Shown here piece after piece: positions 1 through 64,000 of a stretch of DNA of 64,000 nucleotides. The stretch covers positions 1,504,001-1,568,000 of the forward strand of contig OZ219753.1 in the NCBI GenBank assembly GCA_964291315.2. Direction: 5' to 3'. The notes below the pieces were generated by a model. The model made no database searches. It saw only the letters and a program-made list of their open reading frames with translations, and was not told where the DNA came from. This DNA is from Candidatus Poribacteria bacterium (GTDB lineage: Bacteria; Poribacteria; WGA-4E; WGA-3G). Each line of letters opens with the position of its first letter. Positions within the stretch are counted from its first letter, which is position 1. Both the position numbers and the translations under genes were made by a program.

Positions 1-112
1 CGGGACGGTTAGCACTTGACTCAGGTAAACATTCTATGTAGACGGAGTTTTTATAACGCCAAAATCAGCAAAAAACCGCACAGTTTCCAACTGTGCATTT
101 ATGGAGGTACTT

Positions 113-748
113 ATGAAAAAGGGATGGATAGTCTATTTAACACTCACGTTGCTACTAAGTGGGACACCGCTTGTGCAAATAGTCAACGCTGCCCCGACAA
201 AAGGCACACTACGCATCAGTGGCGACAATTCTTGGGTAGCGTTCATTAACGGTGAAGAGGTCGCAGCACACGCAAACTGGCAGGAACCGACTGTCACGGA
301 ATTTGAACTCGACAAAGGTTTCGCTCAGATTGCTATCTATGTACACGATGCTGAACCCGGTGCTGCCGGTAAAGGCGGTTTTCTTGCCGACATTGTCCTG
401 AACGATAAACCCGACTATATCGCAACCGGTGAAGACGGGTGGCGATGTGATACCGGAGAACCTATCGCAGACCGGGCAGACGATTGGACAAAGGTTGATT
501 TCGATGACAGCGATTGGGAAGATGAACTCGAAATCTATGAACAGTTCGGGGCCGGTATTTGGGGCTTCGGTGCTGCAATCATGGAACAAATCCTCAAAGA
601 CCCGGAATGTGAGGCACATTGGGTCTGGTGCGGTCCTAACGACGTCGAGGACGACATCTACTTCCGGTACACTATCGGAACCCTCTCCGTTGAACCTGAA
701 GACAAGCTCGCTACCACGTGGGCACGCATTAAGAGAGAGTCTCGGTAA
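113..748 (+). CDS. Secreted protein with lectin/galactose-binding-like beta domain and Poribacteria-type C-terminal motif
   Basis: GGAGG at 103-107 favours the ATG at 113 (MKKGW); signal-peptide-like N-terminus; motifs GDNSWVAFING, GGFLADI, WTKVDFDDSDW; ends SVEPEDKLATTWARIK. Confidence 0.7.
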   Translation: MKKGWIVYLTLTLLLSGTPLVQIVNAAPTKGTLRISGDNSWVAFINGEEVAAHANWQEPTVTEFELDKGFAQIAIYVHDAEPGAAGKGGFLADIVLNDKPDYIATGEDGWRCDTGEPIADRADDWTKVDFDDSDWEDELEIYEQFGAGIWGFGAAIMEQILKDPECEAHWVWCGPNDVEDDIYFRYTIGTLSVEPEDKLATTWARIKRESR

Positions 749-972
749 GGTGCTGTAACGCGCGTTTGATAGGTATGGAAGTCAACGGAACCACACAGTC
801 AATTCTGTTGATTATCGGTTATCATGATCCTTCGGTTCTCGTACGTGTATTCTACCATATGCAGCGCCGCGATCAGGAGCTTGCCGACCGTGCCTATCGA
901 ACCGACCGAGTGGAAAGGGCAATACGGCATACGATGCTTTAAAGATAAGAAAATAGATTCAATATAGCGCAT

Positions 973-1011
973 GGGGTAGGCGCGGTTTCCTAACCGCGTT
1001 TATCCTAACCC
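973..1011. repeat. GTAG-type REP-like palindrome / possible bidirectional terminator
   Basis: GTAGG-CGCGGTT-tcct-AACCGCG, extendable by ggtagg/cctaacc, between convergent genes. Confidence 0.5.
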
Positions 1012-1014
1012 AAT

Positions 1015-2313
1015 CTATGCGCTACTCTCTTTAACCGCCTCCGCAATCACCGCGAAAACCGTTTCAATGTGTGATGCCTCAAGACATGAATAAGCCACTC
1101 GCAACCCCGTCTCACCGAGCGCGATTGTACCGATGCCGTGGGCATCAAGAAGTCGTTGCCGGACCACTTCAGCGTTCCCGCGTTTAAGGTTCAGACATGT
1201 GAAATAACCGGCATGACTCGGGTACACATCCCAAAGTTTGGCGTACTGTGAATCAGATGCAACTTCTTTCACTTTTAAAGCACGCCCCTTGAGGGTCTCG
1301 TAATTGTGCTGTTTCTGTTCAGTGTAGTCCGACGTTTTCATCGTTTCCAAGATGAGCGTTTGAGAGACTTGTGAGGCGCCAGAAGTGTTTGCTCGGATGA
1401 GTCCACTGAATTTCTGTTCAAGCGGTTGCATCGCTGCCATTCCAAGCCCGAAGGTAAGAAAAGCCACACGCAAGCCCCATGCGTATTCCGCTTTCGTCGC
1501 ACCATCTATCTTCACAGGAACCACGTTCGGGTGGCATCCGACCAACAGTCCGAAAAGCGACTCATGCATCACCGAGGCATCGTACCGCAGTCCTGCGTAA
1601 GCATCGTCAATCATAACGAGGAGATTGCCGCCTCTATCGGCACATGCTACAATCGCATCCACGATCTCTGCTGCCTCTGTGCGATTAATCGCATAGCCGG
1701 TGGGATTATGCGGAAAATTCAGGAGTACCAGCAGCTTCTCTCTCGCTGTATTAGTAAGTGTTTTGCGAAACCCGGTTGTATTAAAGCCGTTATCAGCGTC
1801 GAAAAACGGATAGGTTTGGACCTCCGCCCCTGCCTTTGTCTCGAAAATGAGGCGATAATTTCCCCAAATTTTATCCGCTATAACAAGTACGTTTCCGCTG
1901 TCTACAAAGAATTCGGCAATTAAACTAAACCCATGTGTCATACCACTCGTTACAATCGGTAGACTTAATCTTGCTTCGGAGAGTGAAGGATTCTCTTTCA
2001 AGAGATGTGTTCTCCACGTTTCTCGCAATTCAGCCTGCCCGAGGATGGGGGCGTATCCGTAGACACTCTCCAGGGCGAGTTCTGGCACCAATGCACGCGA
2101 AGCCGGGAGGTGCATGATGTCATTACCTTCTAAGGCGATTGCACGTGTTGCATTGAAACGAGGCGCCTTCACAGTCGCCTCCTCTGTCTGGCTCAAGATC
2201 CCCGCTGGTAGGTAGATGCGTTTCCCTAACTCGGAGAGCAGTTTAAAAACTGTTGGGGCAGTAGCACGAATCTCTTCGTTTAACGCGATTGCTATAGGAT
2301 TTAAGTCCTGCAT
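1015..2313 (-). CDS. PLP-dependent aminotransferase class I/II
   Basis: Motifs LNFPHNPTG, IDDAY, KIDGATKAEYAWGLRV (PLP lysine); 432 aa. Confidence 0.85.
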   Translation of the reverse strand: MQDLNPIAIALNEEIRATAPTVFKLLSELGKRIYLPAGILSQTEEATVKAPRFNATRAIALEGNDIMHLPASRALVPELALESVYGYAPILGQAELRETWRTHLLKENPSLSEARLSLPIVTSGMTHGFSLIAEFFVDSGNVLVIADKIWGNYRLIFETKAGAEVQTYPFFDADNGFNTTGFRKTLTNTAREKLLVLLNFPHNPTGYAINRTEAAEIVDAIVACADRGGNLLVMIDDAYAGLRYDASVMHESLFGLLVGCHPNVVPVKIDGATKAEYAWGLRVAFLTFGLGMAAMQPLEQKFSGLIRANTSGASQVSQTLILETMKTSDYTEQKQHNYETLKGRALKVKEVASDSQYAKLWDVYPSHAGYFTCLNLKRGNAEVVRQRLLDAHGIGTIALGETGLRVAYSCLEASHIETVFAVIAEAVKESSA

Positions 2314-2458
2314 GGCTTCTGGAGCGTAAAGTATATAATTGTTGAAGTTTTGATGAAGTTTAAGAGTCTAAAAAGATTAAGTGGACGTATTGACACAGCG
2401 CGTTCGTAATAGAGCAATTTGTTGCACCGCGACATAAGTCAGGACCAACCTTCTCGTA

Positions 2459-2487
2459 ATTATGGACTGCGATTGCGTTAATGTCAA
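2459..2487 (-). promoter_or_regulatory. sigma70-like promoter for the aminotransferase
   Basis: TTGACA-17 nt-CATAAT on the minus strand. Confidence 0.55.
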
Positions 2488-2549
2488 CTAATTTCTGTCA
2501 CTATTTGTTAAATTAGAAAGGAACATGGACTTCAGGGATAGGAGCGAAT

Positions 2550-3629
2550 ATGAAAGTACTTCTGAAAAGTCTGACGTTGCTGATTATACTTACCATCGCC
2601 ATCGGTGGCGGTATCTGTTTCTATCTTCTTCATGCACCGCCGCTTGAGCAGACAGGGGTTCCGAAACTCCAAATCCACAAACGGACAGCTCTCCGCGGTA
2701 GACCGACAGTCGATTCAAAGCCGATTGTGTACACCAAAGATGTCTATCGGTTTAGCCTGGATCCGCAATACATCAGCAATTTGAACAATCACAAATTAGC
2801 ACGTGAGCTCCTATTTAGCGCCTCGCTGGGACACCGCGCAGATTGGAAGGCGCAACCCTTGGATGTAGCGTTAAACACAGCAACGGATTGGCAAAAAATG
2901 TTTGCTGATTTGACTGAAAACATTCGATTCCACCCGAGTGCGTCCCCGATTGAAGTCTTGCTAAGCGGAGAGGAGTGGTTGCTCAGAGATGCAACAGGGG
3001 CCGCCTATACAGTCGTCAGAAGAAACAACACTGTTGGCGTTTACTTACCTGACCTCAAAGAGGCGTTTGATGTCAGCAAAGTCTCGCTCTCCACCGATCT
3101 GGAGGTCTTGACAGAAGAAGAAAGCAGACGGTGGCTTATTAAAGACAAAAAATATAAACAGACTTATAGGATTGAAAAGACTGCCGAAAAATTGAACGTC
3201 TATCAACAATCAAAGTTTGAGATCCTCGCTTTTCTTTTTGAGACAGAGCCAACTTTCCAAACCGCTCTTGCAGATGGAGAGTTACCGACTCAATTCATTC
3301 AGGAATTTGTTAAGGAGGATCTCCCTTTCTCCCGCCAGTCAGAAGTATCCGTAGCGGAAGACGGGGCGAGCTGGACAATAAGCAGTTCACCGCTAAAATA
3401 TGACGTTCTCAGAGAACACAACCGTCTGAAGGTCTATCTGAATCTTGACAGCAAATGGATCCGTGTCAAGATTGATGACGAAACAAAAGGATGGGTTCAA
3501 AGAGAGCGCGGAACCATTTTCATGCCGCCGCCACCGACCGTTAGTTCACGTCAAAAAGGTAAAGAACGCCTGCTGCTCCTTATAGAAAAAATAAAGGGCA
3601 AAATCGGAGTATCTGAGGCAGAAAATTAA
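2550..3629 (+). CDS. Membrane-anchored hypothetical protein; split SH3b-like domain with three inserted ~70 aa modules
   Basis: N-terminal TM helix; SH3b-like pieces TALRGRPTVDSKPI / FEIL / KWIRVK..KGWV; repeated W-x-I..Y-x-I/V..L-x-VY blocks; AGGAG RBS. Confidence 0.7.
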   Translation: MKVLLKSLTLLIILTIAIGGGICFYLLHAPPLEQTGVPKLQIHKRTALRGRPTVDSKPIVYTKDVYRFSLDPQYISNLNNHKLARELLFSASLGHRADWKAQPLDVALNTATDWQKMFADLTENIRFHPSASPIEVLLSGEEWLLRDATGAAYTVVRRNNTVGVYLPDLKEAFDVSKVSLSTDLEVLTEEESRRWLIKDKKYKQTYRIEKTAEKLNVYQQSKFEILAFLFETEPTFQTALADGELPTQFIQEFVKEDLPFSRQSEVSVAEDGASWTISSSPLKYDVLREHNRLKVYLNLDSKWIRVKIDDETKGWVQRERGTIFMPPPPTVSSRQKGKERLLLLIEKIKGKIGVSEAEN

Positions 3630-3638
3630 GCGCAAAAT

Positions 3639-4844
3639 GTGATGAAGATCCTTTTCCTGTCCCCTACCGTGCCATTTCCGCTCACCGATGGGGGGCGCAT
3701 TCGGGTGTTTAACCTTCTCAAACAGATCGTCGAAAAGAATGAAGTAACGCTAATCGCTTTGGAGACACAACCGACAGACGCAGACGGGGTCTCGGAACTC
3801 CAAGCTTTAGGCGTTCAAGTCCATCTCGTGCCAAATGCCCCGAACCTCCCCGACGTATCATTTGGTACACTTGCTAGCGCTTTTTTCAAACAACAGCCCA
3901 TTACCGTCGCCCGCTACAATGTAACCGCCTATCGTCAAAAACTGAAAACATTGCTAGCAAAAGAGCGCTTCGACCTTATCCACTATGAGATGCTCCACAT
4001 AGCACAGTTCCATACAGAAACCGAGCTACCGGGGGTACTTTCGCTGCAAAATGTCGATTCTGCTATCTGGCGCAGACTCTGTAGTGAGACTGCTAACCCG
4101 TTCTATAAATTTGCCTATTGGACGCAGCAGCTTGCTTTTCAACGGTACGAACGGGCGCTAAGCCCGAAATTCGATGCCGTTACGTGTACCTCTGACATCG
4201 ATGCCTCTGTTTTTAAGCAGTACTGTTCGAAGGGTGCTATTGAGGTAATTCCGAACGGTGTAGATGTGAGGCACTACCATCCAGACTTCACCGCTGAAGC
4301 CTCTGCACACCTCCTCTATATCGGAAGCATGGATTGGTATCCGAACGAGAACGCAGTCGTCTTCTTTGCCGATGAAGTATTCCCGCGAATTCAGAAGAAC
4401 GTCCCCGATGCAGTGTTCTGGATTGTCGGTGGAAACCCATCAAGGAGCGTGAAAAAGCTGGCAGAACGAGAGGGAATCGTTGTCACAGGGCGCGTGCCAG
4501 AAGTCAAACCCTATTTTGCGGAAGCAACAGTTTTTGTTGTGCCGTTGCGCATCGGGAGCGGCACCCGCCTGAAAATCCTCGAAGCACTAGCGATGGGGAA
4601 AGCAGTGGTCTCCACGACTGTCGGCGCCGAGGGGTTAAACCTCAAAGATGGCGAGGAAATCTTCATCGCTGATGAACCAACCCCGTTTGCTGAAGCCGTC
4701 ACCCAGATGATCACGTCGCCGAAACTCCGCCGCAGGATTGGCGAAAACGGGCGCACCCGTGTTGAGCAAGACTACGACTGGCGGCGCATTGGCGAGAAAC
4801 TCCATAGCCTCTATACCAAAATTCTTTTAACCGAGAACCATTGA
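3639..4844 (+). CDS. Glycosyltransferase family 4 (GT-B)
   Basis: PFPLTDGGRIR, VIPNGVD, GSMDWYPN, GSGTRLKILEALAMGKAVVST. Confidence 0.9.
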   Translation: MMKILFLSPTVPFPLTDGGRIRVFNLLKQIVEKNEVTLIALETQPTDADGVSELQALGVQVHLVPNAPNLPDVSFGTLASAFFKQQPITVARYNVTAYRQKLKTLLAKERFDLIHYEMLHIAQFHTETELPGVLSLQNVDSAIWRRLCSETANPFYKFAYWTQQLAFQRYERALSPKFDAVTCTSDIDASVFKQYCSKGAIEVIPNGVDVRHYHPDFTAEASAHLLYIGSMDWYPNENAVVFFADEVFPRIQKNVPDAVFWIVGGNPSRSVKKLAEREGIVVTGRVPEVKPYFAEATVFVVPLRIGSGTRLKILEALAMGKAVVSTTVGAEGLNLKDGEEIFIADEPTPFAEAVTQMITSPKLRRRIGENGRTRVEQDYDWRRIGEKLHSLYTKILLTENH

Positions 4845-4893
4845 ATTCGCTTATAGGATCTGCCTCCCGCTGCGACCTTCTTACCCTCTTCTT

Positions 4894-4930
4894 GTAGGCA
4901 GGATTTATAAATCCGGATCTTCTTTCTTTC
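4894..4930. repeat. GTAG-type REP-like palindrome / terminator
   Basis: GTAGGCA followed by perfect palindrome GGATTTATAAATCC and a T-rich tail, between convergent genes. Confidence 0.4.
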
Positions 4931-4983
4931 TGGCAGGGGTTTCTCACACTGATACGCTTTTCTAGTGAAACAGATGCCAGGTA

Positions 4984-5739
4984 TTAGTTATTTGTTTTCT
5001 CTTGTAGGCGTTTTATTTCAGCCAATGCCTCGGCGAGTTCGGAGTCTGCTTGTTGTCGTGCTTTTGCCTCTGCTGCTGCGCGTGCCTCAGCCTCTTCTGC
5101 TTGTTCTTCTGCTTGTTGTCGTGCTTTTGCCTCTGCTGCTGCCCGTGCCTCAGCGTGTCTAACCTGTCTGTCCAAAGGCTCCAGCCACACCGAACGCACC
5201 GGATCATACAAACCGAGAACACCATCACGCTCGCCTAACTCTAAACCCAGCACAACCGACGGCAAACGATCATCCACAAACCCTATCTCCTGATACACGC
5301 CATCAACAAGACGATACCCGAGAAAAGCGGGCGACACCTCGCCATAGGGATCGTAAATGTAATACTCACGCACACCCAGCACCGACGCATATAACTCACG
5401 CTTCGTCGTCAAATCCTGCCGATAGGTGCTCCTGCTCGCCAACTCTAACACAAAATCGGGAGCGTGTCCCTCTTCCCACACCCGATAGGTGCGCCGCTGC
5501 TTTTTGCTCACACCGAAGACAACGAATACATCCGGAGACACCGATTTCCTCGGGTTGCCCTCCTCATAATACATCATCAGATTGCCAGAGACATGCACAT
5601 CGTCGACGTTGCGGAAGTGGTGCTTGAGCATTTGAATGCAATCCATCATGAGGTCTCTGTGTTTCTCGGTCTCTGCCATAGGTTTACCGTCCGATTCGGG
5701 ATAGACGAGCGTTGGAGCGGCTTTTATTCTTCTGTCCAT
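4984..5739 (-). CDS. Uma2 (DUF820) family PD-(D/E)XK endonuclease-like protein with coiled-coil tail
   Basis: YPESDGKPMAET, VSPDVFVVFG, APDFVLELAS, LGVREYYIYDP; GGAGG favours ATG at 5739. Confidence 0.9.
   Translation of the reverse strand: MDRRIKAAPTLVYPESDGKPMAETEKHRDLMMDCIQMLKHHFRNVDDVHVSGNLMMYYEEGNPRKSVSPDVFVVFGVSKKQRRTYRVWEEGHAPDFVLELASRSTYRQDLTTKRELYASVLGVREYYIYDPYGEVSPAFLGYRLVDGVYQEIGFVDDRLPSVVLGLELGERDGVLGLYDPVRSVWLEPLDRQVRHAEARAAAEAKARQQAEEQAEEAEARAAAEAKARQQADSELAEALAEIKRLQEKTNN
5045..5154. repeat. 47-bp direct repeat x2 (period 63) in the Uma2 tail
   Basis: 5045-5091 and 5108-5154 differ at one base; encode AEARAAAEAKARQQA. Confidence 0.9.
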
Positions 5740-5782
5740 GGGACTACCTCCTGCCTCTACTATCATATTAACTTATATGATG

Positions 5783-5811
5783 AAGTATATCACACAGAGA
5801 CCTAGATATCA
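5783..5811 (-). promoter_or_regulatory. sigma70-like promoter of the Uma2 gene
   Basis: TTGATA-17 nt-TATACT with extended TG; TCATAT-N6-ATATGA inverted repeat just downstream. Confidence 0.55.
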
Positions 5812-5877
5812 AACGGATTCTAAGCTGGGCCTTCGAGCGGTGTTTCTCTCGACTCGTGGTTTGTATAACAGGGGCCC

Positions 5878-8703
5878 CTACACTTCTTCAACCTCAATGC
5901 CGAGTGCGCGGAGCTGCTCCTTGAGCTCTTCGTAAGCGCCCTCCGAGATTTCCCCATCAGAGGCGTGCAGCTGGATCTGTACGTCTTGAAAACTTGATTG
6001 CAGATGGTGCAAGAGCTGTAAGACATCGCTCACTTTTCCGGATGGCAGTGTAAAGCGGATACCGATTTCGGTCTTGGTAAGAACCGGTGTTGGCGGCGGG
6101 GACGGCTCGGGCGGCGGTGAGTAGTCGTCGGTGGTTGGCACCTCTGCCGTTCCTAATTCTGTCGAAGGGGGATGGACGATCAATCTTTTGCAAAGTGATG
6201 CAGCGAGGATCAGTTCATTGTCCTCAAAGGTAAGCGGCGGGCACTTCTCCATAAACGCACGCGGCACGAGTGTATCACCGAGGTTCTCACCGAGACCAAA
6301 CACACCGCTCTCAACGCCTTCACGGATCGCCGCCTCCCACACAGCGCGAAGCGGGCGTGCACAATTATCGCCTCCCGACGCATATGAGAACGGGTGAGAC
6401 GTGGAAATCGCATCGGTGTCTCCCAGGTACTCGCGGAGGATATCCTCGGTTGTGATGCGCTCACGGATGAGATGCGGCTTCATAATCACTTCGCTATCCT
6501 CTAAGGTTACCTCTGACGGCAGCTCCCTAAAGGTGCCGGGGATCAGTTTATCGGCTGTTTTCTCACCGAGGGCGAAGAACCCCTTTTCAACACCTTCCTT
6601 GATGCTCGCTACCCATGCATCCCGAAGAACCCGCTGCTCTCCCGGCGCACGCAGACTCGTGTGGAAGAGTTGTGCCGTCGGCAGTAGCTCCCGCTCGTTC
6701 TGATCAAGATAGCGGATTGAGATGTTTCGCGGCCCGATGCTTGTTAAGACGTGCTCTTTCATACAGAGCATCTCATAGACGTCCTCATCAAGCGGCTTGT
6801 CCATACCGGAGGCAGGCAGTCCGAGGTCTTCGGTATCGAAACCGTCCCTGGTCGGTATCAGCACCATTCGATAGTCTTGACGTGCCGCGGCTTTCAAGGC
6901 ATCTCTGGACTGCTTGAGCGTGTTGTTAATCTCTTGCCGCTGTGCCTCAGATAGGTTCAGTGCCTTATCTTTCTTAATCTCTTCGTAGGCAAGCATCTCT
7001 TTTGTCTTTTCTTCTAATTGCTCGGGTGTCCCTGATACTGGCACGAGGAAAAAGAGCGTATTGCGGTAAATGCGCGGCTTGTCACCGCGAGACTCGCTGA
7101 GCCTTTGGCAAAGTGTGTCATCTTGTTTGGAGAGAACCACCAGCTTCAGTTCCTCGGTGTCCGGGATATCAGTGCTCTTCGTCGGCGAGATATACGTCTG
7201 CATTTTAGTTGACGTAGCGGTGAGTTGCTGAAGTTGAGCGTGCATCCCTTTCGCAACGTCTTCAGGCGCGAGGTTCTCCATCCGGGTGCGCACAATCCGC
7301 CTCAGATTCGGTTGCGTGTCAAAATAAGCAGTGCCGTTCTCGGTGCGGAGGTAAAAGAGATGCTCAGCCAGCTGGCTCTTCGCTGAATCTATGATCGCCG
7401 CGGGTTGATCCATCGGCACCGTGCTGCGTTTGACCTCTTCGGGACGCGCGCCTCGCTCCACACCGCCCGTAAACGAATACAAGAAGATAGTCGTGGCCGT
7501 GCGACTGCCGAGCGCCAACTTCTCGTAGGCAGCACCCAGGGCGTTATCGGCAGCCTTTGCACCCGCGTTGTAGCCTGTGATGTCGCTGGCGATGACGCTT
7601 TTGTATTGAGCGTCTATGTGTTCGAGGAGTTCCTCGCGAATATCGGTATCGGCTAAGTCAAAATCGGCAAGCGTCAGATACGGACGCTGCTTGCCACATG
7701 CACGATGCACCACGCGTGAGAGCAACCTGAGCACGCCTCTTGTTCGTTGAAAGTTGGGAAAACTGCCCCATCTATGATATAGCACCTCTATAACCTCGGG
7801 CAGGAACGGATAACTCGCTAGGAACCGCTCTCTATATTCGGACTCTTGTGTGCCTATTGGCAGAATGCCTTCTTTTCTCGCGTGCCGGGCGAAGTCGCGA
7901 ACTATCTTCTTAGCCTCGGTGTGCTTGAAATCGTCTTTAGAGAAGAGCCGGCGCCGGATGATGCTGGCGATATCGGCATCGTTGACAGGCGTGATCGTCC
8001 GTCTCATTCTGTTTAGCAGCTCTCGGAAGAGCGGAAAATCACTCGCAAGTGGGGCGACTTCGCTCTCTTGCAGCGTTACAACAAAGACGACGTGCGGAGA
8101 GGCTGCCACCGCCTCTGTCAGCGAAAGCATAAACGCGATGCTCTGCTCGGCTAAGGTGCTGCCTTCCACAGCGACGCCCGCAGCACGCGCCAGGTAGTGC
8201 AGCACCTCGTCCATCAAGATCAGCACCGGTCTGCCGCTATTGTTGAACAACTCCGAGATGCGGTTGCTGCCGGGGGCGATCTGTGTGTCGAAGTGGGTGA
8301 TCCGTCCCGTGAGCTGCCTCTCTATCTCTCCCCAGAAGGTGTCGGTGGTGTCTATCTCGGAGCCGACAATGGCGACGGGCGTTGCGTTCCACTCCTTCGC
8401 TTTGTGGTAAAGAGCGATGAGCGTGTGCGTTTTGCCGCCGCCAAACGGGGTCTGCAGCTGCAGGATCGGGTCCTGGTTCTGGCGGGCTCGCCCTTTTAGT
8501 CGTCCCTCGATGCCAGAGATCAAGCCTTTCAAGCCATCGGTGAGATAGGTTTTCTGAAAGAACTGCTGGGCGTTTTTGTACTCCGAGGGTCCTTGGTTTT
8601 TGACCACCTGTCCGAGCTTCGCGGCATAGGTGTCGGCTGTGAAGAGGCCGCGTAGGATGTCTCTATGCGGTTTGGCGATCGTTTCAAATGCTACCGGTTT
8701 CAT
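5878..8703 (-). CDS. DUF499 family AAA+ ATPase (defence-associated)
   Basis: AKPHRDI, Walker A QTPFGGGKTH, Walker B LILMDE, IIRRRLF, YPFLPE, FQRTRGVLRLL; ATGA overlap with the upstream methylase. Confidence 0.9.
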   Translation of the reverse strand: MKPVAFETIAKPHRDILRGLFTADTYAAKLGQVVKNQGPSEYKNAQQFFQKTYLTDGLKGLISGIEGRLKGRARQNQDPILQLQTPFGGGKTHTLIALYHKAKEWNATPVAIVGSEIDTTDTFWGEIERQLTGRITHFDTQIAPGSNRISELFNNSGRPVLILMDEVLHYLARAAGVAVEGSTLAEQSIAFMLSLTEAVAASPHVVFVVTLQESEVAPLASDFPLFRELLNRMRRTITPVNDADIASIIRRRLFSKDDFKHTEAKKIVRDFARHARKEGILPIGTQESEYRERFLASYPFLPEVIEVLYHRWGSFPNFQRTRGVLRLLSRVVHRACGKQRPYLTLADFDLADTDIREELLEHIDAQYKSVIASDITGYNAGAKAADNALGAAYEKLALGSRTATTIFLYSFTGGVERGARPEEVKRSTVPMDQPAAIIDSAKSQLAEHLFYLRTENGTAYFDTQPNLRRIVRTRMENLAPEDVAKGMHAQLQQLTATSTKMQTYISPTKSTDIPDTEELKLVVLSKQDDTLCQRLSESRGDKPRIYRNTLFFLVPVSGTPEQLEEKTKEMLAYEEIKKDKALNLSEAQRQEINNTLKQSRDALKAAARQDYRMVLIPTRDGFDTEDLGLPASGMDKPLDEDVYEMLCMKEHVLTSIGPRNISIRYLDQNERELLPTAQLFHTSLRAPGEQRVLRDAWVASIKEGVEKGFFALGEKTADKLIPGTFRELPSEVTLEDSEVIMKPHLIRERITTEDILREYLGDTDAISTSHPFSYASGGDNCARPLRAVWEAAIREGVESGVFGLGENLGDTLVPRAFMEKCPPLTFEDNELILAASLCKRLIVHPPSTELGTAEVPTTDDYSPPPEPSPPPTPVLTKTEIGIRFTLPSGKVSDVLQLLHHLQSSFQDVQIQLHASDGEISEGAYEELKEQLRALGIEVEEV

Positions 8704-11402
8704 GGTAAAATCTCCTGTTGCGTGTTTTCCGAGGCTTTTGCGACTTCGCGCTGAATGGTGGCTTTGTCCGCAAGCCAGCCGTCAAGCCATTGCCGTTCCT
8801 GATTGTCGCTCGGCAGCGCGTCTCTTATTTCGTTAGCTATCTCCCATATCAGCTCGTTGAGGCCGACATTCCGTTTCGAAAGACACTGGATCATTTCAGA
8901 GCGGTTGCTAGATGACCAGAACAGCAGGGCACGGTGCAGAATATCTATCAACTCTTCACTGCCGGAGAGGTCAGTGTCCCTTCGATCCTGAGGCCCTAGG
9001 ACCCGCACCTTTGTTTTTTCTTGCTGGATAAAACCCTCTGCACCCCACACTTCGGTTAGCTCAATGCCGAGGGAGAAAGCGAGCTTACGGGCATCGTTAA
9101 ACAGTACTGCCTCTGCACCGTGTTGCCGCCGCCATCGGAGGTAAAAACGCATGAGATGCGTGCCTGCCACACCAAATCGATCGTCTTCGAACCGCCAGAG
9201 TATCTCCCGGATGTCAGCGATCATTTTATCGGCACGCACGATGTTGTCGTCCTTGTCGAGCACCTGTTGATAGGCGGCGAACACCTCAATGCCGATGCCG
9301 ATCGCAGCGATGAACAGATCGACCCCAGAGAACCCCCACTCCCACAAGCTAAAGAGTCTCTCTTGCAGGTAGTTCTCCATTTCCGTTTTAACGTCCTGAT
9401 AGAGTCCAAAGGGTTTCCGGTCTCTCTTGCGGGCGACCATATAGATAGAGGAGGAAAGAGCCGCAGAACCTTGTGCTCGGAGCCGAGAGGTCAGCTCTGT
9501 ATCTATGGGCCATGCGGCTGTGATGACAAGTTCGGAGTCCAAGAGGGCGTTAATCAAGGCCTCCCAGCCCGCTGTGGATTTGTGGGCGTAGACAATAACA
9601 GCGATGCCGTCCGTTTTTAGCACGCGATGCATCTCCCGAAACGCCTGCGCGAGGCCGGCTTCAAACGTCTGCTTTCCTGCCTTCAAGCCGCCTGGGCGAT
9701 GTCCGTAAGCCACGATCTCGCCCTCCTTCGGTGTCAAGGAGGTTTTAAAGAGCTCGGGGTAATGTGCGCCGATGCTCCGCTTCAGCCACACATAGAAAAT
9801 ATCGGAGAGATAGGCGTACGCAGCGTTGTCGTAATAGGGAGGATCGGTGAGAACGGCATCGAAGGTGTTGTCCGGATAGGGGAGGCTCTGGGCGGCTGCC
9901 TGTCTCACAGTGGCCACAGGCTCCCTGTCCATCTGGCAGAGATGCTCCATCGGCTTGAGAAGGGTTTCTAATCGGTTTGCCCCGACACGAAACGGGTTCG
10001 CCTCTCCGTAATCCCAGACCATCGGCAACGTTGCCATTGAGAAAATATTCTCGGCAGATTCATGTGTGTTCACCCATGGACAGAGGTTAGAACCTGTATC
10101 AGCGATGCGATCCAACCAGAGGGCTAAGTAGGTACAGACCGCTTTGGCGTATTCAGGGTCATAGTTCTCACGCGCTTGCATTTCTGCAGCGGCGCCGCGA
10201 ATCTTCTCCGTTAGGGTGACGAGGGTGAGTTGCTGCCGGGCATTGAACAGATCACCATAGGTCTTCAGGTTGTAGTTGTAAATGGAAATTCCGCGTTCTG
10301 CTCCTGAACCTTTTAAGTTAGGCGTTGGTTCATCAGGAACCGGGTCAATGCCCCACGCGGCTCTAAGACGTTCGCGGTTTTCCGCAAGTCGTTCTTCTGC
10401 CCTCTTGAAAATCGCGATATCTTCCGCTGTCGGGAGCCGATACGCTCTGTCTGTCCGTTTTAGGTTCTGTGTTACCACCGCCAGCATCCGCTCACCAGAG
10501 AGCCCTTCTTGAAAGAGGCGGCGCGTCTGCTCCGCAGCGATGCGGTTCTGGCAGATCGGACACGTAACAATGGCACGGGAGATCGTGCCCTTCTTAGGCT
10601 CAAAGCTGTCCGGCTCTTCCGCGTGCCCTGTGCCGACAATACGGAAACCGATCTGTCCCTCGGCATCACAGGGGAAAAGCGCTATCTTCTTCTCTTTATC
10701 TTTCTTCTTTTTATTTTCCTTTTGTGCCAGCCAGAATTGACGTATGAGCGGAATAACCGCATTGCAATGAAGGTTTTGACACGGTAGCGTGCGCGCCCAA
10801 ATATAGGTGTAGACCTCCGAGCCGTCCGGTTCTTTCGGATAGAAAGCAGCGAGCTCCGCGGTTATCTCCGCGAGAATACGCTCTCCCCACCTTTTGACAT
10901 CGTCGTAAAGGCGCTGTCCATATCTTTGCGGGTATTCGAGGGTGCACTTCTGGATTAAGACAGAGACGGGGTTGAGGTCAGCGGCGTGCGTTTCGCAGCC
11001 GAGCCGTTGAGCCTCTAAAGGAATGGTGCCTCGTCCGCCGAAGGGGTCTAGGATTTTAGGGGGTTTTCCGTTGTGAGACCGTAGGATATCTTCTCTCGCC
11101 TGTTGGATCCAGAGCGGCTTGAGAGCGTTCTCCCATTTGGCGAGTTCTGCGATGAAATTGTGTTTAGGGGGGAGTAGGAGTGCATGGGTAGAGGTGTTTT
11201 TATGCTTATCATCAGCGAAGTGGGGGGGCAGAGGCGAATCCCCGCATACTAGTGCAGCATAAGCCGTCGCACGCGATGGCCCCAGCGGACGACTCGCCCA
11301 ATATCTGTGCAGACCCGCGAGTTGGGATCTGCCTCGTCCCTCTTTGCTCACGGCTTCCACCGGAAATCCGACTTCAATGATACGTCTGTTGCTTTTCTTC
11401 AT
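8700..11402 (-). CDS. DUF1156 family adenine-specific DNA methylase with Zn ribbon
   Basis: LHRYWASRPL, motif I DPFGGRGTIP, YIWARTLPC..C and CPIC, motif IV TDPPYYD, YAHKS..GW. Confidence 0.9.
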   Translation of the reverse strand: MKKSNRRIIEVGFPVEAVSKEGRGRSQLAGLHRYWASRPLGPSRATAYAALVCGDSPLPPHFADDKHKNTSTHALLLPPKHNFIAELAKWENALKPLWIQQAREDILRSHNGKPPKILDPFGGRGTIPLEAQRLGCETHAADLNPVSVLIQKCTLEYPQRYGQRLYDDVKRWGERILAEITAELAAFYPKEPDGSEVYTYIWARTLPCQNLHCNAVIPLIRQFWLAQKENKKKKDKEKKIALFPCDAEGQIGFRIVGTGHAEEPDSFEPKKGTISRAIVTCPICQNRIAAEQTRRLFQEGLSGERMLAVVTQNLKRTDRAYRLPTAEDIAIFKRAEERLAENRERLRAAWGIDPVPDEPTPNLKGSGAERGISIYNYNLKTYGDLFNARQQLTLVTLTEKIRGAAAEMQARENYDPEYAKAVCTYLALWLDRIADTGSNLCPWVNTHESAENIFSMATLPMVWDYGEANPFRVGANRLETLLKPMEHLCQMDREPVATVRQAAAQSLPYPDNTFDAVLTDPPYYDNAAYAYLSDIFYVWLKRSIGAHYPELFKTSLTPKEGEIVAYGHRPGGLKAGKQTFEAGLAQAFREMHRVLKTDGIAVIVYAHKSTAGWEALINALLDSELVITAAWPIDTELTSRLRAQGSAALSSSIYMVARKRDRKPFGLYQDVKTEMENYLQERLFSLWEWGFSGVDLFIAAIGIGIEVFAAYQQVLDKDDNIVRADKMIADIREILWRFEDDRFGVAGTHLMRFYLRWRRQHGAEAVLFNDARKLAFSLGIELTEVWGAEGFIQQEKTKVRVLGPQDRRDTDLSGSEELIDILHRALLFWSSSNRSEMIQCLSKRNVGLNELIWEIANEIRDALPSDNQERQWLDGWLADKATIQREVAKASENTQQEILP

Positions 11403-11506
11403 ATGTTCACCTGTGTTTATAAAGTGATTACGTCGCTAACCCTGTTTTCAAACTCACGTTATAATAACTATAGAAAATAGTTTATTAGAACCGGTGGTAA
11501 ACGTTG

Positions 11507-11734
11507 TTAGCGTTCAAGTTTTATGTGGTGACAATCAAATTCAACGAGTCTAATCACGCCGGGTTCGTTGTCGTACACCACACCGATGGAAGCGATAGTT
11601 TCTCCGGATCCTAAGAGACTCTCGAATTCGGAGATGTCACGGATTTCGCCATGATTTCCATCCACTGTGATCCTGTCCCCAACTTTCCAGTCTTTCACCT
11701 GTTGAAAGGGGATGTAATTTGCTGTATGATCCAT
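11507..11734 (-). CDS. Small hypothetical protein (75 aa, SH3/KOW/Tudor-like beta pattern)
   Basis: GGAGG RBS just upstream; co-oriented between helicase and methylase; WKVGDRITVDG..GEI. Confidence 0.6.
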   Translation of the reverse strand: MDHTANYIPFQQVKDWKVGDRITVDGNHGEIRDISEFESLLGSGETIASIGVVYDNEPGVIRLVEFDCHHIKLER

Positions 11735-11767
11735 TCGTTGGTCCTCCGTGCACAGAAAGAGCCGGAA

Positions 11768-14700
11768 CTACACGGCTTCCCCGTTTTTAACTATCTCTGA
11801 AAGCGGCACTTGATACCGAACCTCTGTGACCTGCTGAGCCCTTACCTCATTCGCCGGATCTTTGATAATATGGAGCTCGGGGTGTGTCGAGGCATTGAGT
11901 ACGACGTATAGAAAATAGTCGTCCTTGATTTGCTTTGCTTTAAACCACTCATTAGAGGTAAGAACGACGGGGGCGCGCTCTGATCGTGCCTTGACTTCGA
12001 TGCATCGGATTTTCCCATCGGGCGTTTTTGAACGTAGATCGAAACCGAGGTTTTCTGACGATACATCGTCAACAGTGCGCCCTTGCGCCTCTTCGTGACG
12101 GGTGGCGTATGCCATACCAAGCTGTTCAATCTCCAATCTATTGTGCGCGGGTGTTTCTACGCCCTCAGCAGCGGGCCGGACCCGAACTGCCCCGGCGAAA
12201 GTAGGCGGTTTTCTGGACAGCCTTACCTCTTGCTGGCAGGCGGTTTCCAATTTCGCTTTCTCCCGTTCATAATGCTCTTTCTGGTGTCGTTTGTTCTGCG
12301 TAACCAGTCTCACATCTTCGCCTCTTTCGGATCGCACCCCAAGTTCAAGCAATTCACCATCTAGTTTAATGATGAGTTTCTCCAGCGAGGCGATGCCGTA
12401 TTTTTTCTTAATATCTACCTGCCTTTCCCGTTCTTTTGTGAGTTCTTGTTTGTATTGATCCAAGTGGAGACGTGATGTTTCACCAATTTTGGCTTCCAAG
12501 GTTTTTATCTCGATCGGTTCTGCTGTGGCATCTGCATCTGCTTCTTGGAGGTCCCAGAGGACCACGGGGTTGATCGGTTCCACAGCTTCAGAGTTCTCGG
12601 GCAGATAAAAGGCGAACAATTGTCTGCCGACAACTGTATCTGTGCCATCTTGAATTTCACCTTCATAGAACACAATAATCCCATTGAGTTTGGCATCCGG
12701 GTCTTCAAAACAGGCACCGGCTTTAAGGTCTTGGGCGTATTCTTGCTCCACATAGCGAAGGGTTGCTTCAAAAAGTGGATGCCCAAAAGAGATAAACTCA
12801 ACCGATGAATCTTGGGCTGCATGGGCCTTATCAAACGTCACTTTTGCGTAATTTTTCCTAAGGGTACTGCCCGGATGCATCTGTCGGAATTCGTCGTCTT
12901 GAATAGTTCTGGTAATTTGACTCGGGATACGAGGAATACTAAAACTTTTATCTCTACGTTGGTGGAGTTCTATGTCATGGAGGTTTAAGGTTTTACGGAA
13001 GAACTCACGTGTGTATTCCGGAATGAGTCCTTGTTCACGAGCTTCTTGCTGAAGTTTACTCACCTGTGGCAGGTTAATATAGTGTGAAACGAGCGTATCT
13101 TCGTTAAATTTCTGGAAACGTTTAAGTTGAGATGAGTTAAACGGGGCTTCAAATTCTTTAAGTAGTTGGTTGTGGTCGCGCGTGCTTGCGGCGGCCTCTA
13201 GCAGGAGCTGTGCGAGATTTTGCTTCGGGAAAAGTTCACCGATGACATCGTAGACGCTATCCTTTCCTAGTTCGTTTCGAATGGTATCCAGCTTCTCAAA
13301 AAGGCGGGTAAAAACCGCACCTTCCCGCGTGTCGGAGGCGACAAGGTTGATAACATGTGCCTCCTTTTTCTGTCCGTAGCGGTGAATTCTACCCATTCGC
13401 TGCTCCAGCCGATTCGGGTTCCACGGTAAATCGTAGTTAATCATTAGGTGACAGAATTGAAGGTTAATGCCTTCGCCTGCGGCCTCTGTCGCGATGAGAA
13501 TCTGTGTTTCGTTTTGGAACGTTTGCTGTGCCTCTACCCGCTTTTCATGCGGCATTTTTCCATCAATGACAGATACCGAAAAACCCCACTCCTTCACTTT
13601 CTGCTGCAAGTAGTTTAACGTATCGAAGTACTCGGTAAAGATGAGGATCTTTTGATTCGGATGTTGAACATTGAGCTCATCAAGTGCTTCTTTGAGAGCT
13701 TGTAATTTAATTTCCCCTTTGTTTTGAATAATACTTTCGGCTTTTTGCTCAAGGTGTTTAAGGGTTTGAATTTCATTCGCCAACTCTTCCCTATTTTCAG
13801 CGACGGAGAGCACCTCCCACTGTTCTTCGAGCTCCCAACGCTCGACCTCACTGAGGTCTTCTATGTCGTCTCGCTGTGCCTCGGTGGGGATAGTATCGGC
13901 CTCGGGCGTAGTGTTGTCAAGTAATACCTGCAGCCGTTTTTGTCGACGTTGGAGAGAAACATGGAGGGCGCGGGTGCTAGATGCAAGCCGCCGTTGCAAG
14001 ATAACGAGAGCAAATGCGACATTGTTCCGTTTCTGTGAGTTTTCGGAGAATCGGTTGTATTGCTCACGAATGTACTCAGAAAGCTCGTTATAGAGCTCCA
14101 TCTCGCTTTCGGATTCGCTGCCGAGATGGAACGTTTTTGTTTGAACATGGCGCGGTAAGAAGAGAGCTTTTCCTTCAAAGTCTTTTAGGTCTTCCTTGAC
14201 GCGGCGAATCAGGAGCGGGTTATCCTTCTTTTGAATGGATTCCTCAATTTGAGCGGGCTCCGCGAAAAAACCGGGTTCAAGCAGGTCGAGGAAGAGGCGG
14301 AAATTCTCAGAGTCGCCCCGATGCGGGGTAGCCGTGAGGAATAGAAGGTGCGTTGTACAGCGAGAGAGGCATTCCCCCAGTTGATACCGCTTGGTCTTCT
14401 CAACCTTGTCACCATATTGGTAGGCAGCCATTTTGTGTGCCTCATCCACAATAATTAGATCAAAGTGGGTATGAGCGATAGCCCCGCGAATATCGTCCTG
14501 ACGCGCAAAATCTATAGAGGTTATCAACTGCTGCTCGCGCTGCCAGACGTTTTCAGACGCATGCGCATTAACAAAAGCACGGGTGACATGCGTGAAATTC
14601 TCTTCAAATCGCGTCTTCATCTCTTCTGTCCATTGCGTGATTAAGTGTCCCGGGGCAACAATAAGGATACGTTTCGCCTGGTTGCGGAGCTTTAGCTCTT

Positions 14701-15121
14701 TTGCGATCAGGCCCGCCATAATTGTTTTACCTGCTCCTGGGTCATCCGCGATCAGGAAGCGAATCCGCGGTTGCTTGAGTACTTGCCATACGGCTTCAAT
14801 CTGGTGCGGCAACGGATCGACCTTAGAGATGCTAATCGCAAAGGTCGGGTTGTAGAGTGCAGCGTACTGATAACGTTTTGCTTCGAGGTGAAGAAACGCG
14901 CGCCGCGCATTGCCGATAAAATTTAGTTGTGATTGAACAATTTGCAGCGTCTCCGCCTCCGCCGGGGTGAGCTCTTGGTTGATTGGCTGTTTGGAATTGA
15001 TCAACGTTCCGACAATATGTATGTCCCCGTTGGATCTTGGTTGATAGGCGTGAACATGAACGGGCTCGGGCCACAAGGAAGAAGATTCAACGATTGAGTC
15101 GTAGGTAATATTTTGTCTCAT
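11768..15121 (-). CDS. SNF2-family helicase with C-terminal DUF3883 (PD-(D/E)XK) nuclease domain
   Basis: [49 protein letters not shown]; C-terminal GFDLRS..IEVK. Start is 15121 (ATGA overlap with copA stop) or 15133. Confidence 0.9.
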
Positions 15122-17343
15122 AATTTCCGCCATTGTAGGCGTAGGCTATTTAGCACAACAGATACGCTGCTAAATGCCATAGCGAATGCTGCCAGCATCG
15201 GGTGAAGCTCCCGTAGCATAGCCGGCACGAAAGAGAGCGGGTACAGCGCGCCGGCCGCGATAGGAATTAAAAGGACGTTGTAGAAAAAGGCCCAGAAAAG
15301 GTTCTGTTTGATCGTTTGCATCGTGGCGCGGCTCAGCCGGATTGCCTCGGGAAGTGCACGCAAATCGCTGTGCATCAGCGTCACATGTGCCGTCTCCCGG
15401 GCAATATCAGTGCCTGTGCCGAGCGCTATCCCGATATCGGCTTGTGCCAATGCGGGGGTGTCATTGATACCATCGCCTACCATCGCGACGCTGCTTCTGT
15501 TTTCTGTTTGTAAAGTTTTAACGGCGTGCGCTTTGTCCTCAGGCAGGAGCTCCGCCCTGACATCGCTAATCCCCGCGGCTGCTGCAATCGCATGCGCGGT
15601 GCTGCGATTATCGCCTGTCATCATTATAACTTCACACCCGAGTTTATGGAGGTCAGCGACGGTCGCTTGTGCTTCGGGCCGCAAAGTATCTGCAACCGCG
15701 AGGAGCCCCTTAATCTGTCCATCAACCGCAACCCACAAGACCGTTTTTGCCTCGGTTTGTAGACGTTCCGCCTCTGTTTCAAACATTCGAGTCCGGATGT
15801 TGTGTTGTTGAATCAGAGACAGGTTGCCAATCACGACCCTGTTTTCACCCACTTGTGCGGTGATACCGTGTCCTGTGACTGCTTCAAACGCGCGGGGCGT
15901 AACGATGTTCAGTCCGCGTTCTTCGGCTGCTCGAACAACCGCTCTGCCAATCGGATGTTCACTGCCCCGCTCGGCGGCTGCTGCTAATTCGAGGAGTTCT
16001 GATTCGGCTTCGTCCGTGAGAATGTCCGTGAGCCTGAGTTTACCTTCTGTCAAGGTACCTGTTTTATCAAGGACGACAGTGGTTAAGGCTCCTGCGCGTT
16101 CAAGCGCCTCACCGTTTCGGAAGAGGATGCCGCGTTCTGCCCCGATGCCGGTTCCCATCATAATGGCAGTCGGCGTAGCAAGTCCCAGGGCGCAGGGGCA
16201 AGCGGAGACGAGAATGGCAACGAGGCGGAGCATTGCTGGGGTAAACCCTTCTCCGATCAGAAACCACCACACCAGAAACGTCAAAACCGCAATTCCGCTA
16301 ACGACAGGTACAAATACATTTGTAACTGCATCGGCGGCGCGTTGAATAGGAGGCTTGCTCTGTTGTGTTGTTTGTACCAATTGGACGAGGCGAGCGAGGG
16401 CTGTTTCAGTGCCGACATGTGTGGCTTCTATGGTGAGCATGCCGCTCTGGTTCATCGTCGCCGCGGTCACAGGATCCCCTGAGGTTTTGTCTACAGGTAG
16501 GCTTTCTCCGGTAAAGACGCTTTCATCGATGGCACTTTTACCACTGCACACCACGCCATCCACTGGAATGCTCTCGCCGGGACGTACAAGAAGGACATCT
16601 CCTACAACAACTTGTTCAATAGGAATGTGCTGTTCTTTGCCGTTATTTAAGCGACAAGCGGTCTTCGGGAAAAGTTTCGGGAGTTTTTTGAGGGCTGCGT
16701 TTATGTTTCCTTTGGCGCGCGCTTCAATCAGTTTCCCTAACTTAATCAATGTAATGATAACGGCGGCTGTCTCGAAGTAAACGTGGGTTCCCAAGCGCGT
16801 TCCGGTGTCTATGCCCAAAGCAATGGTTACAGCGAGACTATAAAGAAATGCCACGGAGGTGCCCATCGCAACAAGCACGTCCATGTTCGCGGATCGGTTA
16901 CGGAGTGCTTTAATACCGCCAACGTAGTAATCCCACCCGACATAGCCCTGCACCGGCAATGCTAAACCAAACATGAGCCAGTTAACCCATTGTGCCTGTG
17001 CCCAGTTTCCAAGCATCCCCATATCTCGCCCCATGCTGAGCAGAAAAAGGGGGAGGGTGAAGATGGCCCCGAGGGTGAATAGTTTTTTTTGTCGCTGGAA
17101 GTCTTCCGCGCGCGCTGCGTCTTCTGTTCCTTCATCGACAACGTCAAAGCCGAGGTCTCGGATCTTATCCACAACAGCGGCCTCATTGAGGATGTCCGTA
17201 TCGAAGGTGACGGCTGCATATTCGGTGGCGAGGCTGACTTCTGCGGCCAGGATGCCTTTCATCTTCTTGAGATGACGGGTGATAGTGGTTGAACAGTTCT
17301 CACAGTGCATTCCTGTGATGGGGAGGTTCACTTGACGTTCCAT
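15118..17343 (-). CDS. copA: Copper-translocating P1B-type ATPase
   Basis: HMA motif GMHCENC, TGES, CPC, DKTGT, SEHP, GDGIND, YN and MAFSS copper ligands. Confidence 0.9.
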
Positions 17344-17403
17344 TGTATACGTTCACCCCTTGTAAAAAAGTAACGAAGCGCCTTGTCAGGTTTGGTTTGA
17401 TCG

Positions 17404-17455
17404 GAAGGATGGAAGGCAGAAAACAGTGAGGCATCTACAATTCTTCCATCCTTCC
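17404..17455. repeat. Intergenic inverted repeat
   Basis: GGAAGGATGGAAG ... CTTCCATCCTTCC, perfect 13-bp arms. Confidence 0.6.
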
Positions 17456-17479
17456 ACGTTTTGATAAGACTCTTTACTG

Positions 17480-18448
17480 CTATATGAGGTGCACAGGTAA
17501 CCCTGTTTCAAGAGATTCGTTGGCGGCGATGGATAAAATAGCGGTTTTAGCAGCGTCCGAGTAGGGCGAACGGATCGCGCTGCCATCCCCTGTACGAACT
17601 GCCTCAATGAAGGTGCTATCCATGTCAATCGTGCAATTATTTTCTGGCTTCCAAGTAGTTGTTCCGTCGGCGGTAGAGAGCACGAGGGCGTTGCGGAGGT
17701 GGTACTCCAGCGAACCGTCTTCGCAAAAGATGTCTAGCCCGGAGCGCCGCATTCCATTTTTTGTGAAGCAGGCGGAGAACATAACACCGAAAACACCGCT
17801 CTCAAATTGTAAAGAGACCGCTGATGCTTCTTCGATATCGTAGTCGGTGTCCGGAATCAGATCGTAACGGGCGACGGCATAGAGAGACTTAACTTCCCCG
17901 AAAAGGTAGCGCGCCATATCGAATTCGTGTGTGGTCTGCTCCATGAGTTGTCCGCCCGACTTTGCTTTTTCACGCCACCAGCCGCCGGGCATCCCGCCCA
18001 TCCAGTAGCCCATGAAGAATCCGACACGACGCGACGCTAGAAGCTCGCGCGCTCTGTCTATAATATCAAGGTAACGTTCCTGATATCCGGCAGCGGTGAT
18101 AATCCCTCTTTCTTCAATTTGCGCCGCAATATCCTTAGCTTCATCGGGGTCCATGTGTACCGGTTTTTCAACAAACATGGGTAAGCCAGCATCTATAACG
18201 GCACGTTCAGGAGCTCCGTGGGCAAACGGGGGGATTGAAATGTAAACGGCATCTAATTCCTCGCGCGCAAGCATCTGGTTATAGTCTGCATAGGCCTTAC
18301 CGCCATATTTGGTTACGGCCTGTTCAGCCTTTTCAAGCACAATATCACAAAAAGCGACAAATTGTGAGCCACCAATTTCGGTTAATTCGCGTAGGTGGCG
18401 ATTCATGTTACCACCAGTGCCGATAAAACCTAACCTAACGTTTGACAT
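17480..18448 (-). CDS. Gfo/Idh/MocA family oxidoreductase
   Basis: LGFIGTGG, PPFAHG, MFVEKP, SGGQLMEQTTHEFD. Confidence 0.9.
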   Translation of the reverse strand: MSNVRLGFIGTGGNMNRHLRELTEIGGSQFVAFCDIVLEKAEQAVTKYGGKAYADYNQMLAREELDAVYISIPPFAHGAPERAVIDAGLPMFVEKPVHMDPDEAKDIAAQIEERGIITAAGYQERYLDIIDRARELLASRRVGFFMGYWMGGMPGGWWREKAKSGGQLMEQTTHEFDMARYLFGEVKSLYAVARYDLIPDTDYDIEEASAVSLQFESGVFGVMFSACFTKNGMRRSGLDIFCEDGSLEYHLRNALVLSTADGTTTWKPENNCTIDMDSTFIEAVRTGDGSAIRSPYSDAAKTAILSIAANESLETGLPVHLI

Positions 18449-18613
18449 CTTTTTATCCTTTAACTCGATATGCTTTCAGCAGTCAGAGAAACGGTTGTCA
18501 GCACACCCGCTGTGTAGGTTTTCAGTAAATTCGCGCAATACACAATCGTTACAAGAATTGACCCACAACCGAAAGCAAGGGCAATGTATTGATAACTGAC
18601 AGCTATTAAGCCG

Positions 18614-20050
18614 TTAAAAAACAGAGTTTTGTGCTGGAGTCAGCATGAGCGAGGGTAGAATACCGATGAGTAAGACCCCCGCCGCTGCGATGATTAATCC
18701 TATAACTAAGGTTGAGGCATACGGGCTGAACTCCAGCTCCGATTCAGGTTCGCGCATATACATTGTGACAACGACGCGTAGGTAGTAGAACGCCGAGATA
18801 GCGGTGTTAATCGCCCCAACAATAACCAGCCATATATGTCCCGCTTGGACTGCTGATTTGAAAATGTAGAATTTTCCGATAAAGCCTGCAGTCGGTGGGA
18901 ATCCTGCAAGTGATAAGAGCATGAGTGTCATAAACATAGCCAGTAACGGTTTGCGCATCCCGAGTCCGGCGTAATCCGAAATCATGAGACACTCGCCATC
19001 AGCAGTTTTTGCCAAGATAATCGCGCCGAATGCCCCGATATTCATTATGCAGTAGATGAGAAGATAGAGCATCGTACTGGAAATGCCATTCTCATTTGCT
19101 GCTGCTAAGCCTATTAGGATGTAGCCAGCGTGCGCTATACTCGAATACGCAAGCATCCGTTTGATATTTGTCTGCGCAATTGCAACGATATTTCCAAACG
19201 TCATTGTCAACATCGCCAGCAGAATGACAACCCCGCTCCATTCGACTTGCAGATTTGGTAACGCTTCCATGAAGATTCTGAGGAACGCCGCAAATCCGGC
19301 TGCCTTTGGTCCTGCGGAAATAAACGCAGCTATCGTTGTCGGTGCTCCTTCGTAAACGTCGGGTGCCGATTGATGAAACGGAACGATCGCAACCTTAAAT
19401 CCGAATCCAACGATAAGCAGGAACATACCTGCTAACAACATTGGTGATTTATTCGGGGCTGCAATTGCCTCCGCAATCATAGGCACGCTCGTTGTTCCAG
19501 TCCCGCCGTAGATCATGGCGATTCCGTAGAGGAAAAACGCGCTTGCAAAAGCGCCAAGCAGTAGGTATTTCATCCCCGCCTCGCTTGAGGCCGGGCTCTC
19601 TCGAAAATAGCCCGCCAAGACATAGAGCGATAACGACATCAATTCCAAGCCGAGGAAAACGATAATCAACTCGTTTCCGGCAGCCATCAGCATCATTCCG
19701 AGAGTCGCAAGCAGAATAAGTAGGTAATAGGGGCCCGCCTTTCTATTTTGACTCTGGAGATAGCTGATTGAGATCAGTGCGACTAAAATCGTTGAGACTA
19801 GGAAGATGATGTTAAAAAAGAGCGAAAAATTATCTACCTTGAACATTTCGTTGAATTGGTTACCAACTGTGCCTGCTTGATGCATGTTAATCGTAACCCA
19901 TAGGGCTATTGCAGCACCAACGATTGTCATCCAGCCTAGTAGCTGTTTGGAAATGGAGTCAAACAGATCAAAGACAAGGACGATAAGCAACGTTGAGGCG
20001 ATAACCAGCTCCGGCATCAGCAATTGCCAATTGATCACTATTGTCGTCAT
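18614..20050 (-). CDS. nuoN: NADH-quinone oxidoreductase subunit N
   Basis: LELMSL, EAGMKY, FKVAIVPFH, PDVYEGAP, KRMLAYSSIAHAG. Confidence 0.95.
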   Translation of the reverse strand: MTTIVINWQLLMPELVIASTLLIVLVFDLFDSISKQLLGWMTIVGAAIALWVTINMHQAGTVGNQFNEMFKVDNFSLFFNIIFLVSTILVALISISYLQSQNRKAGPYYLLILLATLGMMLMAAGNELIIVFLGLELMSLSLYVLAGYFRESPASSEAGMKYLLLGAFASAFFLYGIAMIYGGTGTTSVPMIAEAIAAPNKSPMLLAGMFLLIVGFGFKVAIVPFHQSAPDVYEGAPTTIAAFISAGPKAAGFAAFLRIFMEALPNLQVEWSGVVILLAMLTMTFGNIVAIAQTNIKRMLAYSSIAHAGYILIGLAAANENGISSTMLYLLIYCIMNIGAFGAIILAKTADGECLMISDYAGLGMRKPLLAMFMTLMLLSLAGFPPTAGFIGKFYIFKSAVQAGHIWLVIVGAINTAISAFYYLRVVVTMYMREPESELEFSPYASTLVIGLIIAAAGVLLIGILPSLMLTPAQNSVF

Positions 20051-20157
20051 TCAAAATCTCCTTTTGCTTGGCTATCGGTTATCTGCTATCCGTAAAGAGC
20101 AATCCGGAAGTAGTGAAGTTGTCCACCACTGTCACACACACCGAACGCCGACTGCCG

Positions 20158-21642
20158 TTATAGGAATACAAGCGTCACAATCACAAAAAGCGGGACTAAA
20201 ATTCCGGTCGACCAGATCATATATCCGAAGAAACTCGGCATGCGGATGCCGCTCTGCTCTGCAATCGCTTTTACCATGAAATTTGGCGCATTGCCGATAT
20301 AGGTATTCGCGCCCATAAAAACAGCACCTACAGAAATTGCTGTTAGCAATCTAACGAACTCTAAATGCTCAGGGGCTGTCAGCTGTCCGGATAAGATTTC
20401 TGGTACCAGGGCTTCAGTGAGATACAGTTTCCCAAGTGCTGTGTTAAAGAACGTCAAATAGGTGGGGGCGTTGTCCAAGAAGCTCGACAAAACGCCGGTC
20501 ACCCAAAAGTAGTGTATCGGTTCTTTAATAGCTGCAATCAACCAACTTAAGACCCCCTCTTCGCCGGCTTTTAAGATCGCTAATGCTGGAATAATTGTGA
20601 TAAAAATACCAGCAAACACCTTTGCCACCTCTTCAATTGGTTCCCACGAAAATTCGTTTGCTTGGCGCAATTTACCGCTAAACGGGGTAAATTTGAGGGA
20701 CAAGAGTCCCATGCAGACGATCAACACATCGCGGGCAATATTTTGCCAATATACATGCACACCGAGGATGTTGACATCACCCAACTTCAGCGTTCCGCTC
20801 ATCAAAACCGCCGCCACGATACCGAGCAGGAAAATTAGGTTGAAGAGTCCGTCTACCCGAAGCGGTTCGCTAGTGCCATCATCCGGCACTACGCCGCCTT
20901 CCCGTTTAAACATGATCGTGTCTACCACAAAAAATAGCGCAATTAAAATGATGCTAATAAATAGCATGTGTGGGAAGAGAGCCGTTGTCGTCCAGAAGAA
21001 AGGTACGCCATGCAGGAATCCCAAAAATAGCGGGGGGTCGCCCAACGGTGTTAAAGAACCTCCGATGTTGCTAACTAAAAAAATGAAAAACACAATCAGG
21101 TGGACTTTGCTTTTTCTATACGCATTTGCTCGAATTAGTGGGCGGATGAGGAGCATAGAGGCCCCAGTCGTTCCAACCCACGAGGCGATAGCCGTACCGA
21201 TCAGCAATAGAAATGTGTTAACGATCGGAGTGCCGCGCAAGGTGCCACGTACAAGAATTCCGCCCGCAACTGTGAACAATCCCCACAACAGAATGATGAA
21301 CGGAATGTAGTCTATTAAGTAGATGTGCAGGATATCGTAGAAAGCATCCCCACGGAAAGCAATGAGATACGGGATCGCGAAAATTAGCGCCCATACCAAC
21401 GACATCTTGCCACCGTGATGAATAAGAAAGTGGGAATCTAACACAAGCGGTAAGATCGCAATTGAGAGTAAGATCCCGACAAAAGGAATAATGCTCCAGA
21501 GAGGCAATTTCGAACCGTCTACCCCTCCGTGGTGTGCCCCGTCACCGTGAGCATCATCTGCACCGAACGCCTCTATTGAAACCGATAGCGCGAGTCCGAC
21601 AATTATACAAAAAATAAAACAGTATGTGAGTTTAAGTTTCAC
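20158..21642 (-). CDS. Ion-transporter (IT) superfamily protein, putative Na+/H+ antiporter or citrate-transporter-like
   Basis: Multi-TM; GTTGASMLLIRP, SNIGGSLTPLGDPPL, LSSFLDNAPTY, YIGNAPNFMVK; GTG start directly after nuoM stop. Confidence 0.8.
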   Translation of the reverse strand: MKLKLTYCFIFCIIVGLALSVSIEAFGADDAHGDGAHHGGVDGSKLPLWSIIPFVGILLSIAILPLVLDSHFLIHHGGKMSLVWALIFAIPYLIAFRGDAFYDILHIYLIDYIPFIILLWGLFTVAGGILVRGTLRGTPIVNTFLLLIGTAIASWVGTTGASMLLIRPLIRANAYRKSKVHLIVFFIFLVSNIGGSLTPLGDPPLFLGFLHGVPFFWTTTALFPHMLFISIILIALFFVVDTIMFKREGGVVPDDGTSEPLRVDGLFNLIFLLGIVAAVLMSGTLKLGDVNILGVHVYWQNIARDVLIVCMGLLSLKFTPFSGKLRQANEFSWEPIEEVAKVFAGIFITIIPALAILKAGEEGVLSWLIAAIKEPIHYFWVTGVLSSFLDNAPTYLTFFNTALGKLYLTEALVPEILSGQLTAPEHLEFVRLLTAISVGAVFMGANTYIGNAPNFMVKAIAEQSGIRMPSFFGYMIWSTGILVPLFVIVTLVFL

Positions 21643-23208
21643 TTATTTCGTTTGTACCTCCTTTTCTATTTTTTCATGTTGTGTGGGCTGCGGTCCTTGT
21701 AATGCAAGCTGACTGTTTGATGGTTTCGGTTTTTCCAGATGCCCGGTAGCCGGCGCTGTCTGCACCTGTATCACAACAGAGCTTACTGATTTCTCTATCT
21801 TGCTGAGAAAGGGCTTTGGATAAACGCCAATCCAGACGATGAACACCAGGAGAGGCAGCATCACCACGATTTCGCGAGCGTTCAAGTCCGGTAATTTCGC
21901 GTTCGTCTTATCCAACGTTCCGAACATCACCCGTTGGAACATCCACAGCATGTACACGGCTGCTAGAATGACACCGGCAGTTGCGAAAACTACGTGTGTT
22001 TTAGAGAACGCTCCCTCAACGAAACTCCCCAGCAGTATCATATATTCCCCGACGAACCCATTCAACCCCGGGAGACCGATGGACGACAACGTCACAACTG
22101 CAAAAATTACAGCGAACACCGGCATCTGTTTTGACAAGCCGCCGAAGTCGACAATCATTCTGCTGTGCCGCCGTTCGTAAATCATTCCGACCAAGAGGAA
22201 TAACGCTCCTGTGCTGAGTCCGTGGTTAATCATTTGCAGCACGCTACCCTGAATACCGGCCGGGTGTCTCGAAAAGAGTCCCAACACGACAAAACCGAGG
22301 TGGCTGACGCTCGAGTAAGCAACAAGTTTCTTGAGGTCTGGCTGCACCATAGCAACCAACGCGCCATAAATAATACCGATGACCGCAAGTGTAACTATGA
22401 GCGGGGTGAACTTCGCTGCTGCCTCTGGAAAGAGAGGCAAGCAAAATCGGATAATGCCGTAAGTCCCCATTTTTAGCAGCACCCCGGCAAGAATCACGCT
22501 CCCCGCGGTAGGAGCTTCAACGTGTGCATCTGGCAGCCATGTGTGGAATGGGAAAAGCGGTACTTTAATGGCAAACGCAATAAAAAACGCGAGAAATAAC
22601 AGATCCGAATGCCTAAATGGACCGCTTAACGTCGTCACATCGAAGCTACCGTTGTTCTGAAAGTAGAGTGCTAGGATACCCACAAGCATCAACGCACTGC
22701 CAGCCATCGTATAAAGAATGAACTTTACCGTGGCATAAATCCGTCGTTCCCCGCCCCAAATACCGATAAGGAAGTACATCGGGATCAGCATAGACTCCCA
22801 AAACACAAAAAAGAGGAACAGGTCTAATGCACAAAAAACCCCGAGCATCCCGGTTTCAAGCGCGAGAAGCGACATCATAAATCCGCTCAAGCCTTTATCA
22901 ACGGAATTCCATGCGGCGAGAATACACACCGGTGTCAGGAACGTTGTCAGTAACACCAACCACAGCGAAATACCGTCAATACCGATGTGGTAACTGATAC
23001 CTAAGCTCGGAATCCACACTTGTTGGGTAATGCTTTGGAACTTTGCCGTTGTTGCGTCGAATCCTGTATAGAGCCCTAACGAGATAACGAACGTCAATAT
23101 CCCGATAACAAGCGCGATACCTTTGATAGCAGATGCCCCTAGTCCTCTGAGCAAGGCAATCGCTATCACACCGAGCAGTGGTAAAAAAATGACTATTGAA
23201 AGTAACAA
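21643..23208 (-). CDS. nuoM: NADH-quinone oxidoreductase subunit M
   Basis: GIDGISL, FWE..LIPMY, IKVPLFPFHTWLPDAHVEAPT, LKKLVAYSSVSH; AGGAGG plus TTG start. Confidence 0.95.
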   Translation of the reverse strand: MLLSIVIFLPLLGVIAIALLRGLGASAIKGIALVIGILTFVISLGLYTGFDATTAKFQSITQQVWIPSLGISYHIGIDGISLWLVLLTTFLTPVCILAAWNSVDKGLSGFMMSLLALETGMLGVFCALDLFLFFVFWESMLIPMYFLIGIWGGERRIYATVKFILYTMAGSALMLVGILALYFQNNGSFDVTTLSGPFRHSDLLFLAFFIAFAIKVPLFPFHTWLPDAHVEAPTAGSVILAGVLLKMGTYGIIRFCLPLFPEAAAKFTPLIVTLAVIGIIYGALVAMVQPDLKKLVAYSSVSHLGFVVLGLFSRHPAGIQGSVLQMINHGLSTGALFLLVGMIYERRHSRMIVDFGGLSKQMPVFAVIFAVVTLSSIGLPGLNGFVGEYMILLGSFVEGAFSKTHVVFATAGVILAAVYMLWMFQRVMFGTLDKTNAKLPDLNAREIVVMLPLLVFIVWIGVYPKPFLSKIEKSVSSVVIQVQTAPATGHLEKPKPSNSQLALQGPQPTQHEKIEKEVQTK

Positions 23209-23356
23209 AAAAACCTCCTTTAGGCTGACTTAATTATCATATCATGGACGGTAGCGAAAGTTAATCAAGGTTTGGAACAATCAAGATTGACAGTAGCTCC
23301 GCGTCAGATAGTGTTCCTCAAAACCGCACTCTGTCGCAATATAGGTGCTGGGTAAT

Positions 23357-25246
23357 TTAACCGAAAAACAGATAGTATGCCAAGAATAGCACAATTCCTA
23401 AAACCATTGAAACAATGTACGCTTGGACGACTCCGGTCTGGAGCCGTCTTAACATTCCAGCGATGATCTGAATAAGTAGAGCCACGCCGTTGATAATTCC
23501 ATCAATAACCCCGTTGTCTACAACCCGCCACAAGAGGTAGTGAGAACCATTTTTGATGGGTTGCACAATCAGCACTGTGTAAATTTCATCGATATAGTAC
23601 TTGTTCACGAGGAGTTTGTGTATCGCGTTCGTAGGTTTCCAGGAGGGGACCCGATTCCGGTAACGCATCCAGGCGAACGCTATGCCCATCAAACCCACGG
23701 CGGATGAGATTAACATAAACACGATCACATTGCCCGAGGCCTCGTGGTGTGCCTCTGGGAAAACGTCCTTCGTAAAATGGTGGAACCAGCTGTCGTGTCC
23801 ACCCCAACCTAATATTAAGCCTATCAGAGCGGACGGGATCGCGAGGATTGCCAACGGTACCCACATCACCGGCGGGGATTCGTGTACATGCGAAGCAGCC
23901 TCGGAGTTAACTCGGGACTCCCCGTAGAACGTCACGAAGATCAAACGGAACATGTAAAACGCTGTCAGGAATGCTGTGACCAACCCAATAATATAGAGGA
24001 GCGGTGAGCTGCCCCATGCACTGTGTAAGATTTCATCTTTGCTCCAGAAGCCGCTTAAAAATGGAAATCCTGCGATAGCGAGCGCACCGATTAAGAACGT
24101 CCAGTGCGTTATCGGCATCTTCGTTTTCAAACCGCCCATCCGCCGCATATCTAGTTCATTTGCCATCGCATGCATCACGCTGCCGGCGGTGAGGAACATG
24201 AGTCCTTTGAAAAATGCATGTGTTACCAAATGAAAAACTCCAGAGGCATAGGCACCTACCCCCACCCCAACGAACATATAGCCCAATTGGCTTACCGTGG
24301 AGTAAGCGAGAATGCGTTTAATGTCGTTTTGTGTCAATGCTATCGTTGCTGCGAAGAAAGCTGTCAAGACACCGATCCATGCCACAATTTCACCAGTATG
24401 TGCCAAGTTGTAAAGCACAGCCGAGCGAGCTATCATATATACGCCTGCTGTTACCATTGTCGCTGCGTGGATGAGGGCACTAACGGGCGTGGGCCCCTCC
24501 ATCGCGTCCGGGAGCCACACATAAAGCGGGATCTGCGCCGATTTACCTATCGCGCCGACGAAGAGCAGCAGAGTCGCCACCACAAGGGTACTGCCGCCGA
24601 AAACTTTCTCAAAGTTATTCGTCTCAGCGGCATCAAATATTGACGAGAAATCGAGGGTGCCGAAAGCCGCAAACAGCGTAAAAATTCCGAGCAAGAAACC
24701 GAAGTCACCAATCCTGTTCACAATAAACGCTTTTTTTCCAGCATCCGTCGCAGACTTCTTCTCATACCAGAACCCAATCAGTAGGTAAGAACACAGCCCA
24801 ACGCCTTCCCAACCGACAAACATCATCAGATAGTTGTTGCCGAGAACAAGGATTAGCATAGCGAACACAAATAGATTGAGATATGCAAAATAGCGAGTAT
24901 ACCCGGCATCGCCGTGCATGTAACCGATCGAGTAGACATGGATCAGGAACCCGACACCTGTGATTACCAACAGCATTACCGTTGTCAGCGCGTCTACTTT
25001 GAAGCCGATGTTAAACGCGAACGACTCGCCGGTAATCCATTCATACACCGTTTCATCAAGCGCGGTAGCGCCGCTCTGGAGACTTGTAAAAGCGATAATT
25101 GAACAGATTAAGGAGATAAGTACCGCTAAGGAGCCGATCCACCCGCTCAGCTTCTCATTCCCTTTGAGCCATTTTCCAAGCAATCCGTTAATCAGAAATC
25201 CAACAAGCGGAGCCAGTAACAGGACAACGATTAATTCAAGTGACAT
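23357..25246 (-). CDS. nuoL: NADH-quinone oxidoreductase subunit L
   Basis: GWEGVGLCSYLLI, NRIGD, GKSAQIPL..WLPDAMEGPTPVSALIHAATMV. Confidence 0.95.
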   Translation of the reverse strand: MSLELIVVLLLAPLVGFLINGLLGKWLKGNEKLSGWIGSLAVLISLICSIIAFTSLQSGATALDETVYEWITGESFAFNIGFKVDALTTVMLLVITGVGFLIHVYSIGYMHGDAGYTRYFAYLNLFVFAMLILVLGNNYLMMFVGWEGVGLCSYLLIGFWYEKKSATDAGKKAFIVNRIGDFGFLLGIFTLFAAFGTLDFSSIFDAAETNNFEKVFGGSTLVVATLLLFVGAIGKSAQIPLYVWLPDAMEGPTPVSALIHAATMVTAGVYMIARSAVLYNLAHTGEIVAWIGVLTAFFAATIALTQNDIKRILAYSTVSQLGYMFVGVGVGAYASGVFHLVTHAFFKGLMFLTAGSVMHAMANELDMRRMGGLKTKMPITHWTFLIGALAIAGFPFLSGFWSKDEILHSAWGSSPLLYIIGLVTAFLTAFYMFRLIFVTFYGESRVNSEAASHVHESPPVMWVPLAILAIPSALIGLILGWGGHDSWFHHFTKDVFPEAHHEASGNVIVFMLISSAVGLMGIAFAWMRYRNRVPSWKPTNAIHKLLVNKYYIDEIYTVLIVQPIKNGSHYLLWRVVDNGVIDGIINGVALLIQIIAGMLRRLQTGVVQAYIVSMVLGIVLFLAYYLFFG

Positions 25247-25358
25247 TTTTTATCCTTGTTCATAAGAGTATTAGATTATACTGCTTTGAGTATCCCAACT
25301 GTGTTAAAGATGTGAAAACCTGTCGGTGATTCTCTGGGCAGCGGTTCAAACCCGTTCT

Positions 25359-25658
25359 TCAACCTTTCAACGAATTAACTTCATCCACGTTAATCGTTTC
25401 ACGATGTTTGAAAACACTAACAATAATTGCGAGTCCAATTGCCACTTCTGCCGCAGCAACCGTCATCACAAAAAAGACAAATACTTGTCCAGTTGCCTCG
25501 CCAAGGCTACGGCTGATTGCAACAAAAGCAAGATTCGCTGCGTTCAACATCAGTTCAATACACATAAAGATGATAATCGCGTTCCTCCGGACGAGAACAC
25601 CAATTACACCTATCGTAAACAGAAGCACACTTAAAATGAGATAATATTCTAATTCCAT
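25359..25658 (-). CDS. nuoK: NADH-quinone oxidoreductase subunit K
   Basis: [26 protein letters not shown]. Confidence 0.95.
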
Positions 25659-25833
25659 GTTTTTCTCTTTTATGTTTATCTGATCGTTGGCTCTGTTGTC
25701 AGCAACGATCTAGAGGGGGTTAAAGACCTCCTCCAAAGTTTGACAGAATTTCTTACTGATTCTGCATAGCAAAGTATGTGATAGATAGCTTACCCAAAAA
25801 CCGGCACACTACGAAGTAAAACATCGATCAAAT

Positions 25834-26355
25834 CTAATCGTTAGCAGAACGTTTTACTAAGACAATAACCCCAATCAATGCCGCCAATAGAATGAACGAA
25901 GTAACCTCGAAGGGTAAGAGATACTTACTGAATAGGAGTTCACCGATATCATAGGTCGTTGTGTTGAGTGATTTTGTTACCGGTTGCGCAGTAGCGATTG
26001 CAGTATTATTGAGAACATTTGTAGCGGTATAGATACCCTCAATGCCGAGGAGGATCCCTAAAATTATGGCGAAGCCCTTCAGTTTTCCACTTATAGCTCC
26101 TTTCACTGAAAGCGTTCCGAGGTTCAAAAGCATAATCACAAAGAGGAACAGCACCATAATAGCGCCGGCATAGACGATCACCTGCACAGCTGCAACGAAG
26201 GGGGCACCTAACAGTAGAAAGAGACCTGCTTGTGCAAAAAAGGTCACAACGAGCGAGAGTGCGCTATAAATCGGATGTCGAAAGGAGATGACAGCAATTG
26301 CCCCAATCAGCGAAACCGCTCCAAAAAAAACAAATAGAATCTGTTCTGCATTCAT
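25834..26355 (-). CDS. nuoJ: NADH-quinone oxidoreductase subunit J
   Basis: QVIVYAGAIMVLFLFVIMLL, YLLPFEV. Confidence 0.95.
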   Translation of the reverse strand: MNAEQILFVFFGAVSLIGAIAVISFRHPIYSALSLVVTFFAQAGLFLLLGAPFVAAVQVIVYAGAIMVLFLFVIMLLNLGTLSVKGAISGKLKGFAIILGILLGIEGIYTATNVLNNTAIATAQPVTKSLNTTTYDIGELLFSKYLLPFEVTSFILLAALIGVIVLVKRSAND

Positions 26356-26366
26356 TCGTACGTCTC

Positions 26367-27551
26367 CTATTCCGTTGGGTCGAGAGCAGCCGGTGTAAGC
26401 CGGTTGTCACTATCTTGTGTTGGTTTTGGCGAATCTATCATCAGTACTCCTGCTATGATAGCTACAACGATGAACCCTGCAACCGCATTGCCAATGCCTA
26501 TTGCGAGCCGAGAATTCGTGATTATCCATAGCACCCCCGTTACAACGATGGAGGTTAGCGAAACGGGCAATAGAAATTTCCAACCGAAGTTCATGAGTTG
26601 ATCATAGCGGAATCGAGGCAGCGTCCAGCGCACCCAGATGAACCCGAATAGGAAAATTGCTGTTTTGACAAAGAAGATACCGAATGAGATAATTCCGCTC
26701 CACACTGGTCCCCCTATATTTTCTAAGCCGAAGAAGTGCCATCCGCCGAGGAAAATCGTCACTGTTACAGCGGAGCCTACAATCATGTTCATATATTCTG
26801 CCATGAAAAACATCGCAAACTTCATGCTACTGTATTCAGTGTGATACCCCGCTACCAGCTCTTGCTCGGCTTCCGCCAGGTCAAACGGCAGTCGGTTTGT
26901 CTCTGCAAACATCGCCGTGGTAAACGCTAAGAACGCCGGGAAGTGAATCAGGAAATTCCAATGCCATGGATATGCCCCTTGTGCTTCCGCGATCTCTCGA
27001 AGGCGAAGTGAACTAGTCAGCATGAGCACCCCGATAATTGCGAGACCGAGCGTCAGCTCGTAACTAATCATTTGTGCGGAGGAACGTAGACCGCCCAAAA
27101 GCGAATATTTGTTATTAGATGCCCAAGCACCGAGTACAACGCCATAGACACCGAGTGACGTTATCGCTAATATATAAAGGATCCCGATATTAATATCGGC
27201 AATGTGAAGCGGGATTTCATGCCCGAAAACTGTGATGGCACTGCCAAAGGGCACAACTGCTATTGTAACCATTGCCGGTATTAACAGCATCGCCGGCGCA
27301 ATCACATAGAGCGGCTTATCCACATGGTCGGGGATGAGATCTTCTTTAAAAAGGAATTTGATCCCGTCAGCGATCGGTTGTAGGAAGCCTTGGAAGCCGA
27401 CTCGATTCGGTCCAAGCCGATCCTGCATCCATCCGCTCACTCTGCGTTCCGACCAAATCATCGCCATCACACCGATAATTAGTAAGTGAGCAATGATGAG
27501 TATTTTGACGATTGAACTGAGAATAAAAACGAGAAGTTGCGAATTTTCCAT
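26367..27551 (-). CDS. nuoH: NADH-quinone oxidoreductase subunit H
   Basis: ERR..QDRLGPNRVG, QPIADGIK, AETNRLPFDL.EAE.ELV.GY.TEYS. Confidence 0.95.
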   Translation of the reverse strand: MENSQLLVFILSSIVKILIIAHLLIIGVMAMIWSERRVSGWMQDRLGPNRVGFQGFLQPIADGIKFLFKEDLIPDHVDKPLYVIAPAMLLIPAMVTIAVVPFGSAITVFGHEIPLHIADINIGILYILAITSLGVYGVVLGAWASNNKYSLLGGLRSSAQMISYELTLGLAIIGVLMLTSSLRLREIAEAQGAYPWHWNFLIHFPAFLAFTTAMFAETNRLPFDLAEAEQELVAGYHTEYSSMKFAMFFMAEYMNMIVGSAVTVTIFLGGWHFFGLENIGGPVWSGIISFGIFFVKTAIFLFGFIWVRWTLPRFRYDQLMNFGWKFLLPVSLTSIVVTGVLWIITNSRLAIGIGNAVAGFIVVAIIAGVLMIDSPKPTQDSDNRLTPAALDPTE

Positions 27552-27593
27552 AGTTTCTCCTTCTTGACGGTTCTCAGAATTAAAGTTACAGAC

Positions 27594-29243
27594 TTAGGTT
27601 AACTTAATTCCCGCGTCCCCAATCTTTTCATGTGTTGCGTCTTCGTAGCCGCTCACGTTTTCTGAAATTGCTAGAGCAATTTCACCGGCAAAGCGATAAA
27701 TCAGGGAACCACCCAGCTGGTTGGCAAGCTGCTGTATAATTTCCCAATCTACGCGTGCTTCCCCTGGCGGATCAACCGCCTTACGAATCCGCTGGACCCA
27801 ACCCGTTGAATTTGTGAAAGTGCCATCTTTCTCAGCGAAAGTGGTCCCGGGTAACACGATGTCTGCTAATTGTGTGACCGCTGACGGTAAAATATCTTGC
27901 ACGATGAGGAAGTCAACGTTCGCTAATGCCGCTTTCTCTAGGTCTTCAAGCGGACGTTCCGGCGCACCGCTGACAAGGTAGACCACTTTTGCACCTGAAA
28001 CCTTTTCCCAAAGCGCATCGCCCTCTAAAACACCGTTGTCGTTTTCAGAACCGAGTATCGTTCGAGCACCCGCCGTGTTCGGGTTCTTATCCGATTCGAT
28101 GCTAAATTGTGGGAATGTGTGCGCTTTGCCCGGCAGCTGCCCAAAGAGTCCTAAGTGAGTCGTTTTGAGTATGTCACGCGCGAGCTGCTGTAAAACGTAA
28201 TTGTCTTCATTCGTGCCTTGTGCGGAACCGATAACCACGATGTCCTCCGCCGCTACTTCCGACAACCTTTCTGTAATGATAGTAAGCGCATCTGCCCAAT
28301 GCGTCGGGGTTAACTCGCCATCAACCCGTTTCAGGGGGAGCTGGAGACGGTCATCGCTGTTAACATAGTGATAGCCGAGGCGCCCGTCGTCACACATCCA
28401 ATACTGGTTAATATCTCCGTGGAAACGCGGCTTCAGTCGGTAAACGCCATCGGTTTTGTATTCTACAGTGATGTTGCACCCGACGCTACATCCTGAACAG
28501 ACGCTATTCACCTTTTCTAAAAACCACGGACGCGACTTGAATAAAAAGTCTTTGCTGATCAATGCACCGACAGGGCAGATGTCGACCACATTTCCCGCAA
28601 GTTTATTATCTAGAACCTGTATTGGAGTGCCGTCATGGCTCCGCGGAATATCAATTTCGTCGTGAGAACCGCGGTGAACCAACCCTAATTCGCCGCTGCC
28701 AGAGACCTCTTGACAAAACCGGATGCACCGGGTGCAGACGATACAGCGTGTGGAGTAGAGCAAAACGTCCGGGCCAAGGTCCTTCTTAGGCGGCACATTT
28801 TTCACCTCCAAGTAGCGGCTCTTATCGCGTCCATGGCGGTGGGAGAAGTCTTGCAAGTCGCACTCGCCTGCTTGATCGCAGACCGGGCAATCGAGCGGAT
28901 GATGGACCAATAGGAATTCTAGGATATCCTCGCGCGCTTTTTTGACACGTGGACTATCCGTGCGGACAATAAAGTCGTATTTTCCATCAAGCTTTCTATC
29001 TGGGGGTGCCGTCCGGACGACCGTTGTGCATCCTGTTGCAAGCTGCCGATCAGGAACGATTGCACCAGCAGGCGGAAAGAAAACATGAGGCTCAACGAGG
29101 CACATTCGGCAATTCGCGGGACGACTCAACCCTGGATGATAACAGTAGTGAGGTACCTCAATGCCGTGTTGCTTCGCCGCCTCAACTATATTCGTTCCAT
29201 CTTCCACCTCTACCTCAAGGTCGTTTAATTTAATAAATGCCAT
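27594..29243 (-). CDS. nuoG: NADH-quinone oxidoreductase subunit G (short, 549 aa)
   Basis: CYHP..CRMCLVE, HPLDCPVCDQAGECDLQ, CIVCTRCIRFC, CSGCSVGC (N7-type), EKDGTFTN. Confidence 0.9.
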   Translation of the reverse strand: MAFIKLNDLEVEVEDGTNIVEAAKQHGIEVPHYCYHPGLSRPANCRMCLVEPHVFFPPAGAIVPDRQLATGCTTVVRTAPPDRKLDGKYDFIVRTDSPRVKKAREDILEFLLVHHPLDCPVCDQAGECDLQDFSHRHGRDKSRYLEVKNVPPKKDLGPDVLLYSTRCIVCTRCIRFCQEVSGSGELGLVHRGSHDEIDIPRSHDGTPIQVLDNKLAGNVVDICPVGALISKDFLFKSRPWFLEKVNSVCSGCSVGCNITVEYKTDGVYRLKPRFHGDINQYWMCDDGRLGYHYVNSDDRLQLPLKRVDGELTPTHWADALTIITERLSEVAAEDIVVIGSAQGTNEDNYVLQQLARDILKTTHLGLFGQLPGKAHTFPQFSIESDKNPNTAGARTILGSENDNGVLEGDALWEKVSGAKVVYLVSGAPERPLEDLEKAALANVDFLIVQDILPSAVTQLADIVLPGTTFAEKDGTFTNSTGWVQRIRKAVDPPGEARVDWEIIQQLANQLGGSLIYRFAGEIALAISENVSGYEDATHEKIGDAGIKLT

Positions 29244-29264
29244 AAATTTTACTCCAATTCTGTT

Positions 29265-30740
29265 CTATAGGTCAGCGAACTCTTTCGGAACGAACCGTTG
29301 TTGATACGCGTAATTTTCTTCCGGGGGAACCGTCGCTTCGTCAACCGATAAAGTAACCAGCCTGCCTTCGCGGATAGCGGCTTCAAACTCGGGACGGAAT
29401 TTGCGCATGTAACTCACAGCGGGCCAGGAAACTGCAATGCCGAAAACACAAATCGTGTTCCAGGTCATCGTATCCACGTTCGCGATGTTATTGGCGACGC
29501 TCTCCAGCAGGTCTAAGTCCTCGTAGATTTCTTCTGTTTTGCCGGTATCGCCCCATCTTCCATTTTCAGCCACCCCGAATTTCGGGCGCGTGATAGTACT
29601 TTTCCGTCCGTCCCCGTCGGCGATCCGTTGAACAATATCGCGCACCCAGGGAGTCCCCCAGCGGCACGGTGTACACTGCCCACACGATTCATGGGCATAG
29701 AACTTCATAATGTTGAGCAAGCAGTCAACGATATTCCGGGTCTCATTCATCACGATAATCCCCCCAGAACCCAGCATAGATTTGGCAAGCGTGAGCGAGG
29801 TAAAATCGAGGCGTGTGTCCAATTCGTAGCGCGTCAAGATCGGAGCGGAGCTGCCCCCGGGAATCACGGCTTTCACCTCTTTGCCTTGTAAACCGCCTGC
29901 AACCTCAATGAGTTCAGCACAAGTCAACCCGAGTTCTAGTTCATAAACGCCGGGGTTGTTAACATCGCCGCTGATGCAGTAAAGTTTCGTTCCCGTGTTC
30001 GGATCCGGAGTCGGCGGGTCGGACCGAGTATCTGCATAGGTTGGTCCCATCTGTGTGTACCAAGCGACACCGTTGCCGACAATAAAAGGCAGATTACACA
30101 ACGTCTCGACGTTTTGAACGACTGTCGGTTTTCCGAAGACCCCTTCAACAGCTGGAAATGGCGGTTTGTTTCGCGGTTGTCCGCGTTTGCCCTCAAGTGA
30201 TTCAATTAACCCAGTCTCTTCGCCACAGATATAAGCACCTGCTCCCGGGTGCGTATAGATGTCAACGTTGAGTCCGGTGCCGCGAATATCTTTTCCGAGG
30301 TATCCTTTTTCGTAAGCTTCCTTGATAGCGGCATCCAACCTTTTCTTTCCGAGGGTAAATTCGCCGCGAATATAGACATAGGTCGTCTCAATGCCCATGG
30401 CGTAGCAACAGATCAAGATACCTTCAATTAACAGATGTGGATTTTTCTCTAAGACGTAGCGGTTGCTGAAGGTCCCTGGCTCGCTTTCATCAGCGTTGCA
30501 GCATAGGTAGCACGGTTTTATATCTCTCGGGACGAAACGCCATTTCAGACCCGTTGAAAACCCTGCCCCTCCTCTCCCTTTCAGCCCTGAATCCATCACC
30601 ATCTTAGCGATATCGTCCGGCTGATATTCTGCAATAGCCTTTTCAAAGCGTGTGTAACCGTCATATTGACGGAAAACATCGAACGTGTTAATATCGGGCA
30701 CATCCAGATGCTCATAGAGAATTCGTCTTTCTTGAACCAT
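29265..30740 (-). CDS. nuoF: NADH-quinone oxidoreductase subunit F
   Basis: GRGGAGF, NADESEPGT, GAYICGEET, ESCGQCTPCR. Confidence 0.95.
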   Translation of the reverse strand: MVQERRILYEHLDVPDINTFDVFRQYDGYTRFEKAIAEYQPDDIAKMVMDSGLKGRGGAGFSTGLKWRFVPRDIKPCYLCCNADESEPGTFSNRYVLEKNPHLLIEGILICCYAMGIETTYVYIRGEFTLGKKRLDAAIKEAYEKGYLGKDIRGTGLNVDIYTHPGAGAYICGEETGLIESLEGKRGQPRNKPPFPAVEGVFGKPTVVQNVETLCNLPFIVGNGVAWYTQMGPTYADTRSDPPTPDPNTGTKLYCISGDVNNPGVYELELGLTCAELIEVAGGLQGKEVKAVIPGGSSAPILTRYELDTRLDFTSLTLAKSMLGSGGIIVMNETRNIVDCLLNIMKFYAHESCGQCTPCRWGTPWVRDIVQRIADGDGRKSTITRPKFGVAENGRWGDTGKTEEIYEDLDLLESVANNIANVDTMTWNTICVFGIAVSWPAVSYMRKFRPEFEAAIREGRLVTLSVDEATVPPEENYAYQQRFVPKEFADL

Positions 30741-30919
30741 ATTTTTTGTTTTTTAATCTGCTTACCGATCCACTTCGTTTTGCCGTGCACTCGCCCGTAA
30801 GCGATCTGCTTCACGGTAGTTTTTCGTTAAGTTCAACCGCTTTAGTGGTATGAACGTACTTAATTCCGATTTCCCAGCCAGGCTTCCTATAGTCTGCTTT
30901 AACCTCAGTATGGCCCGTG

Positions 30920-31444
30920 TTAGATCGCGAGTTTCGCTAAGATCTCATCAATCTTCTCCGGGGTCAAATTTTTGTACAGATCGTCGTTCACCATGATGAC
31001 GGGGGCCACATCACAAGAAGCGAGGCACTCCACTTTCATGAGAGTGAACTTACCATCGACAGTTGTGCCTTTCGCGAGATGCGTTTCGGAGGCAACCTCT
31101 GTGTCCAATTTTTCCTTGAGGTGATCCAATACGCCTTTACAATCCCGCAAAGCACAAGGCAAGGTATGACACACCCGAATTACATACTCGCCTACCGGTT
31201 CTTCAAAGAACATCGGATAGAAAGTGACAACATCCTTGACTTTCATCACGGTGACCTCAAGTTGTTCCGCGACATACGTCATGACAGCCGGGGTGATGTA
31301 GCCTGCCTGTTTTTGCGCGAGATGGAGCGTTGGCAGCATCGCTGCTTCTTTTATCGGATACCGCCCTATCAACGCCTCGAATTCACGCCGGTTTTCTTCG
31401 TTAAACGCGAAAGGCGTTTCTATTTGAATGAGTTCATCTGACAT
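30920..31444 (-). CDS. nuoE: NADH-quinone oxidoreductase subunit E
   Basis: VTFYPMF, CHTLPC, VECLASCDVAP; likely start MSDEL at 31444. Confidence 0.92.
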   Translation of the reverse strand: MSDELIQIETPFAFNEENRREFEALIGRYPIKEAAMLPTLHLAQKQAGYITPAVMTYVAEQLEVTVMKVKDVVTFYPMFFEEPVGEYVIRVCHTLPCALRDCKGVLDHLKEKLDTEVASETHLAKGTTVDGKFTLMKVECLASCDVAPVIMVNDDLYKNLTPEKIDEILAKLAI

Positions 31445-31600
31445 AAATATTTCCTTGGAATAATTATCAGTTGTCAGTCGTCGGTTTTCTGCGTTGTAAT
31501 TACAAACGTTCCTTGCAACAAGCACTTTACTGACGCTGATGCCATCTTCTCTGACCGCTAAGAGCCGGCGTAACGAACGCCCTAGTTTCTGGCTACTATA

Positions 31601-31942
31601 TTAGTAGTTTCCGTAAAACTGAATGCGGTTGCCTTCTGGGTCACGGATGTCGAAAATCGCACGTCCATCGTTGTTCTCCAGTTTCCGTAAGCGTTTCCCT
31701 TTCGATCTCAGATGCTGATGGACGGCACTAACGCTCTCAACGTGAAAAACAAGTTTTTGTCTTCCCTCATTGGGCCTGCTCGCGCTGTGGAGGCATAACT
31801 TACACGCGCCCGTGTCAAATCGAAAAAAGCGGTGCTCCGGAAAAGGTTGGTCTTCATCAGGCGTTAATCCGATAACATCGCGATAAAATGTGATGGTAGC
31901 CTTCATATTTTTGACGAAAAGAATTATGCTGCCAAGGTACAT
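31601..31942 (-). CDS. VOC/glyoxalase family protein
   Basis: FYRDVIGL, LVFHVESV, RDPEGNRIQ. Confidence 0.85.
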   Translation of the reverse strand: MYLGSIILFVKNMKATITFYRDVIGLTPDEDQPFPEHRFFRFDTGACKLCLHSASRPNEGRQKLVFHVESVSAVHQHLRSKGKRLRKLENNDGRAIFDIRDPEGNRIQFYGNY

Positions 31943-32000
31943 ATTTAAAGTGGGGTCTAATATAAAATTTACGCAATTTCCTAAGCACTACGGACAATTT

Positions 32001-32029
32001 AGTATATCATATATATTGGTTTTTGTCAG
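32001..32029 (-). promoter_or_regulatory. Internal sigma70-like promoter upstream of VOC-nuoE
   Basis: CTGACA-17 nt-TATACT with extended TG, inside an 11-bp inverted repeat pair. Confidence 0.5.
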
Positions 32030-32124
32030 TATCTTTTTGAAAGGATAGGAGCTATCGCTTGACAAACCTCACACCAATATCATCTAAATTGTCCAAATTT
32101 TAATATTTCGAGATCTTTTATTTT

Positions 32125-33429
32125 TTAGATAGGTCCTTTCGCCCTGATGCCCTGCTCCTCGAGAATGGTAATAAACTCGGATTGCGAACGTGTACTTTTT
32201 GTTGAGTTACATGCGTTGCAGAGGAGCTGCAGGTTTTCTGTTTTATCTGTTCCGCCTTTAGATTGTGGCATAATGTGGTCTATTGTCATATTGCGGAGCG
32301 GGAAAAAATAGTGGCATCCTGCACATTTCCCCTCTTGTTTTCCGTAGAGTTCATGTTTATAGGTGTGTGCTTTGGGTAGCTGCATTTGGGCAGCGGCATC
32401 TATTAAATCGGTACGTTGAGGAGGGCAGGTTCGGACGTTAATATCTTCCAGAGGGTTCCACAGGTTAGTCTGTTTATCGACTTCTTCTTGTAGTCTAATT
32501 TTAGTGATAATTTCTGCGGATGGGGAGATATCTATGCCGATCCACTGCCTGCCACGTTGTTCTGCCGCAACGCAAGTCGTTGCACATCCACAAAATGGAT
32601 CAAGAACAATACCGTTCTTGTTGCTAGAGGCTTCGATGATACGATGTAAAAGGGCGAGTGGTTTTTGGGTAGGCCACCCGGTGCGTTCATCATCTTTGCC
32701 CTGCATCGTTAATTCTTTTTCTGTCCATAGGTTGCCGATTGCAACACCTGGGTGGGTGTCCAAGTAGACCCTCTTTACAATACCTTGCCGGTATTTTCTA
32801 CCACGCGGAATTGCGTAACGCCGTCCTTTTTGATCTACATGTCTATATTCCGATGTGATGGTTTGTTCTGACAACGGGCGAAAAACAGGATTGAAATTAT
32901 ATGCCTTGTCCATAGTGTAAAAGAGCAATATATCAGTTTCGGTGGTGAATTTACGTTTAGCAGTGTTCTTGTGCCCACCGTATTTTCGCCACACAATTTC
33001 ATTGCGAAAGTTCTGTTTCCCGAACAAACTATCCATCACAAGTTTCAAATAATGGGAGGCGGTGGGATCGCAGTGTAAGTAAATGGAACCTGTGGATTTC
33101 AATATCCGTTTCATTTCAAACAGCCGCACTGCCATCGCCATGAGGTATATCTTCATAGATCTGTCGTAGACTGCTTCAGACGCTTGAACGATTTGATAGA
33201 GTGCTTCGTTGTCTTCTGCGATTTCGCCATGCCATTCATATTCGATGTCTTCGTCTGTCCAGATATCTTTGAAAGATGCACCTTCTGCGGGCGAACCAAT
33301 GGAGGCTTTGTATTGCTTTTTGGAGTTAAATGGTGGATCGAGGTATATCAAGTCAATGCAATCGGAGTTGATACCGCGTAGGATATCGAGATTATCGGCG
33401 ATGAAAAGGGTTCGGTTCTTGATGTTCAT
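32125..33429 (-). CDS. Beta-class (N6/N4) DNA methyltransferase fused to a C-terminal HNH endonuclease
   Basis: IYLDPPFNS, HCDPTASHYLK, PTQKP, LDPFCGCATT; C-terminal CAGC..DHIMP..GG..NLQLLC..CN; start 33429 or GTG 33453. Confidence 0.88.
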   Translation of the reverse strand: MNIKNRTLFIADNLDILRGINSDCIDLIYLDPPFNSKKQYKASIGSPAEGASFKDIWTDEDIEYEWHGEIAEDNEALYQIVQASEAVYDRSMKIYLMAMAVRLFEMKRILKSTGSIYLHCDPTASHYLKLVMDSLFGKQNFRNEIVWRKYGGHKNTAKRKFTTETDILLFYTMDKAYNFNPVFRPLSEQTITSEYRHVDQKGRRYAIPRGRKYRQGIVKRVYLDTHPGVAIGNLWTEKELTMQGKDDERTGWPTQKPLALLHRIIEASSNKNGIVLDPFCGCATTCVAAEQRGRQWIGIDISPSAEIITKIRLQEEVDKQTNLWNPLEDINVRTCPPQRTDLIDAAAQMQLPKAHTYKHELYGKQEGKCAGCHYFFPLRNMTIDHIMPQSKGGTDKTENLQLLCNACNSTKSTRSQSEFITILEEQGIRAKGPI

Positions 33430-33609
33430 TGGTCTATTTGGTTTGCTTCCCACCTTGTTCCATCTTTGACCTCGTTATTAAAACGGTGTTCACCTGAATA
33501 CGCAGCATAAACCCTATCTAAAATTTAGGTTACGAAATAGCACCGCGCAAATGAACCCTACAGTGGGGGCAGAAAGCCGAAAACCTAAAATTTCAGAGTG
33601 CTACGCCCG

Positions 33610-34806
33610 TTACCGATCTAATTCTCCTGCGATAATGTTCAGACTCCCTAAAACGGCCACGGTATCCGAGACCATTCCACCCTCTAACATGTGGGGTAGG
33701 GCTTGGAAGTGCAAGAAACTCGGCGGACGGATCCGGATACGATAACCGGTTCCGCTTCCATCACTGACAATGTAAAATCCTAGTTCTCCGTTTGGGGATT
33801 CCGTGGCGCAATAGTGATCACCTTTTGGCACTTCCACTCCGTGCCCATCCATAATCACTTTAAAGTGATGGATTAACCCCTCAATATGCCCATAAGCGTC
33901 CGGTTTGTTCGGAAGCATAATTTTGTTATTTTCCAAGTTGACGGGGCCATCAGGCATATTATCAAGCACCTGTTTAATGATACCGCAGCTCTGAATCATC
34001 TCCTCCATCCGAACGAGATAGCGATCGTAGGCATCGCCGTTGGTTCCGACCGGCACATTGAATGTCACTTCATCATAACTCGAGTAGGGCTCAGCCTGCC
34101 GAAGATCGTGCGCGACACCGGTGGCGCGGAGACAGGGACCCGTCAAACCGTAGTCTATGGCATCCTCACTTGAGATGGAACCAACGTTTTTTGTGCGATC
34201 CATCCAGATCCGGTTCCGGGTGAGGAGCGTGTGGGTTTCCTTCAACGCTTTCGGGAAGTTAGTGATGAATTGCCGAACATCTTCCTCGCAGCCTTGATAG
34301 AGGTCGCGGAGGACACCGCCCACACGCGTATAACTGGTTGTCAACCGGGCACCTGTTGTCTTCTCAAAAATGCTGTACAATTTTTCACGTTCACGGAAAC
34401 TATAAAGGAATACTGAAAATGCCCCTAAGTCAAGTGCTGCAGTCCCCAGCCACAGCAGATGGTCTGCCACTCTTGAAAGCTCTGCCATTAATATACGGAT
34501 ATATTGGCACCTTTTCGGTACCTCGATGCCGAGCAGCTGCTCAACTGCAAGCACGTAGCCGAAGTTGTTTGACAACGGTGACAGATAGTTCATCCTGTCT
34601 GTCACAACAATGTATTGGTTGTAATCTAGGTGTTCACCGAGTTTCTCAAACCCTGTGTGAAGGTAGCCCGCGTGCGGCGTTGCCTTCAAAATGGATTCAC
34701 CGTCGAGCTCTAACACGATGCGAAGGGTGCCGTGCGTTGCAGGATGCTGCGGACCGAAGTTGAGAACCATCTTTTCGCCTGCGGCGTGTTCCAGTCCACT
34801 TTGCAT
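33610..34806 (-). CDS. nuoD: NADH-quinone oxidoreductase subunit D
   Basis: NFGPQHPATHGTLR, GYLHTGFEK, ESPNGELG, GELDR. Confidence 0.95.
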   Translation of the reverse strand: MQSGLEHAAGEKMVLNFGPQHPATHGTLRIVLELDGESILKATPHAGYLHTGFEKLGEHLDYNQYIVVTDRMNYLSPLSNNFGYVLAVEQLLGIEVPKRCQYIRILMAELSRVADHLLWLGTAALDLGAFSVFLYSFREREKLYSIFEKTTGARLTTSYTRVGGVLRDLYQGCEEDVRQFITNFPKALKETHTLLTRNRIWMDRTKNVGSISSEDAIDYGLTGPCLRATGVAHDLRQAEPYSSYDEVTFNVPVGTNGDAYDRYLVRMEEMIQSCGIIKQVLDNMPDGPVNLENNKIMLPNKPDAYGHIEGLIHHFKVIMDGHGVEVPKGDHYCATESPNGELGFYIVSDGSGTGYRIRIRPPSFLHFQALPHMLEGGMVSDTVAVLGSLNIIAGELDR

Positions 34807-34898
34807 AGAAGACTCCTTTTCTTTGTATTTTAGTTTAAGAGATACATGCGCTTTTCTGTGTCCATTGTCATAACAGTGGAGCGGCGTCCGGCGGCATT

Positions 34899-35447
34899 TT
34901 AAACGTTCTGCTTGTCAAAATTAAACCGTTCGCGTTCACCACGTCCCCGAAGCGGGTAGTCTTTACGAAGCGGATACCCTTCGAAATCGTCTGGCATTAA
35001 GATCCGACGGAGATCCGGGTGACCCTCAAAATGGATACCAAACATGTCATATGTTTCACGTTCCAACCAATTCGCCCCGCGCCATAACTCTGTAACGGAG
35101 CGGATACGCAAGTCATTTTCATGCACAGGCACCTTGACCCGAACGCGACCCAGTCCTTTGTAGGAATAGAGTTGGTAGACCACCATGAATCTTGCATAGT
35201 CAAACCGTATTAACTCCGATTCCATCTCCGCGTTGTCCACTGCTGTGACATCAACTAGGTAGGTATAGGCAAGCTCTGGCTCTGTTTTGAGATATGCTAA
35301 AAGCGAGTAAGCTTGTTCCTTACGCACAACAACGACAGCTGTCCCACGGACCTCTTCTTGTACTAACAGGGCATCTGCATAATCCGCCTCTAATTTTTCA
35401 AGCACAAGAGGTTTCGACTGTTCTTCGCCTGCGTTCTCTTCATTCAT
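34899..35447 (-). CDS. nuoC: NADH-quinone oxidoreductase subunit C
   Basis: [32 protein letters not shown]. Confidence 0.95.
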
Positions 35448-35949
35448 AAACGGTTCCCTCTACTCCTTTAGGTAAAGCACCACTGTTAATTTTTTGCTGC
35501 ACCTGTAGCACTCCATCGATGAGGTCTTCAGGACGTGGTGGGCATCCGGGAATATAGATATCCACCGGAATGAATTGGTCAACGCCTTGAATAAGCGTAT
35601 AGGTATCAAATACACCGCCACAGGAAGCACACGCCCCCATCGAAATCACCCACTTCGGATCTGGCATTTGGTCGTAGATCCGTTTCAAAACCGGCATCAT
35701 TTTGATGGAGATTCTGCCGGAGACAATCAGCAGATCCGATTGGCGCGGTGAAAAGCGGATCGCCTCAGAGCCAAACCGAGAAAGGTCAAATTTAGACGCT
35801 AAAGTCGCCATCATCTCAATCGCGCAGCAGGCCGTACCAAACGGCATGGGCCACAAGGAATTCTTTCGTCCCCAATTCACAACCTTATCAATAGTTGTTG
35901 TGATGATGTTGCTGTCCTGGCCCGTTCCTGCTCCAAAGTCTAATCCCAT
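35440..35949 (-). CDS. nuoB: NADH-quinone oxidoreductase subunit B
   Basis: [30 protein letters not shown]; likely start MGLD at 35949. Confidence 0.95.
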
Positions 35950-36308
35950 GTTAAGCCTCCTTTCTTCCAAGCGTAGATATAACCGAGAAGAAGAATACCG
36001 ATAAACACCAGCATTTCAAGTAAAATAAACAAACCACTCGTTTCAGAGAATTTCTTGAATACCATAGCCCAAGGATAGAGAAATATCACTTCAATATCGA
36101 AGATGATAAAGAGCATAGCGATGAGATCAAAGCGGATGTTGAACCGCTGTCTCGCATCGCCAACCGGGCGGACACCCGATTCATACACGGAGAGTTTTAC
36201 GCGATTCGGGCGTTTGGGACCAAGAATGTGAGTCAAACCGAGATTAATCGCAGCAAAAATAACCGCGAATAGCCCTAATAACAAAATCGGAAGATAATCT
36301 ATTAACAT
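35940..36308 (-). CDS. nuoA: NADH-quinone oxidoreductase subunit A
   Basis: [25 protein letters not shown]. Confidence 0.95.
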   Translation of the reverse strand: MLIDYLPILLLGLFAVIFAAINLGLTHILGPKRPNRVKLSVYESGVRPVGDARQRFNIRFDLIAMLFIIFDIEVIFLYPWAMVFKKFSETSGLFILLEMLVFIGILLLGYIYAWKKGGLTWD

Positions 36309-36469
36309 TGTTTCTAATCTATTTCGTCCTCGAGCGTCTTAATATTGAGTTACGCACTTCCTCAAGTCGACAGATTAATTCGATCCCAAAGGAAGACACC
36401 TTAATCCATTTAGTAGTATAGTTTCTCATATTTCGAAAAGAATGTCAAGTTTTTTTGGAAAAAAGTAAG

Positions 36470-36498
36470 TTGATCTGTTTTCGTAAATCTGTTATTCT
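36470..36498 (+). promoter_or_regulatory. Promoter for a probably leaderless RM transcript
   Basis: TTGATC-17 nt-TATTCT (extended TG), 6 nt before the ATG at 36505; no Shine-Dalgarno. Confidence 0.45.
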
Positions 36499-36504
36499 AC
36501 CTTC

Positions 36505-39500
36505 ATGCAAAAATTTAGTCTCAAATCCACCCACAAGTCGATCCGCGACTATTATGCCACGCTGCAGGCATACAACCAGCACGACATCAGACATGAAGGC
36601 GCGGTGAGCTCTTCCTTCGAGGCACTCCTGCACGCCTGCGCGAAGCAGATGAAAGCGACGCTCATCCCGCAATATCAGATGCACGCCCCCAACGGAAACC
36701 GCATCGTTATTGACGGCGCAATCTTGGATGAATATAGCCTGCCGCTCGCCTACTGGGAGGCAAAAGATATTGATGACGATCTCACGAAGGCTGTTGAAGA
36801 AAAACGCGCGGCGGGGTATCCGCTAGACAACATCGTGTTCCAGAACCCACAGCGTGCGATTGTCTATCAGAACGGACGGGTCGCCTTAGACAGCGATAGC
36901 CGCAAGGCTGCAGGACTGATCGCCGCTCTTGAATGTCTGTTCGCTTATCTTCCGCCGGCATTGGAAAATTGGCAGTCGGCTGTAAAAGACTTCAAAGAAC
37001 ATGTGCCGGCCCTGGCAAGCGAGTTGAAAGAGCTCATTGAGCAGCGACACGCGGTGGATACGGCATTCCAAACGGCGTTCGCTAACTTCTATGAGACCTG
37101 CCGCACGACGATCAACCCCGAGCTCTCACAGGAGGCGGTTGAGGAGATGCTGATCCAACACATCCTCACCGAACGGATCTTCCGAACGGTTTTCAACCGC
37201 TCCGACTTTACGAGCCGGAACATTATCGCTGTTGAGATAGAGAATGTGAGTAGTGCGCTGATGCGGCAGGCGATGAGTCGAGATGTGTTTCTGGCGCCCT
37301 TAGATCGTTTCTATATCGCTATTGAACAGGCAGCACTATTCTGCAAAGACTTCTCACAGAAGCAGAGCTTCCTCAACAGCTTCTATGAGAAGTTTTTTCA
37401 AGGGTTCTCGGAGGATGTAGCGGACACACACGGCATTGTCTATACACCGCAGCCGATCGTGAATTTCATGGTCAACAGCGTGCAACATCTATTAGAGACC
37501 GAGTTTGATCGTTCGCTGTCGGACACGGGCGTGCATATCATAGACCCGTTTGTCGGCACGGGCAACTTCATCGTCCGACTGATGCAGGACATCCAAGGCA
37601 CGGCACTCGAGGCGAAATACCGCGAGGAGCTGCACTGTAACGAAGTGATGCTGTTGCCCTACTACATTGCTAGCCTGAACATCGAGCAGGAATACTTCCG
37701 TCGGACTGGTGCGTATCTGCCGTTTGAGGGGATCGTGCTGGCGGATACATTTGAGCTGCTTGAACAAGAGCAGGGACAGCTCTTCACGCGTGAAAACACG
37801 GAGCGGGTGCAGGAGCAGAAGGCGGCGGACATGTTCGTGGTGATCGGCAATCCCCCCTACAACGCCGGGCAGGTCAATGAGAACGACAACAACAAGAACC
37901 GGAAGTATCCACTTATGAACGCGCGGGTTGCGGAGACGTATGTGAAAGACTCCACAGCCACGTTGCGGAATAAACTCTACGATCCGTATGTGAAGGCGAT
38001 CCGCTGGGCATCGGATAGAATTGGAGAGGAAGGCGTTGTGGCTCTGATAACAAATAACAGTTTTCTCGACGGGATTGGGTTTGACGGTATGCGAAATCAC
38101 CTTGCGAAAGATTTCCATGCAATCTATGCTCTCGACTTAGGCGGAAATGCCCGGAAGGGATTAAAGGTCTCTCATGCGAATGTGTTCGGCATTCGGGTAG
38201 GGGTGAGTATCAACCTATTCGTGAAAAACAGAGAGCGTTCATCAGGGCAACCGTGCATCTATTACTATCGCACGGATGAGATGTGGAATAGAGAGCAGAA
38301 GTTCGAGTTCCTGAATAAATGCCGGCATGTGGGCGGGGTTGCGTGGCAGCCGGTTGCACCCGACGCGCGCCACACATGGCTCACGACAGGGCTCCGTCCC
38401 GAATTTGAGACCTTTCTTCCGATGGGCACCAAGGTAGCAAAGGCAAAAAGAGGGGCTGCAACAGAAGTACTTTTCAAAACCTATAGCAACGGCGTGAAGA
38501 CGAATCGTGATGCATGGACTTACAATTTTAACCGAAACGCACTCGTTGAAAATATAAGTCGGATGATTGAGACTTACAACGCAGAAGTGGCGCGCTGGAC
38601 ACAACGGAGAAATAGAGAGGTGCCCGTTGATAATTTTGTGGTATATGACGATACAAAAATCAAGTGGAGTCGGGATTTAAAAGCGAAATTGAAACGAGGA
38701 ACAGTTGCCAAATATGCGGATCACAAGGTGAGGACCTCCCTCTATCGCCCTTTTACGAAATCCAACCTCTACTTCGACCGAACTATGAACGATGTCGTAT
38801 CCCTATTTCCATCTATCTTCCCTACCCTAGAGACTGAATCAGAAAATCGGGTCATTTGTGTCAACGTGACGCTAGAAAAACCCTTTACTTGTTTGATGAC
38901 TGCTTGTATTCCTGATTTTGTAGTAACGGGCGGGTTTGGATCACCAACTCAAAGTTTCCCCTTCTACACCTATGACGAAGACGGCACAAACCGCCGCGAA
39001 AATATCACCGACTGGGCATTGACAGAATTCCGCTCTCACTACAAAGACGATAGCATTAGCAAGTGGGACATCTTCCACTATGCCTATGGGCTCCTGCACC
39101 ATCCCGACTACCGAGAGAAATATGAGGCGAACTTGAAGCGCGATCTGCCGCATATCCCCTTCGCCACAGACTTCTGGGCGTTCGCTACCGCAGGCGTAAA
39201 GCTCGCAGAGCTCCACGTCAATTACGAAACCGCACAGCAGTTCCCGTTGAAATACAGAGAAACGCCCGACACGCCGATAGACTGGCGCGTGGAGAAGATG
39301 AAGTTGTCTAAAGACAAAACACAGTTGAAATATAACGAGTTCTTGACGTTAGACGGCATCCCAGCGGAGGTGTTTGCATATCGGTTAGGCACTCGTTCAG
39401 CGTTGGAATGGGTGATAGATCAGTATCGTGTGAAGACGCACAAGCGGAGCCGGTTGGTTACCGATCCGAATTGTGCGGATGCGCCGCGGTATATTGTGGA

Positions 39501-39570
39501 TTTAGTGGCGCGGGTTATCACTGTCAGTCTAAAGACGGTGGAGATTGTTAAGAATTTGCCGGAACTTTAA
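36505..39570 (+). CDS. Type IIG/ISP-like restriction-modification fusion (nuclease + gamma-class N6 MTase + specificity domain, no helicase)
   Basis: N-terminal IDG..YWEAK, GIVYTP, IDPFVGTGNF, VIGNPPY, GVKTNRD, YRPF, C-terminal LG.RSALEWVIDQY. Confidence 0.85.
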   Translation: MQKFSLKSTHKSIRDYYATLQAYNQHDIRHEGAVSSSFEALLHACAKQMKATLIPQYQMHAPNGNRIVIDGAILDEYSLPLAYWEAKDIDDDLTKAVEEKRAAGYPLDNIVFQNPQRAIVYQNGRVALDSDSRKAAGLIAALECLFAYLPPALENWQSAVKDFKEHVPALASELKELIEQRHAVDTAFQTAFANFYETCRTTINPELSQEAVEEMLIQHILTERIFRTVFNRSDFTSRNIIAVEIENVSSALMRQAMSRDVFLAPLDRFYIAIEQAALFCKDFSQKQSFLNSFYEKFFQGFSEDVADTHGIVYTPQPIVNFMVNSVQHLLETEFDRSLSDTGVHIIDPFVGTGNFIVRLMQDIQGTALEAKYREELHCNEVMLLPYYIASLNIEQEYFRRTGAYLPFEGIVLADTFELLEQEQGQLFTRENTERVQEQKAADMFVVIGNPPYNAGQVNENDNNKNRKYPLMNARVAETYVKDSTATLRNKLYDPYVKAIRWASDRIGEEGVVALITNNSFLDGIGFDGMRNHLAKDFHAIYALDLGGNARKGLKVSHANVFGIRVGVSINLFVKNRERSSGQPCIYYYRTDEMWNREQKFEFLNKCRHVGGVAWQPVAPDARHTWLTTGLRPEFETFLPMGTKVAKAKRGAATEVLFKTYSNGVKTNRDAWTYNFNRNALVENISRMIETYNAEVARWTQRRNREVPVDNFVVYDDTKIKWSRDLKAKLKRGTVAKYADHKVRTSLYRPFTKSNLYFDRTMNDVVSLFPSIFPTLETESENRVICVNVTLEKPFTCLMTACIPDFVVTGGFGSPTQSFPFYTYDEDGTNRRENITDWALTEFRSHYKDDSISKWDIFHYAYGLLHHPDYREKYEANLKRDLPHIPFATDFWAFATAGVKLAELHVNYETAQQFPLKYRETPDTPIDWRVEKMKLSKDKTQLKYNEFLTLDGIPAEVFAYRLGTRSALEWVIDQYRVKTHKRSRLVTDPNCADAPRYIVDLVARVITVSLKTVEIVKNLPEL

Positions 39571-39662
39571 CGCTCTTTGGTCAACGCCGCATGCTTTCGC
39601 TTGTCGGATGTGGGCAGAAACCAACGGTGTTATTGAAAAAACGCCTGCTGAGTTGCCGTAAT

Positions 39663-39752
39663 TGGAGCGGTTGTCAGACCTTCTCTCAAAAGAAGGAAGC
39701 TTACTGTGAGCAAACGCAACCCCCTACCTTCACGGAGGGGTTACTATGGTCA
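39663..39752 (+). mobile_element. Degenerate IS200/IS605 (tnpB 3' end / right-end)-like remnant; may also act as a terminator
   Basis: TGGAGCGGTTGTCAGACC plus hairpin, then AACCCCCT..AGGGGTT hairpin and GGTCA; no transposase. Confidence 0.35.
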
Positions 39753-39764
39753 GACATTCATTTT

Positions 39765-40412
39765 TCATGGAGCCAGACGTTGCATCCGCCATGTTCCATC
39801 GGATTGCAGTGTGTAAAGGAGTCGATCGTGAAGGCGGTTCGGGCATCCTTGCCAAAACTCAAACAGGTTCGGTTTGAGACGGTATCCGCCCCAATGAGGT
39901 GGACGCGGAACGGTGTTTTGTGAGGAATATGTTTCTCCTGCGCGCTGGAAACCTTCTATGAGATTTCCGCGACTGCTAATCACGCGGCTTTGCCGTTCCG
40001 CCCACACAGCGAGTTGGCTATTCAGAGGCCGGCTTGCAAAGTAGGTATCTGATTCCTCAGGTGTCATTTTCTCAACCATGCCGGTGCTTCGGACCTGACG
40101 GTCAAGTTCCCGCCAATAGAATACCAAGGCAGCGTTTGGGTTCTCCGCAAGTTCCCGCCCTTTTTGGCTCTCATAGTCCGTGTAGAAACCGAAACCGCTG
40201 TCGTCAAATCCCCTGAGTACGACCGTTCGGGCAGCAGGGATGCCTTGCCGGGTTGCAGTCGCTAATGTCATTGCATCTGGTAAATCAATCTCAGCAGCGA
40301 CCGCATCAGAAAACCATGCGTCGAACTGTTCAAACGGATCTGGCGCAGCCGTCTCTTCAAGCAAGTGTGCGCCTTGTGCGCTGTATTCTCTACGGAGTTT
40401 GTCAGTGTTCAT
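39765..40412 (-). CDS. pdxH: Pyridoxamine 5'-phosphate oxidase
   Basis: AMTLAT, RTVVL, FYTDYESQKG, YFASRP, RPPHWGG, EFWQG..RLHDR, RLAP. Confidence 0.95.
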   Translation of the reverse strand: MNTDKLRREYSAQGAHLLEETAAPDPFEQFDAWFSDAVAAEIDLPDAMTLATATRQGIPAARTVVLRGFDDSGFGFYTDYESQKGRELAENPNAALVFYWRELDRQVRSTGMVEKMTPEESDTYFASRPLNSQLAVWAERQSRVISSRGNLIEGFQRAGETYSSQNTVPRPPHWGGYRLKPNLFEFWQGCPNRLHDRLLYTLQSDGTWRMQRLAP

Positions 40413-40428
40413 AATGTGGGGGTGGTGT

Positions 40429-41937
40429 CTACCTTTTCCAAAAGTTTGGTGAAAAAAGAATGAGTACTGTGTAAAGTTCCAACCGCCCTAGTAACATACA
40501 GAAGGAAAGCACGTATTTTCCAGCGGTGTGAATGTGGGCGTAGTTATCGGTAGGGCCTACACTGCCGAGCCCAGGACCGATGTTCCCCATTGTCGCGATT
40601 GTTGCCCCGGCGGCGCTGACAAGGTCGAGCCCTAAAGTTGTCATAATGCAAGTTACAACCGCAAAGATCCCGATAAAGAAGAAAAAGAAACCGAGGATAT
40701 TTGTCATCACTTCGGAGGGAACGACTCGGTCGTTGATGTGGATAGGCAGCACCGCATGTGGAAAGATGAGGCGTTTGATTTCGGCCCCGCTCTGTTTGAT
40801 AAGAAGCAGAAAACGGATCTGTTTCATACCACCCCCTGTTGAACCCGCACATCCGCCGTAGAACATGAGTGTCACTAAAATGAACTGAGAGAGCCCGGGC
40901 CACTTTTCAAAATCGGCGGTCCCGTATCCCGTAGTTGTGATAATTGCGATCACCTGAAATGTAGCATAGCGCAGAGATGTCCACATGGAATCATACGGTA
41001 TGTCCCCATTTACCTGAAACCGAATGGTATTCCAACAGATTAAGGTAATACTCACAGCGATGACCGTGCAGTAGAACCTAAATTCTGTATCTCGAAAATA
41101 GGCCATGAAATCCCCTCGAAGCACCCGATAGTGAAGGGCAAAATTGGTACCCGCGAGGAACATAAAGAGGCTGATAATCATGTCAATGTAGACACTCTCA
41201 TAATGAGCGATGCTGGCGTTTTTCGTTGAGAACCCTCCGGTAGCCATTGTGCCGAAGGTGTGGCACAGGGCATCGAAGAGCGACATCCCACCAAACATCA
41301 GCAATACGGTTTCTAATAATGAGAGCAGCAGATAGACACCCCATAGGAGCTTAGCAGTCTGCGCAATGCGAGGAGTGAGCCGGTCGGTTTCCGGACCCGG
41401 TGCTTCGGCGCGAAACAACTGCATGCCCCCGATACCGAGTAGCGGGAGAATGGCAACGGCGAGAACAACGATCCCCATTCCGCCAAGCCAGTGTGAGAAG
41501 CTCCGCCAGAAGAGCATCGAGGGTGAGAGGCTTTCGATCTCTGTTAGGACGGTTGCACCGGTTGTTGAAAACCCCGCCATGGATTCAAAATAGCAGAAAG
41601 AAAACGCCACCCACGGTGAGCGTCCGGTGCTGTGAAAGACACCTGCTAAGTGGTAAGGGAGCGATCCGAAAAGCGCCACTATTACCCATCCTAGAGCCAC
41701 AACAGCGAATCCTTCACGGATGCCGAGCTCCTTCTGCGGAGATCGAAAACTGAAACGCAAGACCAGCCCGGCAATCAAGGTAATTATTAACGAGCTAATA
41801 AACGCACCCATATCGGTCTGTATGGCTTCACCGCCCCTCGTATGATAGTAGAGCCCCACAGCCAAGGGGCATAGCATCGTCCCCGCAAGACAAATAAGCA
41901 AATTACCGAGGGTGTAAAATATTAATTTAAGACTCAT
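40429..41937 (-). CDS. trkH: Trk potassium uptake membrane protein
   Basis: Filter motifs FSTTGAT, ATGGFS, TTTGY, GNIGPG; GSTGGG; LGRLE. Confidence 0.95.
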   Translation of the reverse strand: MSLKLIFYTLGNLLICLAGTMLCPLAVGLYYHTRGGEAIQTDMGAFISSLIITLIAGLVLRFSFRSPQKELGIREGFAVVALGWVIVALFGSLPYHLAGVFHSTGRSPWVAFSFCYFESMAGFSTTGATVLTEIESLSPSMLFWRSFSHWLGGMGIVVLAVAILPLLGIGGMQLFRAEAPGPETDRLTPRIAQTAKLLWGVYLLLSLLETVLLMFGGMSLFDALCHTFGTMATGGFSTKNASIAHYESVYIDMIISLFMFLAGTNFALHYRVLRGDFMAYFRDTEFRFYCTVIAVSITLICWNTIRFQVNGDIPYDSMWTSLRYATFQVIAIITTTGYGTADFEKWPGLSQFILVTLMFYGGCAGSTGGGMKQIRFLLLIKQSGAEIKRLIFPHAVLPIHINDRVVPSEVMTNILGFFFFFIGIFAVVTCIMTTLGLDLVSAAGATIATMGNIGPGLGSVGPTDNYAHIHTAGKYVLSFCMLLGRLELYTVLILFSPNFWKR

Positions 41938-41969
41938 AACATGGAAGAAACGTCAAATGATATGTGCTT

Positions 41970-43376
41970 TTAATCTCTGCGCTCTGCGAATAAATCTTCA
42001 ACAACAGGAATCGCCCCCGGCATACTAAAGACAATAACGCGGTCTGTCGGTTGTATAACAGATTGTTCTGTCGGAATAATGAGTCTATCCCGACGGATGA
42101 TTGCACCGATAAAAGCGTTTTTCGGGAATTTTCTTTTAAAAGACGCGAGCTCTTTATGCGTAATTTTCGAGTTAACCCCGGCAACGATCTCAATGACCTC
42201 CGCGTCTATCGTATGAAGTGATGCCACGGAGACGATCTGGCCGCGTCGGATAAGTCGAAGAATATTGCTGACGACAGTCAGGTGACGACTGACTGCACCG
42301 TCAAGTCTAGGGATACGTGCTAAGAGCGGGAGGTAGTGCGGCTGCTGGACAAGGGCAAGCACACGCTCTGCCCCGTTTTCTTTCGCTGTCATACAGGCCA
42401 TAATATCGTTTTCATCGTCACCTGTGACCGAAATGAATCCATCGACCCCCTCTACCCCTGCTTCTGTGAGCAGCCTAAATTGGAGATAATTACCTTGTAA
42501 AACCGTAGAACGTCTTAGCACTTCGGACGCTAAGGCGGCCTTGGTTTCATCGGCTTCGATCAGCTTAACGTTGGTGCCTCTCTTTTCCAGTGCGCGCGCC
42601 AATTCGATACCGATGGGGCTCGCGCCTACAATAATAACACGGTTGAGCTGTAGGTTAAAGGTGATCCCGCTGATGCGCAACAATTGTTCGACGGCTAACG
42701 CGCTGCCGATGACAAATGCCTCGTCGCCTTGTTGCAGAGCATCAGTCCCTTTCGGAATAATAGTCTGTCTGCTGCCGTTGTTTGTGGGTTCTCCATCATT
42801 GGCGTGTCCCTGTCGGCTAATGGCAGCAAACCGGATATCCGTGAGAAGCCCGTTTGCGTCTAAGCGCGCGAACGATTTGCCTATCAGCGGGTTTGACTGT
42901 TTGATTCGAAAAGAGACAAATCGTACTTTGCCGTCCTCAAAATCAACAATCTCTCGGGCTTCGGGAATCTGCAAGAGTCGAACAAATTCAGCTACACACA
43001 ATTCCTCAGGATTTACTATAAGGTCGATTCCGAAGTCTTTCGGTGTTAAGTCGCTTTCGGTGGCGAAATAGTCCGGATTTGAGACGCGCGCAATTTTGGT
43101 GCTTACCTTATACCTATCGGCTATCTGACAGGCGAGCATATTAATTTCATCGTTATTTGTGACGGCGATGAACAGATTCGCATCATCAATGCCAGCAGTT
43201 TTAAGAAGTTGTGGTGAAGTGCCTGACCCACATAGCATCTGCAAATCTAACTGTTCATTAACGCGGTGGCAGGCGGCATCAGATTCGTCTATAAGAATAA
43301 CATCGTTATCCTGAGCCGTGAGAAGCTTGGCGATATGAAAGCCAACTTCCCCGGCACCTATAATTATTGCTTTCAT
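41970..43376 (-). CDS. trkA: Trk potassium uptake NAD-binding regulatory subunit
   Basis: Two RCK units, IIGAGEVG, VTNNDEIN, VTGDDEND. Confidence 0.93.
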   Translation of the reverse strand: MKAIIIGAGEVGFHIAKLLTAQDNDVILIDESDAACHRVNEQLDLQMLCGSGTSPQLLKTAGIDDANLFIAVTNNDEINMLACQIADRYKVSTKIARVSNPDYFATESDLTPKDFGIDLIVNPEELCVAEFVRLLQIPEAREIVDFEDGKVRFVSFRIKQSNPLIGKSFARLDANGLLTDIRFAAISRQGHANDGEPTNNGSRQTIIPKGTDALQQGDEAFVIGSALAVEQLLRISGITFNLQLNRVIIVGASPIGIELARALEKRGTNVKLIEADETKAALASEVLRRSTVLQGNYLQFRLLTEAGVEGVDGFISVTGDDENDIMACMTAKENGAERVLALVQQPHYLPLLARIPRLDGAVSRHLTVVSNILRLIRRGQIVSVASLHTIDAEVIEIVAGVNSKITHKELASFKRKFPKNAFIGAIIRRDRLIIPTEQSVIQPTDRVIVFSMPGAIPVVEDLFAERRD

Positions 43377-43623
43377 TAATATATATACTTATTTTCTAAA
43401 ATTAAACAGCAGCAAAACGAAGACGAGTGCAAAAGTCGATCCATTTCCCTCTTCCATCCGAAGTTACGGTAGATATTCTGCTAAATCGATGGCAATTTTC
43501 TGACATTTAATCATGCCAATTTCGCGCCTCAGCGTTTCAATGCCTTTTTTGGATTTCTCTATTCTTTTCGAAAAACTCCTTGTCTTTTCTTGAGCGGATT
43601 CGACGTTTGATAGCGGAACGGGA

Positions 43624-46476
43624 TCAGTATTCATCCAGCGGCGGGCAGGCACACATAAGGTTTCTGTCACCGTAAACTTCGTTAATTCGTGCTACAGGGG
43701 GCCAAAATTTGGCAGCGCGCACCCAGGCCTTCGGAAACGCTGCTTTTTCGCGCGAATAGGGGCTCCCCCATTCAGATTGTATAACCATTTCTGCTGTGTG
43801 CGGTGCATTTTTCAGAACATTATCTACTCGATCCGCAACGCCTGTTTCTATCTCTGCTATTTCTTCGCGTATTGAAATCAGGGCGTTACAAAAACGTTCC
43901 AATTCTGCTTTTGATTCGCTTTCTGTCGGTTCAATCATCATCGTACCCAGTACGGGCCAAGAGACAGTTGGCGCGTGGAATCCGTAGTCCATTAGGCGTT
44001 TTGCGACATCTGTTACGTCTATGTCAGCGCTCTTTTTGAAACCACGCAGATCAATGATACACTCGTGTGCGACTAAGCCCTGTTTTCCGGTATAAAGCAC
44101 CGGATAGTGCGGGGCAAGCTGCTTTGCGACATAGTTCGCGTTAAGGATCGCGACCTCTGTCGCCATTGTAAGTCCTTCCGCGCCCATCATAGAGATATAT
44201 GCCCAAGAGATAGGAAGGATACTAGGACTTCCCCACGGTGCCGCCGACACTGCCCCTATCCCTGCTTTACCGCCTATAGGCACAATCGAGTGGGTGGGTA
44301 AGAAGTCTGTCAGATGGGCTTTCACACCAATCGGTCCCATGCCCGGGCCACCGCCTCCGTGAGGTATACAGAAGGTCTTGTGGAGGTTCAGATGGCAAAC
44401 ATCTGCTCCGATATCTGCGGGGTATGCTATGCCAACAAGGGCGTTCAGATTTGCACCATCCATATAGACCTGGCCACCTGATTGGTGAACAATGTTGCAA
44501 ACCTCGCGAATCTTCTCTTCAAAAACGCCGTGCGTTGATGGATACGTAATCATTGCCGCGGCGAGGGCGTCTCGATGTATATCTGCTTTTGCCCGGAGAT
44601 CCTCAATATCTATATTCCCTTCCGTGTCACACGCGACGACCACGATCTGCATGCCCGCCATAACCGCACTCGCTGGGTTTGTGCCGTGAGCGGAAGTCGG
44701 TATTAAGCAGACATTGCGATGAGCTTCGTTCCGACTCTGATGGTATCTGCGGATCACTAACAGGCCCGCATATTCACCTTGTGAACCCGCGTTCGGTTGC
44801 AATGAGATACCGCTGTAACCTGTTATCTCGGCTAACCATGTCTCAAGTTGTGAAAACAGATGTTGGTAACCCTCCGTTTGTTCGAGCGGCGCGAACGGGT
44901 GAAGTTCCGCGAACTCAGGCCAGGTCACCGGAATCATCTCTGCGGTAGCGTTGAGTTTCATCGTACAAGAACCGAGCGGAATCATTCCATTCACAAGCGA
45001 AAGGTCCTTCGCTTGGAGTTTGTGAATATAACGAAGCATCTCGGTTTCAGAATGATAGGTGTTGAAAACAGGATGTGTCAGATACGGGCTTTTACGTTGT
45101 AAATCTAACGGAATCTGACTCGTAGACAAAGTTTCCAGCCGCGTCTTGACACCAAATATTTCAAGAAGTTCTTCAACGTCTGCTGCAGTGCTTGTTTCAT
45201 CTAAGGAGATACCGATGTGTGTTGTATCTATTGCCCGCAGGTTGATCCGTCTCGCATGCGCGGCAGTCATTATATCCGCTGTTGTTTCTGCCTGAACGCG
45301 AACGGAAAGGGTATCAAAAACCGGGGATTCGCCCGTAGCGTGGCCAATTTCTTCAAGTCTAGCACGTAGCCTACAGGTGAGCAAATGGATCCGCTCCGCA
45401 ATTTGCTGAAGCCCTCTCGGACCATGGTAGACCGCATACATCCCCGCCATGACAGCAAGGAGCACCTGCGCCGTGCAGATATTGCTCGTGGCTTTTTCAC
45501 GGCGGATATGCTGTTCCCGCGTTTGAAGGGCCAAACGGATCGCCGGTTGCCCCAATGTATCTTGAGAGACACCTGCAATTCGTCCGGGGATCTGCCGTTT
45601 AAGTGCATCCCGGGCGGAGAGAAATGCGGCGTGCGGTCCCCCATAACCGAGCGGCACCCCAAAGCGTTGTGCGCTGCCGATAGCGATGTCCGCTCCAAAC
45701 TCCCCAGGGGGACGCAACAATGTTAATGCTAACAGGTCCGTTGCCGTAATCAACAGGCCTCCAGCGGCGTGTACCTCTTCAGCGAATCCGCTATAATCGT
45801 GAATCGCGCCGTCAGTGGCAGGATATTGCACGATGCCCCCTAAAATTGGGGTAGTCAAGCTCGCTGTTTGAGGATCACCGATACATAACCGGATGCCCAG
45901 AGGTTCAGCACGAGTCTGTAAAACTGAGATGGTTTGTGGATGGCAGGTTTTTGAGACAAAAAAATCGCGACACGTTTTCTGCTTAGTGTGGGCGAGACAC
46001 ATCCCCATTGCTTCAGCAGCCGCAGTCGCCTCGTCTAACAGAGAAGCGTTTGCAATAGGTAAACCTGTTAAGTCAATAACCATTGTTTGAAAGTTGAGCA
46101 GCGCTTCCAAACGTCCTTGTGAAATCTCTGCTTGATACGGAGTGTATTGTGTATACCAGCCTGGGTTTTCCAAAATATTTCGTTGGATTACGGAGGGGAC
46201 GGTGCAGTTATAGTACCCCATGCCGATGAAGGATCGGAAAACATCGTTTTCAGCCGCCAGCGCTTTGAGCGCGGAAAGTGCCTCCGCTTCTGATAGAACG
46301 CTTGTATCGCTATTTAAAGCGAAATCTGATGCCAAACGAATATCGGGCGGCACAACATCATCGATAAAATCTGCCATCGAAGAATAATTGAGCGTTACCA
46401 ACATCTGTTCAATATCATCTGATCGGGGTCCGATGTGTCGAGATGCGAAGGGTGTGATGTTGTTTTTTTCAGACAT
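43624..46476 (-). CDS. gcvP: Glycine dehydrogenase (decarboxylating), single-chain P protein
   Basis: [43 protein letters not shown]; start MSEK at 46476. Confidence 0.97.
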
Positions 46477-46855
46477 CTTCCGCCTCAATATGTGCTTGAT
46501 ACCTCTCAGCATCAAGGAGTGCGTCAAGCTCCGCGGAGTCTATCATTTTGATTTTCAGCAGCCATCCGTCGGTGTAGGGCGATTCGTTCACCTGTTCTGG
46601 GGCATCAAGGAGTGATTCATTCACTGCGAGGACTTCACCGCTAACGGGCGCATAGAGGTCAAACGCTGCTTTAACAGATTCTATGACTCCGAACTCCGTT
46701 TTTTGTGTAAGGTCACTGCCGACTTCCGGCAACTCAACGTAGACGATATCTTGAATTTCCGATTGCGCGTAATCAGTGATACCGATAGTGACGATGTCAC
46801 CGTCCCTCTTTGCCCATTCATGGCTTTCCATATATTTTAGGTTTTCTGGAATCAT
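46469..46855 (-). CDS. gcvH: Glycine cleavage system H protein
   Basis: SHEW, GITDYAQ, lipoyl motif IESVKAA, VNESPY..GW. Confidence 0.95.
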
Positions 46856-46881
46856 GTGCTTTCTCCATGTAAATATAATGT

Positions 46882-47949
46882 CTACGAACGTAGTAGAGGC
46901 CTCTCTGTGTCCGTACAATGCCGCTCCATTTTATGAACTTCTTGGATGTTTGTCGGGTATCCGTGTATTTGGTAGTCTTTTGAGGGTTGCAGTCCGTGCC
47001 TGTCAGCGAGTCTGCGGCGTGTTGTGTCAAGTGAGAGCAGTGTAAGATCAATCCCTATCCAGGGCCGGTTGAGGGTGTGTGCTGCATCTATTGTGGTGCC
47101 ACAACCGACAAAAGGGTCCATAACGAGATCGCCTTCATTGCTCGAGGCTTGTATCATGCGTTCGTAAAGGATAATAGGTTTCTGTGTCGCATAGCCGAGA
47201 CGTTCTTTAGAGGTTCTGCCGACCATATCCACTTCCCAAACATCGCGCATAGATGCCATCGTGTACCAACGGCCTTCTTTATCTTGAAATTCGTTAATAC
47301 CTTCAAAACGATAAGGCTTGAAGTTCCGATTGTATGACTTTTCCTTCTGAATATTAAAGGTATGTCTGTTCCTAAAATTTCGGGTGTAGAAGAGAATTAC
47401 ATCGTGCTTACGCGCAAACCAATTTTTGCTGATGCCCCCTGAGCGGTATGACCATACAATCTCATTCCGAAAGTGCTCATTTTTCTTTCGATTGTTCTGA
47501 TCCCAAATTGCGTCCATTATGCCTTTAAGGTAGTGGCTTGCGGTGGGATCGCAGTGTAGGTAAATACTGCCGGTCTCTTTGAGGAGCCGGTGCATCTCTG
47601 CGAGGCGCGGCCCCATAAACGCGAGGTATGCTCGCATCGCGCCCTTGTTGCCCGATACTGCGTTTTGTAGCACAAGATCATAGCCTTTGAGGCAGACATC
47701 CAGTGCTTTGTAGGTGTCGCTGGTGCGTGCCATTCTTTCAATGTCAGTGCGTGTGTCTTGTGCCGGGGTGTCCCAGGTCCAAGTGTCTGTAAATGCTTTA
47801 GCTTGTGCCTTGGAATCAGTAAGGAATGCATTGTAATCACGCCCGCTGTTGAAGGGCGGATCGGTACATATTAGGTCGACGTGCTGGTCGTCCATTTCTT
47901 GCATGACTTCAAGGTTGTCACCGAAGTATAGACTGTTCGGTAGGATCAT
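46882..47949 (-). CDS. Beta-class DNA methyltransferase, copy 2 (no nuclease domain)
   Basis: TDPPFNS, HCDPTASHYLK, ATQKP, MDPFVGCGTT; 355 aa from ATG 47949. Confidence 0.88.
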   Translation of the reverse strand: MILPNSLYFGDNLEVMQEMDDQHVDLICTDPPFNSGRDYNAFLTDSKAQAKAFTDTWTWDTPAQDTRTDIERMARTSDTYKALDVCLKGYDLVLQNAVSGNKGAMRAYLAFMGPRLAEMHRLLKETGSIYLHCDPTASHYLKGIMDAIWDQNNRKKNEHFRNEIVWSYRSGGISKNWFARKHDVILFYTRNFRNRHTFNIQKEKSYNRNFKPYRFEGINEFQDKEGRWYTMASMRDVWEVDMVGRTSKERLGYATQKPIILYERMIQASSNEGDLVMDPFVGCGTTIDAAHTLNRPWIGIDLTLLSLDTTRRRLADRHGLQPSKDYQIHGYPTNIQEVHKMERHCTDTERPLLRS

Positions 47950-49482
47950 TTTTCTCTCTATTAGTATGATATTTACGAGCGCATTAGAGTCATCTGTGTG
48001 TCCGTAAAGTGCCGTTCTACCTTTCGCATCGGGGCAATCCACGCGGCAGGTAAACGGATAATGTCCTTCAAGGAGCTCGGATTTTCAAAATAGGTGTCGT
48101 CTATTTGCCAGAATTGCAGGCGCGGAAATGTTTCATTGTTGTGATAAAACGTTCCCATATCAGCTGCAACCTGACGCATGCCGGCACTAACAGGTGTAAT
48201 TGTGATAAATACACCGATTGCATCGTTTTTGTTCATCACATGACAGAAGGCGCGGACTTGTGAGATCGTCGGTTTCCCGCTTTTGACTTCAGCAAGGATA
48301 CGTGTATGGGTCGTCTGCCCTTCTTCTGGGTCCCAGAGCGTGATATGTCCGACGTTTGCCTCACCATCTTTCCCACCGTCTCCCACAGATTTCGTCGGTT
48401 GAAGTCCGAGGCGTGTGACTGCCCAGTTAGAGAAGTCGTGATATTTCTTTTCATCTCGGACGAGTTTATGAACTTCTTGGATGTTTGTCGGGTATCCGTG
48501 TATTTGGTAGTCTTTTGAGGGTTGCAGTCCGTGCCTGTCAGCGAGTCTGCGGCGCATAGGGTCAAGTGATAGAAGTGTGAGATCGATCCCTATCCAGGGC
48601 CGGTTGAGGGTGTGCGCTGCATCTATTGTGGTGCCGCACCCGGCGAAGGGATCCATGACGAGATCGCCTTCGTTGCTTGAGGCTTGTATCATGCGTTCGT
48701 AAAGTGCCCGCGGCTTTTGCGTCGGATAGTCGAGCCGTTCTTTTGCCATGGAATTCAGTGAGGGGATGTCTTTCCACCAATCGTTAGGGATCATTCCTTC
48801 GTCAGGGTAGTAATATCTTTTTTTCCCCGCATCAACACGGATCCGACACTTCCTGCCTTGATTATCTACCTGCCGATAATGGCTTGCCAGATATTCTTCA
48901 CTAATAGGCATTTTGTAACTTCCCCAAAATGCTTTGTCAGTTTTCGTATAAAGCAAAAGAGTGTCGTGTTTTTTGGAAAAGAAACGTTTAGGGCGACCAC
49001 TGTTAGAGTATCCCCAAGCAATCTCATTTCTATAATTCTCTATATCAAAAATTGCGTCCATTACGCCTTTAAGGTAGTGGCTTGCGGTGGGATCGCAGTG
49101 TAGGTAAATACTGCCGGTCTCTTTGAGGAGCCGGTGCATCTCTGCGAGGCGCGGCCCCATAAACGCGAGGTATGCTCGCATCGCGCCTTTGTTGCCCGAT
49201 ACTGCGTTTTGTAACACAAGGTCGTAACCCTTGAGGCAGACATCCAATGCTTTGTAGGTGTCGCTGGTGCGCGCCATTCTTTCAATGTCAGTGCGCGTGT
49301 CTTGTGCCGGGGTGTCCCAGGTCCAAGTGTCTGTAAATGCTTTAGCTTGTGCCTTGGAATCAGTAAGGAATGCATTGTAATCACGCCCGCTGTTGAAGGG
49401 CGGATCGGTACATATTAGGTCGACGTGCTGGTCGTCCATTTCTTGCATGACTTCAAGGTTATCACCGAAGTATAGACTGTTC
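46930..49482. repeat. Two pairs of direct repeats from the MTase duplication
   Basis: 47505-47938 vs 49049-49482 (434 bp, about 11 mismatches by eye); 46930-47208 vs 48465-48743 (highly similar). Confidence 0.92.
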
Positions 49483-49484
49483 AT
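47973..49484 (-). CDS. Beta-class DNA methyltransferase fused to an Mrr-like restriction endonuclease, copy 1
   Basis: TDPPFNS, PTQKP, MDPFAGCGTT; C-terminal GDGGKDG..AEVKSG..GVFIT. Confidence 0.88.
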   Translation of the reverse strand: MNSLYFGDNLEVMQEMDDQHVDLICTDPPFNSGRDYNAFLTDSKAQAKAFTDTWTWDTPAQDTRTDIERMARTSDTYKALDVCLKGYDLVLQNAVSGNKGAMRAYLAFMGPRLAEMHRLLKETGSIYLHCDPTASHYLKGVMDAIFDIENYRNEIAWGYSNSGRPKRFFSKKHDTLLLYTKTDKAFWGSYKMPISEEYLASHYRQVDNQGRKCRIRVDAGKKRYYYPDEGMIPNDWWKDIPSLNSMAKERLDYPTQKPRALYERMIQASSNEGDLVMDPFAGCGTTIDAAHTLNRPWIGIDLTLLSLDPMRRRLADRHGLQPSKDYQIHGYPTNIQEVHKLVRDEKKYHDFSNWAVTRLGLQPTKSVGDGGKDGEANVGHITLWDPEEGQTTHTRILAEVKSGKPTISQVRAFCHVMNKNDAIGVFITITPVSAGMRQVAADMGTFYHNNETFPRLQFWQIDDTYFENPSSLKDIIRLPAAWIAPMRKVERHFTDTQMTLMRS

Positions 49485-49520
49485 CTGCTAATCTTTATTA
49501 TACAGTTTGACTTTCAGGGT

Positions 49521-50597
49521 TTAGATAAAAGGGACGTTTACAATTTTAGCCGGATGTATCCTATCCCGAATTTCTATGTCAATTTCTCCATCGTCAGGCA
49601 TTAACTGCGCTGTTACGGCCGCAAGGCCGATATTGCGTTTCAGACTTGGGGAGGGTGCGCCGCTTGTCACGTTCCCTATCTGTTTACCGTCCCGGTAGAC
49701 GGCATAACCGGTGCGCGCGACAGCACGGTCAAGCATCTGAAATCCTATCAACTGCCTTACAGGGCCCTTTCGTCTCTGTGTGACGAGTGCGTTCTTGCCG
49801 ATAAATTTGCGGTTCTTGAACTTGACAAATTTACCTAACCCGACTTCAAATGGATTTGTATCGGTATTCATATCTACGTCGTAAAGGCGGAGACCAGCTT
49901 CAAGACGCAACGTATCGCGCGCACCGAGTCCTACAGGCTGACCTTCTGCTTCTATTACAGCAGGATAGAGCACTTCCCATAAATCTTTTGCTCTCCTTGC
50001 GTTAACGTACAACTCAAAACCGTTTTCGCCGGTATACCCGGTTCGTGAAATTAGCGTAGGTATCTCGTCAACCTCGGCTACAACAAAACCGAAAAATGGA
50101 ATTTCAGAAACATCGTGTTCAGTAACAAAAGCGTTTAGAATATTTATTGATTTTGGACCTTGCAATGCAATAAGGGCAGTGTTATCGCTTTGGTCTGCTA
50201 TTTCTGCAGCCATACTGTTTTGGGTTTCTATCCATGCCATATCTTTTTCGATATTAGCAGCGTTGACAACCAACATATAGTGGTTATCCGCGTATCGGTA
50301 AATAAGAAGGTCATCAATTATGCCGCCTGTTTTGTTGCAAAAAAGAGTGTACAGCACACGTCCATCCGTTAAACGCCCGGCATCGTTTGTGCTGAGTTTT
50401 TGTACCAATTCATTCGCCCCATGCCCGCGAATATCAATTTCTCCCATGTGTGACAGATCGAACAACCCAGCAGCCGATCGTACGGCAAGATGTTCTTTAA
50501 CGATGCTGCTGTATTGGAGCGGCATTTCCCACCCACCGAATTCGGTGAATTTGGCGCTGAGATACTTATGGACTCGGTAAAGCGGTGTTTTTTTCAT
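49521..50597 (-). CDS. gcvT: Glycine cleavage system aminomethyltransferase T
   Basis: KTPL, FGGWEMP, FDLSHMG, SRTGYTGE.GFE, GLGARDTLRLEAG. Confidence 0.97.
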   Translation of the reverse strand: MKKTPLYRVHKYLSAKFTEFGGWEMPLQYSSIVKEHLAVRSAAGLFDLSHMGEIDIRGHGANELVQKLSTNDAGRLTDGRVLYTLFCNKTGGIIDDLLIYRYADNHYMLVVNAANIEKDMAWIETQNSMAAEIADQSDNTALIALQGPKSINILNAFVTEHDVSEIPFFGFVVAEVDEIPTLISRTGYTGENGFELYVNARRAKDLWEVLYPAVIEAEGQPVGLGARDTLRLEAGLRLYDVDMNTDTNPFEVGLGKFVKFKNRKFIGKNALVTQRRKGPVRQLIGFQMLDRAVARTGYAVYRDGKQIGNVTSGAPSPSLKRNIGLAAVTAQLMPDDGEIDIEIRDRIHPAKIVNVPFI

Positions 50598-50631
50598 GTT
50601 TTGCCGTTAAAGAGGCGTGGGCTCAACGTTT

Positions 50632-50784
50632 TTAAAGCCTATAGATGCATGCAAGATTCCCACCAAAAATCAGTGCTTCTGCGTCATCGCCAAGCTCCAA
50701 TCGCTTAAGGGCGTTAATAACCTGAATTGGACGGTATTCGGGCAAATTAGAGCCTAGGATATCTACTTCAAAATTGTCTTTCAT
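50632..50784 (-). pseudogene. 50-aa ORF resembling the C-terminal end of an amidohydrolase_2 protein
   Basis: GAGG RBS; ILGSNLP..LELGDDAEALIFGGNLACIYRL resembles the lfGSDyP..ifggNAarly terminus. Confidence 0.45.
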
Positions 50785-50806
50785 GAGCAAGTTTCCTCTT
50801 AGGCGG

Positions 50807-51868
50807 TTACGGGGTCGGACTTTCGTTGATAAGAATCGCTCCATTTGATCCGACTTCAAAAACCGCCTTTCCGTTTGTTACAGAATCTCGATAATCTGTA
50901 TAGGCAGATTCCGCATTGGCGGAGTCTGCAAAACGGATAATGAAAACAATCGGGGTATCCAACCATGTTTCTGATTTCATATTTTCCCAATAGCGCGATG
51001 AGATACCGATCGCTGTATCGGTCAATTGTGGAATAGTAGTCGGTAGGCTGCTGTAGATTTGACGCAACGTCCAATTTGAGCGGAATAGTTTGACACTTCC
51101 ATTCACTTTATTGCTGCTCGGTAATAGCGCGAATATCCTCGGGTCCCGAGGCGGATCTTCAATTTGTGCAGCAACAATTTTAGCGAGGGCAACCATACCT
51201 TCCCGGATGCTAGTCGCTATTTCGTAACCCTCGATCTGAACGAAATACTTCCCTTTTGAAAAGCGGAGATAGTTGCCTGAAAGGAGAGCCTTACACCCCA
51301 CCCATTCAATTTTCATTTGTGGATAGGTGTAGAAATTATAAATCCCAAATGCGTTTTCTGGCGAGCCCATGTCGAATATCTCAAGTAAAATCAGCGGCTT
51401 TGAACCAAAGCGGGGCGTTTCATATTCCACCTCCGCTTGTCGTTGAAAGCCGTAGGCATAGTAAAGCTTCGGAGACGAGCTTCTGTCACGATAGAGCGTT
51501 TCACCCTCGTAAGTTGAGGGCAAGCGTGACTGGACCCAGCCCCCTGACTCTCGATCGCTCGGTAAAAGATGGGTTGGTGAAATATCAGTTCGTCCGGTGT
51601 TTTTTGCGGTTGATGGTTCTAACGCAGCTGACGCGTTTTTGATATTTGATCTTATCTCAAGTATCGCCTTTTGCGCTTTCTCCTCCGTGGTACTGTGCCA
51701 TACCCCGTAGATATATCGTGCTTCCTGCTGAACGGCTGTCCAGTTTCCCCGCTCCTCACTACATGAGAGCAGCGTCAAACTAAAAAAGAGGGGCATCCCA
51801 AGCAAGAAATGGAGAGATTTAGAAAAAAAGTCTGTTCCCTTACCTTTCGTTCGTTCGATCGTTTCCAT
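50807..51868 (-). CDS. Exported/lipoprotein, DUF6599-like
   Basis: LLSC lipobox-like; TYEGETLY, YYAYGF, EIFDMGSPENAFGIY, KGKYFVQI. Confidence 0.6.
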   Translation of the reverse strand: METIERTKGKGTDFFSKSLHFLLGMPLFFSLTLLSCSEERGNWTAVQQEARYIYGVWHSTTEEKAQKAILEIRSNIKNASAALEPSTAKNTGRTDISPTHLLPSDRESGGWVQSRLPSTYEGETLYRDRSSSPKLYYAYGFQRQAEVEYETPRFGSKPLILLEIFDMGSPENAFGIYNFYTYPQMKIEWVGCKALLSGNYLRFSKGKYFVQIEGYEIATSIREGMVALAKIVAAQIEDPPRDPRIFALLPSSNKVNGSVKLFRSNWTLRQIYSSLPTTIPQLTDTAIGISSRYWENMKSETWLDTPIVFIIRFADSANAESAYTDYRDSVTNGKAVFEVGSNGAILINESPTP

Positions 51869-51880
51869 GCGTGCGTCCTA

Positions 51881-52399
51881 TTACCACTGCTCTGCTAGTT
51901 GATTGTAAAGGTCTTCCACGAGCTCATCTAAAATAAGGTTTTTGGCTTGTTCCGGGGTTTCCCTTGGTTCTGACCGGTTTGGTACGATATAGAAATCATG
52001 GACCTGGATATAGTTGTCGGTTTCGGCGATCGTATTATTACGTACGCGGTCTAAGAATTCATACTCGATCTGCAAACTCATACGCAACATTTCGACTTCC
52101 CCTTGTGGGCCGAAGCCCTGCTCTATTAAATTGTAGTCCTGTATCCGGATTGTAAATTCGGAATCGTTCCCGTCTCGCCATTTCCGGTTGAAACGTTGAG
52201 TTAGTTTCTCATGAATGATTTCATCATACGGACGCTGAGAGGTCGTATCGTAGGCAAAATCAGCGTCCAAGATTTCAACTGGCGAGATACGGATGGTTTT
52301 GATATGTTCCAAGTATTCAGATTTGGAAACGTAACCGCATCCAGCAATCAGTAGGTTCAAGCATATCGGTAGTACTAAGGTCAACAAGGTTCTACGCAT
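51881..52399 (-). CDS. Lipoprotein, LptE-like
   Basis: LIAGCGY lipobox; HIKTIRI; C-terminal helix ending in W. Confidence 0.55.
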   Translation of the reverse strand: MRRTLLTLVLPICLNLLIAGCGYVSKSEYLEHIKTIRISPVEILDADFAYDTTSQRPYDEIIHEKLTQRFNRKWRDGNDSEFTIRIQDYNLIEQGFGPQGEVEMLRMSLQIEYEFLDRVRNNTIAETDNYIQVHDFYIVPNRSEPRETPEQAKNLILDELVEDLYNQLAEQW

Positions 52400-52481
52400 C
52401 TTTTTCCCCCTATTTCGCCCTTGCCGAAGAATATAATCCGATTCGTGCGTTGTTCTTGTTCCGTATTTTATATATTTGGGT

Positions 52482-52742
52482 TTAAAATATTAAACCGTCT
52501 GACAGTACTGGAGATTGGAAGTTCGCTGGTGCTGCCTTTGGACGCGGTACTTTCTGCTGCCTGCCATAAAACATAGATTTAGCGGTATCAACAATGTATC
52601 GTTTATAAGTAGGCGATAGTAAAACAACAAAGACAAGGACAAGCAGAATGAGAACAACGGCTAAAAAGTAGGTTACCCACTTCTGGTCGAGCAAATTTGG
52701 TTTATCCAGCGTGTATTTAGCAGTATTGCGTCTTGCTTTCAT
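52482..52742 (-). CDS. Small single-TM hypothetical protein
   Basis: AAGGAG RBS, upstream promoter, hydrophobic segment. Confidence 0.65.
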   Translation of the reverse strand: MKARRNTAKYTLDKPNLLDQKWVTYFLAVVLILLVLVFVVLLSPTYKRYIVDTAKSMFYGRQQKVPRPKAAPANFQSPVLSDGLIF

Positions 52743-52832
52743 TGTTTCGACTCCTTATTCATTGATATGTTACTTCACGATAGATCACTTATGTGATTAT
52801 TTTAGCGGATAAAATTGGAACTCTGTATTCGA

Positions 52833-52861
52833 ATTATAGCAAAAAAAAGAATGATATGCAA
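52833..52861 (-). promoter_or_regulatory. sigma70 promoter
   Basis: TTGCAT-17 nt-TATAAT with extended TG; spacer contains T8. Confidence 0.6.
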
Positions 52862-52896
52862 AACTTAATTGTTTTTGTTTTCAGAGTTTGTGACAT

Positions 52897-52932
52897 AAAA
52901 ATAGGGCGAAGGAATGAATCCTCCGCCCTATT
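52897..52932 (-). terminator. Rho-independent terminator of pnp
   Basis: AATAGGGCGGAGGA-loop-TCCTTCGCCCTATT followed by T-run. Confidence 0.8.
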
Positions 52933-52982
52933 CTGATCCTTAAGAAGCTACAGATTTTGGGTCCTGGCACAGCGCTTTCCGG

Positions 52983-55310
52983 CTATCGAGAGCGTCCTTT
53001 AGGGATACGTGGCGAGCGCCGGTTGCGAAAATCCCGCACATTGTCGCGTTGTTCATAACGGTTGGTGCGCCGGTCACGTGTATCGCTGCCCCGTCTTTCT
53101 CGGGAGTCACGTGTGTCTCTACTATCACGGTAACCCGAGCGGCCCATATCCCGGTTTCCCCTCGGTTCATGCCGATCAGATGAGAAATCACGATCATCGG
53201 ACGATTCAATATTCATTTCTTCAACGGGGATTCCACCTGCCGCGATCAGTGTCAAATCTACACGATCCTGTTCGTCAATTGTGAGGATACGGACAGTGAC
53301 TTCGTCACCCACCTGCATCACGTCCTCGGCGCGGCGGACATAACCGTCCCCCATTTGCGAAATATGAACGAGGCCGTCCTTGCCGGGCAAAATCTCTACG
53401 AATGCTCCAAACGGAGCCGTTCGGACTACTTTTCCGGTGTACTCTTTCCCAATTTCAGGCATTGCCGTGATCGCTAGGATTTTTTCCTCGGCTCGTTTGA
53501 GATCCTCAGCACTTGTTGCTGCAATTTCAACAGTTCCATCATCTTCAATGCTGATAGTTGTGTTGGTTTCTTCTTGGAGTCCTTGGACAGTCTTGCCTCG
53601 TGGTCCAATGAGGTCTTTAATTTTCTGTTGTGCGATCTGGATCGAGTGAATCCGCGGGGCATAAGGGGAAAGTTCTGCACGCGGTTGTGCTATAACGGCA
53701 TTCATCTGTTCAATGACTGCAAGCCGCGCTTCTTTTGCTTGATGGATTGCGCGACGCATCAATTCTGGACTGACCCCTTCAATCTTGATATCCATTTGGA
53801 CAGCAGTAACGCCTTCGCTGGTCCCCGCCACTTTAAAATCCATGTCACCCAAGAAGTCTTCCGTTCCGAGCATATCGGTGAGTATAACCTCTTGTTCGTT
53901 TTCCTTGATGAGTCCAACGCCTATTCCCGCGACAGGTCCTTTAAGGGGGACACCAGCATCCAACAACGCTAATGTCGCGCCACAGACGGTCGCCATTGAC
54001 GAGGAGGCGTTAGATTCCAAGATTTCCGATACGACCCGAATTGTATAGTGGAATTCTTCCTTAGCTGGAATAACTGGTTCGAGAGCCTTTTGTGCCAAGG
54101 CCCCGTGACCGATTTCCCGGCGTCCAGGCCCCATCATGCGTTTGACTTCACCCGTGCTGAACGGTGGGAAGTTGTAGTGGAGAAAGAACGAACGTCTCAC
54201 TTCACCATCAAGTCCGCGTTGGACATCTTCGTCGCCAGACGTGCCGAGAGTCGTTACACAGAGTGCCTGTGTCTGGCCCCTACTAAAGAGCGCTGATCCA
54301 TGGGTGTAGGGCAAGAGTGCAACTTCGCCCGAGATAGAACGAATATCCGTTACGCCGCGCCCGTCAACCCGTTTGCCTTCGGTCAGAATGGCTTGGCGCA
54401 TCTCCTCTTTTTCGATTTCGTTTAAGATGGAAACAGTGTCCTTTGCTGCGTTCAGGTCGGTTTCCTCAGGTATATCTTCAAGGATTTCTGACAAAACCTC
54501 TTCTTGGACCTGTTCAAGATAGTCTTCACGCAATTTTTTGTCTGCCATTCCGATAGATTCTCGGATCCGAGATGTGGCGAGATTGCGAACGCGGTTGCTG
54601 AGGTCTACTCCAACATTTTTGGACGTATAATTGCGCTTTGGCGTACTGCAGACTGCCGCTAGTCCTTCTTGAAGTCTGATAATCTCCTTTATTTGCGCGT
54701 GAGCGGTGACAATTGTATCAATAACTTCATCTTCGGGGATTTCGTGACCGCTACCTTCAACAGACATCACGGCATCTATCTTACCGCTTACGAACAATTC
54801 CATCTCCGAAGCGTGTAATTCTTCATAGTTTGGATTGATTATTAACTCGTCTTCAATTTTCCCTACTGTGACTGCTGCAACCGGGCCGTTAAACGGGATA
54901 TCAGAAATCGATAAAGCGGCCGAGGTGCCGATGAGTGCCGGAACATCCGCCGGATGAATACCGTCCGATGAAAACACGTTGCATAAAATTTGTACTTCTG
55001 CCTTAAAGTCCTTGGGAAAGAGAGGACGGATACAGTGATCAATTAAACGAGCAATAAGTTGTTCGGATGTTCCAGGACGTGGCTCGCGTCTACCATAAAC
55101 CGTCGGGATACGTCCTGTCGCGTATGCCCTCTCACGATAATCTACTGTTAGTGGAAAGAAATCCAAGTCGTGTTCCCTATCGTCCGCTACGACTGTAACT
55201 AAGACAATCGTTCCACCGTATTGAACCCACACCGCTCCATCTGCTTGTTTCGCGACTTTTCCGGTTTCGATCGATAACTTCTCGTTTCCCAGTTGCATTT
55301 CAACTTTCAT
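52983..55310 (-). CDS. pnp: Polyribonucleotide nucleotidyltransferase
   Basis: ETGKVAKQADG, DFFPLTVDY, RGQTQAL, RREIGHG, GDMDFKVAGT, KH and S1 domains; start ATG 55310 or TTG 55355. Confidence 0.97.
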   Translation of the reverse strand: MKVEMQLGNEKLSIETGKVAKQADGAVWVQYGGTIVLVTVVADDREHDLDFFPLTVDYRERAYATGRIPTVYGRREPRPGTSEQLIARLIDHCIRPLFPKDFKAEVQILCNVFSSDGIHPADVPALIGTSAALSISDIPFNGPVAAVTVGKIEDELIINPNYEELHASEMELFVSGKIDAVMSVEGSGHEIPEDEVIDTIVTAHAQIKEIIRLQEGLAAVCSTPKRNYTSKNVGVDLSNRVRNLATSRIRESIGMADKKLREDYLEQVQEEVLSEILEDIPEETDLNAAKDTVSILNEIEKEEMRQAILTEGKRVDGRGVTDIRSISGEVALLPYTHGSALFSRGQTQALCVTTLGTSGDEDVQRGLDGEVRRSFFLHYNFPPFSTGEVKRMMGPGRREIGHGALAQKALEPVIPAKEEFHYTIRVVSEILESNASSSMATVCGATLALLDAGVPLKGPVAGIGVGLIKENEQEVILTDMLGTEDFLGDMDFKVAGTSEGVTAVQMDIKIEGVSPELMRRAIHQAKEARLAVIEQMNAVIAQPRAELSPYAPRIHSIQIAQQKIKDLIGPRGKTVQGLQEETNTTISIEDDGTVEIAATSAEDLKRAEEKILAITAMPEIGKEYTGKVVRTAPFGAFVEILPGKDGLVHISQMGDGYVRRAEDVMQVGDEVTVRILTIDEQDRVDLTLIAAGGIPVEEMNIESSDDRDFSSDRHEPRGNRDMGRSGYRDSRDTRDSRERRGSDTRDRRTNRYEQRDNVRDFRNRRSPRIPKGRSR

Positions 55311-55527
55311 TCTATGTACTACTCCTGTATTTCCGATTTTTCGTGCTTCTACCAAATATAAATAATAAAAAAGCGGCTAGAGAAAAATATTGCTTAAGAT
55401 ATAGTATACCGGATTGACACGGCTAATAGTAGTCTTTAAGCGTTACAACCTACAACCCTAATCGGATTTAAACCCGGTTGTTGAGATATAAAATGCGTTT
55501 CGTAACCGCTCTGTACTAGCGCAAAAC

Positions 55528-55818
55528 CTAACTTCTTCTTGATCCGATTGTGTCACGAATTCCAAGTCCTTCAATTAAACGGTAGTAGCGCGGAACGTCT
55601 TTTTTATAAAGATACTTTAACAAACGGCGCTGTTTTCCAACAAGGCGGAAAAGCCCATAGCGAGAATGGTAATCCTTCCGATGCGTCCGAAAATGTTCGG
55701 TCAACTGTCGAATCCGAGCCGTCAAAATTGCCACCTGAGCCTCCGGAGACCCAGTATCCTGTTGATGTACCTGGTACTGTTCCAATAATTCCTTCTTCTC
55801 TGCTGCACTAATTGCCAA
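55528..55818 (-). CDS. rpsO: 30S ribosomal protein S15
   Basis: [19 protein letters not shown]...H.KD.HSR.GL; AGGAGGTG RBS, TTG start. Confidence 0.97.
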
Positions 55819-56002
55819 TTGTGCTCACCTCCTTTTGGTTGAACAACTGGTTTTAAATAACAGGCCTTGGATACCTGTTCATTGCGTCTCGTCAAAAATC
55901 ATCGGCTAAAACGGACGTTATAAAACAAAAATGCTTTGACACATATATGAATATAAAAAAAAACTAAGTTGTTTGCGATTGTTGCTCCGATATTCATCTA
56001 TT

Positions 56003-56172
56003 CATCTACGCATGATACATATTTGACATACTCCGCCATCGTGTAAACCTACGAGATTCCTCTGAAAGTGGATCCCCTTGCTTTTTGATGTGAATTGTGG
56101 CGTTCCGATTTCGGAAACGGCCTAGTCTGTCACAACGGACATATAAAAACCGCCGGGGATCTCTTCCTATGG
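56003..56172 (-). ncRNA. Candidate structured ncRNA (omegaRNA-like or long rpsO leader)
   Basis: Downstream of a perfect promoter; long hairpin GATCCCC..GGGGATC; ends GGAATCTC..GGAGTATGTCAA; no ORF. Confidence 0.4.
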
Positions 56173-56178
56173 AAGTTT

Positions 56179-56207
56179 ATTATACCACATTTCCCCGCAA
56201 TTGTCAA
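56179..56207 (-). promoter_or_regulatory. Perfect consensus sigma70 promoter
   Basis: TTGACA-17 nt-TATAAT with extended -10 TG. Confidence 0.85.
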
Positions 56208-56349
56208 TTTTATTTATTGGACACAACTGATTAACCGCCACGACATCCCTGACAAAAAGGTATGACGATTTGTAGCTGAAGATTTGATAATACTACAAGT
56301 TGGCCTGAAATTCAAATTAAACTCTTGTGTTTAAATGGTTTAGGTACTG

Positions 56350-57330
56350 CTATTGGCGTGCAGATTCGGCAAGTATCTCTGCGGCTGTCTTGACATCGCG
56401 TCGTATCTGTTGCACAAGGGATTGAAGATTCGGGAATTTTCGTTCATTCCTAATTTTTTCTACGAAAAAGATTTCTACCAATTTACCATAGATGCTCTCA
56501 TTAAAATCAAAAAAGTAACCTTCTACTTGGAAATTTAACTCGCTAAACGTAGGGCGTGTTCCAATGTTCAAGACACCGTCTAACCATTTCCCTTCTAGTT
56601 TAGCGCGGATTGCGTAGACACCATTCGGAGGATAGATTTGGTCGTGTGTCTCTATATTTGCTGTGGGGAAACCGAGCTCCTTACCTCTTCCATCACCGTG
56701 GACAACCTTTCCGATCAACGAGTACGGACGCCCCAATAATTGTGAGCTCCACAAGAGGTCTCCGCTCGCTAAGGCTTGACGAATGCGGGTACTATGAACC
56801 GGCGAACCGTTTATCTCTGTAGGCGGGACAATCGTGACATCAAAGGGGTAATCCTCACTGATTTCTGCTAAGCGTTGTGCATTACCAGCTCGGTTTTTTC
56901 CAAATTGACAAGCATATCCCACGACAACATGTTTGGTTCGACATTTCTCCAGGAGAACACGTTCCACGAAAGCCTCTGGTGGCATTGAGGCAATCTTTTC
57001 GTCAAAACTGAGCATAACAATTTTGTTAATGCCACATTGCTGAAGTATCTCAACGCGTTTAGAAAGCGGGGTCAGAATAGGCGGGCATCGTTCCGGCGAT
57101 AAAAACGCGAGTGGATGCGGGTAGAAACCAACCAGCACGCTCATCAATTGCTCTTCTGCGGCACGATGCAACAGCGTCTTAATGACCGCTTGATGCCCTA
57201 GATGGATTCCATCAAATACACCGAAGGTAACCACGGTGTCTCTCTCAAATCCGGGGATGTCCTCTGAATTATAAATTGTTGTCGCTATGGAGGGGTTGCT
57301 TATATTGGCAACGTTTTCCACGTTTTTCAA
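56350..57330 (-). CDS. ribF: Bifunctional riboflavin kinase/FAD synthetase
   Basis: GVFDGIHLGHQ, STRIR, G.GRGKELGFPTAN, NIGTRPT, IR.ERKF. Confidence 0.95.
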   Translation of the reverse strand: MKNVENVANISNPSIATTIYNSEDIPGFERDTVVTFGVFDGIHLGHQAVIKTLLHRAAEEQLMSVLVGFYPHPLAFLSPERCPPILTPLSKRVEILQQCGINKIVMLSFDEKIASMPPEAFVERVLLEKCRTKHVVVGYACQFGKNRAGNAQRLAEISEDYPFDVTIVPPTEINGSPVHSTRIRQALASGDLLWSSQLLGRPYSLIGKVVHGDGRGKELGFPTANIETHDQIYPPNGVYAIRAKLEGKWLDGVLNIGTRPTFSELNFQVEGYFFDFNESIYGKLVEIFFVEKIRNERKFPNLQSLVQQIRRDVKTAAEILAESARQ

Positions 57331-58358
57331 TCCTTCAGAAAGTCACCACACCTCTTGGAAGGCTGTTTCATGTACTGCTGTGTAGTGTGAACAAGAGCAG
57401 TAATCGCTGATAAATAAGGCATCATGACTCGGCAGCCTGCCGCACGTCGATGTCCACCACCTTCAAATTCTGAAGCCAGTTTGCTAACATCTACCTGGCC
57501 TTGGCTCCGTAAGCTCGCCTTAGTACTCCTATCTGGCAATTCGCACGCACACAGGGCTACTTCAACACCTGCAATTGCTTGAATCTGATTCACAGCCCCT
57601 TCTATAGCTTCAGACGTGGCCCCGGTCCTTCTGAACATCGCTTGCGTAACGTACACAGAGGCTATCTTACCGTCATTCGTGACTTGCAAGGTGCGGAGAA
57701 TTTCACTTAATAAACGAATTTTACTAACCGGTATATGTTCATAGACATGACGGTAGACTTCATCGGGCGCGAATTCACCTATCTCTATCAATTCTGCCGC
57801 AATGCGATGCGTGTCAGCTGTGGCGTTACTATAGCGAAAACAACCCGTGTCAAACATCAATCCTGTGTAGAGGCAGAGCGCGCAAGCTTTGCTTATTGCC
57901 GTCTGGTGATACTTGATCAGTGTGTATACAATTTCTGATGTAGAGGAGGCTGAGGGGTTGATGATATTAATATCTCCAAACGCTTCAGCTGTCGTGTGAT
58001 GGTCAATGTTAACCAGTATATTTATGGGTCGCAACGTTTCCGACAAGGTTTTACCGATCCGTTTCAGTGTACTTGCATCTAACACAATTAGAACTTCCGG
58101 ACGATAAGTTCCGACTGCACGAACATCCTCAATGCTATCCCACGATGGCAAAAATCTGTAGTTAACAGGGACAGTATCTGTGTTAAAAATTCTAACAGAT
58201 TTCCCTAACTGCTTTAGAAAGAGGTAGAGGCTCAGTTCCGAACCGATCGCGTCGCCATCTGGATTAATATGGGTTGAAAGGGCGAAGTTATCGTACCGCT
58301 CTAGTAGCGCGAGGAGTGTGCCATAGCTCTGCGTATCTGTTGTATGTTGGGTGCTCAT
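57327..58358 (-). CDS. nrnA: DHH family phosphoesterase (NrnA-like oligoribonuclease/pAp phosphatase)
   Basis: HINPDGDAIGS, NIDHH, DTGCFRY, SLRS, GGGH..AAG. Confidence 0.85.
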   Translation of the reverse strand: MSTQHTTDTQSYGTLLALLERYDNFALSTHINPDGDAIGSELSLYLFLKQLGKSVRIFNTDTVPVNYRFLPSWDSIEDVRAVGTYRPEVLIVLDASTLKRIGKTLSETLRPINILVNIDHHTTAEAFGDINIINPSASSTSEIVYTLIKYHQTAISKACALCLYTGLMFDTGCFRYSNATADTHRIAAELIEIGEFAPDEVYRHVYEHIPVSKIRLLSEILRTLQVTNDGKIASVYVTQAMFRRTGATSEAIEGAVNQIQAIAGVEVALCACELPDRSTKASLRSQGQVDVSKLASEFEGGGHRRAAGCRVMMPYLSAITALVHTTQQYMKQPSKRCGDFLKD

Positions 58359-58738
58359 GAGGGGTCGGCTGGGTCCTTGCTAGGTGTCTCATCTTCGGAT
58401 TCAACGGATTTAAGGAGCCCGTCTATTTTAAAGAGATAGTCGGCAGATTCATCTATGGTAAACCGAAGCTCCGGTGAATAGCGGAGTGTAAGACGATTCC
58501 CGATTTCCCGTCTAAGGAACCCGGCTGCGCTTTTCAGACCGGCGAGCGTCTTATCCTTTTGGGTTTTATCGCCTATGACACTCACCTTTACATTTGCGTA
58601 TTTCAGATCTGATGAAACCTCTGCCTGGGTGATTGTACAGAGCGCTACGCGTGGATCCTTAACAGAACGTTGGATGATTTCGCTCAATTCTCGCTGGATT
58701 AGGGCACCCACCCGATCTTGTCTTCTATTGTTTACCAT
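58355..58738 (-). CDS. rbfA: Ribosome-binding factor A
   Basis: VKDPRV, VSSDLKYA, GFLR, LRYSPELRF..D. Confidence 0.95.
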   Translation of the reverse strand: MVNNRRQDRVGALIQRELSEIIQRSVKDPRVALCTITQAEVSSDLKYANVKVSVIGDKTQKDKTLAGLKSAAGFLRREIGNRLTLRYSPELRFTIDESADYLFKIDGLLKSVESEDETPSKDPADPS

Positions 58739-58781
58739 AATCTTCCTACCTTTAAAAGCAGGTTTCCGCTTACAATTTCCA

Positions 58782-59066
58782 TTAAAAGAAAAATTCGGTT
58801 TCGTAATCTACTAACTCGGCCTCTACATTTGCCTCAATAAAAGTAATAACATGTGAAAGGAGTCCGTTCAGATGTGCTGCGTCGTTAGAAACTGATACTG
58901 CAGCTAATACTGCAGATCCGTGTGCATTTAACGCTTCTACTTCCGCAATAGCAATGTTGAACCGGTTCTTGAGTCTTGCAATCAGGCTTTTGATAACTCG
59001 ACGTTTTGCCTTTAGCGAGTGGCTCTGCGGGATTCGGATCCAGATTTTACAAACCCCGATGTGCAT
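58782..59066 (-). CDS. DUF503 (YlxP) family protein
   Basis: SLKAKRRVIKSLI.RL.NRFNI.IAEV; position after infB. Confidence 0.9.
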   Translation of the reverse strand: MHIGVCKIWIRIPQSHSLKAKRRVIKSLIARLKNRFNIAIAEVEALNAHGSAVLAAVSVSNDAAHLNGLLSHVITFIEANVEAELVDYETEFFF

Positions 59067-59145
59067 AAAAGCCTCAGTTGCAAGCCCAGTTTTCGAACCT
59101 CGTTCTTTCTATTTCTACAAGAAGAGACGATGTTACACTGTCCAT

Positions 59146-61185
59146 CTAAGAAAGCGAGCGCGTTACCTGTTCGTGGACGTAACACTCAAGAACGTCACCA
59201 ATTTTCAAATCCTCGAAGGTTTCTATACCTATACCGCATTCATAATTCGCTTGGACTTCGTTAACATTATCTTTGAAACGTCGAAGTGAATTCACCTTTC
59301 CTTCGTGAATTAATCGGTTGTCGCGAAGGATCCGGAGCGGTTGGTTGTGCGAAATTCGCCCCCAATTGACATAGCTGCCCGCAACTAAACCAAGCCGCGG
59401 CACTTTAAACAATTCACGAACTTCCGCCCGTCCGATAACCACTTCACGGACTTCTGGATCTAATAAGCCTTCCATGGCTGAACGGATATACGAAATCAGG
59501 TTATAGATGACGTTATAGGTCCGGACATCGATTCCTTCATTTTCCTTTGCTTGCATGGCTTCTGTTGTTGGATGCACATTAAAGCCGACAACAATAGCAT
59601 CAGACGCGGAGGCAAGCAAAATATCGGTTTCGGTGATGCCCCCAACGGCTTGATGGATAATGTTGATTTTAACTTCGTCCGTGCTTAAATTGAGTAGCGA
59701 TGCGGCGACTGCTTGCACCGAGCCCTGGACATCGCCTTTAAGGACAACGTTGAGTTCCTTGATTTCACCTTCCTGGATCTGTTGGAACAAATTTTCTAAG
59801 GTAACGTGGCTGTTCGATCCAAGTTTTTCGGTTCTATGTTTGTCTCGTCGCGCTTCACTGATGGTTCGCGCATCCTTATCCGATTCCACAACATAGAATT
59901 TGTCGCCCGCTTCGGGCACCCCTGTGAAACCGAGAACTTCGACGGGACGTGAGGGGCCTACTGTTTTCAGGTGTTTCCCGTGTTCGTCTATCATTGCTCT
60001 GGTTCTGCCCGAGTATAATCCTGAAACAAAGGCATCTCCAACGCGTAGGGTTCCAGATTGCACAAGAACCGTTGCGACAGGCCCCCGTTCTTTGTCTACT
60101 TGTGCCTCAATAACAACACCGCGGGCACTTTTATCTGGGTTCGCTTTGAGTTCAAGGAGCGCAGCTTCCAAAAGAAGCATTTCCAACAAGATGTCTATGC
60201 CGGTTCCCTCCGTCGCAGAGGTCTCAACACAAATCGTCTGTCCGCCCCATTCTTCTGGAACTAGGTCCTGTTCTGCCAATTGTTGTCGGATATAATCCGG
60301 ACGTGCCCCGGGAACATCTATTTTATTAATCGCCACCACGATTGGGACTTTAGCGGCCTTCGCGTGACTGATTGCCTCGATCGTCTGCGGCATGACCCCG
60401 TCGTCAGCTGCAACAATCAAAACGACGATATCGGTCACTTGGGCACCACGTGCCCGCATAGCAGTAAAGGCAGCGTGGCCAGGTGTATCCAAAAAGACGA
60501 CACTGCCGGTTTGCAAAGCCATGTGGTAGGCCCCAATATGTTGTGTAATATTCCCCGCCTCGGATTCGCTAACGTTTGATTCACGTATAGAGTCCAAGAG
60601 AGACGTTTTGCCGTGGTCAACGTGTCCCATAATTGTGACGACTGGAGCACGCGGCTTTAAAGATTCTGGTGGATCCGGTAGGTCTGTTAATAAGTCTTCT
60701 TCCAGCGTTCGCTTTTTAATGGCCTCAAAATCTAAATGTTCGCCAAGCATCATGAGAGTCTTATAGTCGAGACGTTGATTGATATTTGCCATCACTCTTA
60801 ACTTCATGAGGCGCAGAATCAGCGCTGAAGGTTGCAAGTCCAGCGACGCGGCGAGATCCGCAACTGTTACGCCTTCTGTGATCTGTAAAACACCTGTCCC
60901 CTGGCGGCTTGAATCAGGGTCGTTTCCGGTCGGCTTCGCACCTGTAGATGTGGCTTCCTCGTTAAAGCTCGCTGCTAATTCAGGCTCAACAAGCGCAACA
61001 GTGTCTGGGTCAAGCGGGACCTTTTCGTTTTTAACCTGAATACCGTGGTTTCTTAATATAGTGATGAGTTTCTTACTTGTAAGTTTATACTCCTTTGCCA
61101 ATTTGAAAACAGGTGTGCCTGAACTTTGGCTCACTTCACGGTTCGCTTTTGTAGATTTTTGCCGCTGCCTTTCAGCTTTGCTCAT
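59146..61185 (-). CDS. infB: Translation initiation factor IF-2
   Basis: [37 protein letters not shown]. Confidence 0.98.
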
Positions 61186-61496
61186 GATAGTTCCTCCTTT
61201 TGGGCATTGGACTCACGGATTTCCTTAGTATATTCAAGCAAGACTCGTTCAAACTGCGCTATAGCCTCACTTGTAAGCTGCACACGTAATAAAGAATTAA
61301 TCCGTTTTGGAGATTTAAATGCTTTCTGTATGCACGATTGTGCACAGCAGACATAAGTCCCGCGCCCCTCATATTTCCTTTCTCCATCCATTTGTAGCGT
61401 TCCGGATCCTCGGCATACAAACCGAATGAGCGTTTTCTGCAGAAATTTACCACGGCACCCAACACAAGTGCGAATAACGTTCCTCAAAAATTTCAC
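61182..61496 (-). CDS. ylxR: YlxR/RnpM family RNA-binding protein
   Basis: RTCVGCR, LIRFV, GRGTYVC..C; between nusA and infB. Confidence 0.88.
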   Translation of the reverse strand: MKFLRNVIRTCVGCRGKFLQKTLIRFVCRGSGTLQMDGERKYEGRGTYVCCAQSCIQKAFKSPKRINSLLRVQLTSEAIAQFERVLLEYTKEIRESNAQKEELS

Positions 61497-61585
61497 CCAT
61501 TTTTATAAACTGGCTCCCGAGCCATCAAATTAGTGCATCCGTAGTCCTTGCCTTGGAAAGCCGAGTCAAAAAAGATCTTGGAGCC

Positions 61586-62845
61586 TTATTCAGGTTCAAA
61601 GTCAAAATTATCTTCTTTGACATAGGTTTCAGATTGATTCGGCTCGGGGCTTTCTTCAGAGTCTGTCACAGAGGCATCTTCTGCTTGTATTTCCGTTTTT
61701 TCATCACTTTCTTCGAGATTCATCTGTGTTTCCTGAGCAGCGTCCGGGCCAAGTGTATCAAATTCTTCATCAGCCGGTGCTGGTTTAAAAAGTTCATCGA
61801 TCGAAACAGTCGACTCCGATTCACTCTTTATGTCGACTTTCCAGCCTGTCAATTTTGCAGCGAGTCTGGCGTTCTGTCCCCGTTTACCAATTGCTAAGGA
61901 GAGTTGGTTATCCGGAACAATCACGCGTGCACTTTTATTGTTTTCGCTAAGTTCCACCCGCCGCACGCTGGCTGGACGTAAGGCGTTAGCGATAAAGACG
62001 CTTGGATCCTCGCTCCATTCTAGAAGGTCGATTTTCTCGTCATCAAGCTCGCTGACGATATTTTGGACCCGGCTTCCCTTAACCCCAACACATGTTCCGA
62101 CGGCATCTATGTCTTCCTCGATCGCTTTGACCGCGACTTTCGCTCTGTTTCCGGGGTCACGGGCAACTGCCATGATACGAACTTGTCCCTCATAGATTTC
62201 AGGAACTTCCTGTTCAAAAAGCATTGTGAGGAGGTCCTGATGCGTACGAGATACAATAACAGGAGCACCACGTGTTTCATTTTTCACAGATAAAATTAAA
62301 CATTGCAGACGTTTACCGGGCTCATAGCTATTCCGATCTGGCGTTTCGCAACGCGGCAAGAACGCCTCCGTCTGTCCAAGATCTAAGGTAAAGCCACCGT
62401 TTTCAGACTTTTGAATAACGTGTCCTGTGACGATTTCGCCTTCGCGATCCGCGAATTCCTGATAGATTTTTTCACGTTCTGCTTGCTTAATCTTTTGGGC
62501 AAATATTTGCATTCCCAACTGGGCAGACCGGCGCCCAAATTCACTGGGAGTAATTTCGACTTGCAACACCTGCCCGAGCTCGGCATCTGCTTGGAGTTTC
62601 CTTGCCTCCTCAATCGGGATCTCTGTCGAGAAATCTCGCAGAATGTTAACGACTTTCTTCGGGACATAGCACCTAATGTTTCCTTTGTTCTTGAGGTCAA
62701 TCTCCACAGAAATATTGGCATCCGCCCCGTAGATCCGGCGTGCAGCAGCACACAAAGAGGCTTCTATGGCTTCAATATAAACGTGCTCCGGAAGTTCTGT
62801 TTGTCCTATGTTTTGCCGGATGGCGTTTTGTAGATTTTCTAACAT
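61586..62845 (-). CDS. nusA: Transcription termination factor NusA
   Basis: FGR..AQ, VSRT, EVPEI, ARDPG.RAK, GTCVGVKGSR, SLAIGKRGQNARLA; acidic tail. Confidence 0.97.
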   Translation of the reverse strand: MLENLQNAIRQNIGQTELPEHVYIEAIEASLCAAARRIYGADANISVEIDLKNKGNIRCYVPKKVVNILRDFSTEIPIEEARKLQADAELGQVLQVEITPSEFGRRSAQLGMQIFAQKIKQAEREKIYQEFADREGEIVTGHVIQKSENGGFTLDLGQTEAFLPRCETPDRNSYEPGKRLQCLILSVKNETRGAPVIVSRTHQDLLTMLFEQEVPEIYEGQVRIMAVARDPGNRAKVAVKAIEEDIDAVGTCVGVKGSRVQNIVSELDDEKIDLLEWSEDPSVFIANALRPASVRRVELSENNKSARVIVPDNQLSLAIGKRGQNARLAAKLTGWKVDIKSESESTVSIDELFKPAPADEEFDTLGPDAAQETQMNLEESDEKTEIQAEDASVTDSEESPEPNQSETYVKEDNFDFEPE

Positions 62846-62945
62846 AAATAATATCCGCGGTGCCTTTTGCGGTCAACCCGCGTACTCCTTTCCGAATTTT
62901 TATGTGTAGGTCTGTTGAATATACCCTGATAAATTGCCGTACCGA

Positions 62946-63395
62946 CTACCATTTCAGGTGTATGTGGGCGTTATGGATCTCTGAAATGTTAATAGAGACA
63001 TGGTCTCCATTCGTTTCTGTTAAGAGCACCTTTTCATCGGATACCTCTGTCACCACGCCTTGCACCTGGTATTTGCTGTCCTCCTTTGGATCGACTTCTA
63101 TCCGAACAGTACGTCCGCAATTCCGATGAAAGTCCGCAGCCGTTTGCAACGGTCTGTCCAATCCCGGGGAGGCTATTTCTAACTGCTTGTAACGCATTAA
63201 GTACGCGTGCACCTCTAAGATCGGGCGCACAAGACTGCTTACTGCTTGGCAATCTGATACTGACAAACCGCAGGGCTTGTGAATGAGGAGTCGTAGGGTT
63301 TTTAAAGACGTTTCAACATCTACAAGTTCAATACCATCAATGTCAAGTATGGGTGCTAACAGTTCAAAAATCGAGTCCTTCTCAGTGTCTGTCAT
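62946..63395 (-). CDS. rimP: Ribosome maturation factor RimP
   Basis: ELVDVE, DC..VS, LEIASPGLDRPL; first gene of the nusA operon. Confidence 0.93.
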   Translation of the reverse strand: MTDTEKDSIFELLAPILDIDGIELVDVETSLKTLRLLIHKPCGLSVSDCQAVSSLVRPILEVHAYLMRYKQLEIASPGLDRPLQTAADFHRNCGRTVRIEVDPKEDSKYQVQGVVTEVSDEKVLLTETNGDHVSINISEIHNAHIHLKW

Positions 63396-63404
63396 AGTGA
63401 ATAT

Positions 63405-63587
63405 AAAAAAACGCGATCTTTCCCAATAATAGAGGTTCTTCGCTGTTCATTTAGAGCAGGTCGCACGCAGATGATTACGGAGAACTAAGGTGTAAAAACC
63501 TGATTCTTAATCCGGAGATAATGCGTTTTACGACTTCTACCGATGTTTAAGCAGCAGTGCTTGGATTCTCGCGGAACTATCTCTATT
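63405..63587 (-). promoter_or_regulatory. Putative structured rimP leader/attenuator
   Basis: AATAGAG/CTCTATT and GTTC/GAAC ends pair across ~160 nt; T7 run just before the rimP start. Confidence 0.35.
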
Positions 63588-63676
63588 CTTACATAATACA
63601 CCTTTTTTAGCAAGCAAATTTGCTTCTAAGGCTACTTCCGCGCCGTTTAGGTGAATGTGTTCTATTGTTGTGTGTA

Positions 63677-63836
63677 TATCTAAAATTATTACGGATCAAG
63701 GAGTCGAATTCTGCAACGGCTTCCATCCGTAAAACATCTCTATAGAGAGTTAAGGAGGCATCCTAGTCACGGGTTTGGACAGCAATATGATGCGTGCCAC
63801 CGCCTAGATTACTGAATTCTTTGTCCCGGCTGCCAT
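63677..63836 (-). pseudogene. VOC/glyoxalase pseudogene fragment
   Basis: AAGGAGG + ATG MAAGTKNSVI, frameshift, then GGGTHHIAVQTRD*DASLTLYRDVLRMEAVAEF, then truncated. Confidence 0.65.
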
Positions 63837-64000
63837 ATTAATCCTCCTTACTCTTCGATTCCTCAGCTTCGGTAGGTACGGTTCGGAACAGGACCGTTAC
63901 TAGTAATGACCCAGGCATCACCGATATTGATCTTTTACTTCATAGATTTTCAATAGTTGCGATATGAATAATTACAAATATATATTGTATCATAATGTGT

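Follow-up and report, generated by a model that had tools for sequence, protein, structure and literature searches.

Between gcvT and gcvH on a sponge-symbiont chromosome, two adjacent genes (MT1 and MT2) encode DNA methyltransferases with nearly identical scaffolds and very different target recognition domains (TRDs). We consider it rather probable (roughly 0.6) that MT2 is an old, lineage-specific tandem duplicate of a gene fusing a methyltransferase to an Mrr-like domain, and that this duplicate received a foreign TRD, lost its nuclease and was later partly re-homogenized with its parent by gene conversion. The window, meaning the whole stretch of DNA that was analyzed, spans 64,000 nt from Candidatus Poribacteria bacterium (GCA_964291315.2 OZ219753.1:1504001-1568000). 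Its relevant features, in window coordinates, are:

49521..50597, minus strand: gcvT (aminomethyltransferase), upstream neighbor; PF01571 at 1.6e-91, PF08669 at 2.4e-21
47973..49484, minus strand: MT1, 503 aa, full-length family form, beta-class DNA methyltransferase with a C-terminal Mrr-like PD-(D/E)xK domain; PF01555 at 8.8e-45 (aa 21-302), PF22722 weak
49050..49484, minus strand: MT1 5' scaffold block, aa 1-145, motifs IV-VIII; differs from 47506-47937 at 11 of 432 nt
48744..49049, minus strand: MT1 target recognition region (TRD1), aa 146-247; closest relatives P0002 (85%), L032 (83%) and P0004 (79%)
48465..48743, minus strand: MT1 3' scaffold block, aa 248-340, motifs X and I-III; 31 differences in 279 nt against 46930-47208
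48021..48464, minus strand: MT1 Mrr-like putative nuclease domain, aa 341-488, absent from MT2 (tblastn segment map)
47976..48020, minus strand: 15-aa C-terminal tail of MT1, conserved in relatives as the terminus of the family protein; Q497 at least 98% conserved
47938..47972, minus strand: 35 nt comprising the MT1-MT2 spacer, the MT2 start codon and the next three codons, apparently gcvH-derived (local match to the gcvH start of locus L001)
46882..47949, minus strand: MT2, 355 aa, methyltransferase only, MT1-type scaffold with a foreign TRD and an in-frame nuclease deletion; PF01555 at 2.8e-40, without the Mrr segment
47209..47505, minus strand: MT2 target recognition region (TRD2); closest to P0313 (81%), P0316 (80%), P0122 (75%) and P0123 (74%)
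46885..46929, minus strand: 15-aa tail of MT2, left behind by the deletion and now diverging; dN 0.24 against the MT1 tail
46469..46855, minus strand: gcvH, downstream neighbor; PF01597 at 1.3e-41
43624..46527, minus strand: gcvP, final gene of the gcvT-gcvH-gcvP cluster that the pair interrupts (tblastn / ORF)

The genes are closely packed: the gcvT stop lies 36 nt ahead of the MT1 start, and gcvH, whose ATG was picked by alignment with the L001 gcvH, begins 26 nt past the MT2 stop. The MT2 length is counted from its ATG; a longer frame from a GTG at 48042 overlaps MT1 and misfits the family N-terminus. No terminator-like site was found on the minus strand from gcvT to gcvP, a promoter/terminator scan gave nothing above chance, and an Rfam search of the window returned no match. 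MT1 and MT2 are probably co-transcribed with the gcv genes.

By profile match, both proteins are beta-class N6/N4 DNA methyltransferases, as the initial annotation had it (PF01555; 153.8 bits for MT1 and 139.1 bits for MT2 against a gathering cutoff of 26.7). A DPPF motif suggests N6-adenine as the target. A profile search of the PDB returned relatives of the methylase domain only (M.RsrI, M.MboIIA, CcrM and EcoP15I Mod). MT1 shows the permuted motif order, with motif IV (D27-P-P-F30) ahead of the TRD and motif I (F280-x-G282-x-G284) after it; both are invariant in 36 sequences, and the variable block lies in between. This is where beta-class enzymes carry their TRD, between motifs IV-VIII and X-III as described in PMC3467074, and the variable block had been assigned to that position from the start. 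In a 40-sequence alignment with 95 invariant columns, MT2 departs from none of them.

Block by block, most of what had been read from the sequence by eye holds when counted. The 5' blocks, put at about 97% over 434 bp, are identical at 422 of 434 positions (97.2%; 49048-49481 vs 47504-47937), with 10 synonymous and 2 non-synonymous codon changes. The shared downstream block of about 280 bp is also real (248/280 nt, 88.6%; 48465-48744 vs 46930-47209), with 222 of 240 nt (92.5%) identical in its inner part and 18 synonymous and 8 non-synonymous codon changes. The two scaffolds are 95% identical overall and 98% in the 5' block; among 35 related loci, the nearest relative of either block reaches at most 83% DNA identity. 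The similarity is far above chance. The middle segments of about 300 nt are strongly diverged, as claimed (38-59% identity in 90-nt windows; TRD1 and TRD2 about 45% identical, or 18% with gaps counted), but "largely unrelated" goes too far: they are homologous, with 48% identity across 33 aa near the conserved NEIxW / KHD motifs. The reported in-frame loss of 148 codons is exact (MT1 codons 341-488; 48021-48464, 444 nt) and does remove the PD-(D/E)xK / Mrr-type domain from MT2, which joins directly to a diverged, homologous copy of the MT1 tail; that tail measures 15 residues, not 16.

The role of the missing domain bears on what the pair does. For this part of MT1 itself, the only Pfam match is PF22722 ("inactive REase"; 16.7-19.1 bits, cutoff 27), and no match to PF04471 (Mrr_cat) exceeds its cutoff. 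PF04471 is nevertheless reached by 24 of 31 remote relatives of the domain; precomputed PF04471 matches exist for many family members, relatives carry PF04471 or PF22722, and phage and plasmid homologues match PF04471 at 6e-7 and 1e-5. In the Poribacteria clade, the predicted catalytic residues D369, D373 and E399-V-K401 occur in at least 98% of the 133 family members compared, and a set of 36 sequences shows no exception. The structure model of full-length MT1 is mediocre (pLDDT 60.9). When the domain was tested for a restriction-endonuclease-like fold (model pLDDT 68.9), Foldseek gave 0 PDB matches at E<=0.001, and the matches of best probability at this pLDDT were Can2 and EndoMS nuclease domains (0.98 to 0.60). 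Through its homologues in PF04471 and the conserved D...ExK pattern, the domain appears to be an Mrr-like PD-(D/E)xK domain and a putative nuclease. We infer that MT1 is a one-chain restriction-modification enzyme whose methylase and putative nuclease share one TRD.

The strongest competing explanation, which we regard as possible though unlikely, is that neither gene restricts: the C-terminal domain would be a non-catalytic, DNA-binding REase fold, and MT1 and MT2 would be two solitary methyltransferases with an epigenetic or anti-restriction use. This explanation concerns function alone and overlaps with the origin that we propose. It gains from the sole PF22722 match and the lack of significant fold matches, from a Streptomyces phage homologue that matches PF22722 at 1.3e-15, from the replacement of E399 by S in distant full-length homologues (Streptomyces phages, a Megaera plasmid), and from the occurrence of the family in phages. 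It is opposed by the conserved D369, D373 and E399-x-K401 residues, by the reach of PF04471 among remote relatives, and by three features of the family described below, namely fusions to HNH and T5orf172 domains, an extreme TRD turnover typical of defense genes, and frequent internally deleted copies.

MT1 represents a very large family in its standard, full-length form. It has more than 6,600 homologues, named Poribacteria among them, with several copies per Poribacteria genome, and its members tend to sit within housekeeping operons. The family also occurs on plasmids and in phages (28 phage records with at least 80% coverage); phage occurrence fits an accessory DNA-binding role equally well as restriction. 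The same scaffold and TRD types are fused elsewhere, and once within the window, to HNH and T5orf172 nuclease-type domains, which suggests that the cutting module is interchangeable. Loss of the nuclease has also happened independently: P0150 has a different in-frame deletion with the tail kept, and deletion remnants are present in L030, L032, L033 and L035. Searches of the open-access literature returned no experimental work on beta-class methylases that carry a Mrr-type domain at the C-terminus, and PMC4389544 and PMC10853773 proved not to concern this architecture.

For the related loci we used 35 loci in 28 Poribacteria assemblies (species-representative genomes, 7 of them with two loci). 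None of the 35 holds a tandem same-family pair. Only L001 shares the gcvT|gcvH insertion position; comparing this interval across related genomes, as the initial annotation proposed, thus reveals a third TRD at the same site, but in a single-copy gene, so that the tandem arrangement is not shared. Across same-locus comparisons, the TRD was replaced in three of four cases. No conserved partner gene was found among 106 flanking ORFs of 27 loci. Some neighbors recur without being universal (a Uma2-like ORF at 5 loci, a ~170-aa ORF overlapping the start at 5, an HSDR_N-like ORF at 4 and DUF6575 at 4), and none of these occurs at the window locus. A mobile cassette with conserved ends was ruled out, as homology between loci runs from the ATG to the stop codon.

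Scaffolds and TRDs are shuffled throughout the family. Among 133 proteins (8,778 pairs), which fall into 36 TRD clusters, scaffold identity and TRD identity correlate at just 0.19. When scaffolds are at least 85% identical, the TRDs are below 35% in 1138 of 1397 pairs; when TRDs are at least 70% identical, the scaffolds are below 70% in 17 of 378. Near-identical scaffolds with unrelated TRDs are therefore the family norm. Recombination at conserved motif-coding flanks is described as moving TRDs between beta-class mod genes (PMC3467074). The TRD2 type is widespread across many phyla and architectures, and among 119 matches listed it is combined with an Mrr-type domain in 12 and with HNH in 17. 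P0122-P0125, despite their TRD2-type TRDs, have scaffolds just 74-77% identical to the 5' block of the window. Over 63 residues of its 3' block, MT2 matches MT1-clade proteins at 51-54 positions vs 47 for P0122, the closest full-length TRD2 relative in this comparison, which rules out MT2 as a translocated P0122-type paralogue. Judged from these comparisons, MT2 combines an MT1-clade scaffold with a TRD from a distant, widespread type. The likeness of the MT1 and MT2 scaffolds is the family norm plus local concerted evolution, not a purpose-built switch.

Evidence for that concerted evolution comes from synonymous sites. The 5' blocks differ at a dS of 0.116 (dN 0.003), whereas the first 63 codons of the 3' block differ at a dS of 0.745 and its last 90 nt are identical, a run reached in 0 of 20,000 permutations. 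Divergence along the repeat is patchy (Fisher p 5.7e-6) over a background dS of 0.5-0.75, and patchy synonymous divergence is a mark of gene conversion. These values indicate an older duplication whose 5' block, together with the final 90 nt of the 3' block, was later homogenized by conversion. A working TRD-exchange system would leave the same kind of conversion footprints on either side of the TRD.

The ends of MT2 point to how it arose. The best local match of the 35-nt leader anywhere in locus L001, on both strands, falls exactly on the gcvH start (9128-9155), with a score of 17 against a mean of 12.4 and a maximum of 15 in 200 shuffles. By this match, the leader and start codon of MT2 derive from gcvH. 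The duplicated unit would have run from codon 2 of the methyltransferase gene into the first gcvH codons, so that MT2 would be translated from a copied gcvH leader and start. The data do not cleanly distinguish tandem duplication from an alternative in which a second copy was inserted and the ~35-nt gcvH leader duplicated, and the window's own gcvH leader is too diverged to score. Only the spacer and start trace to gcvH: the tail was ruled out as a remnant of gcvH upstream sequence, being the conserved family C-terminus at many loci. In MT2 this leftover tail is decaying and losing conserved residues, with E at the almost invariant Q497 position and C at the F493 position.

We therefore propose the following course for what we regard as the best explanation. 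A single-polypeptide methyltransferase and Mrr-like gene in the gcvT-gcvH spacer would have been duplicated in tandem long ago, and the duplicate would have received a foreign TRD through recombination in the conserved flanks (TRD movement). The loss of its nuclease domain may reflect either ordinary decay or selection, the latter because a nuclease of new specificity would cut the still unmethylated chromosome. Gene conversion would later have re-homogenized parts of both scaffolds, and MT2 may persist as a functional orphan methyltransferase of another specificity. Because none of the 35 loci is tandem and the locus has neither a recombinase nor inverted repeats, MT2 is most likely such an orphan-methylase derivative.

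The initial annotation had offered two other readings. In the first, TRD2 is loaded onto the nuclease-bearing gene by MT2-to-MT1 conversion or unequal sister exchange, with prior methylation by MT2 making the switch non-lethal. The evidence does bear out past recombination between the copies: conversion tracts (dS 0.116, and 90 identical nt) abut the TRD on both sides, the homology arms measure 434 and 280 nt, MT2 keeps every invariant methyltransferase residue, and TRD2-type regions sit on nuclease-bearing scaffolds elsewhere. It does not bear out a dedicated switch. The repeats between the two genes are direct only (the sole inverted pair in 45500-51000 lies outside them), and crossing-over between direct repeats deletes instead of swapping, its reciprocal products being nuclease-less only. 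No recombinase was found among the Pfam-scanned ORFs across the window. MT2 is not a silent or partial cassette but a whole gene with a start codon of its own, its decaying tail fits a relic, and a single alternative TRD is stored, unlike in known multi-cassette systems. The tandem pair is absent from all 35 loci, including the single-copy L001, scaffold likeness with TRD disparity is family-wide, and no hybrid was seen in the one sequence at hand. A dedicated cassette switch is thus possible, but we think it improbable.

In the second, MT1 modifies one strand of an asymmetric site and MT2 the other. Such a site would need different TRDs, which the pair has, and the two neighboring genes point the same way, with no terminator-like site on the minus strand between them. 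We nevertheless found no support for a companion methylase, and consider it very unlikely: none of the 35 loci has a companion of the same family next to its gene (at L009 an unrelated PF01555 gene lies 3 kb away), TRD1-type (L032) and TRD2-type (P0122-P0125) genes exist as separate full-length fusions, the TRD2 type occurs across phyla and architectures, and L001 has a single gene with a third TRD at the same locus. We give as little weight to MT2 acting as an attenuator of MT1. Beta-class methyltransferases act as dimers, and MT2 would pair with MT1 because their scaffolds are 95% identical, leaving one nuclease domain with two TRDs and either dampened restriction or a composite specificity. 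Concerted evolution keeps the scaffolds alike and the genes are probably co-transcribed, but duplication and conversion account more simply for the similarity, and the arrangement is unique to this genome among the 35 loci. Least probable of all is an assembly artifact in which two strain alleles were concatenated: near-identical 434-nt blocks can cause metagenome-assembly errors, but the junction, instead of being a shared identical sequence, repeats the tail, spacer and gcvH start in diverged form (about 65-70% identity) and has indels of its own, the MT2 tail and 3' block bear their own substitutions, neither ORF is broken or out of the expected register, and the contig measures 3.26 Mb.

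The locus displays most steps of restriction-modification specificity evolution (duplication, foreign TRD import via the flanks, loss of the cutting domain and conversion), and the pair is a vivid yet largely expected example of it. Should MT1 prove to be active in restriction as a single chain, its family would amount to a class of compact enzymes that are easy to retarget, and MT1/MT2 to a natural test of how a fused enzyme changes specificity without host death. If the C-terminal domain is inactive, the pair would be two solitary methylases of modest interest. If MT2 does serve as a TRD reservoir, its prior methylation would make a specificity change in a one-chain restriction enzyme safe; more broadly, beta-class scaffolds with swappable TRDs and C-terminal modules (Mrr-like, HNH, T5orf172) in housekeeping operons would then form an uncharacterized modular one-chain class.

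Among known systems, the Type III mod genes of Helicobacter pylori are similar in being beta-class with the TRD between the blocks coding for motifs IV-VIII and X-III; their TRDs are described as exchanged by homologous recombination in the flanks, with disagreeing TRD and non-TRD phylogenies (Furuta & Kobayashi 2012, PMC3467074). Our TRD and scaffold comparisons likewise point to recombination in conserved flanks. Here, by contrast, the partners are tandem paralogues, so that their flanks are long and nearly identical (434 and 280 nt), and there is no res helicase gene but a putative nuclease fused to the methylase: the neighbors are gcvT and gcvH, and none of the 106 flanking ORFs of 27 loci is of Res type. 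PADLOC ranked Type II models above Type III. Single-chain Type IIG/IIC enzymes (MmeI, BpuSI), like the MT1 domain map, hold nuclease, methylase and TRD in one polypeptide (PMC2853133, PMC3185434, PMC2731913), so that both activities follow from a single TRD; for single-chain Type IIG genes, allelic diversity of the TRD is reported, and TRD substitution between their alleles is documented (PMC2853133). Their nuclease is N-terminal, their methylase gamma-class and their TRD C-terminal, whereas the beta-class MT1 carries its TRD internally and the Mrr-like domain, its putative nuclease, at the C-terminus.

Invertible Type I hsdS shufflons have conserved flanks around a variable cassette. MT1/MT2 resembles these and silent-cassette systems in such flanks and in its conversion footprints; pilin and outer-membrane protein families are described as varying by gene conversion from stored to expressed copies (PMC3467074). 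It differs in having no silent cassettes, one alternative copy, no invertase and no inverted repeats. The ~35-nt gcvH leader/start copy on both sides of MT2, in a gene inside a housekeeping cluster without a mobility gene, recalls restriction-modification insertion with long target duplication (Furuta et al. 2010, PMC2853133). A tandem duplication of the whole gene could equally end in such a repeat, and the repeats here are old and diverged. When restriction-modification systems decay, restriction is lost first and the methylase persists as an orphan. The in-frame domain deletion of MT2, which recurs independently in P0150, resembles this course, and MT2 differs from the usual orphans in that it adjoins its intact parent and has been kept similar to it by gene conversion.

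The DNA methylase pair lies within the glycine cleavage genes, arranged as follows (window coordinates).

50597-49521, minus strand: gcvT
49484-47973, minus strand: MT1, the full-length methylase with an Mrr-like domain (503 aa; PF01555, N6_N4_Mtase, 8.8e-45, aa 21-302)
47949-46882, minus strand: MT2, the adjacent nuclease-less copy (355 aa from the ATG that fits the family N-terminus; PF01555, 2.8e-40)
46855-46469, minus strand: gcvH
46527-43624, minus strand: gcvP

NCBIfam and PADLOC agree that the scaffold, meaning the 5' and 3' blocks around the target recognition region (TRD), is a Type II-like beta-class adenine methylase, and the nearest solved structures are M.RsrI, M.MboIIA, CcrM and EcoP15I Mod. 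Because a terminator scan found no minus-strand terminator-like site from gcvT to gcvP, it is plausible that both genes are transcribed together with the gcv genes. An Rfam search of the window returned no glycine riboswitch or other Rfam family. Upstream of gcvT, 50807-52399 (minus strand) encodes a DUF6599 protein (353 aa) and a 172-aa protein without a Pfam match.

The near-identical scaffold blocks described in the initial annotation are real: the 5' blocks are identical at 422 of 434 nt (10 synonymous and 2 non-synonymous codon changes) and the 3' blocks at 248 of 280 nt (18 and 8, respectively). The in-frame loss of the 148-codon nuclease domain from MT2 was also borne out, since MT1 codons 341-488 (48021-48464) are exactly absent, after which a homologous tail follows in both copies, although of 15 residues and not the claimed 16. 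The ~300-nt middle segments, called largely unrelated, do differ strongly (38-59% identity), but their first third is still homologous (48% over 33 aa). The two genes are mutual nearest relatives in both blocks, with DNA identities of 97.5% and 88.9% versus at most 83% in any of 35 related Poribacteria loci. The pair as observed is confirmed, and its earlier interpretation is partly supported.

We prefer an account in which a duplicate of MT1 would have gained a foreign TRD and lost its nuclease, leaving MT2 as an orphan methylase next to its parent. The nuclease may have been lost by neutral decay or by selection, the latter because a nuclease of new specificity would attack the unmethylated chromosome. 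Only the TRD of MT2 (TRD2) is foreign. Its nearest relatives are P0313 (81%), P0316 (80%), P0122 (75%) and P0123 (74%); the scaffolds of P0122-P0125 show only 74-77% identity to the window's 5' block, and the MT2 3' block matches MT1-clade proteins at 51-54 of 63 residues versus 47 of 63 for P0122. The TRD2 type is widespread (234 proteins at E<=1e-10, with named taxa from Chloroflexota to Clostridiales); among the 119 non-self matches listed, 17 carry HNH, 12 Mrr_cat/PF22722, 1 T5orf172 and 89 PF01555 alone, 25 of these 89 being at most 345 aa long. The relatives of the MT1 region (TRD1) are P0002 (85%), L032 (83%) and P0004 (79%).

Divergence along the repeat is mosaic. In the 5' block dS is 0.116 and dN 0.003, against 0.745 and 0.07 in the initial 63 codons of the 3' block (Fisher p 5.7e-6 for the synonymous-site difference), while the last 90 nt of the 3' block are identical, a run found in 0 of 20,000 random placements of 31 differences. 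The tail is again diverged (dS about 0.5, dN 0.24), with 69 of 109 alignment columns matching across tail, spacer and start. The simplest reading is an old duplication whose 5' block and 3'-block end were later evened out by gene-conversion tracts.

The leader of MT2 bears on how the second copy arose. The 35-nt stretch running from the stop of MT1 to codon 4 of MT2 was compared with both strands of the 15.5-kb L001 locus, and its best local match was exactly the gcvH start (9128-9155, with the gcvH ATG at 9146; score 17, where 200 shuffles averaged 12.4 and peaked at 15), so MT2 uses a leader and start codon copied from gcvH. The MT2 protein begins M-I-L-P and continues with family sequence from N-S-L-Y, which places the end of the repeated unit within the first gcvH codons. 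Of the 35 loci, L001 alone shares the position between gcvT and gcvH, and it has one full-length gene there. Insertion of restriction-modification genes with target duplication is among the modes described in PMC2853133, and it is possible that MT2 is a second copy inserted in this mode, with the gcvH leader duplicated.

Of the columns that an alignment of 40 sequences shows as invariant, MT2 retains 95 of 95, DPPF and FxGxG among them, and it is probably an active methylase. In its tail, F493 is replaced by C and Q497 (>=98% conserved in the family) by E, a loss of conserved residues that would be expected if the tail belongs structurally to the deleted domain. The nuclease has been lost elsewhere in the family too: P0150 (371 aa) has a different in-frame deletion with the tail likewise kept, and L030, L032, L033 and L035 are internally deleted remnants. 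In L032 the 5' block and a TRD1-type region are fused directly to the Mrr-like domain without the 3' block, and L030 keeps nothing but 19 N-terminal residues and the Mrr-like domain. Further internally deleted or truncated copies occur in other Poribacteria genomes (L034, L018).

As one of two readings, the initial annotation had proposed a cassette exchange that would load the alternative TRD onto the nuclease-bearing gene, with MT2 pre-methylating the genome. Conversion footprints flank the TRD on both sides and show recombination between the copies, and in other proteins TRD2-type regions do go together with nuclease domains; a dedicated switch, however, is improbable. The repeats are direct, such that a crossover in the 5' block leaves MT2 only and one in the 3' block leaves TRD1 without a nuclease, and TRD2 could therefore reach the nuclease gene only by non-reciprocal conversion or unequal sister exchange. 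Neither a recombinase gene nor inverted repeats were found (Pfam scan of window ORFs; locus repeats), MT2 is a full gene with a decaying tail rather than a silent cassette, and the tandem pair occurs in 0 of 35 related loci. The second reading, that MT2 is a companion methylase for the other strand of an asymmetric MT1 site, is very unlikely, since at 35 of 35 loci the family gene does without a neighbouring companion of its own family, both TRD types occur as independent full-length fusions, and L001 has one gene with a third TRD.

The MT1 C-terminus matches only PF22722 in Pfam, below threshold (19.1 bits with the domain scanned alone), and PF04471 (Mrr_cat) and PF22722 are precomputed on many MT1 relatives. 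A 168-aa domain query against 1.84 billion representatives gave 213 matches at E<=0.001; of the 31 scanned, 24 carry PF04471 and 23 PF01555, so the domain is almost always tied to this methylase. Residues D369, G370, G371, D373, G374 and A398-E399-V400-K401 are at least 98% conserved in 133 members, and in a set of 36 sequences D369, G371, D373, G374, E399, V400 and K401 do not vary at all; together they make up a complete D...ExK signature. The structure model is mediocre (pLDDT 68.9), and with it Foldseek gave 0 PDB matches at E<=0.001; beyond that threshold, the matches of highest probability are the PD-(D/E)xK nucleases Can2 (prob 0.98) and EndoMS. Full-length homologues of ~35% identity (>=80% coverage) occur in 7 plasmid and 28 phage records, the phages mostly of Streptomyces. 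Both gp49 of the temperate actinophage OzzyJ (Streptomyces) and a Megaera plasmid protein have S in place of E399 but keep the aspartates and K401, and gp49 matches the 'inactive REase' family (PF22722) at 1.3e-15. The gp49 gene (L036, 2471-4105; 544 aa), with the full-length methylase and Mrr-like architecture, adjoins the phage's serine integrase. Nuclease activity in the Poribacteria clade is likely but unproven: the D...ExK signature and PF04471 speak for an Mrr-type nuclease domain and the PD-(D/E)xK fold matches do so weakly, and the mediocre model, the E399S homologues and the 'inactive REase' match temper this.

Other genes noted in the window are as follows.

32125-33453, minus strand: a third beta-class methyltransferase (442 aa; PF01555, 1.3e-43) with a C-terminal HNH nuclease domain (PF01844, 2.1e-13)
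36505-39570, plus strand: a 1021-aa protein with a Type ISP C-terminal specificity domain (1.1e-102), ISP coupler and N6_Mtase
4984-5766, minus strand: Uma2-family endonuclease
5878-8703, minus strand: DUF499 protein
8700-11402, minus strand: 900-aa protein without a Pfam match
11768-15133, minus strand: SNF2/ResIII helicase with a NOV_C domain

The last four form a probable defence cluster (4984-15133, minus strand). The HNH-fused gene lies within the NADH dehydrogenase operon, flanked by nuoD (33610-34806) and a glyoxalase gene/nuoE, and is 41% and 56% identical to MT1 in the 5' and 3' blocks; it would represent a like scaffold with another cutting module, likewise in a housekeeping operon. 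The Type ISP-like gene is flanked by nuoA and pdxH, on the opposite strand, and Pfam gave no match for the N-terminal nuclease-helicase part of Type ISP enzymes. Another gene that looks foreign to the nuo operon is a CitMHS_2 transporter gene (20158-21642, minus strand; 2.7e-179), which separates two Proton_antipo_M (nuoM/N-type) genes.

MT1 belongs to a large, apparently uncharacterised family of beta-class methylase/Mrr-like fusions, with more than 6,600 homologues at E<=0.001, most of 490-520 aa and a second size class of ~573 aa with a differing TRD; the named ones, as far as names exist, are Candidatus Poribacteria methyltransferases. A scan of one genome per species with exact MT1 peptide words found 35 loci in 28 Poribacteria assemblies (7 with two loci), a lower bound because it relied on exact words. 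In the flanks of 27 loci (L001-L029), the genes recurrently lie inside or beside housekeeping clusters (gcvT|gcvH, L001; sufBD/sufS-nifU, L002, L003, L005 and L029; EF-G with FGE-sulfatase, L007 and L010; PhyH clusters, L013, L014 and L021-L025), and no mobility gene or conserved flanking DNA was found there. In five loci (L004:6453-7004, L012:6489-7004, L017:1414-1899, L020:6492-7004, L027:6492-7004) the stop of a ~170-aa ORF without a Pfam match overlaps the methylase start codon; the window locus lacks this ORF, which may be coupled in translation to the methylase, as its partner, in part of the family. In five loci a Uma2-like putative endonuclease ORF adjoins the methylase gene (L001:6077-6889, between gcvT and the methylase gene; L002:6093-6953; L005:8543-9349; L012:9897-10826; L029:6094-6954), and only the L012 copy reaches PF05685 (4.7e-8).

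Across the 133 aligned full-length members, the commonest residue has a mean frequency of 0.88 in each of the two scaffold blocks, 0.50 in the TRD and 0.77 in the C-terminal domain. For 8,778 protein pairs the correlation between scaffold and TRD identity is only 0.19: of the 1397 pairs whose scaffolds are at least 85% identical, 1138 have TRD identity below 35%; of the 378 pairs whose TRDs are at least 70% identical, 17 have scaffold identity below 70%; and the TRDs form 36 clusters (single linkage at 60%). Genes at the same chromosomal position in different species differ in TRD, as at gcv (MT1 versus L001, TRD 0.16, scaffold 0.88-0.93), suf (L002 versus L005, TRD 0.23, scaffold 0.93-0.98) and EF-G (L007 versus L010, TRD 0.28); L002 and L003 have a TRD in common (0.99). 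From these comparisons, a near-identical scaffold with an unrelated specificity region is the general pattern of the family. The window locus illustrates known processes clearly, if in a somewhat unusual form: movement of TRDs, formation of an orphan methylase and concerted evolution between tandem paralogues. The scaffold/TRD pattern agrees with what PMC3467074 describes for beta-class Type III mod genes, whose TRDs move by recombination in the conserved flanks that encode the motifs, and also with the allelic TRD diversity that PMC2853133 reports for single-chain Type IIG genes.

Follow-up and report, generated by a model that had tools for sequence, protein, structure and literature searches.

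Insertion sequences can supply outward-facing promoters to neighbouring genes. Within the IS200/IS605 family, IS608 is described in the passages of PMC3201880 that deal with its ends as an element that inserts 3' of the tetranucleotide TTAC, with DNA neither gained nor lost. The left palindrome has its foot 19 nt 3' of this TTAC, preceded by the four bases AAAG; cleavage at the right end takes place at TCAA, and base triples involve A-10 and G-9 (PMC3201880, same passages). Gene-less derivatives of the family, known as PATEs, have been described from Haloquadratum (PMC3119063) and Geobacillus (PMC10055086). By the definition given in the excerpted text of PMC3119063, they carry palindromes near their termini and have no inverted ends, duplication or transposase, and in the corresponding sections of PMC10055086 they are said often to encode omegaRNAs used in trans by the TnpB of other elements. 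The latter sections also set out a homing model in which the vacated site is cut (PMC10055086), and TTAT is given as the TAM of the ISDge10 TnpB in the relevant excerpt of PMC13507860. All three kinds have been described before: PATEs, those among them that bear omegaRNAs, and insertion sequences that donate promoters. What is new here is an instance in an uncultured phylum, at a notable position that separates the rpsO -10 box from the start site.

The locus was analyzed in a 64-kb stretch of DNA (hereafter, the window) from a Candidatus Poribacteria genome, that of a sponge symbiont. Gene identities were taken from a Pfam scan of the 45 main ORFs of the window, which yielded the minus-strand series rimP, nusA, infB, DUF503, rbfA, a DHH/DHHA1 protein, ribF, rpsO and pnp, so that the operon reads rimP-nusA-infB-rbfA-nrnA-ribF-rpsO-pnp. 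The genes that frame the locus are the following:

57330..56350, minus strand: ribF (Pfam).
55528..55818, minus strand: rpsO, encoding ribosomal protein S15, with a TTG start (Pfam Ribosomal_S15, 5.2e-34).
55355..52983, minus strand: pnp, after rpsO (Pfam PNPase domains).

In line with the original prediction, which had seen neither tnpA nor tnpB next to the putative RNA, none was detected among the 45 ORFs scanned. The explanation towards which we lean, with some reserve, is that a decayed or non-autonomous, gene-less element of IS200/IS605-like (PATE-like) type inserted 3' of a TTAT between ribF and rpsO and brought an outward promoter that would read into rpsO-pnp. Here, the comparison with relatives supplies the insertion itself, while the IS200/IS605 origin, the promoter activity and the read-through are predicted from sequence.

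Relatives were collected by a genome scan with RibF as the query, which returned 28 loci from genomes other than the source genome. Twenty-four of them belonged to Candidatus Poribacteria (23 MAG loci and WGA-3G), with RibF identities of 55-85%, and rpsO followed ribF in 23 of these 24. The ribF-rpsO spacer measured about 240-290 nt in 21 relatives vs. ~530 nt in the window; the stretches as extracted, with 21 flanking bases included, were 258-310 nt and 556 nt long, respectively. The two exceptions among the 23 loci, L009 and L026, had long spacers of unrelated extra DNA. The alignment of the window with these spacers defined three features:

56287..56315, minus strand: native rpsO promoter, TTGAAT-17-TATTAT, scored 9/12.
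56023..56286, minus strand: lineage-specific insertion of 264 bp, which starts with CAAATC and ends with GTATGTCAA.
55819..56022, minus strand: native rpsO leader, delimited by alignment with the relatives and RNAalifold.

A promoter of the form TTGAAT-17-TAT(T/C)AT was conserved in 22 of the 23 Poribacteria loci having rpsO after ribF. In the relatives, its -10 box TAT(T/C)AT abuts ATA(T/C)GTAT... without interruption, and their leaders (21 aligned relatives) were conserved base for base from the -10 box onward. In the window, TATTAT is followed by the 264 nt and then by ATATGTATCA, and the two flanks, once joined, give the uninterrupted sequence of the relatives. The insertion point is situated exactly between the native -10 box and the first leader base, with zero native bases lost or duplicated relative to the relatives, and the 264-nt element was absent from all 28 RibF loci, the 21 aligned relatives included. 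By parsimony, given the short and uninterrupted spacers of the relatives, the 264 bp is, on this alignment, an insertion that occurred in the window's lineage only. The comparison thereby turns what had appeared to be an orphan RNA gene into a dated insertion with exact borders.

The left flank of the element, TTAT (56290..56287), consists of the last four bases of the native promoter and is the candidate insertion target. No target-site duplication was present when judged against the empty sites of the relatives, no terminal inverted repeats were found at 56023 and 56286, and no microhomology was found at the insertion junctions. Junction models with a TA/AT duplication or a TCAAAT duplication were set aside as less simple, as they need extra indels in the native sequence and come with no inverted ends. 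A 2-nt duplication of AT may be conceivable if the ancestral site had one AT repeat fewer.

We then considered what the insertion carries. The original prediction had reported a perfect TTGACA-17-TATAAT promoter with TG on the minus strand and a transcript that forms a long hairpin, and both were recovered at the positions below:

56179..56207, minus strand: consensus sigma-70 promoter TTGACA-17-TATAAT (extended TG), located within the inserted DNA and directed towards rpsO.
56056..56172, minus strand: long irregular RNA hairpin directly 3' of the promoter, with its core at 56162..56066 (fold compared with shuffles).

The promoter scored 12/12, with TG ahead of the -10 box, and no other sequence in the window matched TTGACA-N17-TATAAT exactly; when one mismatch was allowed, the window held three matches to the pattern vs. 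0.31 expected from 100 shuffles. The hairpin is built from the pairings GAUCCCC/GGGGAUC, UUUUU/AAAAA and UUGUG/CACAA and from an apical UCCG-aaau-CGGA, and it was both the minimum-energy and the centroid fold. Its z-scores were -3.15 for 56162..56066 and -3.23 for 56172..56056, and in each case 0 of 200 shuffles were as stable. Further, it stayed a separate domain when the 367-nt transcript to rpsO was folded; the fold of the entire 226-nt stretch was unremarkable (z -0.62). No minus-strand terminator was predicted between the insertion promoter and rpsO.

A conserved RNA with a housekeeping or regulatory role (6S RNA, for example, or a riboswitch or S15 autoregulatory leader) would likewise combine a strong promoter with a stable hairpin immediately ahead of rpsO. 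However, the element is missing in 21 of the 21 aligned relatives, and the conserved leader lies downstream of it, so that the alternative offered in the original prediction, a leader controlling rpsO, fits this native leader and not the element. A housekeeping RNA, which would have been at odds with the guide-RNA reading of the original prediction, did not emerge from Rfam either: the whole window had 0 matches at the gathering threshold, and the region 55750-56420 had 0 at E<=10. An explanation in terms of a conserved RNA is, in our judgement, highly improbable. With regard to an omegaRNA, the silence of Rfam is uninformative, because Rfam also misses the guide-RNA regions of three loci of relatives with TnpB or RRXRR elements (L018, L002 and L017, see below): a control search of these at E<=1 gave only a sub-threshold Hrs13 and nothing at the TnpB/RRXRR elements.

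In the scenario that we lean towards, a gene-less mobile DNA of 264 bp would have entered on the 3' side of TTAT, the last four bases of the native -10 box. Transcription would start from the element's own promoter at a predicted position near 56172 and proceed outward through the right end; after the 117-nt hairpin and the 33-nt right end it would meet no predicted terminator and continue into the native leader and rpsO-pnp. With its hexamers intact, the native promoter may still fire through the element, and the right end would be a decayed one.

The ends of the element were compared with those of the IS200/IS605 family on the basis of the following features:

56241..56267, minus strand: left imperfect palindrome CGTCATACC-(9)-GGGATGTCG, with 7/9 pairs (DNA fold).
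56263..56286, minus strand: direct repeat CAAATCTTCA / CAAATCGTCA at the extreme left end, 14 nt from start to start.
56023..56055, minus strand: right-end segment ending in AGTATGTCAA, with TCAA at 56026..56023.

The left palindrome contains two mismatches, T.T and A.G, and its foot is element position 20, which places it 19 nt from the left boundary. In shuffled sequences, an equal palindrome with its foot at +18..+22 was obtained in 167 of 5000 cases, and one located anywhere in 1152 of 5000; the z-score of the DNA fold was -1.2, and by these measures the left palindrome stands out from chance only modestly. AAAT (56271..56268) stands where IS608 has its guide sequence AAAG. At the other end, the TCAA that the original prediction had placed ~150 nt from the transcription start was indeed there, and the last ten element bases, AGTATGTCAA, have an A at -10 and a G at -9. 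A subterminal palindrome was not recognizable at the right end, where the best candidate had 4/9 pairs and lay 16 nt from the end, with 4641 of 5000 shuffles equal to it and a DNA fold z of +0.71. The element, at 264 nt and with stop codons in all three sense frames, has no capacity for a transposase. Its antisense ORFs of 56 aa and 45 aa matched no Pfam family, and the 56-aa ORF had no homologue among proteins of 30-98 residues.

As far as the IS608 ends are covered by the passages of PMC3201880, the element resembles IS608 in its 19-nt left spacing, the AAA of the guide tetranucleotide, the TCAA end, the A-10/G-9 pair and the scarless insertion. It differs from IS608, on the same passages (PMC3201880), in its target, TTAT vs. 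TTAC, in its fourth guide base, a T in place of an expected A, in having no tnpA or tnpB, and in lacking a right palindrome that ends 10 nt before the cleavage point. The likeness is one of layout only, and no sequence homology is claimed. By analogy with the AAAG/TTAC combination, AAAT would be expected to pair best with TTAA, and TTAT would leave a last T.T mismatch. Compared with PATEs, as these are characterized in the excerpts of PMC3119063 and PMC10055086, the element has in common a near-terminal palindrome, which at the 5' end is set further inward than is customary for the 3' end, and, with the omegaRNA-bearing ones, outward transcription through the right end, which is predicted here. 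It departs from the PATEs of those excerpts in having no recognizable right palindrome, in being present as a single copy, in its full consensus promoter and in its position inside a ribosomal-protein promoter.

The scarless insertion 3' of TTAT, the absence of inverted ends, the 19-nt spacing of the left palindrome and the TCAA end together make up an IS200/IS605 layout, and the element thus shows the insertion signature and the left-end geometry of that family. Since the right palindrome, a defining feature, was tested and is missing, we do not count membership of the family as proven. Likewise, with one copy only, flanked by TTAT, a target preference is not established.

The missing right palindrome and the weak left one would also suit an origin outside the IS200/IS605 family. 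The 264 bp could then be another small mobile element of an undescribed kind, or a promoter and 5' leader copied from a different part of the genome and integrated through illegitimate or site-specific recombination, and would have no effect other than giving rpsO-pnp a new promoter. The searches for further copies and homologues point in the same direction. No second copy was found in the window and the 28 loci (blastn with word size 7 and E<=10; nhmmer), which for the relatives amounted to about 360 kb, so that the element is single in all DNA searched. It showed no homology to the known elements with which it was compared: plasmids gave no match, four phage records shared only a 23-nt match to the promoter at chance level (E 0.08), and the TnpB element of L018, described below, showed none. 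Moreover, the word TCAAAT is read across each of the two junctions, and TATGTCAA at the right end is similar to the native TATGTATCAA, which hints at a more complex event. In contrast, scarless insertion 3' of TTAT, a TCAA end with A-10/G-9 and a 19-nt spacing are the outcome described for IS608 in the passages of PMC3201880, illegitimate recombination is not expected to give such ends, and the junctions show no microhomology. We therefore rate an origin outside the family as rather unlikely, and retain an IS200/IS605-like derivative as the preferred reading.

The relatives also provided a direct view of mobile elements at this operon. Their ORFs without a counterpart in the window numbered 22, nine of which were scanned with Pfam. 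One, at L018:10404-11567, encodes a TnpB of 387 aa (OrfB_IS605, 2.8e-22; Cas12f1-like TNB, 3.5e-20), and two others, L002:10404-11576 and L017:10725-11591, carry an RRXRR domain according to Pfam, which we take to be associated with IscB/IsrB. TnpB and IscB/IsrB-like elements thus adjoin the same operon in relatives. The TnpB element of L018 forms an insertion of roughly 1.45 kb downstream of pnp, at about 10191-11637 with borders placed to within 1-2 nt, and its site is empty in L023, L012, L013 and L014. Its left palindrome, CCCCATCC-TTTA-GGTTGGGG, matches its right one, CCCAACCC-TTTA-GGTTTGGG, and from the left end it is ordered as 19-20 nt, the left palindrome, TTGACA-17-TTTAAT with TG, a 95-nt hairpin (z -6.9) and tnpB.

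The window element comes from the same phylum and neighbourhood as this L018 element, and its parts follow one another in the same arrangement as far as the hairpin; both have an imperfect palindrome containing a T.T mismatch and a TTGACA-17-T(A/T)TAAT promoter with TG. Unlike the L018 element, it has no matching left and right palindromes and no 387-aa TnpB, and the two showed no significant sequence similarity except in their promoters (5 of 300 shuffles equal). By analogy, the comparison suggests that the window hairpin may match the 5'-UTR hairpin of L018 rather than an omegaRNA scaffold; if the hairpin is of the 5'-UTR type, only about 33 nt of right end are left. The L018 comparison also indicates that TnpB-type elements are active in Poribacteria and in this same neighbourhood. 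Among the matches listed in our literature search, no paper was found that joins Poribacteria with TnpB, IS200 or IS605.

These observations bear on the main proposal of the original prediction, a stand-alone guide RNA, in which the 20 nt after TCAA served as the putative guide:

56003..56022, minus strand: putative guide ATATGTATCATGCGTAGATG, identical to nucleotides 1-20 of the native leader of rpsO.

In this form, a TnpB or a nuclease-dead TldR encoded elsewhere would use a working omegaRNA made up of a ~150-nt scaffold and a guide of 16-20 nt (ATATGTATCATGCG...), and the vacated site, TTAT plus flank, would be cut after excision, which would keep the element in place. The predicted layout suits such an RNA, since the promoter (56207..56179) points at the right end (56023), about 150 nt away, with no terminator between, and the flank would form the 3' part. 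Such an appearance, with the boundary at the insertion edge and the native flank beyond it, would be expected of a right end of IS200/IS605 type that carries a TnpB omegaRNA, and the TnpB omegaRNAs (reRNAs) of ISDra2 and ISDge10 likewise have a ~150-nt scaffold reaching the right end and use the flank as guide. The scaffold/guide boundary that the original prediction had drawn at TCAA was borne out as the right edge of the insertion, while the "guide" proved to be the start of the native leader; the 20-mer had a single match in the window with up to three mismatches allowed. The guide-RNA proposal also gained from the TTAT flank, which is the ISDge10 TAM in the excerpt of PMC13507860, from the PATEs with trans-served omegaRNAs described in sections of PMC10055086, and from the TnpB of the phylum that adjoins the same operon. 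Further, the target in the occupied site follows TCAA and not TTAT, so that a complex would not cut the locus that encodes its guide and would cut the vacated site only.

On the other side, the similarity to tnpB-associated ends that would be expected of such an RNA was not observed with the 3' end of the L018 TnpB element, and neither a right palindrome nor a second copy speaks for it. The hairpin follows the promoter directly, as in the 5'-UTR of L018, and the ~33 nt that would then remain are too short for a scaffold. Unlike the TnpB omegaRNAs, the predicted RNA has no protein partner in the window, where tnpB and tnpA are absent from the 45 ORFs, no overlap with a tnpB frame and no homology in sequence or structure that we could find. 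A C-terminal remnant of tnpB was sought in a 51-aa open frame (56176..56024) that looked RuvC-III-like by eye. It had no Pfam match, and BLASTP against the L018 TnpB gave an alignment with an E of 32, located away from the RuvC-III-like motif and not involving the C-terminus. A phmmer search against 1.84 billion representatives returned one match, P0001, a tandem-repeat pseudo-protein of 582 aa; this was rejected as a homologue, as the score is inflated by repeats and made up of 12 weak stretches of 1-8 bits, with one repeat unit giving 18.5 bits and an E of 180. Taken together, a working stand-alone omegaRNA seems unlikely at this locus, and a decayed, gene-less IS200/IS605-like element remains the reading we prefer.

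A related and bolder possibility is that of a selfish guide serviced in trans, in which the mini-element would use its own consensus promoter, retained or acquired, to make the guide RNA and a distant TnpB would re-cut the empty TTAT after each excision. We consider it decidedly unlikely. If it were true, the element would be fixed within a ribosomal-protein operon's promoter and, having taken over part of that operon's transcription, would serve the host as a promoter too. A guide RNA equipped with its own promoter and without a linked nuclease would, if real, bear on the separation of guide and nuclease during domestication.

If the element is an IS200/IS605 derivative, as we favour, it would offer a clean natural case of such an element separating the -10 box of a core ribosomal operon from the start site, with the insertion tolerated because the element brings its own strong promoter. 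In this respect it resembles promoter-donating insertion sequences, in which a mobile element likewise puts a strong promoter before a host operon; it differs from them in being gene-less, in lying between the host -10 box and start site, and in leaving the host hexamers intact. Since relatives carry such elements around the same operon, the locus also adds to the evidence that OMEGA-type elements (TnpB and IscB/IsrB-like) are active in uncultured sponge symbionts.

Finally, the native leader downstream of the insertion was inspected. Leaders measured 158-198 nt in the relatives (roughly 190 nt), and 519 nt in L009. The T9 run that the original prediction had noted further downstream is correctly placed at 55963..55955 and sits in this leader, where the relatives read GTTCTCAT or GTTTTTAT; as a terminator it was ruled out, as it has no preceding stem and no terminator was predicted. 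The changes specific to the window's leader are the longer T run and an 8-nt tandem duplication (GATGAATA x2), and the TTG start of rpsO was kept in 22 of the 22 loci listed.

The native rpsO leader, located 3′ of the lineage-specific insertion, was examined in alignment A2, in which the window is aligned with the rpsO leaders of its relatives.

Window 55819-56022, minus strand: native rpsO leader (alignment A2)

The leader is kept across 22 Poribacteria sequences, starting at the first base past the −10 box. By applying RNAalifold to alignment A2, a hairpin (AACAGG..CCTGTT) was predicted at about window 55877-55857, with both-sided changes in 5/9 predicted pairs and a closing pair that is AU in nine sequences and GC in nine. 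A second stem, CCAGTTGT / ACAATTGG, was obtained in a single-sequence fold, with both the Shine-Dalgarno sequence and the TTG start enclosed within it. The native leader had no match in Rfam and is proposed as a candidate S15 autoregulatory leader. The rpsO start codon is TTG in the window and in 22/22 relatives examined.

At the other side of the insertion, a direct repeat was detected at the very start of its left end, the second copy overlapping the foot of the left palindrome.

Window 56263-56286, minus strand: direct repeat CAAATCTTCA / CAAATCGTCA, copies 14 nt apart

Several relatives also carry additional DNA near rpsO or pnp. Downstream of pnp, one related genome (locus L018) contains a TnpB-only element, whose site is empty in four other loci (L023, L012, L013 and L014).

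L018:10191-11637 (approximate): TnpB-only IS200/IS605-type element

This element encodes a 387-aa TnpB, its left and right palindromes match each other, and it possesses an internal promoter (TTGACA-17-TTTAAT). Its 95-nt 5′-UTR hairpin is very stable (fold-energy z-score vs. shuffled sequences, −6.9), and the start codon is reached by the 3′ foot of this hairpin.

Two further loci contain ORFs with an RRXRR domain, which we take to be IscB/IsrB-like; no Rfam match was found at either element.

L002:10337-11620 (approximate): RRXRR-domain ORF region, product of 390 aa
L017:about 10400-11591: RRXRR-domain ORF region

With the empty site in L006 as reference, the L002 insertion splits the ribosome-binding site from the ATG of the gene 3′ of pnp, and a host promoter (TTGCAT-17-TATAAT) is present at this site. 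Given this position, transcription from the host promoter would cover first the flank and then the element, which is the layout expected of a 5′-guide omegaRNA.

The ribF–rpsO spacer of L009 harbors a distinct insertion, about 320 nt long (about 7290-7540), beside the ribosome-binding site of rpsO; its ends resemble inverted repeats (AAATATTTTCTACA ... TATAGAAATATTT). Small elements seem to have landed repeatedly in the region upstream of rpsO. The L026 spacer (6904-7511, about 600 nt) is unrelated to those of other relatives, holds repeated CAATGAATTG(A/C)..ACTAC words and contains nothing that matches the conserved promoter motif of rpsO.

As for the surrounding operon, the window PNPase has an Arg/Asp/Ser-rich C-terminal tail of about 80 residues past the S1 domain (3′ end of pnp, 52983-53230). 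In many bacteria, truB stands between rbfA and ribF; this position is occupied in the window by a DHH/DHHA1 (NrnA-like) gene (57327-58358), and in L022 a truB gene (5130-5864) lies just upstream of ribF.

Elsewhere in the window, core operons are broken up by restriction-modification genes (32125-33453; 46882-49484; 36505-39570): an N6_N4 methylase-HNH fusion sits between nuoD and nuoE-like genes, gcvT and gcvH are separated by two DNA methylase genes, and a Type ISP restriction-modification enzyme adjoins nuoA. A three-gene cluster, adjoined by a Uma2 endonuclease-like gene, looks like a defence island.

Window 5878-15133, minus strand: helicase (SNF2/ResIII with NOV_C), DUF1156 methyltransferase-like and DUF499 genes
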